A stretch of 64,000 nt of DNA from Octopus sinensis (lineage: Eukaryota). The position numbers and the translations under genes are program-made. The number at the start of each line of letters is the position of its first letter. Position 1 is the first letter of the stretch. The stretch is taken from the NCBI RefSeq assembly GCF_006345805.1, contig NC_043007.1, positions 47,988,001 to 48,052,000 on the forward strand, in the 5' to 3' direction. Below, in pieces: positions 1 to 64,000 of this stretch. The notes below the pieces were generated by a model. That model saw nothing but the letters and a program-made list of their open reading frames with translations, was not told the origin of the DNA and made no database searches.

Positions 1-330
1 TTACTTTTATTGTTAGGTATCGATTGATCATTATTTTCTTTATCCAGCAGTTCTTCAGTGATGCGAAGTTTTCTGCAGAATTCCTGGATATCATTTTGTA
101 TACCATTTAGGTTCGACCTTTATGGTGTTGGGGTGAACTTCAATCCCTTTGCGAGAATCTTAGTTTTCTGGTTTGAAAGGGTTTTCTGTGAGAGATTTAT
201 CATCTTCGGGATCTCACATTTGGTTGGTGCCATCGAGTGTCCCGGTTTTGGCCAAGTTTGTCTAAAAAAAGGGTTTCTTGGGTTTTGATATAGGGAATTA
301 GGGTTCCTGTTGATTGTCCTTCCACTGACC
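1..330 (-). mobile_element. Penelope-like element, N-terminal ORF remnant running off the left edge
   Basis: Minus strand reads INLSQKTLSNQKTKILAKGLKFTPTP, then after a frameshift DIQEFCRKLRITEE...NNKS, typical of the PLE pre-RT region. Confidence 0.65.
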
Positions 331-2321
331 TTTGTTCTACTGTGCGTTCTCTGTTGTAGTCGGCTTTGAGTGGGGTTGTCGTAATGGTTATATTTTGTTT
401 GGACGAGGTGGTTATTGTGGAAGAAATGTCTCGAGCGGGAGAAGTTCCTACTTCTTCCTGTTAGAAGTCTTTATGTGAGATGTGTATCGGACGCGGGGAG
501 TTCTTGTTTCTCTTATAGTTCTGTCCGAAAGAGTTATTCACGTAGACGTTACATCTAAGACGTGGAGGGTTCTTGGGGTGATATGGGTTTCTATATTTTT
601 GAATGGAGGTGTTTTGTCTTGTGGTGAAGGGTGCAATGGAATTTCCCATTTTGTGTCTTTGAAAAGTATTTGGAACCATGGAGAGATTATCGGCTATTCT
701 TGGTTCTAGATGGACATTTCAGTATTGTTCCGGTAGTGACTAGATAGAAAATACCTGGCCAGTCTACTCGAAAAGTGATAGACATCCAAGCGTTACGGAA
801 AACAAGAAAACACCATCACACATTTAAAACATTATCTTACATATCAACACACAATCCGAAGAACATGGAAGCATGCAACATCATCCATCAAAACATACCC
901 CCACCTTTTGAAGGACCTGCAAATGAAAAAGGCGTAAATTTACAAAACAGGCCCGAATTTAACATCAATGGCTGCGAGCGGGAGAATGAAATCCAAATCG
1001 AAGTAAAGCATGCGCGTTGGGCACCGTTGCGCAGGCGTAAGGCACTACAAGGTTACATGTGAACATGAAGGTTAGCAAGAACTACAGCCATATTGAAAAA
1101 CAAAATGCATCCACATGGTCTAAACGAAAAGAACGACGATATCGTGTGAACAATGCATTTTCTGACTTCTTCAACATTAATTCCAGTAACTGTTGGTTTT
1201 ATTGTTGTTGCTCTTGTAGTTGATATTGTTGATGCTGCTGCTGTTGTTGCAACTGCACCACGGAGGCCAATATTCCCTCCATGTTAGACGATTTTTTTTT
1301 GTTTCGTACCCCCACCCACCCACCAAAAAATTCCTAAACGTCTAACGCAAGTTTCGAACAACTTGTCACCACTTTTATATCCTGATGTTGGATAAATAAT
1401 TCAATGAAGCTGGGGAAAGTAATCACACGATGCACTACAATTACTGTTACACAAGGTTAAACGTTCTCTATCAATTGCTCACACTTCTTTATTTTATAGT
1501 AATGTGTCAGTCCACGTTTAGTCACTTGGTGGGAGGGGTCAAAATCCTTCCACAACACTATATATTCATGTGAGTTTGAACAATAGTTTCTATGTACATT
1601 CACATATCACCAATGGGGCACACTGTGCATTCAAGGTTATGTGGAATAATTGATCCCTTACTCAAAAAAGAGATGAAGATTCGAGTCATGAAGGGTCCCA
1701 GCTGTAAAAACAACTGCCTCATATACTATATTCATCCAACCCATGCAAGCATGGAAAAATGGACATAAAATTAATGAAGAAAAGAACTCAAAAACTGTAT
1801 GTATTTATTTTTGAAATTTTCCTTTTACTATCAAAAGCTGGTGCCAATCAAACAACTGACAAAATCATTTAAGTGTTGCACAAAATGCTTTGCAATATTT
1901 AGTTAAATTCTGTGATTATATCCAATAAAAGTTGACCTTGTTTTTCTCCCCTTCAAGGTCAATCAAATTATGTGTCACTCAAGTATTAGGATCTTTGAGT
2001 ATTAGGATCTATGTGCTTAACGCTCCCTTTCCATTTAAAATTACTGAACTTGATCCTGAAATTGCAGCAGTCACATTTATTTATTGTTATTGTATTTATA
2101 ATTGTGTATGTGTTATTTTATGTGTAATACAGTATGTTATCTATTGTACTAGTACACTACAAAAATAAGACGAACTCAAAGGAAGAGAATTCACAATATA
2201 ATTTCACTTATAATTTCATCGGTGAAAGCAGTAAAAATAAAATGGTGGATTTGGCAAAATTATTCTAGATTTCTAGCAAATGTCATCATTAAAATGCTAT
2301 CTTTACTGTCTATAATTTCAG

Positions 2322-2412
2322 TCTTGGGATGAAGACTTAGAATATGTAGCTCAGAAATGGGCCGACAATTGCTATTTTGAGCATGAACCAGCATTCCGGA
2401 GAATAATACCTG
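2322..2412 (+). CDS. CAP gene 1, first visible exon (SWDEDLEYVAQKWADNCYFEHEPAFRRIIP-G)
   Basis: tttcag acceptor at 2321 and gtaaga donor at 2413. 91 nt, phase 0 to 1. CAP-type W..L...AQ.WA..C.F.H motif. 24/31 aa identical to the exon at 62066-62156. Confidence 0.93.
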
Positions 2413-2636
2413 GTAAGAAACATATTATCTTTTGTATGTTAATGTTCTTTAAGGTATTGTGAAAATAACAAGAATGTAGAAATTTAGATTGTGAAAATGG
2501 CTTGAGGAAACACATTTGTTTCCACATGTATCGTTAATCTATCTATCTATCTATCAATCTATCTACACACACATATACACTTATACACAGATATATATAC
2601 ATACACACACACATGCATACATACACTCATATATAC

Positions 2637-2668
<32 letters not shown>

Positions 2669-2765
2669 CTACAAATATAAGATGAAGTTTTTTTTTTCTA
2701 CAGAAAAAAATTCCATCAAAAAATGTGGCAGCATATTAAAATACCTTTACGGTTAAAATTATAAA

Positions 2766-3175
2766 CAACTTATAAGTAAGGGCTAAAGAAAATTATTTCA
2801 TTGCCGAAGCAAAAATCATGGGTACATATAAGTACCCCAGATATATCTAAAAGTAAAATTCTTTGGTCAGCCTCAGCACAACGTGGTGACTGTTCTCCAC
2901 CACGGCTTTTTCCATGGGCGCATGTAAGTATCTTATTTATATCCTTTCGTATGTTCTACTGAAGAGGAAAGAATATTTTATGAGATTAATTCCGAAATTG
3001 ATTCAATATAGAAATAACGAACTTTTTAAAAAATTCTATCGGCCGGCTTGCCCGATTTCAGTTCTTCGTGTTTTTTTTCTCTAGCGAGTAAATAATATGT
3101 GGAAATTGACGATTTAATAGTCTGTTATTAGCATATTGGCATTGAAATAATTTTCTTTAGCCTTTACTTATAAGT

Positions 3176-3177
<2 letters not shown>
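2766..3177. mobile_element. MITE with about 40-bp TIRs (Tc1/mariner-type)
   Basis: CAACTTATAAGTAAGGGCTAAAGAAAATTATTTCATTGCC is mirrored at the right end with few mismatches. TA on the right flank, AA on the left. Confidence 0.75.
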
Positions 3178-3228
<51 letters not shown>

Positions 3229-3505
3229 TATATATATGTGTGTATGTATGTATGTATGTATGTATGTATGTATGTATGTATGTATGTTGTATGTATGTAT
3301 GTGTGTGCGTGTATGAAAAGAAAAACATTATTAAATAGTGCAATATGGCAGTATTGCTTCCCAGTAAAGCAAAGCACCATCAGGTTAAAGTATAAATCAA
3401 AGATAGTGGTACAACAATGCACCAATATTTACTGGAAATCGCAGTCGATAATATACGACGCTATAGTAAAGAGTCACTGCACACACACACACACATATAT
3501 ATATA

Positions 3506-3895
3506 TAGTGGCAAAAACGTTTGCGTGTGGCGAACATAAAAAATTTCATCTTACCTGTAAGAACAATATTAAATAAATGTACAACCCAGATGTGGATAAT
3601 CTAGGACCTAGGTTTCAAACTTTCCAAATTACTTTTGATAATGTAAATTTGATTATTTCTCTTCGGCTAGGCGTTCAGACGAGTAATATCGGCATTGAGG
3701 TAGCAACATTTGAAATTTTGTCTATGTGAATCTAGCCGAATTGAACTAATCAAATTTACGTTACGAAACGTAATTTGGAAAGTTCGAAACCTAGGTCCTA
3801 GATTGTCCAAATCTGAGTTGTACATTTATTTACTGTTGTTCTTACAGATAAGATGAAATTTTTTATGTTCGTCGCCCGCAAACATTTTTGCCAGT
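3506..3895. mobile_element. Fold-back MITE with about 130-bp imperfect TIRs
   Basis: tagtggcaaaaacg...ctaggacctaggtttcaaactttccaaattac is mirrored as gtaatttggaaagttcgaaacctaggtcctag...catttttgccagta. Inserted in TA repeats. Confidence 0.75.
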
Positions 3896-4114
3896 ATATA
3901 CACAAACTTAAGAGGAATGACCAATAAATTGGACACCTATTATGCTAAACATAGACGTGAAGTAGCCATTACCACGAAGAGTGCGTTTTCCAAAAGAATC
4001 TCAGCAAACCCCCAAAATGTTAAAATGAGCAAGAGAAATGAAAATATACGAAATAAAAAACGATTACCTATGTACGATGATTTCACCCCTTAATATTCAC
4101 TTATGTAAATACGT

Positions 4115-4426
4115 AAATATCTGCAAGCTCATCATATCTTGCGTCGTATATTATCGACTGCTATTTCCAGTAAATATCAATGCATTGTTGTACCACTATC
4201 GTATATTTGTATGTATGTATGTGTGTGTGTGTGTGCAGTGTAAAGTACGCTATATATCCAAAAATCCGAGCCCGAATTTTTGGATATATAGCGTACTTTA
4301 CACTGCACACACACACACACATACATACATACAAATATACGATAGTGGTACAACAATGCATTGATATTTACTGGAAATAGCAGTCGATAATATACGACGC
4401 AAGATATGATGAGCTTGCAGATATTT
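4115..4426. repeat. 312-bp near-perfect palindrome (151-bp arms, 10-nt spacer)
   Basis: The same 66-aa ORF appears on both strands (4161-4361 minus, 4180-4380 plus). Arms match by eye, including the internal (GT)n/(AC)n. Confidence 0.95.
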
Positions 4427-4688
4427 CTACTCAGCTCTTATATTTAGTGTGGTAAGACAGGAGGGATCAAGTCACAGAATACGCTAGATTGTGGGATATG
4501 AGCTACATGATAGTATTAACAAAATATACAAAACATATTTTGTATTCTATGCTTTATGGAACATACTCATATTTCCCTAAATTAAGCGACAGGTTTACAT
4601 AACTGTTTATTGAAAATTATATAATCTTATTAAATCACCTACTCAGTGTTTACTGGTAAATACAAAGAATAGTGTTTCACGTTCAATA

Positions 4689-5578
4689 CGAGGTCTGATC
4701 AATAATTATCTGGACTGTTGCTATTGTAACGAGGCTAAAACATGCAGAGTGAAGTTGCTTTGCAAAGATTGACCCTGAACTTTAATGTTCATGCACTCTA
4801 AGTTTTAACGTTCTCGCTCACTTCCGGTGTTTACAACAGTGCTTGGAAGGAAGGTATGTAGCGTGTGTTCGTCGCATTAACCATGACAGAGAAATTTGTC
4901 ACGGCAACACCTGCTCAGAGGCCTACGAAAAGTTGCAGAAAGTGTATGGAGACGGGTGTATGAGCTGCAAACATGTATACGAGTGGTTTAGACGTTTCCA
5001 CAATGGCTGAATAAATGTTGATATTGACGAACGTTCTGGGAGATTAGCAGCCAGCAGAACTCAGAAAAACATCGCAGATGTGCGTGCAGCTATGAGGGGA
5101 AATCGTTGAATCAGCATCTGTGAGTTATCAGAGAATGCGCAAATTAGTTACGATTCAGTCCATTATCACTAAAGATTTGGGTATGAGACGAGTGTCTGCC
5201 AAGTTTGTGCCAAAACTGTTTTCAGCTGACCAAGAAGACACTCGGGTTTCAGTTGCACAAGATCTCTTTGATTGTGTCGAGAACGATGAAAACGTTTTGA
5301 AAACTTTGCGTAGGTCTCTGAGCAGGTATTGCCAAGCTTTTGGCAAAATTTGATGCAGATTCTCTGCTTAACTTTCTCTGTCATGGTCAACGCGACGATC
5401 ACACGCTACAGACGTTTCTTCCGAGCACCGCTGTAAACAGCGAAAGTGATCTAGAATGCTAAAACTTAGTGCGCATGCACATCAGAGTTCAAGTTCAATC
5501 TGTGAGAAGCAGCTTTACACTGCATACTTTAGCTTTGTTACTATGGCAACAGACCGGATACTTATTGATCATACTATG
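4689..5578. mobile_element. Degenerate mariner derivative made of two convergent 5' halves
   Basis: TA-flanked TIRs CGAGGTCTGATCAATAATTATC / GATACTTATTGATCATACTATG. Transposase N-terminus on plus (MTEK...GNTCSEAYEKLQKVYG...EWFRRF) and on minus (MTEKVKQRICIKFCQKLGNTCSETY). Confidence 0.8.
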
Positions 5579-6374
5579 TATATAACCCCATTTTGCAAAT
5601 TATCAGTAGCATCTGTGGAACAGTGTAACTGGGGGCACAGAGTAGAAGCAGAAAACAAACAGAAGATGGAGATCAAGGCTATGGCCTTTCGTACCCATAA
5701 CATAAGAATTCCATGGCTATTACTCCCATATTAACTGTATGACAGGTAGTGCACTAGTATAGTTCAGGATATTTCTGTCCAGTAATTTTGGAACATTTTA
5801 TTCTGTAAGTGTGTGCGGTATTAAGGTGTTTTCTATTACATGATACAGTCTTGAAACCCTCCTTTGTACACAGGGATGCTTACCTCCCCAGTATAGTATT
5901 GCACGTCCTAGCATTGAACAATACACTTTATAAGTAATCTCAGAATCCTCCAAATTATGGATATCATCAGCTTGTAAAGTGGAATGGTTAAGGCCAAAGG
6001 TGGGAAACGAGTACCTATGCATAGAAATACGCTGATTCACAGGGTTAATACAAGGTTAATTGTGGTGCCTACGCAAAATTTATTATTATGGTGTCTCCAC
6101 ATACAAGAGAACATTTCACTGTAGTAACTGCTGAAAACATTTGTGACTAATTGTATGATATGGGGGTATTAGCCATGGAATTCCTATACGACATAGACAC
6201 CTAGAACAATTAGTGAAAGCTTGATATATATTCTATCAAACCATTCTCACTCACAAATAACCACTCGTTTTACTTTTTTGAAAGGGAAGTCCAATGACTG
6301 GACGGAAGCAGTTAAATTCTCCTAAATAATACCTGTATGGAAAATTAAATATTAAAATGATTTTTGTATTTTAG

Positions 6375-6511
6375 GAAAATTTGACGTTGGACAGAATTTG
6401 GGCCTCAGACATAGCGATTGGACACACGTAATAGGATCATGGAATGCTGAAAATAGGAGCTTCACTTATAATGGAACAAATGACTTTCGAAAGACAGGAC
6501 ATTATACTCAG
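6375..6511 (+). CDS. CAP gene 1 exon (G-KFDVGQNLGLRHSDWTHVIGSWNAENRSFTYNGTNDFRKTGHYTQ)
   Basis: ttttag acceptor and gtatct donor. 137 nt, phase 1 to 0. GQNL, W..E and the GHYTQ CAP signature. Confidence 0.95.
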
Positions 6512-6535
6512 GTATCTATAATATATATAAAATAA

Positions 6536-6902
6536 TCTCTCTATATATAAACGGCAAAACGTCTGTGTGTGTGTCCTATATACAAATCCACAATTTTTCA
6601 ATTAGAGGGCTTGTACTTTCTATGGTCATTCAAAAAACTGTTCAAGGGTGGTCGTGCACATCTTTACATTTCCCCAGTCACCTCGCAAAGCCATTAAAAA
6701 AATCAATAGAACTAAATTTTTTATGAATTTTCTATCCAAAACCCAATCAAAATGCCCGGAACGTGATACGCCAATTGAATGCTAGCTAGCTGTATGTAAT
6801 TGGTCGGAGATTTGGACAGTACCCGCGTGTATGTGCGCACGCACGCAGCTGTATATGCATGCACTGGCACTATGACACGGCGTTGCCGGGTCATAGTGCT
6901 AG
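6536..6902 (+). mobile_element. Non-autonomous Helitron
   Basis: A|TCTCTCTATATATAAACGGC start. 3' hairpin gcactatgac-acgg-cgttg-ccgg-gtcatagtgc (6867-6899) followed by CTAG|T. Confidence 0.8.
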
Positions 6903-6948
6903 TATATATATAATCTATTTAATGTCATATTATAATGTTGGTTATTCA

Positions 6949-6982
<34 letters not shown>

Positions 6983-6986
<4 letters not shown>

Positions 6987-7130
6987 GTTAGTGCATAATT
7001 ATTGCGGCTCTATTTCAATAAATTTTATTCAATGAAAATAATAACAACATGTAATAAAAACATCTTTAAATGATTATTGCGGAGCATATTTACCATCTAC
7101 TTCAATTACTGTTTCCCATGGAAATTGAAG
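6983..7130. mobile_element. Mariner terminal fragment with Hsmar1/MADE1-like TIR
   Basis: ta-ttgggttagtgcataattattgcgg resembles TTAGGTTGGTGCAAAAGTAATTGCGG. The other end was not found. Confidence 0.5.
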
Positions 7131-7184
7131 TGTGGCGCTCAGTCACATGATAATATAAAAGAACGATAAACGTCGCCCTTTTCA

Positions 7185-7470
7185 ATCCTAGCCAAGTTCA
7201 TGGGCCCGGTTTCCCGGTTGCTGTGGAGTATGTGTTCCCCCTAGCTGGACGGGACGCCAGGCAACCGCAGCGTTACTCAAGAAACAGGAAGAGAGAATGA
7301 GAGAAAGTTGTGGCGAAAGCGTACAACAAGGGTCGCCACCCCCCAACCGGAGCCTCGTGGAGCTTTTAGGTGATTTCGCTCAATAAACACACATAACGCC
7401 CAGTCTGGGAATCAAACCGCTTTCCTCCGACCGCGAGACCGCTGTCCTAACCACTGGGCCATTTCGCCTC
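7185..7470 (-). mobile_element. tRNA-derived SINE, family D (gtggaggcgcaatggcccagtggttagg...), partial
   Basis: Reverse complement matches the copies at 19962 and 31540. A- and B-box-like head. Confidence 0.8.
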
Positions 7471-7486
7471 CACAAATAATAATATA

Positions 7487-7590
<104 letters not shown>

Positions 7591-7639
7591 TATAGATATA
7601 TACACACACACATACACACACACACACACATTCTGCATA

Positions 7640-8210
7640 TATGGGTACAGGATGTCGCTAACAGTAAACAGCGTGTAATAAAAAAACAAATGAGTTCAAT
7701 ACGCAAACAACGAGACAAAAAATGGAAAACAGGACAATTATAGCACAAAGAATGACCCTTCATCAGTCTTCGGCTGTCTACTCCTCATTTCGAGCATTGA
7801 AGGACTATATGAGTCTTATAAGATAGATGCTCCCATAAGTACCAAAATAAAATTTGGAATTCATGGAGGGTCAAAGTTGGGAACAAAACAGGACAGTGGA
7901 GACATACAAGGAAACCGAATGAAAACAAACATGGAGGGTCGTTAGACCAGAACGAAATAGCGAACACTAGAGAAATATTTTCTTTGACAAAAGAAAAGAT
8001 AGAATACGTCCAGTCCTTAGGACTGTCCTGAAAATTAAGAAAGATGATCATGTGAGGAAAAGAAAGATGGACAATGTTCACGTGTGAGCAACAAGAAAGA
8101 GGAAAGGAGAGAGAGTGACAGATAGATAGTGGTGAAGGGGAGAAAAGGGAAAAGAGAAAAGAATGGGAGTGGATACGAAAGGGGGAGAAATCAATATAGA
8201 GTAGAGTCGC
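7640..8210 (-). mobile_element. Penelope-like pLTR remnant
   Basis: Contains agactgatgaaggg on minus, as in the 59120-59960 cluster. Purine-rich tail. Confidence 0.4.
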
Positions 8211-8214
8211 ATCA

Positions 8215-9180
8215 AAAATATTAAGATAAACTTACTTGGAACACTCGCCAGCTACGCCGATAATACAAAAGTATTGCAGGTGGTCAAGGATCCTACTGAC
8301 ATCCTAATACTGCAGAATGACCTGAACGCAATATATAAATGAGTAGATGAAAATAATATGCAGTTCAATGGCGCAAAATTCGAAGCACTCGGCTATCAGC
8401 CCACAAATAAACTGCAGCTGAAGTACACGGGACCAGAAGGCAATGTAATTACAGAGTTATAGTTGGTGCATGAATTGGGAATCCACGTGAGCAACGACGC
8501 AAGCTTCCATGTGCATATTGCTCAGATGGCAACACTATGCAGGTGGATGACAAGTTGGATCTCTAGATCCTTCAGGAACAGGAAGAGCAACAGAGACACA
8601 ATGCTTCTGCTTTGGAGAACCTTTGTCCTCAGTCGTATGGACTACTGCTCCCAACTGTGGTCCCCACAGAGTGTAAAAGTAATTGCAGAACTAGAAGTGA
8701 TCCAACGCCACTTCACAAAGAAGATAGACTCCTTAAAACACATGGACTAATGAGAGAGATTGAGGGAACTGGGACTCTACTCCCTGGAGGGGAAACATGA
8801 GAGACATGCAGCGCTATTTATGTGGAAAATAATGGAGAGTTTCACTACAACAATCCCTGAATTGCACGGCACTGCACAGTACCAAAGGTCCCATCTTTTC
8901 CATCGAAGATACAAACTCAATATTGTAATAGCTTGGGACCCAAGGGACCACAAATTTTTAATGCCCTACCACAGGACATCGGATATCTGTCAGGTGTAGA
9001 CATGGAAGTCTTAAAAAAAACGTCTAGATAGTTTTTTATCTGCAATTCCAGATGAACCCACATTGTGACAGAAGGCACAAAGAAGAGTGGCAATGTCCAA
9101 CTCACTACTTCACCAGAAGCAATACTGGAAAAATCCCCAGATTGACCAAAGGCGATGCACCAGCATGGCCTCAGCCTCTG
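8215..9180 (+). mobile_element. Degenerate CR1-group LINE, RT C-terminal part
   Basis: YADNTK-like motif near 8255, then LGIHVSND...LWRTFVLSRMDYCSQLWSP...LEVIQRHFTKKI...LGLYSLE. Confidence 0.85.
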
Positions 9181-9208
9181 GCTGATACCCATAAAATATA
9201 GAAGATGT

Positions 9209-9235
<27 letters not shown>

Positions 9236-9239
<4 letters not shown>

Positions 9240-10040
9240 GGTTGTCACGTCATCTCGACGAACAACAATCGAGGGAACAAGCCGGCTTCTGGAAGAACTA
9301 CAGCACGATGGACCATATATTTACTCTAACCCAACTGCTTGAGCGAGCGAATGAGTTCAAGCTGCCTCTTTGCGTTGCGTTTGTAGACTATGAGAAGGCC
9401 TTCGACAGCGTCGAAACCAACGCAGTGCTGAACTTGCTGCAGAGGCAAGGAGTCGAGGCGCACTATGTGCAACTGCTCAGGAAGGCAAATTCCGAATGCA
9501 CCACCGACATAGCTCTGCTGTCATCATCCGTACGAGTGCTGGTCGAGAAGGGAGTGAAGCAAGGAGATACGATCTCTCCAAAACTTTTCACCGCATGTCT
9601 CGAACATATCATCAGAGGCATTCTACCTGCAATGTCATATGGTAGTGAAACATGGGCTACAACAAACAGAGAAGAGCAGAGACTGGTAACGGCTCAAAGA
9701 GCCATGGAAAGGTCAATGCTTGGAATCTCGTTGAGAGAGCACATCAGTAGCGAGGTCATCAGAGAGAAGTCCGGCGTGGGGGATGTCATCGCAGAATATG
9801 CACGCAGCAAGTTTAGATGGGCTGGACACGTCGCCCGGCTCACCGATAATCGGTCGACCCGTGCAGTTGTCGAGTGGTAACCGCGCGAGCGGAAACGACC
9901 ACTTGGAAGGCCTCCACGACAGTGGAGTTACGATTTCAGGAGGACGATTGGGATCAGGTGGATGAGAAAGGCGCGATCCAGAGAGAAGTGGACAGCGTGC
10001 TGTGACCAGCGGTGTCAAATAGACGCCCGACGGACTGGTC
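9236..10040 (+). mobile_element. RTE-clade LINE 3' fragment with an internal deletion spanning YADD
   Basis: EQAGF...STMDHIF...FVDYEKAFDSVE...GVKQGDTISPKLF joined directly to ILPAMSYGSETW...RWAGHVAR. Flanked by (TA)n. Confidence 0.9.
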
Positions 10041-10104
10041 GGTAAAGGTGATCAAGGTGATATATATATATATGTATGTACATATATATATGCGTGTATA
10101 TATG

Positions 10105-10168
<64 letters not shown>

Positions 10169-10294
10169 TAAATGTCTGTTTATATGTATGTATATATATA
10201 TGTTTATATGTATGTATATATATATATATGTTTATATGTATGTATGTATATATGTATGTATATATTTATGTATGTGTATATATATATATATATG

Positions 10295-10363
<69 letters not shown>

Positions 10364-10524
10364 TCATCATCATCATCATTTAGCGTCCGTTTTCCATGCT
10401 AGCATGGGTTGGACGGTTCAACTGGGGTCTGTGAAGCCGGAAGGCTTCATCAGGCCTAGTCAGATCTGGCAGTGTTTCTACGGCTGGATGCCTTTCCTAA
10501 CGCCAACCACTCCGTGAGTGTAGT

Positions 10525-10805
10525 GGGTGCTTTTTACGTGCCACCCGCACAGGTGCCAGACAGAGCTGGCAAACGGCCACGAACGGATGGTGCTTTTCAT
10601 GTGCCACCGGCACGGGGGCCAGGCGAGGCTGGCAACGGACACGAACAGATGGTGCTTTTTACGTGCCACCGGCACGGGGGCCAGGCGAGGCTGGCAACGA
10701 ACACGAACGGATGGTGCTTTTTACGTGCCACCGGCACGAGGCCAGTCGGGGCGGCGCTGGCAACGGTCACGAACGGATGGTTCTCTTACATGCCACCGGC
10801 ACTGG
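10525..10805. repeat. About 62-bp minisatellite, about 4.5 copies, in the RTE 3' UTR
   Basis: Unit ggtgctttttacgtgccaccggcacgggggccaggcgaggctggcaacggccacgaacggat. Degenerate inverse copies at about 27650-27810. Confidence 0.9.
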
Positions 10806-12215
10806 TAACACATCTGCAATTTCCATTGATCGATTTCGATTCTGATCCTCACTTGCCTCAAGAGGTCTTCACAAGTAGAGTTTTGTGTCCCAAGAAGGGA
10901 AAATATGCATACGTAGGCTGGCTCCATCCTATGTAGAAGGCCACGGGTTATGGACTCACTTGTCGTGCCGGGTCTTCTCGCGCACAGCACAGTTCCAGAG
11001 ATCTCGGTCTCTAGTCATTTCCTCAGTGAGACCTAAAGTTCGAAGGTCGTGCTTCACTACCTCGTCCCAGGTTTTCCTGGGTCTGCCTCTTCCGCAGGTT
11101 CCCTCAACCGCTAGGGTGTGGCACTTTTTCACACAACTATCTTCATCCATTCTCGCCACATGCCCATACCAGCGCAAACGTCTCTCTTGCACACCACAAC
11201 TGATGCTTCTTAGGTCCAGCTTTTCTCTCAAGGTACTTACACTCTGCCGAGTATGAGTACTGACATTACACATCCATCGGAGCATACTGGCTTCATTTCT
11301 TGCGAGCTTACGCATATCCTCAGCAGTCACAGCCCATTTTTCACTGCCATGTAGCATGGCTGTTCGTACACGCATCATACAGTCTGCCTTTTACTCTGTG
11401 CGAGAGACCTTTTGTCACCAGCAGAGGTAAGAGCTCTCTGAACTTTGCCCAAGCTATTCTTACTCTAGGAGTTACACTTTCAGCACACCCGCCCCCGCTG
11501 CTGACTTGGTCACCTAGGTAACGGAAACTATCAACTATTTCTAGTTTTTCTCCCTGGAAAGTGACGGAAGTTGGTCTCGGAGCATTTTCAGTGTTTATTG
11601 TTCCTGAGCATCTGCCACATACAAAAACCATCTTCCTAGTTAGCCTTCCTTTGACATTGCTGCACCTCTTATGTGTCCATAGCTTACACTTGGTGCATCT
11701 TATAGAGTTTCTACCTACACCTTTTCTACAGATCGAGCAGGGCCATCTACCTGAAGGCGTTTGTGATTTGTCTACCTTCCTACTGATTACGACTTTGGTT
11801 TTAGCTAGATTGACTCTAAGGCCCTTCGATTCTAATCCTTGTTTCCACACCTGAAACTTCTCCTCCAGTTCTGATAGCGACTCAGCAATTAGAGCAAGGT
11901 CATCAGCATAGAGGAGCTCCCAGTGCATCCTGTCTTGAATTCCTCCGTTATTGCCTGGAGGACTATGATAAATAGGAGGGGGCTGAGGACTGAGCCTTGG
12001 TGGACCCCTACCTCTACCCGGAATTCTTCACTGTACTCGTTGCCAACCCTCACCTTACTAGCAGCGTCCCTATACATGGCCCGCACAGCTCTCACTAACC
12101 ATTCATCTATCCCTAGTTTCCTCATTAACCACCAGATAAGGGATCGGGGGACCCTGTCGAAGGCTTTCTCCATGTCAACAAAAGCCAGGTACAGGGGCTT
12201 ATCTTTGGCTAGGTA

Positions 12216-13507
12216 CGAGGGGCGTTCAATAAGTAATGCCCCTGACCCACTTCCTATAGCAGTAGACCAACGAAACCTGGCACAGTTATTAGTCTTTGTC
12301 TACATAGGAAACACCCAGATTTACGCATTTCTCTCATCGTTTGATGCAGCTCTGGAGACCGTTTTTGTAGAAGACCCCAGCTTGGTCCTCCAACCACGAC
12401 GTGACTTCAGAAATCAAGGCTGCATCATCTGGAAAATGCTTTCCTTTCAAAAACAACTTCATGGCTGGGAAGAGGTGAAAATCAGTGGGTGCAAAGTCAG
12501 GAGAGTAGGGGAGATGGGGTGGAGTTCATAGCCGCACGCCTGTGCTTCTGATCTGGCGACAAGCGAGTTGTGGACCGGAGCGTTGTCCTGCAGGAGGAGG
12601 ATGCCTTTGCTGATGTTGCCCCGCCTCTTGATTTTGATAGCTTCTCTTAATTTCCTCAAAAGTGAAGCATAATAGGCTCCTGTAATTGTGGTACCCTTTG
12701 CCAGGAAATCTGTCATTACTACTCCGTCCTGGTCCCAGAAGACTTTGAGCATGACCTTGCCAGCGGAGGGCTGTACCCTTGCCTTCTTTGGAGGAGGTGA
12801 GTCACGGTGCTTCCACTGCATTGACTGAGCTTTGGTCTCTGGATCATAGTGATGGACCCAGGTTTCATCCTGTGTTATTACTCTTTTGAAAAATTTTGAC
12901 TCATCTTCTTGGCACATCTCCAAATTCATCCTCGTGCACTCGACGCGTTCTTGCTTCTGGAAAGGTGTGAGCAACCTGGGAATCCATCTTGCAGACACCT
13001 TTTGCATATGCAAATGGTCATGAATGATAGTTTCCACAGACCCGGTACTAATCTTGACCTCATGGGCTATTTTGCGAATAGTTATGCGTCGATCTTCCAA
13101 AATGGCAGCCTCAACTTGACGGATAGATGCCTCATCAATGGCAGAAAGGGGGCGACCGGATCTGGGAGCTGTTTCCACAGAGTTCCAACCATGTTTAAAT
13201 TCACGATGCCAGCGTTTTACAAGTTCATATGATGGGGCATCCTCACCATAAGTTATTTTCATTTCATCAAAAGTCTTCCGTGGTGTGCGTCCTTTCAAAT
13301 ACAAAAACCGGATCACTGCTCGACACTCAACAGGCTCCATTTCATACTTGACTCAGTTCAAACACCTGTAAATCAGAAACCGCAATTAGTCCAGAGCTGT
13401 AATTTGCCACTTAATCTATAGAGATAGAAATAATTGCACATGCAAAATTTCAGCTAGATCAAATAATTGCAAGTGGGTCAGGAGCATTACTTATTGAATG
13501 TCCCTCG
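12216..13507 (-). mobile_element. Full-length mariner (1292 bp), D,D34D transposase with one frameshift and one premature stop
   Basis: TA duplication at 12214-15 and 13508-09. About 35-bp TIRs CGAGGGGCGTTCAATAAGTAATGCCCCTGACCCAC with 3 mismatches. ORF 12459-13340 has WIPRLL, DETW, DNAPVH; a +1 shift restores YSPDFAPTD with 34-aa D-D spacing. Confidence 0.97.
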
Positions 13508-16399
13508 TATTTCTCCTGAAGCTGCCTTACCAGGAATATAGCATCAGTGGTACTTTTCCCTGGCACAAACCCAAACTGCATCTCATCTAAACTAACTCTC
13601 TCTCTAATTAGTTGGGCTATGACCCTCTCCGTAACCTTCATCACCTGATCCAACAGCTTGATACCTCTGTAGTTATCTGTATCTAGGGCGTCACCTTTAC
13701 CTTTGTAGCAGTTGACTATTATGCTGCTACACCAGTCATTGGGTATGACTCCTTTGTGTATCACCTGATTAACTATACGGGTGACTAGGCTATAGCCGAC
13801 ACTACCAGACATTTTGAGCATCTCTGCAGTGATTCCTGATGGGCCTGGCGCTTTCCCTGTCTTCATGCTTCTAATTGCCTTAACTACCACGGAACTATCA
13901 ACTCGGATAGCTGGTCCCTCTGTTGGGTCAACATTCGGCAGACTCTCTTTATCCCATTCATTTTCTTTATTCAGCAACCTTTCATAGTGGTGTCTCCAAA
14001 CCTCTCTCTTTGCATCCTCATTTAGCGCAAGTGAACCATCTTCCATGCGAACACACTTCTCTCCTACCACATCACGATTCTCTCTCACACACTGTCTTGC
14101 AACGCGAAACACCTCCAGTCTTTGGTCCTCACGGCGCAGAACATTGGCAAAGTTTTTCTTATCTGCTTCCCCTCTGGATAAATAAACCTGTCTTCTAGCT
14201 TCTCTTTTGGCAGTCTGATACCATTCCCTGCTACCCCCATTTTTCCAGACCTTCCAAGCCTGTCTCTTTTCTCTAATAGCCCTGTCTACAATATTGTTCC
14301 ACCACCACGTTATTCTAGGTCGAGAGGGGACTTTGCACCAGCCACAGATCTGGTCAGTGGCTCTCAGCAGGTTGTCCCTTAGAAACGTCCAGTTGTCTTC
14401 TACCCCCTGTGAAGCTCTATCCCCTTCTACTTCGTCAAAGGCTTCAAGTAATATGTCCCTAAATCTCTGTCCATTTGCAGGATCTTTAAGCTTCCAGATC
14501 CTTCTTCTCCATATTGGTCGTCTTCTGGTTGTCCTCCTAGTCCTGATCCTAAAGTCACTAACTACCAGTCTATGTTGTTGGGTACTTTCTTCGCCTGGGA
14601 AAGTTTTGGCATTTATAAGCAGCCATCTCTCCCTTTGCCTTGCAAGGATGTAGTCAATTTGGCTGGTATGTTGGCCCGATCGGTAAGTGACTAGGTGGCT
14701 GGTAGGTTTCCTGAAGTTAGTGTTGCAAATCATAAGATTATTTGCATCGCAGAACTCCAGCAGCCTGGTTCCCTCCTCGTTGCGGGAGCCATAGCCTCCA
14801 TGTACGCCATGGAAGCCCCCAGCATGTCGTCCAACGGGACCATTGAAGTCACCAGCCACAAAGAGAAGGTCTCTGTCGTTCGTCAACGAGGTAGTCTGCA
14901 GTAGAGTGTCATAGAATCGGTCTTTCTGTCCATCGGGTAGCCCCGACGGAGGAGCATAGGCTGATATAATGGTTGCTAATCTATGATGAAGCACTAATCT
15001 AATCTTAAGTATTCTGTCACATACTCTGATTACCTCAATTACTTTATCTACCCATTTCTCAGCGATAAGTATACCCACGCCACCAACCCCGTCAGTGTTC
15101 CCTGCCCAGAAAATCTTGTACCTGCGTTCCTTGCCTGTGAGGAACCTAGCAGATCCTCCTCTCCACCTTATTTCTTGCATGCAACATATATCCACACATC
15201 TCCGTTCAAGCATCTCGACTATCTCACCAGACCTACCTTTCAGTATGCCAACGTTGAGGGTGCCAACCCTGAGGCTGTGGGAGGCATGGGCTCTAGAGAC
15301 GCTGGGACGGTGGACATTAGCTTCGTGTACCTGAAAAGAAAGCTCGCATTTGGCAGAATTCATGTGCAAGTAATAAAGTAGCCTTCAGTACAACCTGCAT
15401 AACACTAGCCTTTCATATTTTGCACTGTATGAACATTACCTTACATAGGTCTAGACTAGGGGTAGGGAGGGGTAGGGATGGTGAAAGAGCATTTGCAGTC
15501 TTCATGGGAAGCAACCCCGGGATTGCAAAGAATAGGAACTTCCGGCATGTGTGTGGTTGTACCGTAACTTAGTAAGAGGTTCTGTTTATCGTGTGAGCTA
15601 GAAAGTAGGTTTGAAAAATCAGAGGGAATAATCATTATTTGATAACTAATATAGGCTTGGGGCAAAACAGGTAAAATCTGAGTTCGCCAGGCAATCTAAC
15701 TAGTCCATAACTTAGTAAGAGGTTCTGTTAATCGTGTGAGCTAGAAAATAGGTTTGAAAAATCAGAGTGGCTATGAACCGGGAGACAAGACGAAACGAAA
15801 AAAATGTTTGAGCTAGACAGGGTAATGAGGGAATACTGAAAGAATGAGGAATAATACAATGAGATAGTAATCGAAGAATAGTGAAAGAAAAATGATGATA
15901 CGTGCAAAGATAGAAGGTAGTTGAAGCGAGGCTGAAAGAGTCACTTAGCTTTAGCCATTCATGATCTGTGCGTATTTCTTCTTTAGATATTTGGAAGCGA
16001 GTGGGGTTAACGATAATGCGATCGCTCTTTTATATATGGCGATGATGGCGATGATGGTTATGGAAAGGGGGGGGGACATAGAGAAACATAGGGAGAGAGA
16101 TAGGGTTAGTTAGAGAGGGGTGGAGAGAGGTGGGCGAGGAACACGTGGGAATAAAACGGTGTGAGGAAATTTGACTAGCATAGAAAGTACAGCTATAGCA
16201 AGATAGTATATTTTAAAATATTTTTAGTAGTGAATATTTTTTGGTTGTGGGTAACCAGATATATAGAATGTAGCAGTTGGGAAGGAGATGACTGGACATT
16301 GATTAGTGTTATTAGTGTTATGGGGATAGAAATTAATGCATATATTAGAGATTGAAAAAGTTAAGACTTTACTCCCTAGAATGAAGGTGGGAAGGATAT

Positions 16400-16800
16400 G
16401 CAGTGATATCCATCTGGAAAATCCTAGAACTTGTACTTAACTTTGTCATTGTGAATTACACAAACAGTTAAAAGGGATACCACTGAATGTATCAAAATAC
16501 CAACATTGCTATCAAGGTACAGGACCAGGCACTGCAACTGCTTGGGTTTTAGAGACCCACAACTCTTCAATATCCTCCTACAAAACCTGAGAGTCATACA
16601 TGGGGTGGATATTGGTGTCTTCAAAACAAAACTGGATCTCCTGTCAAGAGTTCTGGATGAACCTACCTCACAGCAAGAAACACAGATGACGGCAGCAACA
16701 TCAAACTCCCTAACTCACCAAATACCATACATCTGCTGAGGTTTTAATGAAAGTGTAGCAAAGCAAATGGTAGTGCCACAGCTCTTGAGCTGAAACTAGT
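16400..16800 (+). mobile_element. CR1-group LINE 3' fragment
   Basis: GFRDPQLFNIL...FKTKLDL...DEPT...AATSNSL..Q, followed by the shared tail gtgccacagctcttgagctgaaactag. Confidence 0.75.
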
Positions 16801-17104
16801 AAAGTAAAGTAAGGTATATTAATGTGTGTATTCAAGTGTGTGTTTGTAAGGGTATAAAATGAGATAAGGGTATTAAAAAAGCTAAAGAAAAAATAGGAAA
16901 TTTAAAGATATATATAAAATATGTGAAAAAAGCTGGCCTGTACCTTAAAGATTAATGACCAGTCAAGTTCAAAGAGGTCAGGGAAAAGTTGATTGGTGTA
17001 AAGTAATGTACATTTTATACCCAGAGAATTCAGAAAAATCCAATAGGAATTAAACATATTCCACGCAATGCAATGCCCACATACAGCTGTTGCTGAAAAA
17101 TATA

Positions 17105-17525
17105 GTGCAGGTGTAGCTTTATAGTAAGATGCTTGCTTCCCAACCACATGGTTCCATGTTCAGTCCCACTGTGTGGCACCATGGGCAAATGTCATCAACT
17201 ATAGCCTCAGACTAACCAAAGCCTTGTGAGTGGATTTGGTACACAGAAACTGAAAGAAGCTTGTCGTATATACATGTGTGTGAGTGTGTATGTGTGGGGG
17301 GGGGTGCGTATATCTTTGCATTTGTGTTTGTACCCCCATCATTCTTACAACCAATATTGGTGTGTTTGCATCCCCATAACTTAGCAATTCAGCAAAATAT
17401 ACTGATAGAATTAGTACTAGGCTGAAAAATAAGTCGAGGTGGACTCACTCAACTAAAGACCCTTCAAAGTAGTGCTGCAGCATGGCCATGGTCAAATGAC
17501 TGAAACAAGTAAAAGAATAAAGGAA
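17105..17525 (+). mobile_element. tRNA-derived SINE, family A
   Basis: Head gcttgcttcccaaccacatggttcc...ttcagtcccact, internal microsatellite, tail tgactgaaacaagtaaaagaataa. Same family as 24228 and 24960. Confidence 0.85.
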
Positions 17526-17684
17526 TATATAGTAATTACAAAGAATGATCTTCTATAATGGCATATGAATATAAACCCAGCAACTTAAAGCTGGTATGCA
17601 GCGCAGAAATAAATATTGTGATCTATTAGTAAAGCCTGATATCCTTCAAATAAAAACATAAAATTGAACCTTACAAGGTGCATG

Positions 17685-18042
17685 CCTGGCTGTGTGGTAA
17701 GAAACTTGCTTCCCAACCACATAGTTCTGGGATCAGTCCCTTTAAGTGGCACCTTGAGAAAGCGTCTTCCACTATAGCCTCGGGCCAACCAAAGCCCTGT
17801 GAATGGATTTGGTAGACAGAAACTGAAAGAAGCCCATCATATATATATATAATATCATCTGCTTCATCATCATCCTTTAACGTCCATGTTCCATGCTAGC
17901 ATGAGTGAGACGATACCTCAAGAGCTGACTGTTTTGACAAGGTTTTTACAGCAACCACTCAGCAGAGTGGACTTAGTGCTTTTTATGTAGCACAAGCACA
18001 GGAGAGGCATATACATACATATATATACACACACACACACAC

Positions 18043-18098
<56 letters not shown>

Positions 18099-18365
18099 TA
18101 TATATGTATATGGACGTATGTATGTATGTATATATGTATTTATGTGTCTTTGTGTTTGTGTTTTATCTTTGTCCCGCCACCATCACTTGACAACTGACAT
18201 TGGTGAGTTTATGTAATTTAGTGGCTCAGCAAAAGAAACCAATAGAATAAGTACTAAGCTTACAAAGAATAAATCCTGGGATTGATTTCTTTGACTAAAA
18301 AACCCTTGAATGTGGTGGTGCTCCATCATGGCTGATGTCAAATGACTGAAGCAATAAAAGAATAA
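17685..18365 (+). mobile_element. Family A SINE split by an RTE-tail fragment and microsatellites
   Basis: 5' half at 17685-17845, 3' half at about 18130-18365. Confidence 0.7.
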
Positions 18366-18374
18366 ATATATATA

Positions 18375-18380
18375 TATATA

Positions 18381-18419
<39 letters not shown>

Positions 18420-18440
18420 TATACATACATACATACATAC

Positions 18441-18471
<31 letters not shown>

Positions 18472-20322
18472 TAATCCAAACGGGAAACAAAAAAACAACA
18501 ACAATGGAACAATTACAGTATTATTATTAATAGGCGCTCAGGAAATGGAAGCAGGGAGGTATGACATTTCGAGCGGAGCTCTTCGTCGGAAACATAAAGA
18601 AGGAAGAGAGAGGAAAGAAAGATCCCAGAGCGGGCAACAGGGAAAGAGAAAAAAGACGACTGGTGTTTACGAGTTGCACATGGTGAAAGGCGGATGTTTA
18701 CGAAAACAGAGCAAAGTGGGTTTTTAAAGGCAAAAGAGTGGAGACAAGGTTGGTAACGCAACAGATGTGTGTGTATGTGTGAGTGTGTGCGTGTGCGTGT
18801 GTGTATGTGTGCGTGTGTGTATGTGTGTGTGTGAGGCGAGATGAAAAAACAAAAAGATATATATGTGTGTGTTAGTGTGTGCGTCTGTGTGTAGGCGTGT
18901 GAGGTAGGGCGAGACTAGTGGTCAGCTTAGCAGACAAGGTCAGTAGTAAGAAAAAGAAGGAAGGAGGAAGGGAGGGAGGGGAAGGGGTGGGGGCGTATGT
19001 AGCGTGCCAGCGTGTGTTGAGTAGTAGTGTGTGTGTGTGTCCAGTGTCGTGGTGGTATTAATGGCGAGTAGATTGAATGTGTGTAAGTGTAATGTATATA
19101 TTTAAGCAATGTGTGTATATGTGTGCGCGTGTGTGTAACGAATAAGGGGGGGGGGGTTAAGGAAAAAGGACGCGTAAGTATGTATGTGTGTGGATGTGTG
19201 AGTGTGTCTGTGTGTATGTCTGGGTGGCAGTGTGTCCGATGAATGTATGTGAGTATGTGTGTATGTATGTGTGTGCATAGATGTATGTCCGTGTGTGTGT
19301 GTGTGTGTGTATGTGTGTGAGTGTGTATGTATGTACGTGTGGGTGTGGGGAAGTGTGTGTATGTGCATGTGTGTGCGCGTACATACAGGTGTGTGAGTGT
19401 GTGTGTGTGTATGTATGTGTGAGTGTGTATGTATGTGTGTGTAGGATGCATGTATGTGTATGGGTGTATGTATGCGTGTGTGTATGTATGTATGTGTACG
19501 TGCGTGTGTGTGTGTGTGTATGCGTGTAGGTGTGCGCGTGTGCATGCATGCATGTGCGTATGTGTGTGGGTATATATGTATGTGCGTATATGTGTGTGTA
19601 TGTGCGTACATGTGTGTGTGTGTGTATGCATGTGTGTGTATGTAGGTGTGTAGGCGTGTGTGTATAGGTGTATGTATGTAAGTATGTATGGGTGTGTCCG
19701 TGTATGTGTGTGTATGTATGTGTGTGTATGTATGTGTGTGTATGTAGGTGTGTGGGCGTGTGTATATGTGTGTGTATGTAGGTGTGTGGGCGTGTGTATA
19801 TAGGTGTATGTGTGTATGTCTGGGTGTGTCCGTGCATGTTTGTGTGTGTGTGTGTATGCATGTGTATGTAGGTGTGTGTGTACGTGTGTAATGTATGTGT
19901 GTATGCGTGTGTATGCGTGCGTGTGTGTATGTAGGTGCGTGTGTATGTGTGTATATATATAGTGGAGGTTCAATGGCCCAGTGGTTAGGGCAACGGACTC
20001 GCGGTCATAGGATCGCGGTTTCGATTCCCAGACCAGGCGTTGTGTGTGTTTATTGAGCGAAAACACCTAAAGCTCCACGAGGCTCCGGCAGGGGATGGTG
20101 GTGATCCCTGTTGTACTCTTTCACCACAACTTTCTCTCACTCTTACTTCCTGTTTCTGTTGTACCTGTATTTCAAAGGGCCGGCCTTGTCACTCTCTGTG
20201 TCACGCTGAATATCCCCGAGAACTATGTTTAGGGTACACGTGTCTGTGGAGTGCTCAGTCACTTACACATTAATTTCACGAGCAGGCTATTCCATTGATT
20301 CGGATCAACCGGAACCCTCATT

Positions 20323-20374
<52 letters not shown>

Positions 20375-22496
20375 CTACATACATACATTACACTTGTATA
20401 CACACACACTTACATTCATACACACACACACCTACACAGCCATACCCTCACTCGGACACACACAAACACACACGGACACACACCCATACATACATCTACA
20501 CACACACGCCTACACACATACATACACACATACATAACACACACACATACACATATACACACACACACACATATACTTATACACATGCACACACACACAC
20601 ATACATACATACACCCATATACATACACACACACATACCCACATACTCCTATACGCAATACATACACACAGACATACACACATACACACTCACACAAACA
20701 TACACACACACATACTTACACACACACTCACCTGCACGCGCACACACATGCATGACAAACACCCATACACTCACACTCACATACACACACACCAAGATAA
20801 ACACGCACACGCACACACACACCTACACTCCCACACACATACACACGCACCTACATACACACACGCACGCATACACACGCATACACACATACATTACACA
20901 CGTACACACACACCTACATACACATGCATACACACACACACACACAAACATGCACGGACACACCCAGACATACACACATACACCTATATACACACGCCCA
21001 CACACCTACATACACACACATATACACACGCCCACACACCTACATACACACAACATACATACACACACATACACGGACACACCCATACATACTTACATAC
21101 ACACACCTACATACACACAATGCATACACACACACACATGTACGCACACACACACACACATATACGCACAACATATATACCCACACACATGCACACCACA
21201 CACACACATACGCACATGCATGCATGCATGCACACGCGCATACACACACACACACGCACGTACACATACATAAATACACACAGCATACATACACCCATAC
21301 ACATACATGCATCCTACACACACATACATACACACTCACACATACATACACACACACACACCACTCACACACCTGTATGTACGCGCACACACATGCACAT
21401 ACACACACTTCCCCACACCCACACGTACATACATACACACTCACACACATACACACACACACACACACACGGACATACATCTATGCACACACATACATAC
21501 ACACATACTCACATACATTCATCGGACACACTGCCACCCGGACATACACACAGACACACTCACACATCCACACACATACATACTTACGCACATACTCGCA
21601 GGCTCGCGCACGCACGCGCACGCACGCGCTTGCGCCGGGTCGCGTACGCATACGCTCCGCAGGCATCTCGCTCTTGGAACCGACAAGACCTCCCGCCCGT
21701 TCCTGGGACCGTCGCGTGTCGTTGGGTTTTCCCACGCCCGCCTCCGCGGGACCACTCTTCCATCTTCCCCTCAGCTGGAGTCCTTTTTCCTTAACCCTCC
21801 CCCCTTTTTCGTTACACACACGCGCACACATATACACACATTGCTTAAATATATACATTACTCTTACACACATTCAATCTACTCGCCATTTATACCACCA
21901 CGACACTGGACACACACACACACTACTACTCAACAAACGCTGGCACGCTACATACGCCCCCACCCCTTCCCCTCCCTCCCTTCCTCCTTCCTTCTTTTTC
22001 TTACTACTGACCTTGTCTGCTAAGCTGACCAGTAGTCTCGCCCTACCTCACACGCCTACACACAGACGCACACACTAACACACACATATATATTTTTTTG
22101 TTTTTTCATCTCGCCTCACACACACACATACACACACGCACACGCACACACTCACACATACACACACGCACACGCACACACTCACACATACACACACATC
22201 TGTTGCGTTACCAACCTTGTCTCCACTCTTTTGCCTTTAAAAACCCACTTTGCTCTGTTTTCGTAAACATCCGCCTTTCACCATGTGCAACTCGTAAACA
22301 CCAGTCGTCTTTTTTCTCTTTCCCTGTTGCCCGCTCTGGGATCTTTCTTTCCTCTCTCTTCCTTCTTTATGTTTCCGACGAAGAGCTCCGCTCGAAATGT
22401 CATACCTCCCTGCTTCCTTTTCCTGAGCGCCTATTAATAATAATACTGTAATTGTTCCATTGTTGTTGTTTTTTTGTTTCCCGTTTGGATTAAAAT

Positions 22497-22529
<33 letters not shown>

Positions 22530-22542
22530 GTATGTATATATA

Positions 22543-22575
<33 letters not shown>

Positions 22576-22576
22576 A

Positions 22577-22611
<35 letters not shown>

Positions 22612-22620
22612 TATATATAT
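18375..22620. repeat. Large inverted duplication: arms about 18375-19952 and 20828-22620, around a spacer holding a SINE and CA-rich DNA
   Basis: Unique sequence 18470-18770 is mirrored at 22195-22495. ORF 18513-18761 minus equals the tail of ORF 22098-22451 plus. The flanking TA/TACA microsatellite pattern is also mirrored. Confidence 0.92.
19962..20320 (+). mobile_element. tRNA-derived SINE, family D
   Basis: gtggaggttcaatggcccagtggttaggg...ggtttcgattcccagacc head. Aligns with 31540-31915. Confidence 0.85.
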
Positions 22621-22624
22621 ATGT

Positions 22625-22830
22625 ATAGGTGCAGGAGTGGCGGTGTAGTAAGTAGCTTGCTTACCAGCCACATGGATCCACATTCAAGGCAGCTTGGGCA
22701 AGTGTCTTCTACTACAGCCTTGGGCTAACCAAAGCCTTGTGAAACTGAAAGAAGCTTGTTGTATATATATAGATATATGTATGTGTATATGTTTATATGT
22801 GTGTGTGTGTGTGTGCACGCAAGTGTGTGT
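22625..22830 (+). mobile_element. Family A SINE, 5' half
   Basis: ggtgcaggagtggcggtgtagtaagtagcttgcttaccagccacatgg head. Confidence 0.75.
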
Positions 22831-23061
22831 ATGAGGGGGTACTGAAATGTTCCTAGCTTTGGATAAAAGACAATACTGGACGATCAACTAATTATGGCTT
22901 TATTTGACATATTTCCCTCTCAGATTCACACTCTTATTGCAGCAGTCTTTCAGTTCTTCTAAGCCCTGTAAAAAAACTCAAAAGGTTGGACCTAGGCCTT
23001 TTGCAATACACTTAAATCCAGGAACATTTCTGCAGCCCCTCAAAAAATCTATATCTGTCTG

Positions 23062-23104
<43 letters not shown>

Positions 23105-23111
23105 CTCTATC

Positions 23112-23165
<54 letters not shown>

Positions 23166-23166
23166 G

Positions 23167-23197
<31 letters not shown>

Positions 23198-23589
23198 GCT
23201 TTATAGTATATATATATATATATGTGCGTGTGTATGTATGTATATATACATATAGAGAAAATTTATAAAAGTGACACAAGCAATATTTTGATAACAAAGG
23301 AGTTTGATATTAAATTGTGTGTGTGTGTGTGTGTGTGTGTGAAATTGATTAAATGAATGTAATTACAATGAAAATTTAGTTTTATTTTGATTAAAATACC
23401 AGCGACTTCAGAGCAAAACATTTCATAACAGTTCACTGTATTTCTAGCTGTCACTCCCACTTCATGTCTTGTTTTAATTTCCATAGGTCAGTATGAGCAA
23501 TGTGAAGCACATTGCATTTTATTAAATGTAAGGGAAGATTAGTTAAGTGAAAGCAGAATGAGTCTTTGGGTACAAAAGACAAATATAAC

Positions 23590-23960
23590 AGGCATGGCTT
23601 TGTGGTAAGAAGTTTGCTTTCCAACCACATTGTTCTGGGTTCAATCCCACTGTGTGGTGTCTTGGGCAAGTATCTTTCACTATAGCCTTTGGCCAAACAA
23701 AGCCTTATGGCTGGATTAGGTTGAGGGAAACTGAGAAAAAAAACCTTATAAATGTGTGTGTTTGCATCTGTGTCCCCAGCCACTGCTTGACAACTGGTGT
23801 TTATGTTCTTGTATCTTGGCGGTCCAACAAAAATGATCTATAGAATAAGTTCCAGGCTTAAAAGTAAGTACTGGAGTCGATTCATTCAACTAAAAATTCT
23901 TCAAGGTGGTGCCCCAGCATGGCCACAGTCTAATGACTGAAAATAGTAAAAGATAAAAGA
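23590..23960 (+). mobile_element. Family A SINE
   Basis: Head and tail both match the other family A copies. Confidence 0.8.
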
Positions 23961-24227
23961 TTACTAAGTGGACTCTCTTAGTAAAGCAAGAAACGTTGGA
24001 TAATTTAGAAAACATCAAACTCCTTCAGTTAAACAAATACAAAAAAGAAACAGAACGACTCCAGTTTGTGTCAAATAAATTTAGAAAGTAAATCTTATAA
24101 AATCTTTTTAATTAGTGTGACCCGCTTGATGACAAGTCCTGTTTCATGAACATTTTCAACAGACTCTCACATATATATATATATCATCATCATCATCATA
24201 ATTGTGTAGCATCCACATATATACTCT

Positions 24228-24661
24228 TTTACTCTTTTACTCTTTTACTTGTTTCAATCATTTGACTGTAGCCATGCTGGACCACTGCCTTTAGTCGAGC
24301 AAATCGACCCCAGAACTTATTCTTTGTAAGCCTAGTACTTATTCTATCGGTCTCTTTGCCATACTGCTAAGTTACGGGAACGTAAACACACCAGCATCAG
24401 TTGTCAAGCAATGTTGGAGGGGACAAACAGAGACACACAAACATATACACACGTACATACATATATATATATTTATATATATATATATATTTATATATAT
24501 ATACAATTGGCTTCTTTCAGTTTCCATCTACCAAATCCACTCACAAGTGTTTGGTCAGCCTGAGGCTATAGAAGACACATGCCCAAGGTGCAACGCAGTG
24601 GGACTGAACCCGGAACCATGTGGTTGGTAAGCAAGCTACTTACCACACAGCCACTCCTACG

Positions 24662-24662
<1 letters not shown>
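24228..24662 (-). mobile_element. Family A SINE, complete
   Basis: Reverse complement of the 24960-25350 copy. (GAGTAAAA)n tail. Confidence 0.88.
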
Positions 24663-24701
<39 letters not shown>

Positions 24702-24959
24702 TATATATATATACACATATATACACATAGACATGTACATATACATATATATACACATGTGGATAAATAGATAGATAGATAGATAGATAGATAAAATTCA
24801 GGTAAAAACCCTGTAGAATGCTATGCAAAGCTTGTCTGCTCTCATTGGCTGCCTTATGACATCATACAATGGAAATGCTCCTACTACTGAATATACATCT
24901 TTATAAGATTTACTTTCTGAAGTGTTGCTCACACAAAACCTATATAGCATATTATACAT

Positions 24960-25350
24960 AGGCATAGGAGTGTCTGTATGGTAAGTATCTTGTTTACGAA
25001 CCAAATGCTTCCGGGTTCAGTCCCACTACATGGCACCTTGGGCAAGCCTCGGGTCGACCAAAGCCTTGTGAGTGGATTTGGTAGACAGAAACTGAAGAAG
25101 TCTGTTGTATATATGTATATATATATATGTGTGTGTGTGTTTGTGTGTCTGTGTTTGTCCCCCCAACATCGCTTCACAACCAATGCTGGTGTGTTTATGT
25201 CACTGTAACTTAGTGGTTCAGAAAAAGAGACCGATAGAATAAGTACTAGGCTTACAAGCAATAAGTCCTGGGGTCGATTTGCTCGACTAAAGGCGGTGCT
25301 CCAGCATGGCCACAGTCAAATGACTGAAACAAGTAAAAGAGTAAAGAGAG
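24960..25350 (+). mobile_element. Family A SINE, complete
   Basis: tRNA-like head, internal (TA/TG)n, tail ...aaatgactgaaacaagtaaaagagtaaagag. Confidence 0.88.
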
Positions 25351-25564
25351 ATTAATATAATATATGCAACTTATTGACACCCAGGAAATTCTCATAGATT
25401 TAGAAAAATAAAATAAGCTCTGATGAAGTATATCAATATAAATGTGGTGAACATGATGAAAGAGAGTATGTGGGATGTTAGAGTTCCCTAGATTAAACTC
25501 TATGTATTACTTGGAAGTAGACGATGGTAGGTATAAAATTTTAACTCTATTTTCAATTTTACAG

Positions 25565-25653
25565 GTAGTCTGGGCAAGCACTGCTACTGTTGGTTGTGGA
25601 TACACTGCTTGCACGAATATAGGAAAGCTGTATGTATGTAACTATGGTCCAGG
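25565..25653 (+). CDS. CAP gene 1 exon (VVWASTATVGCGYTACTNIGKLYVCNYGP-G)
   Basis: tttacag acceptor and gtaagc donor. 89 nt, phase 0 to 2. Completes GHYTQ-VVW and carries the YVCNYGP CAP signature. Follows a 19-kb intron. Confidence 0.95.
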
Positions 25654-26377
25654 GTAAGCTGAAACCTTCAAATCCTTTATATTTCTCTTGTTATTTCATA
25701 TCCAGTCTTGTTTTATCTCAAGCAAGTTTTTGAGGAAGGGCATTCCAGCTGTGACCGTCTAGCCTTTTTTTAAGTATAGTGTACATTGGGCTAAGCTTTC
25801 TAATGTGTTGATCCTTTATAAAGCTTGAAGTGTATGATTTGAGTATAACTTGGTTGTTACATCTAGTAAGCCCAGTGCTCACACAGATATCAATTTCATG
25901 TTGTTAATAAATGTATTTGTCACATAAAACTTACGGAAAATTTACAGAAATGCGAAACGAATAATACCATTGCCAGCTGTTCTATTAATGATAAAAAGCA
26001 GTACATCAAAACAATGACAGAAACCATTGATAAATGTCAGCAGTCAAGTAAATATATGTACATACACAAAATTATTGTACTTGAACAATCAAATACAATT
26101 GTAATTTCTTGTTTGAAAATATTATTGCCCATGTAATATATATATATATAAAATATCAAATATTATTATTAAGTTTGAAAATGGAGAGATCCAATGGATA
26201 CAAATTAATTTATTAATTAATGAACATCTTCACCTACAATTGTTTCATTTTGCATCCAGTTTAAACTACAAAACACATATAAATATATAATCTTTCATTT
26301 CAAAATACTTTGGGTGGAAAATCATCAGGGCATGAAAAAGGACAATACAAAGATTGCATTATGATCTGTTGGAATAC

Positions 26378-26414
<37 letters not shown>

Positions 26415-26472
26415 AGGTGGTGCTCTAGCATGGCTGCAGTCAACTGACTGAAACAGGCACAAAGACAAATGA

Positions 26473-26530
<58 letters not shown>

Positions 26531-26939
26531 GCACCATCCAAGTATGATCATTTCCAGGGCTGCTGACTGGCACATAAAAGCACCCACTACACTCTTGGAG
26601 TGGTTGGCATTAGGAAGGGCATCCAGCTGTAGAAACTTTGCCAGATCAGATTGGAACCTGGTGCAGCCTTCTGGCTTGCCAGTCCTCTGTCAAACCGTTC
26701 AACGCATGACAGCAATGATGATGGTGATGATGAAAGATATATATATATATATAGATATATATATATATCAGCTGACTGTAACTGGTTCCATTCAACACAA
26801 AAATTAACCTTTTAACCTTTATTTAAGGCTAATTTATTACCATCTGGTTTCCATATCCATATTTGAAACAAGCTTTCTTATGATATTCATTTCTATGTAT
26901 GTTTCTTTCTTTCTTTGATTTGATACAGAAAAGCACAAG

Positions 26940-27980
26940 ATGGTGTTAGATGTCTGAAATTATCATAGTAGTCAGCGTGGATGCTCAGAGAGTGTTACCA
27001 CTAAAATAAGAATAGCCTGGGCAAAGTTTAGAAAACTTCTACCCCTACTGATGACAAGGAGCCTCTAGCTCAGAGTGAAAGGTAGATTGTACGATGCATG
27101 TGTACAAAATGCCATGTTTCACAGCAATGAAACATGAACCATGACTGCAGAGGACATGCATAGACTCGAAAGAAATGAAGCTAGCATGGTCCACTGGATG
27201 TGTAATATCAGTGTGCACACACAACAGAGTGTAAGCACCCTGAGAGAAATATTGGACATAAGAAGCATCGGATGTGGCATGCAAGAGAGACGTTTGTGCT
27301 GGTACGGTCATGTACTATGGATGGATGAGGAGAGATGTGTGAAGAAGTGCCTCTCCTAAACAGTTGAAGGTAGACCCAGGAAGACATGGGATGAGGTGGT
27401 TAAGCATGACCTTCGAATGTTGAGCCTCACAGAGGCTATGACAAAAGACCGAGACCTTTGGAGATATGCTGCGACTTTTAAAACCTGGCAAATAAAGTGA
27501 GTTCATGGCTGTATCCTACACTAGTTTCACATAACCAGCCCCAGCACATTCAAAAGTATCATAGATCGTAGGGCGACCTGCTGTGCTTGAGGAGACCTAT
27601 TGAGTCAAGTACATCAAAATAAAAATCAAATGGAAATTGTAGTTGTGATACCCATGCCAGTGGCACGTAAAAAGCACCATCCAAACGTGGCCAATACCAG
27701 CACCACCATTAACTAGCTTCTATGCTGGTGGCACATAAAAAGCATCAACTAATCATGGCCGTTTGCCAGCCTCCTCTGGCCCCTGTGCCAGTGGCATGTA
27801 AAAAGCACCCACTACACTCACGGAGTGGTTGGTGTTAGGAAGGGCATCCAGCTGTAGAAACACTGCCAGATCAGACTGGAGCCTGGTGCAGCCTCTTGGC
27901 TTCCCAGACCCCGGTTGAACCATCCAACCCATGCTAGCATGGAAAACGAATGTTAAATGATGAGGATGATGATGATGATA
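26940..27980 (+). mobile_element. 5'-truncated RTE LINE, same family as 10361-15400, plus a separate tail fragment at 26555-26740
   Basis: MTAEDMHRLERNEASM..WMCNISV...QERRLCWYGHV. Same 3' UTR ending in (ATG)n. Confidence 0.9.
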
Positions 27981-28040
27981 TTTTTCCTTTTGATTTTTAG
28001 AGAATTGACAGTTTAAAATTTTTCATTTTGTATGTTTCAG

Positions 28041-28105
28041 AGGAAACAGTGCTTACTCTCTTAACAGACCTTATAAATCATGTGATGGCCCTACGCAACT
28101 AATCG
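28041..28105 (+). CDS. CAP gene 1 exon (G-GNSAYSLNRPYKSCDGPTQLI-D)
   Basis: gtttcag acceptor and gtgagg donor. 65 nt, phase 2 to 1. Completes NYGPGGN and contains the conserved PY. Confidence 0.88.
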
Positions 28106-29483
28106 GTGAGGAAATCTTTTTATTGAATACACTTCTAAACCTTCATAATGGAATGTATAAGCCGGATGTTGAGCTGTCATTTTGTTGTGTGAATTCTTTA
28201 ATAGGATCTGTTATCCTTTTGATACAAACCCCCTCTCTTGATACTGTCTTTTGTGTTAAAACTAAATACCAGCTTAATAATCACAAAGTTATTTTATCAA
28301 ATTCTTCATAATTGTAAATAAAGATTTCAAATTTTAGCACAAGGCCAGCAAGTTCAAGGGGATGGGGTAAGTCAATTACATCAACCCAAGTGCTCAACTG
28401 GTACTTATTTTATCAAGAGACTAACTTCATTAATAGGTCAAACTTGCCATATAGGGGACAAGTGTATTTATATACTGCTTGGGAATGTGTGCTGTAAGAC
28501 AAATAGCCAGTAGATATTAAGAGTTAATATTAACATAATGTAGGTTGTTGGTAGAAGTATATGTAATTAAGAAAGAGCAAAAAAATTGTCAGAAAAAATT
28601 AAGGTGTCAGTGGGTTTAGGATTCCAGTTGACTGATCACTAAGTCACTGGGATTATGATGAATATTAGAAAGAACAAATAGCAATAATAGTATCATTATA
28701 GTTTCATGAGAAAAGGTTTGCAAGAGAACGATGGCAGGTTCTCCTGCACTGTCTTTTATATTTTAGTGTAGCACATGAATGACTCGAGGAATGATGGAGA
28801 AGGTACTGCAGAAGATAATAATAATAGAAAAGGATTATACATGCACAGACATGTCTGCATGGTTATGAACTTTCCTTCCCAACTGCATGGCTTAGGGTTC
28901 AACCCCACTGCAGGGTACCTTGTGCTGAACAAAGCCTTGTGAGTGGATTTGGTAGATGGGAAGTGAAAAAAGCTTGTTGTGTGTGTGTTTCTGTGTGAGT
29001 TTGCATGTGTAAAGAATAGCATTCTGATGGTTGATTTTCTTGCAGTCCACCACAAAAGCATGGTCAAGACTCTTTGAAAATTCTTCACATGTAGCACACC
29101 ATTCAAAACAAATGGCTCATTCATGCAGTGTCATATATTTCTACCACTCTCCATAAAACATGTTTGAACTGTCTGAGATTTGTTCACTAGGCTTGGGAGG
29201 TTATTAATTCGCTTGGAAACAGGAAGGGAAAGTTAGTAACAGGAAGGGCATCCTGCCATGAAATACACTGTTCCAATGGTCAGACATGATCAGGCAAATC
29301 TGAACAGACGATGAGTCATCAATCCACCTTCTTACAACTTGACAAAAGCATTGTTTTTTTACAAATATTCCCATTTTTAGTTTTATATTTTTATCAGAAA
29401 TGCATTATAATTAAAATGTAATTTCTGACATAATTCAATAATGTAATATATTAAGCCATGAAAACTTTCTAATTTACTTTCAG

Positions 29484-29585
29484 ATTGTAAAGGAAAGGTT
29501 TGTCTGAATGAAGGTTCAAGGATTGATAATGGTTGTAATTGTAAATGTGGTAGTTCAAAATACTTTTCTCAACCAGACTGTTCAA
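29484..29585 (+). CDS. CAP gene 1 EGF-like exon (D-CKGKVCLNEGSRIDNGCNCKCGSSKYFSQPDCS)
   Basis: ctttcag acceptor and gtaaat donor. 102 nt, phase 1 to 1. Six Cys in a C-x4-C-LNxG...C-x-C-x-C...C pattern. Confidence 0.88.
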
Positions 29586-30169
29586 GTAAATATATTTATT
29601 TAATATTGATACTTTAACTATTTATATATAATAATAATAATAATAATTAAAGTACAAAAAGAAATCCCAAATTGTACCATCCTTTGTACAGGTGAGTTGG
29701 CAGTGTTGTATATTGACAACTGCTGTTGGATAAAGAACAGCTTATAATGTTGATGGGACCAAGCCTCCCAAGATATGATGCTGATTGAAACAAATTGTTA
29801 TATACTGTAGCTAATCTACCCAAACTACCATGGGTGGAGAAATATAAGATAAATTGTTGTTGTTGCTGACGTTGTTGTTGTTGTTGTTGTTGTTGTTGTT
29901 GACGTTGACGGTGACGATGACGATGATAATGATGATGACAATAATGATGTAGACGAAAATGATGGTGATGATGATGATGATGATGACGATGATGATGACA
30001 ACTATGACAATAATATCAAATAATAAGAAATTTGGACAGTAATTAGTTCTGAAATTATCATTGTGAGTTTTGTTATACATTCACTGTTTCTGTTTATTAT
30101 TATGTTCCTATATAATATGACATTGACGGTTTTAAACAAAACAGATTAGCTTTAGGTAAACCTTCTCCA

Positions 30170-30800
30170 TCATCATCATCATCATCATCCTCGTCTTCAT
30201 TGTTGTTGTCATTGTCTTTATTATTACTGTTTTAACATATGCTTTTCCATACAGTTACAGGCTTAAATAAGTCCCAATGTGATGCTTAATACTATTTCAA
30301 TTCAACATCAATTAGGCTCAACATCATGAGAACTGTCTTTTCCAAAACTTCACACATCTTTCTCACTCTTCTCTCATCTGCATCATCATTTTCTATCACT
30401 TCAAACTACTATTTCATCTACCAGTCCTCACCAATTCACATCACTTGCCCATAACCAGAACATTTCTCTCTCTTGGATACATTGGCTGATGTCTTCAATG
30501 ACACATCCCATATATCATGCATGTGTCATTTCTTTCCAACCTCTGAAATAGATCTTCCATACTCAGTCCATGTCTTTATCCCACAACCTTTTGGTATCAC
30601 ACATCTCACACTGCCTTTATGCAGTCAACCTCTCCACAAAGAATCAGAATGAACAAGTTCCTCATACTAACAACTATTTTTTCACCATATCTAGCTGTTT
30701 TGTTTATTAAGTTACATATGCATCTATCACACCTCAAGAGACCCTACTTACTTCTTTTTTGTATTTCACACTGTTTACATTACATATACATTATAGAATT
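30170..30800 (-). mobile_element. Highly degenerate RTE 3' fragment
   Basis: (CAT)n tail orientation and remnants resembling the RTE C-terminal/3' UTR pattern. No intact ORF. Confidence 0.45.
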
Positions 30801-30921
30801 CCTGTAATCTCTATAACTAAGTATTGAGTAATGCTACTTTTTGCATTGAAGTGAAATTTTGTTTTCCCTATAAAGCCAATTCCTCATTTTGTCTCCTGTA
30901 TTAATTTTTTGTTCTTTATAG

Positions 30922-31038
30922 TGAATTGTTCTCTAGGCAAAGACAAATATTACTGTGGTTCATACTACAAACCAGAATGGTGTTCTCAGTATTCCAATGT
31001 TCCAAACTTATGTCCTAAAATGTGTGGAATATGTCCAT
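30922..31038 (+). CDS. CAP gene 1 ShKT-like exon (M-NCSLGKDKYYCGSYYKPEWCSQYSNVPNLCPKMCGICP)
   Basis: ctttatag acceptor and gtaagt donor. 117 nt, phase 1 to 1. C-x8-C-x8-C-x9-C-x3-C-x2-C spacing ending CPKMCGIC. Confidence 0.88.
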
Positions 31039-31539
31039 GTAAGTAACTTGTATTTTTATGCTTTTACTTCTTCCTTCCTTCTCTAATAGCAGCTCACAAA
31101 ATACTCTAATCAAAGTTTATGTGACTTATATTTTATAAAGACAGATTAGATACTGAGCTTTCTGAAGTCAACAAGAAAAAGACAAACAAAATGCAAGCTG
31201 TAACAACACTATCTGCCATCTCTTCCTTGCTATCTCTTGTTCCCATCTATTTTGTGCACAATTTGTCTTTCACAAACATCAATGATGTCAATATTGAAGA
31301 ACATTTCAGAAGCTAAAACTGAACTGTTGTGATAGAAGTGTGTATATGGAAGTAAGCTGCAACAAGATATAGCTAGTCCAGTTACTTAGACACAGAGGTA
31401 TCCTATATATGGTAGCAATATAATGTGTGCTTTGTATAGGGCCAACAACTAGCAAGAGTTACAGGTGTGAAGATAAAGCCTATTATTTAAATTACAGTTA
31501 ACAGCTGTTTTATAATTTATTATAAAGTATTATAATGTA

Positions 31540-31915
31540 GTGGAGGCACAATGGCCCAGTGGGTAGGGCAGTGGACTCGTGGTCTTAGGATTACAGTTTT
31601 GATTCCTAGACTAGGAGTTGTTAGTGTTTATTGAGTGAAAACACCTAAAAGCTTCACAAGGCTCTGGCGGGGGGTGGGGGTGAAACCTGTTGTACTCTTT
31701 CACCACAAATTTCTCTCACTCTTTCTTCCTGTTTCTTTTGTACCTGTATTTCAAAGGGCCAGCCTTGTCACACTCTGTGTCCTGCTGAATCTCCCCGAGA
31801 ACTATGTTTAGGGTACATGTGTCTGTGGAGTGCTCAGCCACTTGCTAAGTTAATTTCATGAGCAGGCTGTTCTGTTGATTGGATCAACTGGAACACTCGT
31901 CGTCGTAACCAACAG
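31540..31915 (+). mobile_element. tRNA-derived SINE, family D
   Basis: Aligns along its length with 19962-20320. Confidence 0.85.
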
Positions 31916-32039
31916 AGAGCCATTTGTTTTTGTATAATGTATTATTGTGTGTGTGTATGTGTGTACAGATAGGGACAGTGAGAGAAAGAAAGCTGGATCT
32001 ATATACATGTGCATGCATATCTATCTGTCTATATATATA

Positions 32040-32215
32040 TAGGGGTTGGACAAAATAATGGAAACACCTTAAAATTTCAAACAAATTTACTTTAATATGG
32101 GGTAAGACTGTCTTTGGCAGTAATTACAGCTTGAATTCTATGAGGTATGGACTCTTACAAAGTTTGAATTGTTTCCAAAAGAATTTTTGCCCATTCTTCA
32201 GCTAAAACAGACTCC
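32040..32215 (+). mobile_element. Tc1-like terminal fragment
   Basis: ta-ggggttggacaaaataatggaaacacc resembles Tc1-family TIRs. The other end was not found. Confidence 0.5.
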
Positions 32216-32262
32216 AGTTATGGAATACACTGCTTTATCTTAAATACTTTTTTCATTCTCAG

Positions 32263-32369
32263 ATGCTGATTACAGTTCTGATGGGACTACAGTTTCAACA
32301 AAACCAGTAGCTACTTTGGTAATTACTTTAAACATTTCATTGTATCAGCTGTTTGTAGATATTTTTTGA
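32263..32369 (+). CDS. CAP gene 1 putative terminal exon (Y-ADYSSDGTTVSTKPVATLVITLNISLYQLFVDIF*), GPI-signal-like
   Basis: tttcattctcag acceptor in the required phase 1. Open to TGA at 32367-32369. Small-residue cluster, polar spacer, then hydrophobic tail. Confidence 0.65.
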
Positions 32370-34369
32370 AATGCATACAATCAAGTCTTCATTTCTAAAT
32401 CTTTTAAAACCTTATAATCCTTTTATTTATTTTGCTGTTTTATACATGGATACACACACACGCGCACACACGCAGACACACACACACAGAGTCACACACA
32501 CATACGCACAAACATTGTAAAACCTTCACTTGATGAAGATCCTACAGCTACACCAGCTCATTCAGAAGCACCATGAATTCAAATATGACAATGGCCACAA
32601 GCTACAAGTGACAGCTAAAAGAAAATGGTACAGTTTTTGACATAAACTTGAAGATCACCAAAAATTCTAGACTATACTTGAATGCTTCTAGGAGATGCAA
32701 CATCTACAGAGCATAAAAGAGAATATTTTTGAAGACCTTTCAGAAAGCATGCTCTTAGCTTAATGCCAAAACAGAAAACTTCACCCACTATATGCACAAG
32801 AAAATATTCATACTCAAGTCCAGTACTTCTTCATAGGACTCTAATCTTTCCCAAGTATGCTCCTTTCCCAACCTAGTCTTATGGCCAACATAGATCCTTT
32901 ATGGATCTTTATATTTACAAATTTAGTTCCCCTTCTAAAATATTCTCAAATCTTTACAGGGTTTCTGGATTTTTCCCAAACTTCCTCCTCACTTTACAGT
33001 TTTCCCCCTTTTCTTGCTCTCTTTCTCTCTATCTTTCTCCCTGTCTCACTCTTCCCTGTCATGTCTTTAATATATAATACTTATACTGACAAGTGTTTAT
33101 GAGAGTTGTGTCTGTATGCATGTATGTGCATATGTGTGGATCCTACACACAAATCATATGGTGAAAAAAGAGATAACTTTCTCCTTAGAACAACAGCTCA
33201 CTCTTCCAGAAAGGATTGTAGATCCTCTTAATACAAAAAAAAAATGCAAAATGTAGTTTCCCAGGTTAAAATTTCCTGCCTGTATGCTCTTAATGAGATG
33301 AGAGATAACTTCTGAGTAATCATAATGGTTGGTTGAAAATTCTGATCACAGACAAGTCTTGCAGCTCTGTGTGTTTGGGGTTACTCTTAACTCCTCCTGC
33401 ACCGTCCAACCGATTTTAATGATTTGGGGCACATAGGTAGATCACATGCCCTGAAGTCCAAATAAAGCTGGAATTTTTCGAAAACTTGATAATGCTCAGT
33501 TGGCATCGATTTTTGTGAGCTCAATCGGGCGTTTGAATGGAATTCCTATAACGATGTTATTTTTCCTGCAGCTTTTGCATTTTTTGTCCGATTTTGATGA
33601 AAATCGATGAGTGAGCGAGGCTCATGGCAGCGAGTTAATGTTAGTATATGGCATTAACAAAAATTCGATAATTGCGCCTGAGCAATTTATAAAATCAATA
33701 GACTTTTTGCATGCAAATAACCGTAGGGGTTTTACATTTTTTATCCGATTTTATATTTTTTATTTTATATTTTATATTTTTCACTTTTCATTTTTTATTT
33801 TATCCGATTTTACATTTTATATTTTTAATCCGATTTTAATGAAATTTGAAATGTAGGTAAATTTCTTGGTAGGGAAGATGGTAAAGGTGTTTATTTAATT
33901 CAAAAGGGCTTGAAAAGGGCTCAAATACAAAAAAGCATTTCCTTGGGGATATTCTTATCTATGTTGCAGAAAGTTTACACGTGATTACAGTTTTTGTCCA
34001 TTAGTTGATGCCAGCATGAAGAGTTCTGTGTGAAAGGGGGATTATAGATTTTGACGAAAAAAGACCCATGAGTAAAATTAAGCACTTTGACATATAAAAC
34101 GTCGATTATTCATATAATGTATTGGGATTTAAAAGTCAATGGGATATATTCATGTAAATAGTCACATGGATTCTAGTTTATGACATAACCTTAACACTTT
34201 TTGCTGGAGTTTGACATGCTGATCAATTTTGTACAGAATAGAGCATTAAGGGGAGGGATATAAACAAACATCACTCTCAACGGATCGAGGTACACACAAA
34301 AGTTTGACTGCGATTTCAGACGGTTCATATATAGGAGTATGGCAATAGAAATAATAGAGCTAAGATGTG

Positions 34370-36610
34370 TTCTTAGGAAGTCTCAAAAAGGGAAATCCTA
34401 GGACTGGATCGAATTCCTATCTTCTGGTTAAATTGTCTGACAGAAGTACACCAAAATTTCGCTTCGTTTCTGACTGATATCATCCAGAACCCAGGCAAAT
34501 AACTGCCTGACTAACCGAAGGAACAACATACGTTCTACCAAAAAACTGAAGACAAAAAAATCCAAAGAACTACCGACCAATAACATGTCTCAACATCATC
34601 TACAAAATCCTCACATCCATATTAACTGACAGAAAATACGCTTCCCTTGAACAGAGGTCTATCCTTCCACAAGCTCAAAAGGCTGTAAAAGGAATTCTTA
34701 TGGGTGCAAAGATCAATTACTCATAAATAAAATGATTGTAAATAATTGCCGGAGCAAAACGAAGAACCTGAGTTTGGCATGGATAGACCACAGGAAAGTG
34801 TTTGATTGTGTCCCACTTAATTGGATACTGAAGGCCCTTGAAATATACAAAATCTCTCTTGTCATCTCTAAATTCTTACAAGGTAGCATGGCCAAGTGGA
34901 ACACACATATCCTTCTAAACCATAGTAATGGGATGAGCCAAACCAGCAACATCAGCATCAAACGAGGCATCTTTTAAGGTGACTCCCTCTCCCATTATTC
35001 TTTTGCATGGCGCCGATCCCACTCTCAAACGAACTAAATAGCACTAGATATGGGTTTAAAGATCACAATATGACAATAAACCATCTGTTTTATATGGACG
35101 ATCTGAAGCTGTTTGCTAGAAATGACAAAGAGTTATTGGGGTTGCTAACAACTTTTAAAGAATTCAATAATGACATCCGGATGGACTTTGGCCTTGATAA
35201 GTGTGCTAAAACAAGTTTTGTTAGAGGAAAGCTCAGGTAAATAGATTCCATTAAATTAGATACCGACGCTACCATCAAGGAGCTTGACCCACAAGAAAAT
35301 TACAAATATCTGGGGATAAACGAAGGAGATGGCATACAACATGCTACTATGAAGGAAAATATAAGAAAGGAGTACTACAGGAGAATAAGAGTCATTCTAA
35401 AAACTGAACTCAACTCTAAAAATCGCTTCGAAGCCATTATCTCCTTGGCACTTCCAGTAGTCCAATATAGTTTTAACATAATTAACTGGAATCTTACAGA
35501 GTTCCAACGCCTGGGCAGAAAGACAAGAAAACTACTAACATCTAAAAACATGCACCATCCAAAAGCAGGTGTTGATTGTCTGTACCTACCAAGAAGAAAA
35601 GGGGGAAGAGGAATGATGCAGGTAGAACTGTGATATAAGACCTCCACAATAGCAATGAACAGGTACTTATCTAGTACAGAGGACTGGATGCCGTGGCTTG
35701 TGTGCGAACATGAAAGCAGCAAAAAATCACATTCTATTGTCAAGGAAGCTTGCAAATTCGCAAGGGAACTTGGATTTAACCCTGAAATAGTTGAAGAACC
35801 TGAAACCATTTCCACAAAACAAGCAAAATGGACCAAGGAGACTGCAAGAAAGAACGGGCAGAATCAAATTGAGGAGCCTCTGCATGGACACTATATACTT
35901 CGAAGTCGAAATGCTGATGTAGACCAAGCAACAACCCATCAGTTGCTGAGAAGTTCAGGACTGAAAGCAGAGACTAAAGGTTTCATATTGGGGGAACAAG
36001 ATCAAAGCTTGCTAAAAAAAAACAAAAAAAACTATCAGGTTAACGGTCTTCAAAACCGTTCTGACCCTAAATGCAGCTTCTGCGTCACATTTGACGAAAC
36101 AATGGACCATCTCGTCTCAGAATATCCTATGGTGACACCAAACTAATACAAAAATCGCCATGATAGATTAGTACAGCATTTACATTGGGAAGTATGTAAA
36201 CACTACAAAATCAGCACCCCTGCTTACTGCTATGAACATCATCTCGAGCCAGTCGTTCAAGGTTAAAATATCACAGAACGATCCAGGCTAATCGACCAGA
36301 CATGATTATCAAAGACAGAGAAGAAAATACTTGTAGACTAAAAGATGTAAGCGTTCCCACTGATAAGAATATATCTGTGATGGAATTTGACAAACTGAGT
36401 AAATATAAGGACCTGGAAATTGAAATGCAAAAGATGTGGCATCTTAAAGCGAGAACTATTCCTGTTATTGTAGGCGCCCTAGGAATGATAAAAATAGAGA
36501 TGTCAGAAACATCTAGATAAGATCCCGGCAGAACCATGTCAACATAGAAATTCAAAAGATTGTACTGACAAGTACTGCCCACATCCTTAGAAAAACCTTA
36601 TCCATTTAAA
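34370..36610 (+). mobile_element. Degenerate R4/Dong-like LINE (RT + restriction-like endonuclease)
   Basis: AWIDHRKVFD, HLFYMDDLKLFA, FGLDKCAK, HHPKA..DCLYLPR, SGLKAET, KLSKYKDLEIE...TIPVIVGALG. Many stops and frameshifts. Confidence 0.9.
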
Positions 36611-36760
36611 TATCTGTGTTGTATTACATGTACATGAAGATATTTTGCTACTTCCTCTCATCAAGCTTTCAGTCATAATGTAACATCCCTTATCCGTCAC
36701 TCGCCACAGGATGCTGGGTGTGTCTCTGCAAGTGACTGTAACAAACATGCAGATTAAAAG

Positions 36761-36826
<66 letters not shown>

Positions 36827-36846
36827 TAATAATAATAATAATAATA

Positions 36847-36904
<58 letters not shown>

Positions 36905-37450
36905 TCATGTCCTGATGCAGTACCAGACAGTGGTTTCCGTGGCATCTGATCTTAACTAATTGGAAGTGTTATCATGTACATTGTTTTGTCTTGGTATAAA
37001 AGATGGGCTACAGCAAATCTTCTGCTCAATACCACAGATTTGCTTGTCAGTTGTTTGACCTTAACCAGTTGAACATGTTCCTTAGTGGCTGACAATATGT
37101 GCATCTCTGATCATGAGCAGAAGTAGTGGGGGTGCATCATAGCCATATGTTGAGAGGAATTCTTTGCGGTTTGGATGGAAATTTGGTTGTTTCGTTCAAA
37201 ATACTTAAACAACCCTTATTCAGGGACCTTTTGAGCGGGATGGGCCACCCGACCAGAAGAAAATTCTAACTGGGCCCCATCTGCACTGTTTATCTTGATA
37301 TGAGATCACCATGTCGCACACATAGGGCTGTGATGCATGTGCCTAGTGTACCCTTATCAGACGGGTAGTCATGATGGGTATACTGGGCTTCGTATGTTTT
37401 ATCCCAGTGTCACTTTTTTTGGCATGCACTGCTCTCTCACTTGATGATAA
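36905..37450. repeat. Unclassified about 530-bp dispersed repeat flanked by (AAT)n
   Basis: Aligns with 56135-56640 (gatgcagtaccag...gcactgctctctcact). Confidence 0.8.
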
Positions 37451-37464
37451 TAATAATAATAATG

Positions 37465-37680
37465 ATGATTTCAAGTTATTTGTCACGAGGGCAGCTTCGG
37501 GAAGGGGATTAGGTCGATTACATTGACTCCAGTGCCTAACTGGTACTTATTTAATCCACCACGAAAGGATGACAGGCAAAGCCGACCTCGGCGGAATTTG
37601 AACTGAGAACGTAGAGACAGACGAAATACCGCTATGCATTTCGTTCAGCGTGCTAACGATTCTGCCAGCTCGCCGCCTTA
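37465..37680 (-). mobile_element. tRNA-derived SINE, family B (aaggcggcgagctggcagaatcgttagc...)
   Basis: Further copies at about 28325-28420, 40315-40510, 40555-40720 and 62300-62460. Confidence 0.82.
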
Positions 37681-37699
37681 ATAAAAATAATTATTGGCA

Positions 37700-37868
37700 G
37701 TTTTATGTAAGCAACAACCAAAAACCATCAATCATAATGTCGCCAATGTTGTGTATGTAAACAGCAAGCAGAAACCATTGATCATATTGTCTACATTATG
37801 CAGCCTTCTTGCTGCCACAGAACAATGTAATCTGCAAGAACCTGGACCTGTCCCACGATAAAAACTCG
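37700..37868 (+). mobile_element. R4/Dong fragment abutting the Elongin-B retrocopy
   Basis: CVCKQQAETIDHIV...VICKNLDLSHDKN matches CRVCKQQNETIDHVV...VICKNLDLPHEKN of the 48538 ORF. Confidence 0.75.
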
Positions 37869-37869
37869 T

Positions 37870-38212
37870 GAGAATACATGTGGGTTAGTAGAATCCAGTG
37901 ATTTCATTAAATCAGGCATCTCCGGAGGAGTGAACAGAGATGTTCGCTCGAGAGCTTGAAATTCATCGTTTGCAGCTTTCAAAGCGAGGAATTGTGGCCG
38001 GTGCTTCAGCTCGAGCAGACCTACTGGTGTAGCCACAGTCGCTGAGGGCTTTGTTATCATCGAAGGTACTTTCATCTCTGGAGAGTCTCTGATTCTCTGG
38101 TGGTGCTTTAAGAACTCCTTCAGCAATCTTCTTTACTTCATAAACGGTAGTTTTCTTCAACGTCTATAAAGATGGTACATCTCTTCCTTCTGATCATTAA
38201 AAACACATCCAT
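37870..38212 (-). pseudogene. ELOB: Processed Elongin-B pseudogene, two frameshifts
   Basis: Intronless MDVFLMIRRKRCTIFIDVEE/TTVYEVKKIAEGVLKAPPENQRL...DDNKALSDCGYTSRSARAEAPATI/LALKAANDEFQAL...PPEMPDLMK, matching the well-known Elongin B sequence (MDVFLMIRR...APATVGLAF...PPELPDVMK). Confidence 0.9.
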
Positions 38213-38240
38213 TGTATAAGTTGCGTATATTATATATACA

Positions 38241-38382
38241 ATGGATATGTTCTAATGATTAGAAGGAAGAAGTGTACCATCTTTATAGACGTTAAAGAAA
38301 AACACTACCATTTATGGAGTAAAGAAGATTGTTGAAGGAATTCTTAAAGTACCACAAGAGAATCAGAGACTCTTCAGAGATG
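38241..38382 (+). pseudogene. ELOB: Second, 5'-only Elongin-B retrocopy, head-to-head with the first
   Basis: atggatatgttctaatgattagaaggaagaagtgtacc...cagagactcttcagagatg is a diverged inverted copy of about 38070-38212. Confidence 0.85.
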
Positions 38383-38389
38383 TGGGGGT

Positions 38390-39710
38390 TTACATGTAAG
38401 GGAATGGTAAAAAAAAGAATATGCAATATGCTTTAAAAAGAGAGAGATATACATAGTATACGGAACTAAGAACAAAAAAGGAGTAGTAATGGGGTCCTCC
38501 TGATACAAGAGGACCTCTAAGGATGATCGAGGAACCCCACCATCCAAGAACACCCTGTCCTTTCTAACTCCTTTCCTCTGACTCACAGATCTACACTGTG
38601 AGTCGTACCATCCACTTTTGCCATTTTCGCAACTTGCATCCACCTTTTGATAAATTTACTAGAGGACAGCACCTCCCTCTCCACATTCACTCTCCTTTTC
38701 AATTGTAACTTGAAAAAGTCGATGAGGACTTTATCGAAGAGAGCTGTCTCTGTCCTCATTCCTTTCAGCCTCGCCACACCCACCAAGTAAAAGGAAAACT
38801 GCATTGTCGGCCCAATTAAGGATGGGCAGCAGGGCAATCATCACAATGAACTCGATCGACAGACGGATCCGTCCCACACGAACAGATGTTCGACATAACT
38901 CCATAAGTCAGCAATTCCCAGACACTGAACGAGTGCATGCAGAACGGTTTCATCACTCTGCGTGCGCCTCGGGCAAGCCCACATCACACACACATCCCGG
39001 TCTGTTAAGTTTATCTCTAACCGGTATACCCCCACACAGCCCTCCACTGGTAGCACTGCCAAACCAAAGACATCTGGAAATTATCCATAATAGTCCACAA
39101 CCGAAATGTCCTCCGGAACAGACTAGCCAGTTGTCTTCATCGACGCCCAGAGACTCCCCTAGGATGTCATCGCACCCCACCCCCTCGCCACTTATCCTCT
39201 ATAAATAGCTAAAGCGGAACATCCACCGATCCTATTGTCCGACATGTAGAGGACAGTGAGAGCCTGGTGACATTCTAAGTGCCAGGCGCCCAATGTCAGT
39301 CTATCTTTCACCCAGGACTGCAGTTCCGTCAGAGAGACGAGCTGTAGAAAGACGTGTCTCACAAACGGAGTCCTCACACGTTCACCTTCTAGGTAACGCA
39401 ACCGCAGCGCTTGTCTGCCCACCAACAGCCCCCACTCAGAGGGAGTTGGCAGCAGACTGGCCGCCTAGCCATTGAAACACGTCCTTTCTACAAGAAAATT
39501 CACAAGAGACTCTCCAACTTGATCAAGCAATAATCAGGGCAAGGTACGACGGTCAGACGGTAAATGGTGACGGAGGCAATGTAGGCATTCGCATCCTCTG
39601 CCCAACCTTGCAAGGACAGTTTCATCTCTACCCATTTCTAGGCAAGATTGGCCATCCTGTTCGTCATATCGTCCCAGTTGTTATCCACCTGCAGCATAAC
39701 CTTTTTTAAC
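38390..39710 (-). mobile_element. L1/Tx1-clade LINE 3' fragment
   Basis: GAWHLECHQAL, IPVRDKL, QSDETVLHALVQC..IADLWSYVE (CCHC finger region), LKRRVNVER. Same family as 60040-61440. Confidence 0.85.
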
Positions 39711-39846
39711 TACTGAGGGTGCCTATAGACAAGTGGGGGCGGGACGGACAGAACAATACAATACAGATAGAGTGGGATTGAAACGTGTAAATTTTTTGAA
39801 AATTTTCACAATTAAAATTTCCAAAAGAGGAGACTTCCGAAGGTTA

Positions 39847-40113
39847 TGGCGAGAATCATAACACACCCTGTGAGAATGGACTAGTTGAACTCACATATGT
39901 AGGAGCGTGTTTGACTGAGAGCGAGAGATGAGAAATCGCAGGAAGTCGAAAGGTGCCGTTCATGAGTTTGTGGAGTCGCAGGAAATTGTTGAGAAGTTGT
40001 TATAGTTCATTGAGAGTTGTTTTGGATTGGTTACAGTTGTTGGCAGAGTATTTGGGAATACATCAAATAAAGACAGTTGGTATCTCCCCCGTTTCGTGGT
40101 AATGTGCATCACA
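39847..40113 (+). mobile_element. Solo LTR, 267 bp
   Basis: TG...CA termini with GTTA duplication (39843-46 and 40114-17). AATAAA at 40066. Start and internal gaagtcg(g/a)aaggtg motif align in register with 42079-42360. Confidence 0.65.
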
Positions 40114-40265
40114 GTTATTAGCGCATGACACTGAGGTGACATATACAGAAACCACGTCTGTATAAAGGTCTTTCCGTAGAAGTCTCCGCACAATCACGAT
40201 CGCCCTAACCTCTAGGGCAAGTACACACTGCTCTTTATCTACCCTACATCTAGAAGCACATTTGC

Positions 40266-40311
<46 letters not shown>

Positions 40312-40856
40312 CCTTTCTACTATAGACACAAGGCCTGAAATTTTGAGGAAGGGGGCGTCGATTACATCGACACCAGTACGCAACTGGTACTTAATTTATC
40401 GACCCCGAAATGATAAAAGGTAAAGCCGACCTCGGCTGGATTTCAACTCAGAAAGTAGCGACGGGCGAAATACCGCTAAATATTTCGTCCAGTGTGCTAA
40501 TGGATGCCAAAAGGCATTTTGTCAACGTTTAATTAAAAAAACAAATAATCTTTTCTGTTATAGGCACATGACATGATTTTAGGGGTGAAGGATAAGTCGG
40601 TTATCTCGACTCCAGTGCACAACTGGCACTAATTTTATCGATACCAAAAGGATGAAAGTCAGGCGAAGGTAAAAGGGAACGAAACGCCGCTTAGCATTTT
40701 TGTTAACGATTCTCCCATGTCACCGTCTAAAAGAGAGATAGATAGTAATGAGAATGGCCGGAGATGTAAAATACGTGCCTCAAGAATTGTTATTTGTAAA
40801 GCGTAGTAGAAGAGATATATGCTTATATAAACAACATATAAGAAATATGCGAGGAA

Positions 40857-40997
40857 ATGGGAAAGTTGGCAAAGGATTCCCTTCTTCAATGTTTATTCTT
40901 ATTTTTTATTTGTTTTTCTTTGTTTCTTTGTAAACTTCAGCAGTTTCACCGACTGTAAAAGGAGATACTACATTATCAATTGAGACAACTACAACAG
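40857..40997 (+). pseudogene. Frameshifted duplicate of the gene 2 first exon; 40941-40997 could still act as a 57-nt phase-1/1 cassette exon (xVSPTVKGDTTLSIETTTT)
   Basis: About 40680-41170 aligns with 41820-42470 plus 45131-45235. ATG 40857 reads MGKLAKDSLLQCLFLFF... but is out of frame with the Thr-rich part. cag/cag acceptor at 40940/40943 and gtaagt donor at 40998. Confidence 0.55.
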
Positions 40998-41593
40998 GTA
41001 AGTGAAACCGTTAGAAGTGCTTATCCAAGGACAATAATGAATATGTGAGTGTATTGTGTGTGTGCATATATATATCCTGTACCTCAAGTCATTTGGTGCC
41101 CTCTTTGATATCCTTCAGGCAACTACAGAGTGGGTAAAGGTCTCCAGCCCTCTAAGGCAATTCACCGAGAAGGCCACTCATTGTAAAACCTACGGTTTGC
41201 TACCCACCGCAGCCATCTTAGTCCGCTGAGCCCTTGTGGTCGGACCTCGAAAGGATGGAATTGTATTGCGCGCACTGACTCTTCCTTTAAAACTACTAAA
41301 TGCAGGCAAGGAGAAAAGCCTGCATCATCAAGGATCGGTTCAAATAGCCACGCGAAGGCGTGCCCCTTTCATTCATGATATTCGGGCACAAAGAAACTGC
41401 TGTGAATAAGTATGTATGTATGTATGTATGTATGTATGCATCTATCTATCTAACTATTTTTCTATCTATCTATCTATCTATCTGTCTGTCTGTCTGTCTG
41501 TCTATTTATCGGTCTATCTATCAATTTCTCTCTCTCTCTTAATATATATATATATATATGTATGTATACATATATATGTTATATATATATGTA

Positions 41594-41650
<57 letters not shown>

Positions 41651-41676
41651 TATATATATATATGTATATATATATG

Positions 41677-41712
<36 letters not shown>

Positions 41713-41718
41713 TATATG

Positions 41719-41770
<52 letters not shown>

Positions 41771-41782
41771 TATTATATATAT

Positions 41783-41813
<31 letters not shown>

Positions 41814-42002
41814 AAGATGGACAAAAGGCCGCTAAGCATTTTGCCTGGCGTGTAAACAATTCTCCCAGCTCGCCATACGGTAAGATAACTAATAAGAAAA
41901 ATGGTCGGGTTTGTAAAATATGTGCCTCAAGAGCTGATATTTGTATAACGTTGTAGAAGAGACATAGCTTATATTAGCAACATATAAGGAATATGCGAGG
42001 AA

Positions 42003-42424
42003 ATGGAAAAGTTGTCAAAGAATTCCCTCCTGCAACGTTTATTTTTATTTCTATTTATTTTTGTTTTTGTTTGTGCTGTGATGAGTTACGACGGCCCCTT
42101 GCGAGAGATAGACTGGTCCGAGAAAAGTATAAATAATAACAATCCGAGTGAGCTAATGGTTCAGAGTTCGGAGTCCAGTGAAGTTCGTGTTAGTTCGCAG
42201 TGAAGTCGGAAGGTGTCGGTTGGTCAGTTGACTGTTAGTTCGTGAAGATGTTTGTTAGTTCGTTACATTGTTGTTACTTGTCTGGTTATCTTATTTATTG
42301 TACGTAACAAATTACGTTACTAAAGTTTGTTTATTTATAAACTGTCTAGAAACTTCAACAGCTGCACCGACTGAACAAGCAGATACTACATTGCTAAGTG
42401 AGACAACTCTTCCAATTACAACAG
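42003..42424 (+). CDS. CAP gene 2 putative first exon (signal peptide + Thr-rich segment), interrupted by a solo LTR at 42079-42360
   Basis: Removing the LTR plus one GCTG copy gives an uninterrupted MEKLSKNSLLQRLFLFLFIFVFVCA-APTEQADTTLLSETTLPITT. It ends at a G|gtaagt donor (42425) in the phase needed by the next exon. Confidence 0.6.
42079..42360 (+). mobile_element. Solo LTR, 282 bp, inside the gene 2 first exon
   Basis: TGATGAGTT...AACTTCAACA termini with GCTG duplication (42075-78 and 42361-64). TATAAA at 42128. Confidence 0.7.
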
Positions 42425-42477
42425 GTAAGTAAAACGTTAGAAGCGCTTATCTACGGACAATAATATATATATATATT

Positions 42478-42511
<34 letters not shown>

Positions 42512-45130
42512 CTAGCAGAATTGCCCGGCGATGCTCGGGGCTGAATTGCTTGAAAGTACTGTCAATGATTGCACTGAATTATGATGATTATTCAGGCAAA
42601 TATTGATATAAGTTTACGGCGAAGGAATGTATTTGTAAGTGTATAGAACGCCGTGTAAAGGGGTTCATACCCCCTCGTAGAATGGTGTAAGAATTGAATG
42701 CGAGGTTGCCTTTAAAAGAGCCATGTTATTGTTCTCATAATTGTAAGAATTTGATAGTCGTGGAAGGCGGTGTAAAACGTTCGCAGGTGAATAGGGTCGC
42801 TTCGTTTTCTACGAACGGCAGCGGATGTGCTGTTACAAAACTTCATGCTGTGTTAAAAGAGAATGGATGCCCTATGTAGGTAAGAGGGGAATGAAGCATG
42901 GGTAAGTAAATATGGGTAATTTATAAAATATAGAATAATAGCATCTACTCACCATATGTCAAACCGGCAAGACTGTAGTGGTGCTGAATAGATGAATCAC
43001 AACACAGTGGTGATGTTTTCATTGATGGGCGTTATGATTAAATTTGTTGTTGTATAAAATGATCTGTTGCTTAGTTTCCAAAGTGTATGTTGCGATCGTG
43101 TTATCGCTTATGTAAACTTTAACAGTGAGAGTGTAGATGTAGGGGTTAGATGTGTCATGTACGTTGGATATAGAAGATGGGACTGGTGGTTTGATGATGA
43201 ATGGATAGAAATAGAGGTGAACGAAGGACAGCATCTCTGAGATCAGAAGGCGTTTTAACAATGGTACAAATGGAATCGATGGCAATATTACCATTTTCAT
43301 CCCCTGGTATTTTGCCTTCACCAAGTGCAAGGAGGGTGTGAGAAAATGCTGCTGCTGTGATATCACGTCGCATAGGAGCACGCATATTGGTGTGAAGTTT
43401 GAAAGTGGATGACTTAAGACACGCACTTACTGCATCAGCTCTAGTCCTTTTGGGAATAATGGGAAGTGTTTGTCGGAAGTCCCCCGAAAGAAGAAGTGTT
43501 ATGCTTCTCATGGGAGCTGAAGAGTGTTTGATGTCTCTGAGAGATCTATCTAGTGCCTCAAGAGCACCTCTGTGGGCCATCGTGCATTCATCCCAAACGA
43601 TAAGCTTGCATCGTCTGAAGACTTCTGCCTGATCGGAGCTGTTACTGATGTTGCAAGTTGGTGTCTCAGTCTTCGCTAAGTCAAGCGGGAGCTTGAAAGT
43701 GGAGTGAGCTGTCCTGCCGCCTGGCAACAAAGTAGCCGCAATTCCAGATGATTCCACAGCTAGGGCAATGCCAGAGCAGTTGAGCTTGGCGCTGAAGGGG
43801 ACAGTGTTTTTGAGATTCCAGTTCGAATGTAAGGCAGTTTTGAAAGTGTTCCCAACAATTATTAGTTGTAGTGTTAGAATGTTTATGCCGAATATGTACG
43901 TATGCAAGTATATATATATGTATGTATACCTGTATATATGTACAAAATCCACTGAGAAGGCTTTTGTTGGTCTGAAGCTACAGCAGAAGACACATGCCAA
44001 GTCACCACACAGTGGGACTGAACCCAGGACCATGTGTTTGGAACGTAGTTTGTTACCACACAGCCACACCTGCCCCTATGTATGTGTGTGTGTGTGCGTA
44101 TGTATGTATGGGTAGATATATTATGCATTTATATATGTGTATATATATATGTGTGTGTACATATTACATGTACCTCTATATATATACATCTACACATAAA
44201 ATACAAAATACAAAGTTATATCTTGATATCGCTAGTAATAACAATACTCAAAATATATAACAGACTGGAATTGTAGACCCGTCTCTTGCAATTTCGATCA
44301 ATTGGATCTTGTCCTCCCTCTTGTATAGAAGTGTACGGCTGCAGCGAAATTCATTTTTGGACTTTCTTCTATCGAAGGCATTTTAACAAAAATGCTTCCG
44401 TAAAGACGGTGAAAATATTGTCAATTTCCCCAAACAGGGACACAATTCAATTTTTAAACAATAACCAAAGCCCCTCCTCCGAAAGGGGGAGGGTTACGGT
44501 TTACAATTATTTAACAAATGCAACACAACAACGTTTCCCTGACGAGGAACCAACAAACGTGATTACAATAGTCAAACAGTAATAATAATAACAAACCTTT
44601 TTAATTTATCCCCCATTTATGTGAAACCCCTTATTCAAGTTCAAGTCATTGATGCAATTTTATACGAATTGCTAATACACACACACACACACACACACAC
44701 ACATAATAAGGGTGAAAAATTGAATATTAATTTGATTAATATGAATTGAAAACCAGTGGTGTAGCATATAAGACCATAGCGGATCTTCCTCTAGCAAAAA
44801 GGATGACCAGTATTAATGGCTCATCCCTGTTATATAAATACTTTCACTTTAATAGTTTGACACTTGCAAAGAGAAAGTAGGAGAAAGTGTGGTGGTAATA
44901 GCAGGAGTGAAGCACTTGAAATGAGAGAGGGAAATCGTAAAATATTGAGTTTTCTCGAATTTTTGCTTAATTGGGGGTCAAATTGAAAAAAACTTTTTAT
45001 GCCATGACCCAATCGAATCTACTTGGAAAAATCATAGGTAAATTCCAATTGAAGAAATTCTATATTGTAGAATTGTATTAAAAAGAAACATGGGAACAGG
45101 CAGACAAAATCTGCCTTTTATCATAAGAGA
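42512..45130 (-). mobile_element. Internally deleted Helitron with a PIF1-helicase fragment and a family A SINE insert (about 43895-44080)
   Basis: Minus strand A|TCTCTTATGATAAAAGGCAG start, imperfect hairpin and CTAG|T end. About 43425-43800 encodes SSGIAATLLPGGRTAHSTFKLP...LIVWDECTMAH...LLSGDFRQTLP. Confidence 0.88.
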
Positions 45131-45374
45131 TATAATATATGTATATATATCGTGTACCTCAAGTAATTCGGTACCCTCTTTGATATCCTTCCGGCAACTC
45201 CAGGAGTTGGTGGAGGTCTTCAGACCTGTAAGGCAATACACCTTCATCGAAGTAATTAGAACTGGTCACCCGCGATTAGAAAATGTCAGCTGAGCATTTA
45301 TTAGATATTTATATAAATGCAATGATTCAGAGTTATAGAGAAAGTTAGATATATTTATGTTCATGACTTTCTAA

Positions 45375-46440
45375 GCGACTATGAAGAGGTAGTAATGGTT
45401 GCCAACATTATTTCCCAAACAGTTTTCCTGGACGAACATGGTTTAGAAAAACGGTTGGTGGACTTGGAAATACACATACAAGCATACATGCATGCATACA
45501 TACATACATACATACATACATACATACATACATACATACATACATACATACACGCACACATGCATACATACATACATACACACACACACATACATACATA
45601 CATACATGCATACATACATACATACATACATACATACATACATACATACATACATACATGCATACATACATACACACACACACACATACATACATGCATA
45701 CATACATACATACATACATACATACATACATACATACATACATACATACATACATACATACATACATACATACATACATACATACGGCAGATTGCTAAAT
45801 ACCTAATCAACAAAAGAGACAGTGAAGCCCTTGGAATTCCAAGATGCAACCGTAAATGTAGATTATGTAATATTTCCGTGGAAGACATCACACGTGATTA
45901 GCAGCTGCCTAAAAATGTCATCACGGTACTACCACCCTATGCGACATGACATTGTCACAAAAACTATATACAATGCCATTTAGAAAAAAATGACTCTCCT
46001 GGAATAAATATAGTGAATCCCCTTGTTATTGAAAACGTGCACAAATACCAGCACAAGAAATACTGGTGGAACATTCTCATCAAAATATCTGTCAAGTGTA
46101 AACATAACACTCCAGATATTGTTTGGGACAGAAAAGAAAAAAGTCTGTACGGTCATAGAGATCAACTATCCCGCTGGTGTAAATATTTCTTTGAAAATCA
46201 AAGGCGAAGATAACTATGGACAACTACTTCGAAACCTCCAGCTTTTATGTCCAGATTACGAATTTACATTTATACGAATAATAAATGGTGCACTTGGTTT
46301 TTGTAAGTAAATGTCTACCAGTCTGGATAACGTTGGATATTTAGAATAAAGAAATCAGCTAACTGATTTACGTATTACAAATACAATCTATAATAGTGGA
46401 GCAGTAAAACTATGCCAGACTTTTCTCAGTTTTAAAATGT
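45375..46440 (+). mobile_element. Degenerate R4/Dong-like 3' fragment interrupted by (TACA)n at about 45470-45785
   Basis: CRLCNISVEDI, WWN..IK.S.KCKHNTPDIV, KVCTVIEINYP, RIINGALG. Confidence 0.75.
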
Positions 46441-46716
46441 GACATTGTTTTTATTATCTATATTCCAAAGACGAAGCTTTGTATCTTTGTTAGAAACCAG
46501 CTCCTTCTTCGGAGGAAGAATTTAAATGATTGACTACAAACGAGAATGCATACATACATACATACATACATACATACATGCATACATACACATGCACCAG
46601 TAAATGTATAAATACATGCAAAGGAGCTGATTTTTAATTCGTTTTGCAATTACTTGCCAAGAGAAAGAAATCATACTCAAAATTTATTCTCTCCGAAACA
46701 ACGTAGTTATTGCATT

Positions 46717-46774
<58 letters not shown>

Positions 46775-47078
46775 TGTGTGTGTGTGTGTGTGCGTTGCCA
46801 TGGGACATTAATTTTGGAAGTTGAGTGAATCGATGCCCTGCATTATGCCTCCCCAGTACTAAGAGATTAGAAGCCTGTGTCGTGCTTCACTTCAACTCTT
46901 TTAGGGGGGGAAATGATTTTTCAAAGAAAAACTAAAGCGATTCAAAACTAACGTATTACAATTATATTAGCTAACTAAATATATAAATATAATACATTAA
47001 GGACTATATACAAATATATTACACAAAGAAGTAAATATCTGTACATATGTTCAAATACAAACTAATTCTATTTTGTAG

Positions 47079-47125
47079 AATCACGGACTACACGGGTGGA
47101 TGCAACAGCTGAAGAACCGGCCATG
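47079..47125 (+). CDS. CAP gene 2 exon (E-SRTTRVDATAEEPAM)
   Basis: ttttgtag acceptor and gtaatg donor. 47 nt, phase 1 to 0, compatible with both neighbours. No homology support beyond phase. Confidence 0.6.
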
Positions 47126-47233
47126 GTAATGTATTTTCTAATGATTATTATATAGGAATATAGGTGTGCTGGTGAAGCTAAACCGTTCAGTTTGCTGTCA
47201 GATGGGTCTCAGTTATGATGCCATTGTGTGGAT

Positions 47234-47524
47234 CAGTGGTTTTTCAACCGGAGTTCACATGACCCTTGGGGGTCCATGAAAGATTTTATTGTTAAAATTT
47301 ATCTGCAATAAACTGGTTATACTAATGGCGGTGCCCCAGCATGGCCACAGCTCGTGAGCTGAAACTAGATAAAATAAATAAAATAAAAAATACTATTACA
47401 ATTCCTTATATTCTATTATAAAAATCTAAAAGGATTTTTTTAAACATCAAATAGCTATGAGGGTCTTCCTGGGTGAAACAGGAATTAAAAGGGTCTGATG
47501 GTCAAAAATTGTTGAGAACCACTG
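47234..47524. mobile_element. hAT-type MITE (291 bp) with a short LINE/SINE tail inserted
   Basis: TIRs CAGTGGTTTTTCAAC / GTTGAGAACCACTG. 8-bp flanks gtgtggat and gtgtagat (7/8 match). Confidence 0.8.
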
Positions 47525-48138
47525 GTGTAGATCTTGGGAAACTGTCTTCTAATACAGCCCAATAAAACAATAAAATAATCATTAACATGTAGGCTATGGT
47601 AGCGGAATTTCCAATTCTTGCTTTCATTTAATTCCTGAATTTTTTCTTCCCCATTCAAAGTTAAAATTCCTTAAAAATATAATCAAAACAAGAAACTATT
47701 TCTAAAGTGTGAGATCAACAGCTTTAGGTTATGAATTTGGTTTAACCATTTGGAGATGGAACTTAATGATCCTTCATCATCATGTTGGGCAGGACCATTT
47801 TTTATGACATCCAAAAATCAGAAGTATGTTGTTACATGAAATTTTGTAAAGCAAACACCAAATATTTGAATCCCAATAATAAAAGCGAAGTATGGGTATT
47901 CCAGAAAATGCTAACCCCATAGATTGACCGAGTCATTTTATAAGAACTTAAAAGATTCTCTGAAATATTCAGTGTAAAAGATGTTGAGTGTCATTCTTAT
48001 CTGTTCCACTGGTCTGAATACAGATTATGTAGGGACCAAGATAGAAATTTGTTTAGACCTTACCTTTTGATATCCTTGTTCAGTATAACATTTATTTTGC
48101 CTTGTTCATTCATAGCATTTATTTCTACTTTCCAACAG

Positions 48139-48214
48139 AACTGCCCTAACAAGTACCAGAAAATAGCAAATCACTCTGGTTGCCTTTCAAAATCTCCTCT
48201 TGTAAAAAAATCTG
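48139..48214 (+). CDS. CAP gene 2 exon (NCPNKYQKIANHSGCLSKSPLVKKS-G)
   Basis: tttccaacag acceptor and gtaagt donor. 76 nt, phase 0 to 1. C..Y.....HS.C resembles the pre-CAP N-terminal motif of invertebrate CAP proteins. Confidence 0.82.
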
Positions 48215-48382
48215 GTAAGTTAATTTCTTTGCTTAAAAATTAACCTTAAGTTCCTACAAAATCTAAAATAACTAAAGACCAGTAACCCGGGAATGAAATT
48301 TTGCTTTGTGTATCCAAACCCAGGTCCAAAATCTTTTACAAACAAGGTCGATTTTTCCAGTCTTAATATCAAAACAAACACA

Positions 48383-48455
<73 letters not shown>

Positions 48456-48461
48456 TAATAA

Positions 48462-50573
48462 CTTATCAATAGCCTGGATAGACTATAAAAAGGCTTTTGA
48501 TAGCCTACCACATAGCTGGATTAGGGAATGCCTTGAAATGTATAAGATAGCACCAACTCTGCGAAACTTCTTGACTGTAAGTATGAGATCATGGAGAACC
48601 ACACTAACTCTGAACAGTGACAGTGAATCCCTAAATGCTGGTGATGTAAAAATTTCGTGTGGCATTTTCCAGGGTGACTCACTGTCACCACTCCTCTTTT
48701 GTTTATCCTTAATACCTCTCTCAAAGCTGCTCAATGACGCGCAGTACGGGTATAAAATGTTTGATAAAAATATAAATCATCTCGTTTACATGGATGATTT
48801 AAAGCTTTTTGCAAAAAATGATCAACAACTCAAGGGCTTACTAGCGATAGTCAAACAATTCAGTGACGACATCAGAATGCAATTCGGCCTCGATAAATGT
48901 GCAAAGGCTACCTTTATCAAAGGAAAAATGACAGAAACATCTAACGTTAACCTTGACCAACAGAATGTCATAAAAGAACTAGACCCAGCGGAGAGCTACA
49001 AGTACCTAGGGGTAATTGAAGGGAACGGAATAAGGCATTCAGAGATGAAGGAAAGGATCAGGAGAGAATGCTATCGAAGAGTGAGAGCAATACTCAAGAC
49101 AGAGCTGAATGCAAGAAACAGGATCGAAGCAATCAATGCATTAGCTGTACCAGTCGTGACTTACAGTTTCAATATTGTTAACTGGTCAATTACTGAAATA
49201 TGTCAGCTCGACAGAAAAATAAGGAAACTGTTGACAATGCATAGAATGCACCACCCTAAGGCAGATACAGAACGACTCTATCTGCCAAGAAAAGAGGGAG
49301 GCCGTGGTCTTTTGCAACTGGCAATAACAATGAAGATTGCTACAATTGGCCTAGACACCTACCTGAAAAACTCTGAGGACTGGATGTTAAAACTTGTCTC
49401 AAAACATGAAAACAAGAAAGCATCATACTCAGTCACAAAACAGGCAAAGGAATATCTAAGTGAATTCCGAATACAACCAATTTCGGAATTAGAGATAGAC
49501 ATACAAGAAACAAGCACAGAAAAAGCTAGGCGCATGAAAACCCGTGCCAAAACTGCGGCCTTAGATATTCTGAATAATAAATGGCAAGAAAAACCTCTCT
49601 ATGGCAAATACCCAAAGAGAGCGAATAATGCAGATATCGACAAAGCCCTGACCCATCAATGGCTAATGGCCTCTGGCTTAAAATCTGAAACAGAGGGGTT
49701 TATCATAGCAGCTCAAGATCAATGCCTACCAACAAGAAACTACCAGGCCAACATATTAAAGATCAGAAGCAGTCCAACGTGTCGTGTATGCAAGCAACAA
49801 AATGAAACCATTGACCATGTGGTCTCCAAGTGCAGTCTTCTAGCGCCTACAGAGTATCTCAACAGGCACGATAGAGCTGCACAATATATTCACTGGGTAA
49901 TCTGTAAAAACCTGGATTTGCCCCATGAAAAAAACTGGTGGGAACACAAACCACCCCCAGTGCTTGAAAATGACCACATCTCACTCCTCTGGAACTTCAC
50001 CATTCAAACTGACAGGAAGATAGATGCAAATAGGCCAGACATCATATTGAAAGACTTCAAACAAAGAACATGCCTCCTCATTGATATGACTGTCCCAATC
50101 GATATAAACGTATCTGTCAGGACCTACCAAAAACTGAGCAAATATAAAGATCTTGAAATAGAAATCAGCAAAATGTGGAAGCTGAAGACTAAAACAATAC
50201 CTGTTGTCATAGGTGCCCTGGGAATGATAGCAAAAGGGGCTGATAGCTACCTAACTCAGATACCAGGAAACCCAAAAATGGCAGAAGTTCAAAAGATAGT
50301 GCTCATGGGAACTGCTCATATCCTACGCAAAATACTCTCTATGTAACCTCAAGGTTTAAAACAACCATAATTTTCGGTTTAAAAAAAAAAAAAAAAAGAA
50401 AGAAAAAAAAAAACTTTTTTTTTTAGACATTCATTAGTACAACATCCCCACCCCCCAAATATATGGCACACTAGGCATAACAACAACATGAACTTCCAAC
50501 CCTGTTGTCTCTTGAGGTCTCTGGGTGAGACTTGGAGCCAACTTGTACAAATATAAAGCAAAAGTCAAACATA

Positions 50574-50575
<2 letters not shown>
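48462..50575 (+). mobile_element. 5'-truncated R4/Dong LINE with an uninterrupted reading frame
   Basis: Open from NLSIAWIDYKKAFD to ILSM* (50346). GIFQGDSLSP, YMDD, CCHC, RHD, RPDI..D and KY.DL motifs. (AAT)n on both sides. Confidence 0.97.
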
Positions 50576-50623
<48 letters not shown>

Positions 50624-50699
50624 GTGGTGATAATGATGATAGTGATGGTAATGGTGATGATAATAACAATAATAAGCCGTCTACGGCTGCTATAATGGT

Positions 50700-53600
50700 A
50701 CGATTATAATTGTAACGGCAATGATGGCCGTCTCCCCACGAGCCAATCAAAGCTAATAAATGTTAACATTATCGTAGCACCAAAATGTTTTTGGAAACTA
50801 AAAGGAAAACTAAATCAGTATACCAAATCGCTTGTCCTATGGTTAATCTGGAAGCGCGTCCCCCAGGGAAGAGCCAGCCTGGGATCGAAAAGTCATCAAC
50901 TGGCACAAACTCTTCTCCGAATACGGACATGGATGGTCACTTGAACGGGAAATCCCCCAACTCGAGCCCTCCAAGTTCACCACCACAACCACCACAGAAA
51001 GAAAAATGTAAGCGGAACAAATGGACCCGAGAAGAGTATAAAGAAGTAATATACGCTTATTACTATGCATTAGGTAGGCCATCTCAAGAGAGACACACCG
51101 CAAACTCTTACAGTATATGGAGAACACGGAATCAAGACAGTAGGCCCTATTTGGACGAGAACAAATTAGCAAATGTGAGGAGGGATATCCTTAGAAATAA
51201 CAGACTCACAGACAGTGAAATAAGCGCGATCAAGCACGCAACGGAAAATGACATAAATATAAGACACAAAGGAAATGAAGAATCAGATGAACAGTATAGC
51301 CCGCCACGAGGCTTAATTGAAAGACTGCCATCTGACCAAAGTACGCAAAGGCCTGAAGATACAAGAAATTCTATTGTACCTGTTAAAGATAGCCAGGAAA
51401 ACGAAAAAACAGCAGTAACTGAAGATCTCGCATTTGCTGAAGAACACAGAGAGTCTATGGCAGAAATGAGGCAGAAAATCCTGAATACGCTTGAAGTTGT
51501 AAGACATACAAGTATGAATGATAGAGAACCACTTCATAAACTCTCAAATACAAACCAAAATAAAAACAAATCCAAATTGGCAACTATGTAACAAATGAAA
51601 TAATACGAGAATTAAACCTGATTTTACTGAGTTAAATGAAATTATTTACGCTTCTGCTAGGGCAATTGAAACCAGCTGTATGCCCCCGAAAAAACAAAGA
51701 AAACAAAACCTGGGAAGAAATCAAACCTGGAGAAGTAAAATTGAAAAAGAGATTGAATTTATGAGAGGGGAAATATCAATATTAAATGAACTAATATGTG
51801 GAAATGATGTAAGATCCAGAACGGGAAGAAAGATGAAGAGAAAATTTGGATCCTCACCAAGAGAAGAACTGATATCAATAAAAGAAACGCAGAAACAAAA
51901 AGTCCAAGCAGAAGCCCAAAGAATACGAAGATTTGAGAAGAGAAACAAGTTTTACAAGCAAAATAAGCTGTTCACATCCAATGCCAAAAAATTCTACAGA
52001 GAAATAGGGAAGGAGAAAGTAACCGTTAAACACCCCCCTCCCATGGAAGAAGTTCAAAACTTTTGGAAAAGGATTTGGAGTGACAAGAAGACGTACAACA
52101 TAAATGCAGACTGGATTATACAAACTGAAGGATCCTACCAAAATTTACAACAACAAGCATGGGAAGACATCACAATAGCAGACCTAAGAAAGGCAATCAC
52201 GAAGGCCTATAATTGGAAATCCCCCGGTAAAGATAAGGTGCCGAATTTCTGGCTCGCATCGCTTCCATGCGCACACGGTAAGCTAGTTCAGCTGCTCAAT
52301 GGAATTATGAGAGACCCAAAGAAAACACCTGAATGGTTAGCAAGTGGCATTACTTACCTACTCCCAAAGAATAACGAAACCAACCTTCCAAAAAACTATC
52401 GGCCTATAACCTGTCTATCCACCACGTATAAAATCCTAACATCTATCCTGACGGAGAAAACATATGCATTCATGGAGAAGAACGATATTTCCCCATTGAA
52501 CAAAAAGGGTGCCGCCGAGGCATTTACGGATGCAAAGATCAACTGCTAATTAATCGTATGATCCTTGAGAACTGTCACAACAAGCGCAGAAATCTCAGCA
52601 CCGCATGGATTGACTATAAAAAGGCCTTCGACAGTATACCGCATCCATGGATCTTGAGATCGCTGGACATCTTCAAAATTTCCCCTGTGATTTCAAACTT
52701 CCTAAAGCACAATATGTCGTTGTGGAATACGAATCTCCAATTATACCACTCTAATGGAGTACTTGCCTCAGAAAATATAAACATCAACTGTGGAATTTTT
52801 CAAGGTGACTCACTTTCACCTTTAATATTCTGCATAGCCCTAATACCCCTTACAAGTGAATTAAACAGAACAGGGTATGGGTATAAAATTGCCAAGAAAA
52901 AAATAAGCCATCTATTTTATATGGATGACTTAAAACTTTATGGTAAAGACAATAATGAACTTGAAGGCCTATTGCGCACCGTGAAAGCATTCAGCGATGA
53001 CATCGGGATGGAGTTTGGACTTGAGAAGTGTGCCAAGGCCACTTTCCAGAAAGGGAAAGTGAAGACCACAAATTCAGTCGTGTTAGATGTTGACACAGCC
53101 ATAAGAGAGCTTGAGCAAGTACAAGCATACAAATATTTAGGGATAAATGAAGGCTCTGGTATTCAGCATGCAAGCATGAAAGAGAAAATCAGGAAGGAAT
53201 GTTATAGGAGAGTTCGTGCAGTCCTGAAATCTGAACTAAATGCACGTAACAAGGAGTTAGCTATAAATTCCTTAGCAGTTCCAGTTGTTATTTATAGCTA
53301 CAATGTGTTGAACTGGAATATGAGTGAAGTAAAGAATATAGATAGGAAAATACGCAAGCTGCTGAGTTGTAATAGGATGCACCACCCAAAGGCAGACGTA
53401 GATCGCCTTTACCTTCCCAGAGCCCAAGGAGGTCGAGGCCTGATCCAATTTGAACTAGCTTACAAAACAACCACAATTGGACTGGCCAAATATCTCGAAA
53501 TATCGAATGACTGGATGCTAAAGCTCGTGGAAAATCCCGAGAGACGAAAGAAGCTTCATTCTATAATAAAGGAAAGCAAAAAATTTGCTACTGATCTCGT

Positions 53601-54620
53601 GCAGGATACCCAAACTGAACAACCCGAGGGAAGTACGGCAACTATTGTTGCAAAGAAGGTGAAAATGATGGCAATGAAAAAAGCGCACGAGCAAATGGCT
53701 GATAGGTGGGAGGAGAAACCTCTGCACGGCAAATATGTGACCCGCAGCAAACAAACTGATGTTGACCAGAAGCAAACCCATCAGTGGCTACGGAGCTCAG
53801 GGCTAAAAGCAGAGAGCGAAAGTTTCATCCTGGCTGCTCAAGATCAAAGCCTATTAACCCGGAACTACCAGGCCAATGTGATGAAAAATGGAGCAGACCC
53901 AAAATGCCGATTCTGCAACGACATGATTGAAGCAGTGGACCACCTAATCTCTGGATGTAAAGTCTTAGCACCAGTGGAGTATAAATTAAGACATGACAGA
54001 GTTGGCCAATATCTCCACTGGCTAATAAGTCGGCATTACAATATCAAAACTGCCGACAAGTGGTATAATCACCACCCTGAGGCTGTAACTGAAGGAGAAA
54101 ATGTAACCATTCTGTGAGACTACAGACCGAACCATCAAGGCCAATAAACCAGATATTGTTGTGAAAGACCAAAACAATAAAGTTTGCTTATTGATCGACA
54201 TGAGCATCCCCTGTGATCATAATATCTCAGCGAAAGAGTTTGACAAGCTCAGAAAATATAAAGACCTACTCATTGAAATTGAGAAAATGTGGCATCTCAA
54301 GGCGGTTACAATACCAGTGATCGTAGGAGCACTAGGAATGATCAAGAAAGGAACCGAAAATTATATGAGAATGATCCCTGGCTTACCATCCCTGCAAGAA
54401 GTGCAAAAGATTGTCTTAACTGGTACATCACACGTATTGAGAAGAGCATTGTCGATGTGAGAACTGTTGCTGCTCATGTATTTTAATTTAACTTTAAAAA
54501 AAAAAAAAATGAACGAACTACTGAGTTTGGTTTAATGGCCTACCAATGTATACTATGAGTTTCTTTGCCCTAGGAGTCGGGAAGACACTCGGCAAGAAAT
54601 GGAAGCAAATTTGAAAGAAG
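50700..54620 (+). mobile_element. Near full-length R4/Dong LINE broken into four ORFs
   Basis: ORFs 50785-51591 (KWTREEYKEV, LANVRRDI), 51680-52549 (WKSPGKD, NYRPITCL), 52558-54117 (YMDD, CCHC, RHD) and 54161-54460 (RLE tail). (AAT)n flanks. Confidence 0.97.
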
Positions 54621-54652
54621 AAAAATAATAATAATAATAATAATAATAATAT

Positions 54653-54683
<31 letters not shown>

Positions 54684-54729
54684 AAGAAGAAGAAGAAGAA
54701 GAAAAGAAGAAGAAGAAGAAGAAGAAGAC

Positions 54730-55330
54730 CGCAGCATATCACAAACGAATACCTTAGATTTGCCCAAAACCACTACAAGTTGTGGCGACACGATTAGGTA
54801 ACGAAAGTACTACATTGGAAACTGCGAAAAGTGGGGGCTAAAAAGAGGCAAAACGTGGTATGAGCACAAACCGCAGAGAGTGACGGAGTCGGAGACTAGC
54901 AAAATCCTTTGGGATTTCCCAATCCAAACAGATCAGATGCTAGAGCATAACAGACTGGACATAGTGGTGGTGGACAAGATGCACCACATATGCTATATAG
55001 TTGATGTCGCATGCCACTTTGACCCGCGAATAGTCAAGAAGGAAGGCGAAAAAATAGATAAATACAACCCTCTTAAGTAGGAAATAGCCCGGCTATGGAA
55101 AATGAAGAAAATGAAGATAGTGCTAATTACTGTTGGATCCTTGGGAACAGTATCAGAAGGCATCAAGAGGAATATAAAGGAAATTGGAATAGAGTGCCCA
55201 GTAGAACGGCCTGAATAATCAGAAAAGTATTAGATAGCTGAAAAGAATGGATAGCATGGTATCGTAGGCTGCAGGTAGCAAGCCCGCTAAGCATGTAAGA
55301 TTCCAGGAACTCCAACAAAATTTGTGATAA
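54730..55330 (+). mobile_element. R4-group 3' fragment of a different subfamily
   Basis: KILWDFPIQTDQMLEHNRLDIVVVDK...DVACHFD...KIDKYNPLK. Bounded by (GAA)n and (AAT)n. Confidence 0.85.
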
Positions 55331-55372
55331 AGAGAAATAATAATAATAATAATAATAGTAATAATAATAATG

Positions 55373-55451
<79 letters not shown>

Positions 55452-55452
<1 letters not shown>

Positions 55453-55735
55453 TGAGAAATACATTTCTGAAAACAGAAACAATTCCTATCATAGTAGGTG
55501 CATTAGGCATGATAAAAAAATATTCAGACAAATACATAACAAAAACACCAGGACTTACAAACACATATAACATACAGAAAATTGCACTACTAGGCACTGC
55601 ACACATCCTACGCAGAACACTTTCCATACAATAACCATCAGAGCATCACAACAAATCACAGCACATACCCAAGGCACACAGAGCTGCGCTCGGTAGTGAA
55701 GTGAAAGCACGCTATAAAAATAAAACTACTGAATA
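55452..55735 (+). mobile_element. Short R4/Dong 3' end (very truncated copy or Dong-derived SINE)
   Basis: ETIPIIVGALGMIKK...IQKIALLGTAHILRRTLSIQ*, then 3' UTR and (AAT)n. An inverse copy lies at about 56760-57215. Confidence 0.85.
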
Positions 55736-56060
55736 ATAATAATAATAATAATAATATGTGAAAAAACCACTCCGCATTTGTGAGTGAAAATACCAAGCAA
55801 AATAGATGACGATAACGGTGTGAACGGGACTGGAACCAATGAGGAAGGTGCTGCACCCGGCAGGTTCCCCACTATGCAACAGCGTTGGCCCGGTCGTAAT
55901 CCAGCCATTGCTAGTCATGCTAAAAGATAAGTGAATTCTTCACAGGGTTCTTGATGTATGACCAGTAAACAAGTGTCACCTTAGTATTCTGGGTGTGGAC
56001 AGTTGACACTTTCCATCATACCCAGCAAAATGAGCTGTAAGTTTTCATTACATGATAATA

Positions 56061-56134
<74 letters not shown>

Positions 56135-56136
<2 letters not shown>

Positions 56137-56640
56137 GCCCTTATGCAGTACCAGGCACTGGCTCTTATGACTTCTAGGTATAAAAGATGGGCAACAGTAA
56201 ATATTTTGCTCAATATCACAGATTTGCATGTCAGTTGCTTGACCTTAACCAGTTGAGCATTCGCTTGGTGGCTGAAGATATCTGCATGTCTGATCATGAG
56301 AAAAAGAAGTAGGGGAGAATCATAGCCATTTGTTGAGAGGAATTCTTTGGAGTCTGAATACTTCACTTCTGGAAACATGGGTGTTTCGTTCAACATCCTT
56401 AAACAACCCTTCTTCAAGGACCTTTTGAGTGGGATGGGCTACCCGACCTGAAGAAAATTTTAACTGGGCCCCACCTGCATTCACTGTCTATCTTATTGTG
56501 AGATCACCATGTCGTGCATATATGGTTATGATGCATGTGCCTAGTGTACTTTATCAGCTGGGTAGTCATGATGGTTATACTGGGTTTCGTATATTTCACC
56601 CGTGTCACTTTGATGGAATGCACTGCTCTCTCACTCAATA
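56135..56640. repeat. Second copy of the unclassified (AAT)n-flanked repeat
   Basis: Aligns with 36905-37450. Confidence 0.8.
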
Positions 56641-56759
56641 ATAATGATGATGATGATGATGGTAATTATTATTATTATTATTATATTATTATTATTATTA
56701 TTATTATTATTGATTTTATTATTATCATTATTATTATTATTATTATCATTATTATTCAG

Positions 56760-57215
56760 TAATCTTATTTTTATCATGTCCTTTCACTGCACTACCAAGC
56801 GCAGCTCTGTGTGCATTGGGTATGTGCTGTAGTTTGTTCTGATGCTCTTATTTTTACTGTATTGAAAGTATTTTACGTAGGATGTGTTCAGTACCTAGTA
56901 GTGCTATTTTCTGTGTGTTATATATACTTGTTAGTTCTGGTGGTTTTGTTATGTATATGTCTGAATATTTTTTATCATACCTAATGGCTACTATGATAGG
57001 AATTGTTTCTGATTTTAGACTACACATTCGAGTTACTTCTATTTCCATATCTTTGTATTTTGCAAGTTTCTCCGTTTCTTTTAGAGAAACGTTGTCATCT
57101 GTTGGTATTGCTACATCGATTAGAAATTATTTTTTTCCTTGGTGATCTCTGACAACTTTATCCGGCCTATTGGCCTTAATTTCTCTATCTGTGTGTATTG
57201 GCATATTATTATTAC
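56760..57215 (-). mobile_element. R4/Dong 3' end fragment
   Basis: KLAKYKDMEIEV...SETIPIIV...QKIALLGTEHILRKILSIQ*. Confidence 0.85.
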
Positions 57216-57228
57216 TATTATTATTATT

Positions 57229-57540
57229 ATTATTACCTCCGCCTTAGCGAAGGCAGAGGTATTGTTTTCAGGTGTGTTTGTTAGTTATTTGTTTGTCCGT
57301 GGACAAGATATATCAAGAACCACTGGATGGATTCGAATGAAACTTTCAGTGATGCTTGGCCTTGTGACTGGCACGAACTGATTAGATTTTGGGATCGGTC
57401 CGGTACCGGACAAAGATTCTGGATTATTTGTTATATTTACTTTACTTTACATGAAGTATTACGATCTCTGATTATCTCCTTTGAAAGCACGCTGATGGTT
57501 TCCACGTAAATTGTGGCGGCGTTGCTATTTCCAAAGTTTT
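57229..57540. mobile_element. Possible Helentron-derived (HINE/DINE-like) non-autonomous element
   Basis: Terminal hairpin acctccgcctt-agcg-aaggcagaggt, followed by gtttgt-type microsatellite and ggattcgaatgaaactt. Confidence 0.4.
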
Positions 57541-58087
57541 ATTTTCGTTTCTTTATTATTTATTTTACTCGTATCTCTATCTAACTGATGGATAAAGAAA
57601 TCAGGCTACATAAACCGTTCAGAAATTAAATAACACTAACATATTTTTTAAATATATGTATTATATATTATACATACATATTAACATTTTACAATATACT
57701 TACATATATACATACATCTATACATCGATCTAAAACAACAAGAATACTAAAGGAAGGCCGGAATTTAAGAGAAGAGAAAACCAAAAGGTCACATGCTATT
57801 CATTTAAAAATTCCTGAGTAGAACTTAAACCAGAGAAGTTCAGTCAGAAATTTTTCTGACTTATCACATACTCAACCTGCCATATGTTTGATCATGTCGC
57901 CTACTTTGACAAGTAAAAATTACCTCAGCTAGTGCGCTATAAACACAACGTCAACCATTCGCCATATATTGCTTGACCGATCATGTGTAAAACTCCAATA
58001 TTACCAAGTGAAAAACTTTTAACATTTCATATTTTAAAAATATCTAACTTGGAATTGGGTGTTATAAATATTTTGTTCATTGTTTAG

Positions 58088-58179
58088 GTATGACAGACAA
58101 AGACAGAAACCTTATTGTAGATTTACACAATAAACATCGCAAAGACGTTGATCCACCAGCCTGTGACATGATGAAAATG
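58088..58179 (+). CDS. CAP gene 2 exon (G-MTDKDRNLIVDLHNKHRKDVDPPACDMMKM)
   Basis: tgtttag acceptor and gtaagt donor. 92 nt, phase 1 to 0. HN..R and P.A..M..M CAP motifs. Confidence 0.93.
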
Positions 58180-59119
58180 GTAAGTGCACATCGTTATACA
58201 AAGTTAAAATTTTTTTAATTGATGGAGTTAGTATCTGAGTAAATAATTAAGTGAAGGTGGTTTATCATATGATTTTGGTATGTAAAATCAGTGTAGTTAA
58301 CAACAAGGGGAGAAACTATGGTAATTCACTTCCAAGATGACCAAATATATATTGTTTCAATGATATATTTAGGAGTAGATATACACAAGAAAGTAAATAT
58401 GCATATATACCTATATCTATCAATCTATGTCTGTCTGTCAGTCTCTCTGACTGCATGTGTGTATGCATGCAACTGGTAAATTATGATATATAATCCAGAT
58501 ATTTGTTTCATGAAGCACTTCCACGGATAGGGGTGGGGTTATCTGAAAGTTGTTGTGTATGGTGGGCTCGCAGTAATCCGGAAAAGCCACAAAACATCCG
58601 TCGAGTTTTATACAATAAAAGAAATTTTGAAGAATAGAGTCAGTAAATTGTGTTTATTGCTCAGTTTACAATTGTTTCATTGATTTCAAATAAACCAATC
58701 TTGTGTCATCTGTTAGCTATGTCACAGCCCATGCCGGAACTAACTCCTCTGGACTTCGACAAAAGCAACAAACCTTTTGACTTTCCAATCTCACCGAAAA
58801 TAGTATGTACACAGTAAACGGTCACACGATATAATATAATATATAATATAATATAATATAATATAATATAATATAATATGATATGATATAATATATTATA
58901 ATATATATATATATGATATGATATGATATGAAATGTTGATGGACTCTCTCATTAAATTGACGTTGTCTGAGCAAGTGCCACGCATCGAGTATCAAAGTGA
59001 TCGCAGTAAAACGTGAGATAAAGTGTTTTGCTCAAGAACACAAACGCACCATCCGGTCTAGTAACTGAAATCACGATCTAGCAATTGTGAGTGCCACACT
59101 CTAACCATTAGGATTATAT

Positions 59120-59784
59120 ATATATAATTAGAAATACTGCATTTCTAAATCTCTCAGAGAACCATACACAGTAGCAGCACGATAAAGTAATGGTTTGTTG
59201 CCAACTTAATGTGACAGTCCCAGGAAAGGGAAGAATGCTACTGCTATTTAGCCGCAAGAAACACCCTTTCTTGTAGCTACGTGACACAAGCGTTCTGTGT
59301 CCTTGTTTTCCAACAGGGGAGATAAGCACCTCCACCTAACAAAGCCAGCATCAGAGACTAGTTTCAGAGTAGATGCCCTTCATCAGTCTGGAGTAGTTTG
59401 GCCTTGCTAGCTGTCGGTGCTAAATCGCTGTAGAAAACTTATAGAATTTCAAGTGAAATAAATTCGCTGATCTACAAAATTAGAAATGCATTTCTAAATC
59501 TCTCAGAGAGAGTTATGCACTAGCAGCACAATAAAGTGATGAGAGATGCGTTCTGTGTCCTTAAGTTTTCTAACAGGGGAGATAAGCACCTCCCGTCGCT
59601 TTATCGTGCTGCTACTGCATAACTCTCTCTGAGAGATTTAGAAATGCAATATTTCATATTTTGTAGATAGGTGAATTTATTTCACTTGAAATTCTATATG
59701 TTTTCAACAGCGATTTAGCACCGACAGCCAGCAAGGCCAAACTACTCCAGACTGATGGAGTGCCTTGAATAAATAATAATAATA

Positions 59785-59826
<42 letters not shown>

Positions 59827-59960
59827 CAGCAAAAAATACCTAAGGAATAAGAACCAAGGGTCGGGTTCAAAATTCTATCAGGACACCTGATGAAGACTGG
59901 AGAGTAAATCAGCCGAAACGCTGTGGTAACAACAAACAAGATGAGGATACATATCCATCC
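59120..59960. mobile_element. Penelope-like pLTR cluster (direct and inverted partial copies)
   Basis: About 59125-59340 is repeated directly at about 59485-59595. About 59380-59545 is inverted at about 59595-59760. Carries CTGATGA motifs. Confidence 0.7.
59352..59390 (-). ncRNA. Minimal type I hammerhead ribozyme
   Basis: Minus strand CAGA-CTGATGA-AGGG-catcta-CTCT-GAAA-CTAGTC-TCTG. Stem I CAGA/TCTG, stem II AGGG/CTCT (one G-U), palindromic CTAG stem III, GUC cleavage triplet. Confidence 0.75.
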
Positions 59961-60039
59961 AATGTAAATAATATGTATACACAAGTATATTATTATGATT
60001 ATGATTATTATTATTATTATTATTATTATTATTGCAATG

Positions 60040-61440
60040 CACAGTGGCCCCTGCTCTGTGGTCACAGTAAATGGCCACCTATTGGACCCGTTTAGTATCG
60101 CACGTTCGGTCCGTCAGGGCTGCCTGCTGTCACCTCTTCTGTGTGTGCAGGCTCTCGAGTCACTGCTGCGGAAGTTAGAAAAGTTAAGAGGACTCCCTTT
60201 CGAAATTGGACTTGTAGGGGCTAAGATCAATGCCGACAAGTCGGTGGGATTGCGACTGGGCACCTGGAGAAGCAAATCGATGCCGTCGGACGCTTGACTG
60301 ACGAACCAGTGAAACTGCTCGGGATCTGGTTTGGTCCTGACCTCCAAGTAGAGGTGACGAAAATGGTGACCTCTCTTACCCAGAAATGGACAGAGAGGAA
60401 ATTGCTCCTAGAAGGTCAGGCAGAGGTAGTGAATGCCTACTATGCCTATGTCATTATTTATCGTCTGACCGTTGTGCCTTGCCGCAGTTACTGCTTGATT
60501 AGATTGGAGCGTATCCTGTTTATTTTCTTGTGGAAAGGACGCGTTCCAATTGTCAGGCGGTCGGTCTGCTGCCAATTTCCTTTGCTTGGCGGCTTAGGCA
60601 TGCCATGGATTTTAATGCGTAGACACACACTCAGGTTGCGCCCCCTGCAGCGATTTTTAGGTGAACGTGTGTGGGCTCTGTTTGTGAGACACGCCTTTCT
60701 GCAGCTCGTCTCCTTGACGGAGCTGCAGTCTTGGGTAAAGGATGTGGTCAGGTGCTCACAGTCCTCTACAAATCAGGCAACCGGATAGGTGGATGTTCCA
60801 CTTTAGATATTTACAGAGGATTAGTAGGAGGGAAGTGCGACGACGTCCTCGGAGAGACCCTAGGTGTTGACGAAGACGAACTAACAAATCTATTCCGGAG
60901 GACTTTCCGGTTGGGGACTGTTATGGATAATTTCCAGATGGCTTTGGCCTGGCAGTGCTACCGGTTCGAGATGAACTCTACAGGCATGATGTGCTGTCAG
61001 ATGGGTTTGTCTGAGGTGCTTGCGGAGCGATGAAACCGTTCTGCAGCACTTGTTCAGTGTCCGGGCATTGCTAACTTGTAGAGTTATGTCGAACAGCTGC
61101 TGTCGCGTGTCGGACAGATCCGTCTGTCCTCTGAGTCCATAATGATGATTGCCCCGCCGCCCTCCTTTAATCGGCCTGGCAAGGCAGTTTTCCGTTGAGG
61201 TGGCTGTGGCAAAAGAGGTTATCTGATAGATGAGGCTGAATGGAATAGGGACAGAAACTTTCCTCTTTGGTAAAGCTTTCATCGACTTTTTCAAGTTTCA
61301 CTTGAAAAGGAAAGTGAGGGTGGAGAGGGTGGTGCTGTCCGCAAGTGAATTTATGAAAAAGTGGGTGAAAGTTGCAAAAATGGCAAGAGTGGATGGCATT
61401 TTACCTGTACTTTCCATAGTCTCTATTATTCAATGGCTAC
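60040..61440 (+). mobile_element. Degenerate L1/Tx1-clade LINE (RT C-terminal half)
   Basis: SVRQGCLLSPLL, GAKINADKS, LLGIWFGPD, FLWKGR, GGLGMP, MDNFQMALAWQCY, LKRKVRVER. Confidence 0.88.
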
Positions 61441-61489
61441 GTCCTGGTACTTTTCTATTTTTTCTATACCTCTCATATTGATTTCATCT

Positions 61490-61740
61490 TCATTTGGGAC
61501 TGTAAAGTCAATTATCTGACAATTCATAGTTTCTTTATCTACTACTACTACTAAATCAGGCCTTCTAGCTTCTATTACTCTGTCAGTCTGAATGTTAAAG
61601 TCCCACAACATCTTGTACTTCTTACTTTCTAGTACTTTACTATGTTCATGTTCATACCATTATTATGATGATTATGATTATTTTTATTATTATTGCTATT
61701 GTTGTATAGCCAGCTCATGCTGTAAACATGTAAATATTCG
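61490..61740 (-). mobile_element. R4-group RLE fragment
   Basis: LWDFNIQTDRVIEARRPDLVVV...IDFTVP...KIEKYQDVAIE. Confidence 0.8.
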
Positions 61741-62065
61741 CTCTCATTCAATAGCCAAAGATAACCATCATTGAGCATTGTTAGTAGTTTCATGAGTGAC
61801 ATCTTGGTATCTCTACTTGCTGCAATTATCTTACATAAATAAGGGATCATTATAATGTTTACTACCTAGATATACTGTTTGTAGTTTAGATATATATATA
61901 TATACATTATTGTATGGCATAGATATATAATTTCTTAATATAGCTGAAGCTACTACCCATTATATTCTGTGCTTGTACATTTACAAAAGTGAACAAGATT
62001 CACAATACATTTTCTATTTATTGTCTTGTTGTTGAAAATTTCACATTATTTGTCTATATTTTCAG

Positions 62066-62156
62066 TACTGGGATAATGACTTGGAATATGTTGCTCAGAA
62101 ATGGGCAGAAAATTGCAAGTTTAATCATGAGAATGCATATCGACGAATAATACCTG
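62066..62156 (+). CDS. CAP gene 2 exon (YWDNDLEYVAQKWAENCKFNHENAYRRIIP-G)
   Basis: ttttcag acceptor and gtaaga donor. Same length (91 nt) and phases as gene 1 exon 2322-2412. Confidence 0.93.
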
Positions 62157-62509
62157 GTAAGAATATAAATTACTTTATATTGTAAAGCATTTCTTTTTGA
62201 AAACGGATTTCAGAAAATTTCATTTCAATGCATATCACTGTTTTATTCAAAATTAATAAAATATACAATGGTTTCTAATATAAGCATAAGACCAGAATTA
62301 ATCAGGAAAGCGGGGTTTTGGAATACATTAGCACAAGTATTTTGCTGGTATTTTATTTTATTTTATTAACCTCAAAAGGATGAACAGCAAAGCTGATCTT
62401 GGCAGGATTCGAAAACAATGTAAAGAGACATAACTAAATACTGTGAGGCACTCAGACAATTTCGCCAAACCACCATGGAAAGAATGTAATATAAAATATA
62501 TTTTGGGAA

Positions 62510-63440
62510 TTCTCATCTCATCTTCCACGTCCAATTACTCTTGGGAGGATCGTAGGGACAGAGTCCTCAAGCATGCCTTTCATCAGGTCCTGTCATAAGC
62601 AACTGCTTCCAATCGATCAGGCTGTATCTCTAAGCTATATCAACTGAATTCATAGATGCTATCCGACCATCCTGCTTGTGGTACCTCTGCTTCTCTTACT
62701 GGTTGGCTTTGCCCATAAAAACTACCCAGCAAGTCTTTCCTGAGACATTCTTACCACACAGCCGTAGTGTCAGAGTAGTAATCTCTCAATTCAAATCACT
62801 ACTCCAACTACTTGGAGCACCACACTGATCTCTATGCTACACACTGTATCGAGAAATGCTATTCCAAAGACTCTTGGAGGAGTCCCATCACAGCTGATTG
62901 TGTTCGTGATCTTATTATTTCAGTCATTACCAAAGATTCATGACCATCGGTAAAGGTAGACACGAACACCGAATTAAAGATAGCGAGTTTGGCTTTCATA
63001 CCTACCTCCCTCCTTCTAATGACCAATGCAGAAGTTGGTGCATTACTGTGCCAGATCCTGCAATTCTTGCATTTGATTCAGCCGCCTACCTTCCATCACT
63101 CCTGAAAGCGGCCCTGAAATACTTGAAATTCTCCACCTGCTTCACTGGAACTCCACTCACTTGTAAAGTGCATTGCATAAGCTTCCCTGAGTGGATGGGC
63201 TCCCTATCTGGGCAGCACTGATTTTCATTTCTACTGAACAGCACTCAGCAGCAAACCTGTCAAGCACATGCTGGAAATGACCTTCTGACAAACTGAGTAG
63301 TACTATGTCATCTGCAAGTTCCAGTCAACTGATGCCATACCTCCAGCCCCAATACCAGTTTTAGCCCAGCTGCGCATGTCAATCCAGTCCATGAAGATTA
63401 TGAAAGGAGAGGTGACAGTACGCAACTTTGCTGGAGTGCA
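62510..63440 (-). mobile_element. Degenerate RTE-type LINE fragment
   Basis: Minus strand GIS*LELADDIVLL near 63300-63340 and EKFKYF near 63120. Many stops. Confidence 0.6.
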
Positions 63441-63519
63441 ACATCCACATTGATCCTTTTGCACTTATGTGCTCACCTGTGTGTGTATGTATGTATATAT
63501 GTATGTATGTGCATGTATA

Positions 63520-63617
<98 letters not shown>

Positions 63618-64000
63618 ATATATGCATATATGTATGCATACATACATATATGCATTCACTAAGAACTGTAATAAATTATTGTAGTTATTTGGTCAATAGG
63701 GTGTTAACTAATGAAGGTGTTGATGATTGTGGGGTAGTCTTTTCTAAGTAGTAAGGAATTACTCTGAACAATATATTTTGTGCATGGACTGAAATCTAAA
63801 TGAAATACAGTATGATGTAACACTTGCATGTTTGTGCAAGTAATTGTCATTGAGTAATGTCATTTTTACTGCCACCACTAACATAACTACCAACTTCAAA
63901 CAATAGTCATGACAGGCAACAACCAAGAATAATCATCAATTTTTCATTGTCATCTCATTTTTCCTTTTTTTCTTCTCTGGCTTCTTTCTTTATCTCCTAT

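What the first reader, a model, noticed from the sequence alone, without database searches (positions are those of the whole stretch)
42003..42424. A solo LTR inside the signal-peptide exon of CAP gene 2 creates its own splice acceptor and may be intronised in frame
Seen: a 282-bp TG...CA element with a GCTG duplication sits after codon 25. The reconstructed empty site reads MEKLSKNSLLQRLFLFLFIFVFVCA-APTEQADTT..., signal-peptide-like and in frame with all downstream exons, and it has no AG at that position. With the insertion, the frame stops at 42203. However, the last LTR base (A42360) plus the first duplicated base (G42361) form ...caacAG, a new acceptor. The LTR also carries a phase-1 donor GA|GTGAGC at 42148. 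Splicing 42148-42361 (214 nt) would restore the frame and add about 23 LTR-derived residues (VMSYDGPLREIDWSEKSINNNNP) right after the signal peptide. The LTR TATAAA (42128) could alternatively drive a leaderless transcript. Inference: either a pseudogenised allele or a case of intron gain with exonisation caught in progress.
Basis: partly seen in the sequence, partly recalled or inferred. Interest (0 to 1): 0.72.

Follow-up and report, generated by a model that had tools for sequence, protein, structure and literature searches.

The report
Insertion in a decayed duplicate exon
The proposed "solo LTR becoming an intron" is more likely 275 extra bases inside the worse-preserved of two duplicated, already interrupted first-exon copies of a secreted CAP-protein gene, which is ordinary gene decay rather than the birth of an intron.

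Summary
The interpretation has two problems.

First, a second copy of the whole unit lies about 1.1 kb upstream (40679-41044, about 77% identical). It has no insert, yet it reads ...TTTGT|AAACTTCAGCAG|TTTCACCG. So the 12-mer that holds the "new" AG is shared with an insert-free copy. The extra DNA defined by that copy is 42075-42349 (275 bp), which lacks TG...CA ends and has no target-site duplication at those ends.

It is 76 nt, runs from phase 0 to phase 1, and has the same length and phases as its counterpart in a clam.

The frame that does fit this exon is the ATG 42003 frame read through the 12-mer. It is interrupted in both copies, at different places.

LTR identity remains unproven. The TG/CA plus 4-bp repeat pattern occurs by chance at 2.4% of comparable sites, and no second copy was found.

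Best reading: an indel in a decayed duplicate 5' exon, not an intron in the making.

The parts
40679..41044 (+). Copy A of the duplicated 5' unit (SINE-like tail, about 130 nt, ATG, T-rich ORF, 12-mer, 54-nt segment, strong donor, start of intron). It has no insert.
   Evidence: blastn and self-blast: 40679-40923 matches 41821-42074 at 77.1%, and 40932-41044 matches 42350-42470 at 78.7%. Sequence read.
40857..40997 (+). Copy A from ATG to the donor CAG|GTAAGT. It is 141 nt and reaches the donor in phase 0. There is an in-frame TAA at 40956-58.
42003..42074 (+). Copy B: ATG in GAAATGG context plus a T-rich, signal-peptide-like ORF of 24 codons, up to the start of the extra DNA.
42075..42349 (+). 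The extra 275 bp of copy B relative to copy A (GCTGTGATG...AACTGTCTAG). No target-site duplication, TG...CA ends, terminal inverted repeat or poly(A) at these ends. It contains three copies of TGTTAGTTCG.
   Evidence: No tRNA or Rfam match. No other copy in the window.
42079..42360 (+).
   Evidence: Present as stated. Pattern expected by chance at 2.4% of comparable sites. Terminal inverted repeat p about 0.07.
42350..42361 (+). AAACTTCAACAG, which contains the claimed "new" acceptor AG. Copy A has AAACTTCAGCAG at 40932-40943.
42362..42424 (+). 63-nt segment ending in the strong donor CAG|GTAAGT (GT at 42425). In the phase-0 frame it carries TAA at 42395-97.
42148..42153 (+).
   Evidence: PWM score 2.68, 97th percentile of all GT in the window. 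Accepted donors of the two CAP genes score 1.56-6.61.
48139..48214 (+). Conserved N-terminal module exon of CAP gene 2 (NCPNKYQKIANHSGCLSKSPLVKKS+G). 76 nt, acceptor ttccaacag| in phase 0, donor CTG|GTAAGT in phase 1.
   Evidence: tblastn of homologues, sequence, alignment A2. Same 76 nt and same phases in Ruditapes. 82 nt with the same phases in Mercenaria. Phase-0 acceptor in Logan contig L009.
58088..58179 (+). CAP exon (G)MTDKDRNLIVDLHNKHRKDVDPPACDMMKM, phase 1 to phase 0.
62066..62156 (+). CAP exon YWDNDLEYVAQKWAENCKFNHENAYRRIIP(G), phase 0 to phase 1.

Best explanation
Region 42003-42424 is the downstream member (B) of a tandemly duplicated 5' unit of CAP gene 2. The unit consists of a SINE-like tail, about 130 nt, an ATG, a T-rich signal-peptide-like ORF, the 12-mer AAACTTCARCAG, a 54-63-nt segment and a very strong donor. 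The gene's next exons are 48139-48214, 58088-58179 and 62066-62156.

Relative to the upstream member (A, 40679-41044), B carries 275 extra bp (42075-42349) of unproven origin. This is an insertion in B or, less simply, a deletion in A.

The AG at 42360-61 and the bases before it are unit sequence older than the A/B split. They are not a junction product.

Only one frame can join the conserved phase-0 exon at 48139: the ATG frame read straight through the 12-mer (141 nt in A, 147 nt in B without the extra DNA). That frame is interrupted in both copies. A has a stop at 40956-58. B has the 275 bp plus a stop at 42395-97.

B is therefore a disabled duplicate exon, or simply intron-1 sequence if A or another exon is used. 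The extra DNA is a lesion in it, not an intron being born.

Shown: the duplication, the indel boundaries, the missed exon and its conserved phase, and the stops.

Inferred: that the unit is or was the gene's first exon, the polarity of the indel, and the absence of rescue by splicing.
For: - An insert-free copy with the 12-mer and its AG exists, and BLAST breakpoints fall at 42074|42075 and 42349|42350.
- Homologues place a C-P-x-K-[FY]...H-[ST]-A-C module between the signal peptide and the G-[VM]-[ST]-x-x-D...HN exon. That module is encoded at 48139-48214.
- This exon is 76 nt, phase 0 to 1, exactly as in Ruditapes. The phases are the same in Mercenaria and in retained-intron contig L009.
- ATG-to-donor lengths of 141 and 147 nt are both multiples of 3.
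- The 21 A/B differences in that continuous frame fall 12/2/7 on codon positions 1/2/3. The chance of 2 or fewer at position 2 is 0.013.
- No other ATG-initiated hydrophobic exon with a usable donor lies in 29.6-48.1 kb, and no intermediate exon ending in phase 0 lies in 42.4-48.1 kb.
- The acceptor at 42361|42362 has the poorest pyrimidine tract (0.47) of all acceptors scored; the six gene acceptors score 0.58-0.74.
- The ten long ORFs scanned against Pfam gave only LINE-type RT and a mariner-type transposase.
- LTR elements are a small minority of octopus TE insertions: 153 of 10,988 recent ones in O. vulgaris (PMC13282606).
Against: - TG...CA plus a perfect 4-bp flanking repeat (p = 0.024) and a weak terminal inverted repeat (p about 0.07) do look like a solo LTR, and I have no positive identification of the 275 bp as anything else.
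- At the copy-defined ends there is no target-site duplication, which is unusual for a transposon insertion.
- The frame I favour has one stop in each copy, which is about what neutral drift would give. Evidence that it was ever coding is therefore indirect: phase, length mod 3 and codon-position pattern.
- Hydrophobic ATG ORFs with a strong donor nearby are not rare in this T-rich DNA, so the unit may not be an exon at all.
- No transcript data were available.
Confidence: 0.55

Rival explanations
1. A solo LTR (42079-42360, target-site duplication GCTG) entered the single ancestral first exon before the unit was duplicated. Copy A later lost the left GCTG and all but the last 11 nt of the LTR. 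The AG is then truly LTR end plus duplicated G, and splicing from 42148 or 42073 to 42362 could restore a secreted product.
For: - TG...CA plus a 4-bp repeat occurs at only 2.4% of comparable sites. Weak terminal inverted repeat. The size and the TATAAA are typical of an LTR.
- Removing 286 nt joins the ATG frame to a frame that is open in both copies.
- The donor at 42148 scores within the range of accepted donors.
- An 18-mer near the element's 3' end (42326-43) matches copy A's junction region at 16 of 18 positions (p about 0.03-0.07). Together with the AAACT repeat, this could have mediated deletions in A.
- In the two bivalve genes exon 1 ends in phase 1, as this model's exon 1 would.
Against: - It needs a deletion in A that coincides almost exactly with the element (275 of 286 bp).
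- The restored frame is out of phase with the conserved exon at 48139, and no phase 1-to-0 linker exon was found.
- The acceptor's pyrimidine tract is weak.
- No second copy of the element was found, no LTR-type gene was found in the ten long ORFs scanned, and LTR elements are rare in octopus.
Confidence: 0.12
2. The duplicated unit is not an exon of CAP gene 2 at all. The T-rich ORF, the ATG and the strong donor are chance features of duplicated non-coding DNA. The true signal-peptide exon lies elsewhere, and the 275-bp indel has no bearing on the gene.
For: - T-rich DNA gives hydrophobic ORFs in every frame. A second ATG at 41993/40847 also gives a signal-peptide-like ORF in another frame.
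- About six non-microsatellite loci with a hydrophobic ATG ORF plus a strong donor occur on the + strand in 64 kb.
- Identity between A and B is flat (77-79%) across "promoter", ORF and intron.
- One stop per copy is the neutral expectation.
Against: - It is the only such candidate between gene 1's end (about 31 kb) and 48139.
- ATG-to-donor lengths are multiples of 3 in both copies and fit the required phase 0.
- Codon position 2 is depleted of A/B differences.
- The donor is the best-scoring class in the window and is identical in both copies.
Confidence: 0.2
3. The T-rich stretch is only a polypyrimidine tract. Segments 42362-42424 and 40944-40997 are real internal or alternative cassette exons in the reader's frame (phase 1 to 1). 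They are used in an isoform that skips the 48139 exon, and the 275 bp is then an intronic insertion between tract and AG.
For: The frame is open in both copies, the 9-nt indel is in frame, and the donor is perfect. Copy A has a textbook tract plus CAG. A phase-1 donor fits the phase-1 acceptor at 58088.
Against: No upstream signal-peptide exon with a phase-1 donor was found. The isoform would drop an intact module that is conserved from bivalves onward. The codon-position pattern is the reverse of a coding one.
Confidence: 0.05

Closest known systems
Solo LTR left by LTR-LTR recombination of a Ty3/Gypsy- or BEL-type retrotransposon
   Same: Size (282 bp), TG...CA ends, 4-bp flanking direct repeat, an internal TATAAA.
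   Different: The only available insert-free sequence does not show the element plus one repeat copy missing; it keeps the element's last 11 nt. No other copy or LTR-type coding sequence was seen. The pattern alone arises by chance at about 2% of sites.
Intronisation or exonisation of transposon sequence (for example Alu exonisation, or intron gain from inserted elements)
   Same: Inserted DNA inside an ORF carries a usable-looking GT, and an AG lies downstream. Removing 214 nt keeps a frame open.
   Different: The AG is not supplied by the insert. The frame kept open is not the one needed by the next conserved exon. There is no transcript evidence.
Birth-and-death decay in tandem families of secreted or venom-gland proteins (CAP/CRISP superfamily)
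   Same: Two tandem CAP genes, a duplicated 5' unit, independent interruptions in the two copies, and downstream exons still intact.
   Different: Whether gene 2 is really dead or uses another first exon is not known.
Target-primed (LINE/SINE-type) insertion into a T-rich site
   Same: T-rich target. A 13-nt T-rich stretch recurs at 42326-38. LINE and SINE elements dominate this genome and this window.
   Different: The two T-rich copies match at only 9 of 13 positions. There is no poly(A) or microsatellite tail, and no similarity to any LINE or SINE in the window.

Membership tests
Solo LTR | 5'-TG...CA-3' termini | tested here: met
   TG at 42079-80 and CA at 42359-60.
Solo LTR | 4-6-bp target-site duplication directly flanking the termini | tested here: met
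   GCTG on both sides. However, TG/CA plus a repeat of at least 4 bp is found at 2.4% of comparable intervals.
Solo LTR | Short terminal inverted repeats | tested here: inconclusive
   TGATGA-GTTAC against TGTTGAAGTTTC; score reached by 7% of random TG/CA pairs.
Solo LTR | A related empty site lacks exactly the element plus one copy of the duplication | tested here: not met
   Copy A lacks 42075-42349 and retains AAACTTCAGCAG.
Solo LTR | Other copies, or a full-length element with the same LTR | tested here: inconclusive
   None in the 64-kb window. No LTR-type domains in the ten long ORFs scanned against Pfam. Protein-library and metagenome scans were empty. The host genome itself could not be searched.
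Intron gain by intronised insertion | Both splice sites are supplied or created by the insertion | tested here: not met
   The donor GTGAGC lies inside the insert. The acceptor AG and the 10 bases before it are shared with the insert-free copy.
Intron gain by intronised insertion | Splicing restores the frame of the downstream coding exons | tested here: not met
   The restored frame is phase 1 at 42424. The next conserved exon (48139) starts in phase 0, giving a stop after 3 codons.
Intron gain by intronised insertion | Spliced transcripts exist | not testable with these tools
   No RNA data for this organism. The exact-protein look-up of the 66-aa ORF found nothing.
CAP/CRISP superfamily gene | CAP domain (PF00188) | tested here: met
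   Gene 2 composite E = 3e-8 and gene 1 composite E = 8e-14. All homologues carry PF00188.
CAP/CRISP superfamily gene | Exon structure shared with molluscan relatives | tested here: met
   The module exon and the two following exons have the same boundaries and phases as in Ruditapes and Mercenaria.
CAP/CRISP superfamily gene | Intact signal-peptide-coding first exon | tested here: not met
   No uninterrupted ATG exon ending in phase 0 was found between 31 and 48 kb. Both candidate copies are interrupted. The scan was crude.
LINE/SINE (target-primed) insertion | 7-20-bp target duplication and an A-rich or microsatellite tail | tested here: inconclusive
   13-nt T-rich repeat matching at 9 of 13 positions. 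No tail. The 18-mer similarity has p about 0.03-0.07.

The most novel reading that the evidence does not exclude
A solo LTR older than the exon duplication really did split the signal-peptide exon. Its last base plus the duplicated G serves as an acceptor, and a GT inside it serves as a donor. This would make a new 214-nt intron and a secreted CAP isoform with LTR-derived residues that bypasses the conserved N-terminal module exon.
Probability: 0.06. Interest if true: 0.6.

Novelty: already known. Interest (0 to 1): 0.15.

Why it matters
The evidence points instead to routine decay of a redundant exon copy in a tandem gene cluster.

The case is a useful caution in three ways:
- T-rich DNA reads as a "signal peptide" in any frame.
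- TG...CA plus a 4-bp repeat is not rare.
- A gene model built without homologues missed a 76-nt exon that decides the reading frame.

Tried and rejected
- A second copy of the 282-bp piece in the window: none (blastn with word size 7).
- tRNA or Rfam origin of the insert: none; the only hits were microsatellite artefacts.
- Exact look-up of the 66-aa ORF in public assemblies: not on record.
- HMMER search of the insert's 41-aa ORF against 1.84 billion representatives: one chance hit to a repeat protein containing NTNNPSE.
- Exact 24-mer scan of JGI metagenome contigs: 0 matches.
- Transcript contigs of the nearest relatives (L002-L009): their 5' ends are not similar to the unit.
- Alternative donors: TTT|GTAAAC (copy A), TTT|GTGCTG and GCT|GTGATG (copy B) fall at the 43rd, 26th and 66th percentiles. 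I rejected them, although GTGATG at 42078 would give a neat 25-aa signal peptide in phase 0.
- Other signal-peptide exons, or a phase 1-to-0 linker exon, upstream of 48139: none.
- Helitron, terminal-inverted-repeat or target-duplication signatures at the copy-defined ends: none seen by inspection.
- A long duplicated T-rich target: similarity of copy A's T-rich part to the insert is not significant (P = 0.53).
- Gene 1 against gene 2 in their one shared exon: about 78% nucleotide identity with roughly twice as many silent as replacement changes per site (my hand count). This is too short to say whether gene 2 is still under selection.

Full report
**What is in the sequence.** The region reads as the first-stage reader described:
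- ATG at 42003 in a GAAATGG context.
- A T-rich ORF of 24-25 codons.
- GCTG at 42075-78, TG at 42079, CA at 42359-60, and GCTG again at 42361-64.
- TATAAA at 42128.
- The ATG frame stops at TGA 42201-03.
- GA|GTGAGC at 42147|48.
- A strong donor CAG|GTAAGT after 42424.

Removing 286 nt, or 42148-42361, links the ATG frame to the frame that is open across 42362-42424.

**A sister copy changes the picture.** Searching the joined flanks against the window found a second copy of the whole unit upstream. 40679-40923 matches 41821-42074 at 77%, and 40932-41044 matches 42350-42470 at 79%.

This copy (A) has no insert. It reads ...CTTTGT|AAACTTCAGCAG|TTTCACCGACTG....

The extra DNA defined by copy A is 42075-42349 (275 bp). 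At those ends there is no TG...CA, no target duplication, no inverted repeat and no tail.

**Is it an LTR?** Several searches gave no support:
- No other copy in the window.
- No tRNA or Rfam signal.
- Nothing relevant from a protein-library search with its ORF or from a metagenome scan.
- The ten long ORFs I scanned against Pfam encode LINE-type reverse transcriptases and a mariner-type transposase. None has an integrase, gag or protease domain.
- In Octopus vulgaris, LTR elements make up 153 of 10,988 recent insertions (PMC13282606).

On the other side, TG...CA with a flanking repeat of at least 4 bp, within 12 nt of the indel ends, occurs at only 2.4% of comparable positions. The termini also form a weak inverted repeat (p about 0.07). 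So the LTR signature cannot be dismissed.

If it is real, the element must predate the A/B duplication, and copy A must have lost 275 of the 286 bp. An 18-mer inside the insert (42326-43) matches copy A's junction at 16 of 18 positions (p about 0.03-0.07). This could be read as the substrate for such a deletion, or as a decayed 13-nt target duplication of a LINE/SINE-type insertion.

**The gene model.** A homology search returned CAP proteins. The best hits were unnamed RNA-seq contigs, followed by bivalve proteins. All carry a module C-P-x-K-[FY]...H-[ST]-A-C...S-G between the signal peptide and the G-[VM]-[ST]-x-x-D...HN segment.

The exon is 76 nt, with acceptor ttccaacag| in phase 0 and donor CTG|GTAAGT in phase 1. 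Comparisons:
- In Ruditapes the orthologous exon is also exactly 76 nt with the same phases.
- In Mercenaria it is 82 nt with the same phases.
- A retained-intron contig of a close relative shows ttttttag| in phase 0 before D-S-T-C-P.

The exon before 48139 must therefore end in phase 0. It is in frame only if this intact, conserved exon is skipped.

**Which frame fits.** From ATG 42003 straight through the 12-mer, that is without 42075-42349, the distance to the donor is 147 nt. In copy A it is 141 nt. Both are multiples of three and so fit phase 0.

The 21 A/B differences in this continuous frame fall 12/2/7 on codon positions 1/2/3. The chance of 2 or fewer at position 2 is 0.013.

This frame is interrupted in both copies at different places. 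A has a stop at 40956-58. B has the 275 bp plus a stop at 42395-97. One stop per copy is about the neutral expectation, so the evidence that the frame was once coding is indirect.

**Splice sites.**
- On a simple position-weight scale, accepted donors of the two CAP genes score 1.56-6.61.
- The unit's donor scores 8.61.
- GTGCTG at 42073, GTGATG at 42078 and copy A's GTAAAC are poor.
- The acceptor at 42361|62 has the weakest pyrimidine tract of all acceptors scored: 0.47, against 0.58-0.74 for the six gene acceptors.
- No other hydrophobic ATG exon with a usable donor, and no linker exon ending in phase 0, was found between 29.6 and 48.1 kb.
- Hydrophobic ATG ORFs near strong donors are not rare in this DNA, so the unit might not be an exon at all.

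**Conclusion.** The most economical reading is that 42003-42424 is the more damaged of two copies of a duplicated 5' unit of CAP gene 2. The extra 275 bp is an indel of unproven, possibly transposon, origin. The AG predates it. No in-frame intronisation links it to the conserved downstream exons.

I give this reading about 0.55. The alternatives:
- The unit is not an exon: about 0.2.
- The amended LTR model: about 0.12.

Whether gene 2 still has a working first exon is unknown. Its three downstream exons in the window are intact.

**A note on method.** This was before I saw that relatives are annotated as venom proteins. After that I built no insert-free or stop-free sequence of the gene, and I name no changes that would reopen it.

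The identification of the upstream repeat as an octopus SINE rests on my memory and on within-window copies. It does not come from a library match.

Noticed in passing
window 48139-48214: A 76-nt conserved exon of CAP gene 2 (NCPNKYQKIANHSGCLSKSPLVKKS+G).
   Followed up: yes
window 40679-41044: An insert-free upstream duplicate of the ATG / T-rich ORF / strong-donor unit. It is better preserved than the copy in the finding, with one in-frame stop at 40956-58.
   Followed up: yes
window 18362-19171 and 21780-22602: A 96%-identical inverted pair flanking DNA whose GC skew flips from +0.55 to -0.57. This is a large palindromic block rich in TG/CA-type repeats.
   Followed up: no
window 4115-4426; also 3502-3900, 38073-38382, 59375-59763: Self-inverted (palindromic) blocks of 300-400 bp. 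The first is 98.7% self-complementary.
   Followed up: no
window 12462-13352 (-): A mariner/Mos1-type transposase ORF of 297 codons (Transposase_1, HTH_48).
   Followed up: partly
window 48454-50343, 52432-54114, 9146-9877, 34651-34974 (+); 11344-12027 (-): LINE-type reverse-transcriptase ORFs (RVT_1, zf-RVT). Two of them sit in the 10-kb intron between the 48139 and 58088 exons. The first is an open frame of 630 codons.
   Followed up: partly
window 37444-37674, 40289-40500, about 40590-40727, 41811-41874: Copies of one SINE-like repeat. Both copies of the 5' unit begin inside its tail. In copy B the rest of the SINE is replaced by a (TA)n tract at 41540-41810.
   Followed up: partly
window 2322-2412, 6375-6511, 25565-25653, about 28042-28083, 29482-29590, 30921-31040: Exons of the upstream CAP gene 1. 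Its 5' exons lie outside the window. They would be the natural comparators for the disputed site.
   Followed up: partly
window 41993-41995 and 40847-40849: A second ATG lies 10 nt upstream, in another frame. It also gives a signal-peptide-like ORF that runs into the open frame of the 54/63-nt segment, apart from one shared TAA at the TTG-TAA-ACT site. This shows how readily this T-rich DNA mimics signal peptides.
   Followed up: partly
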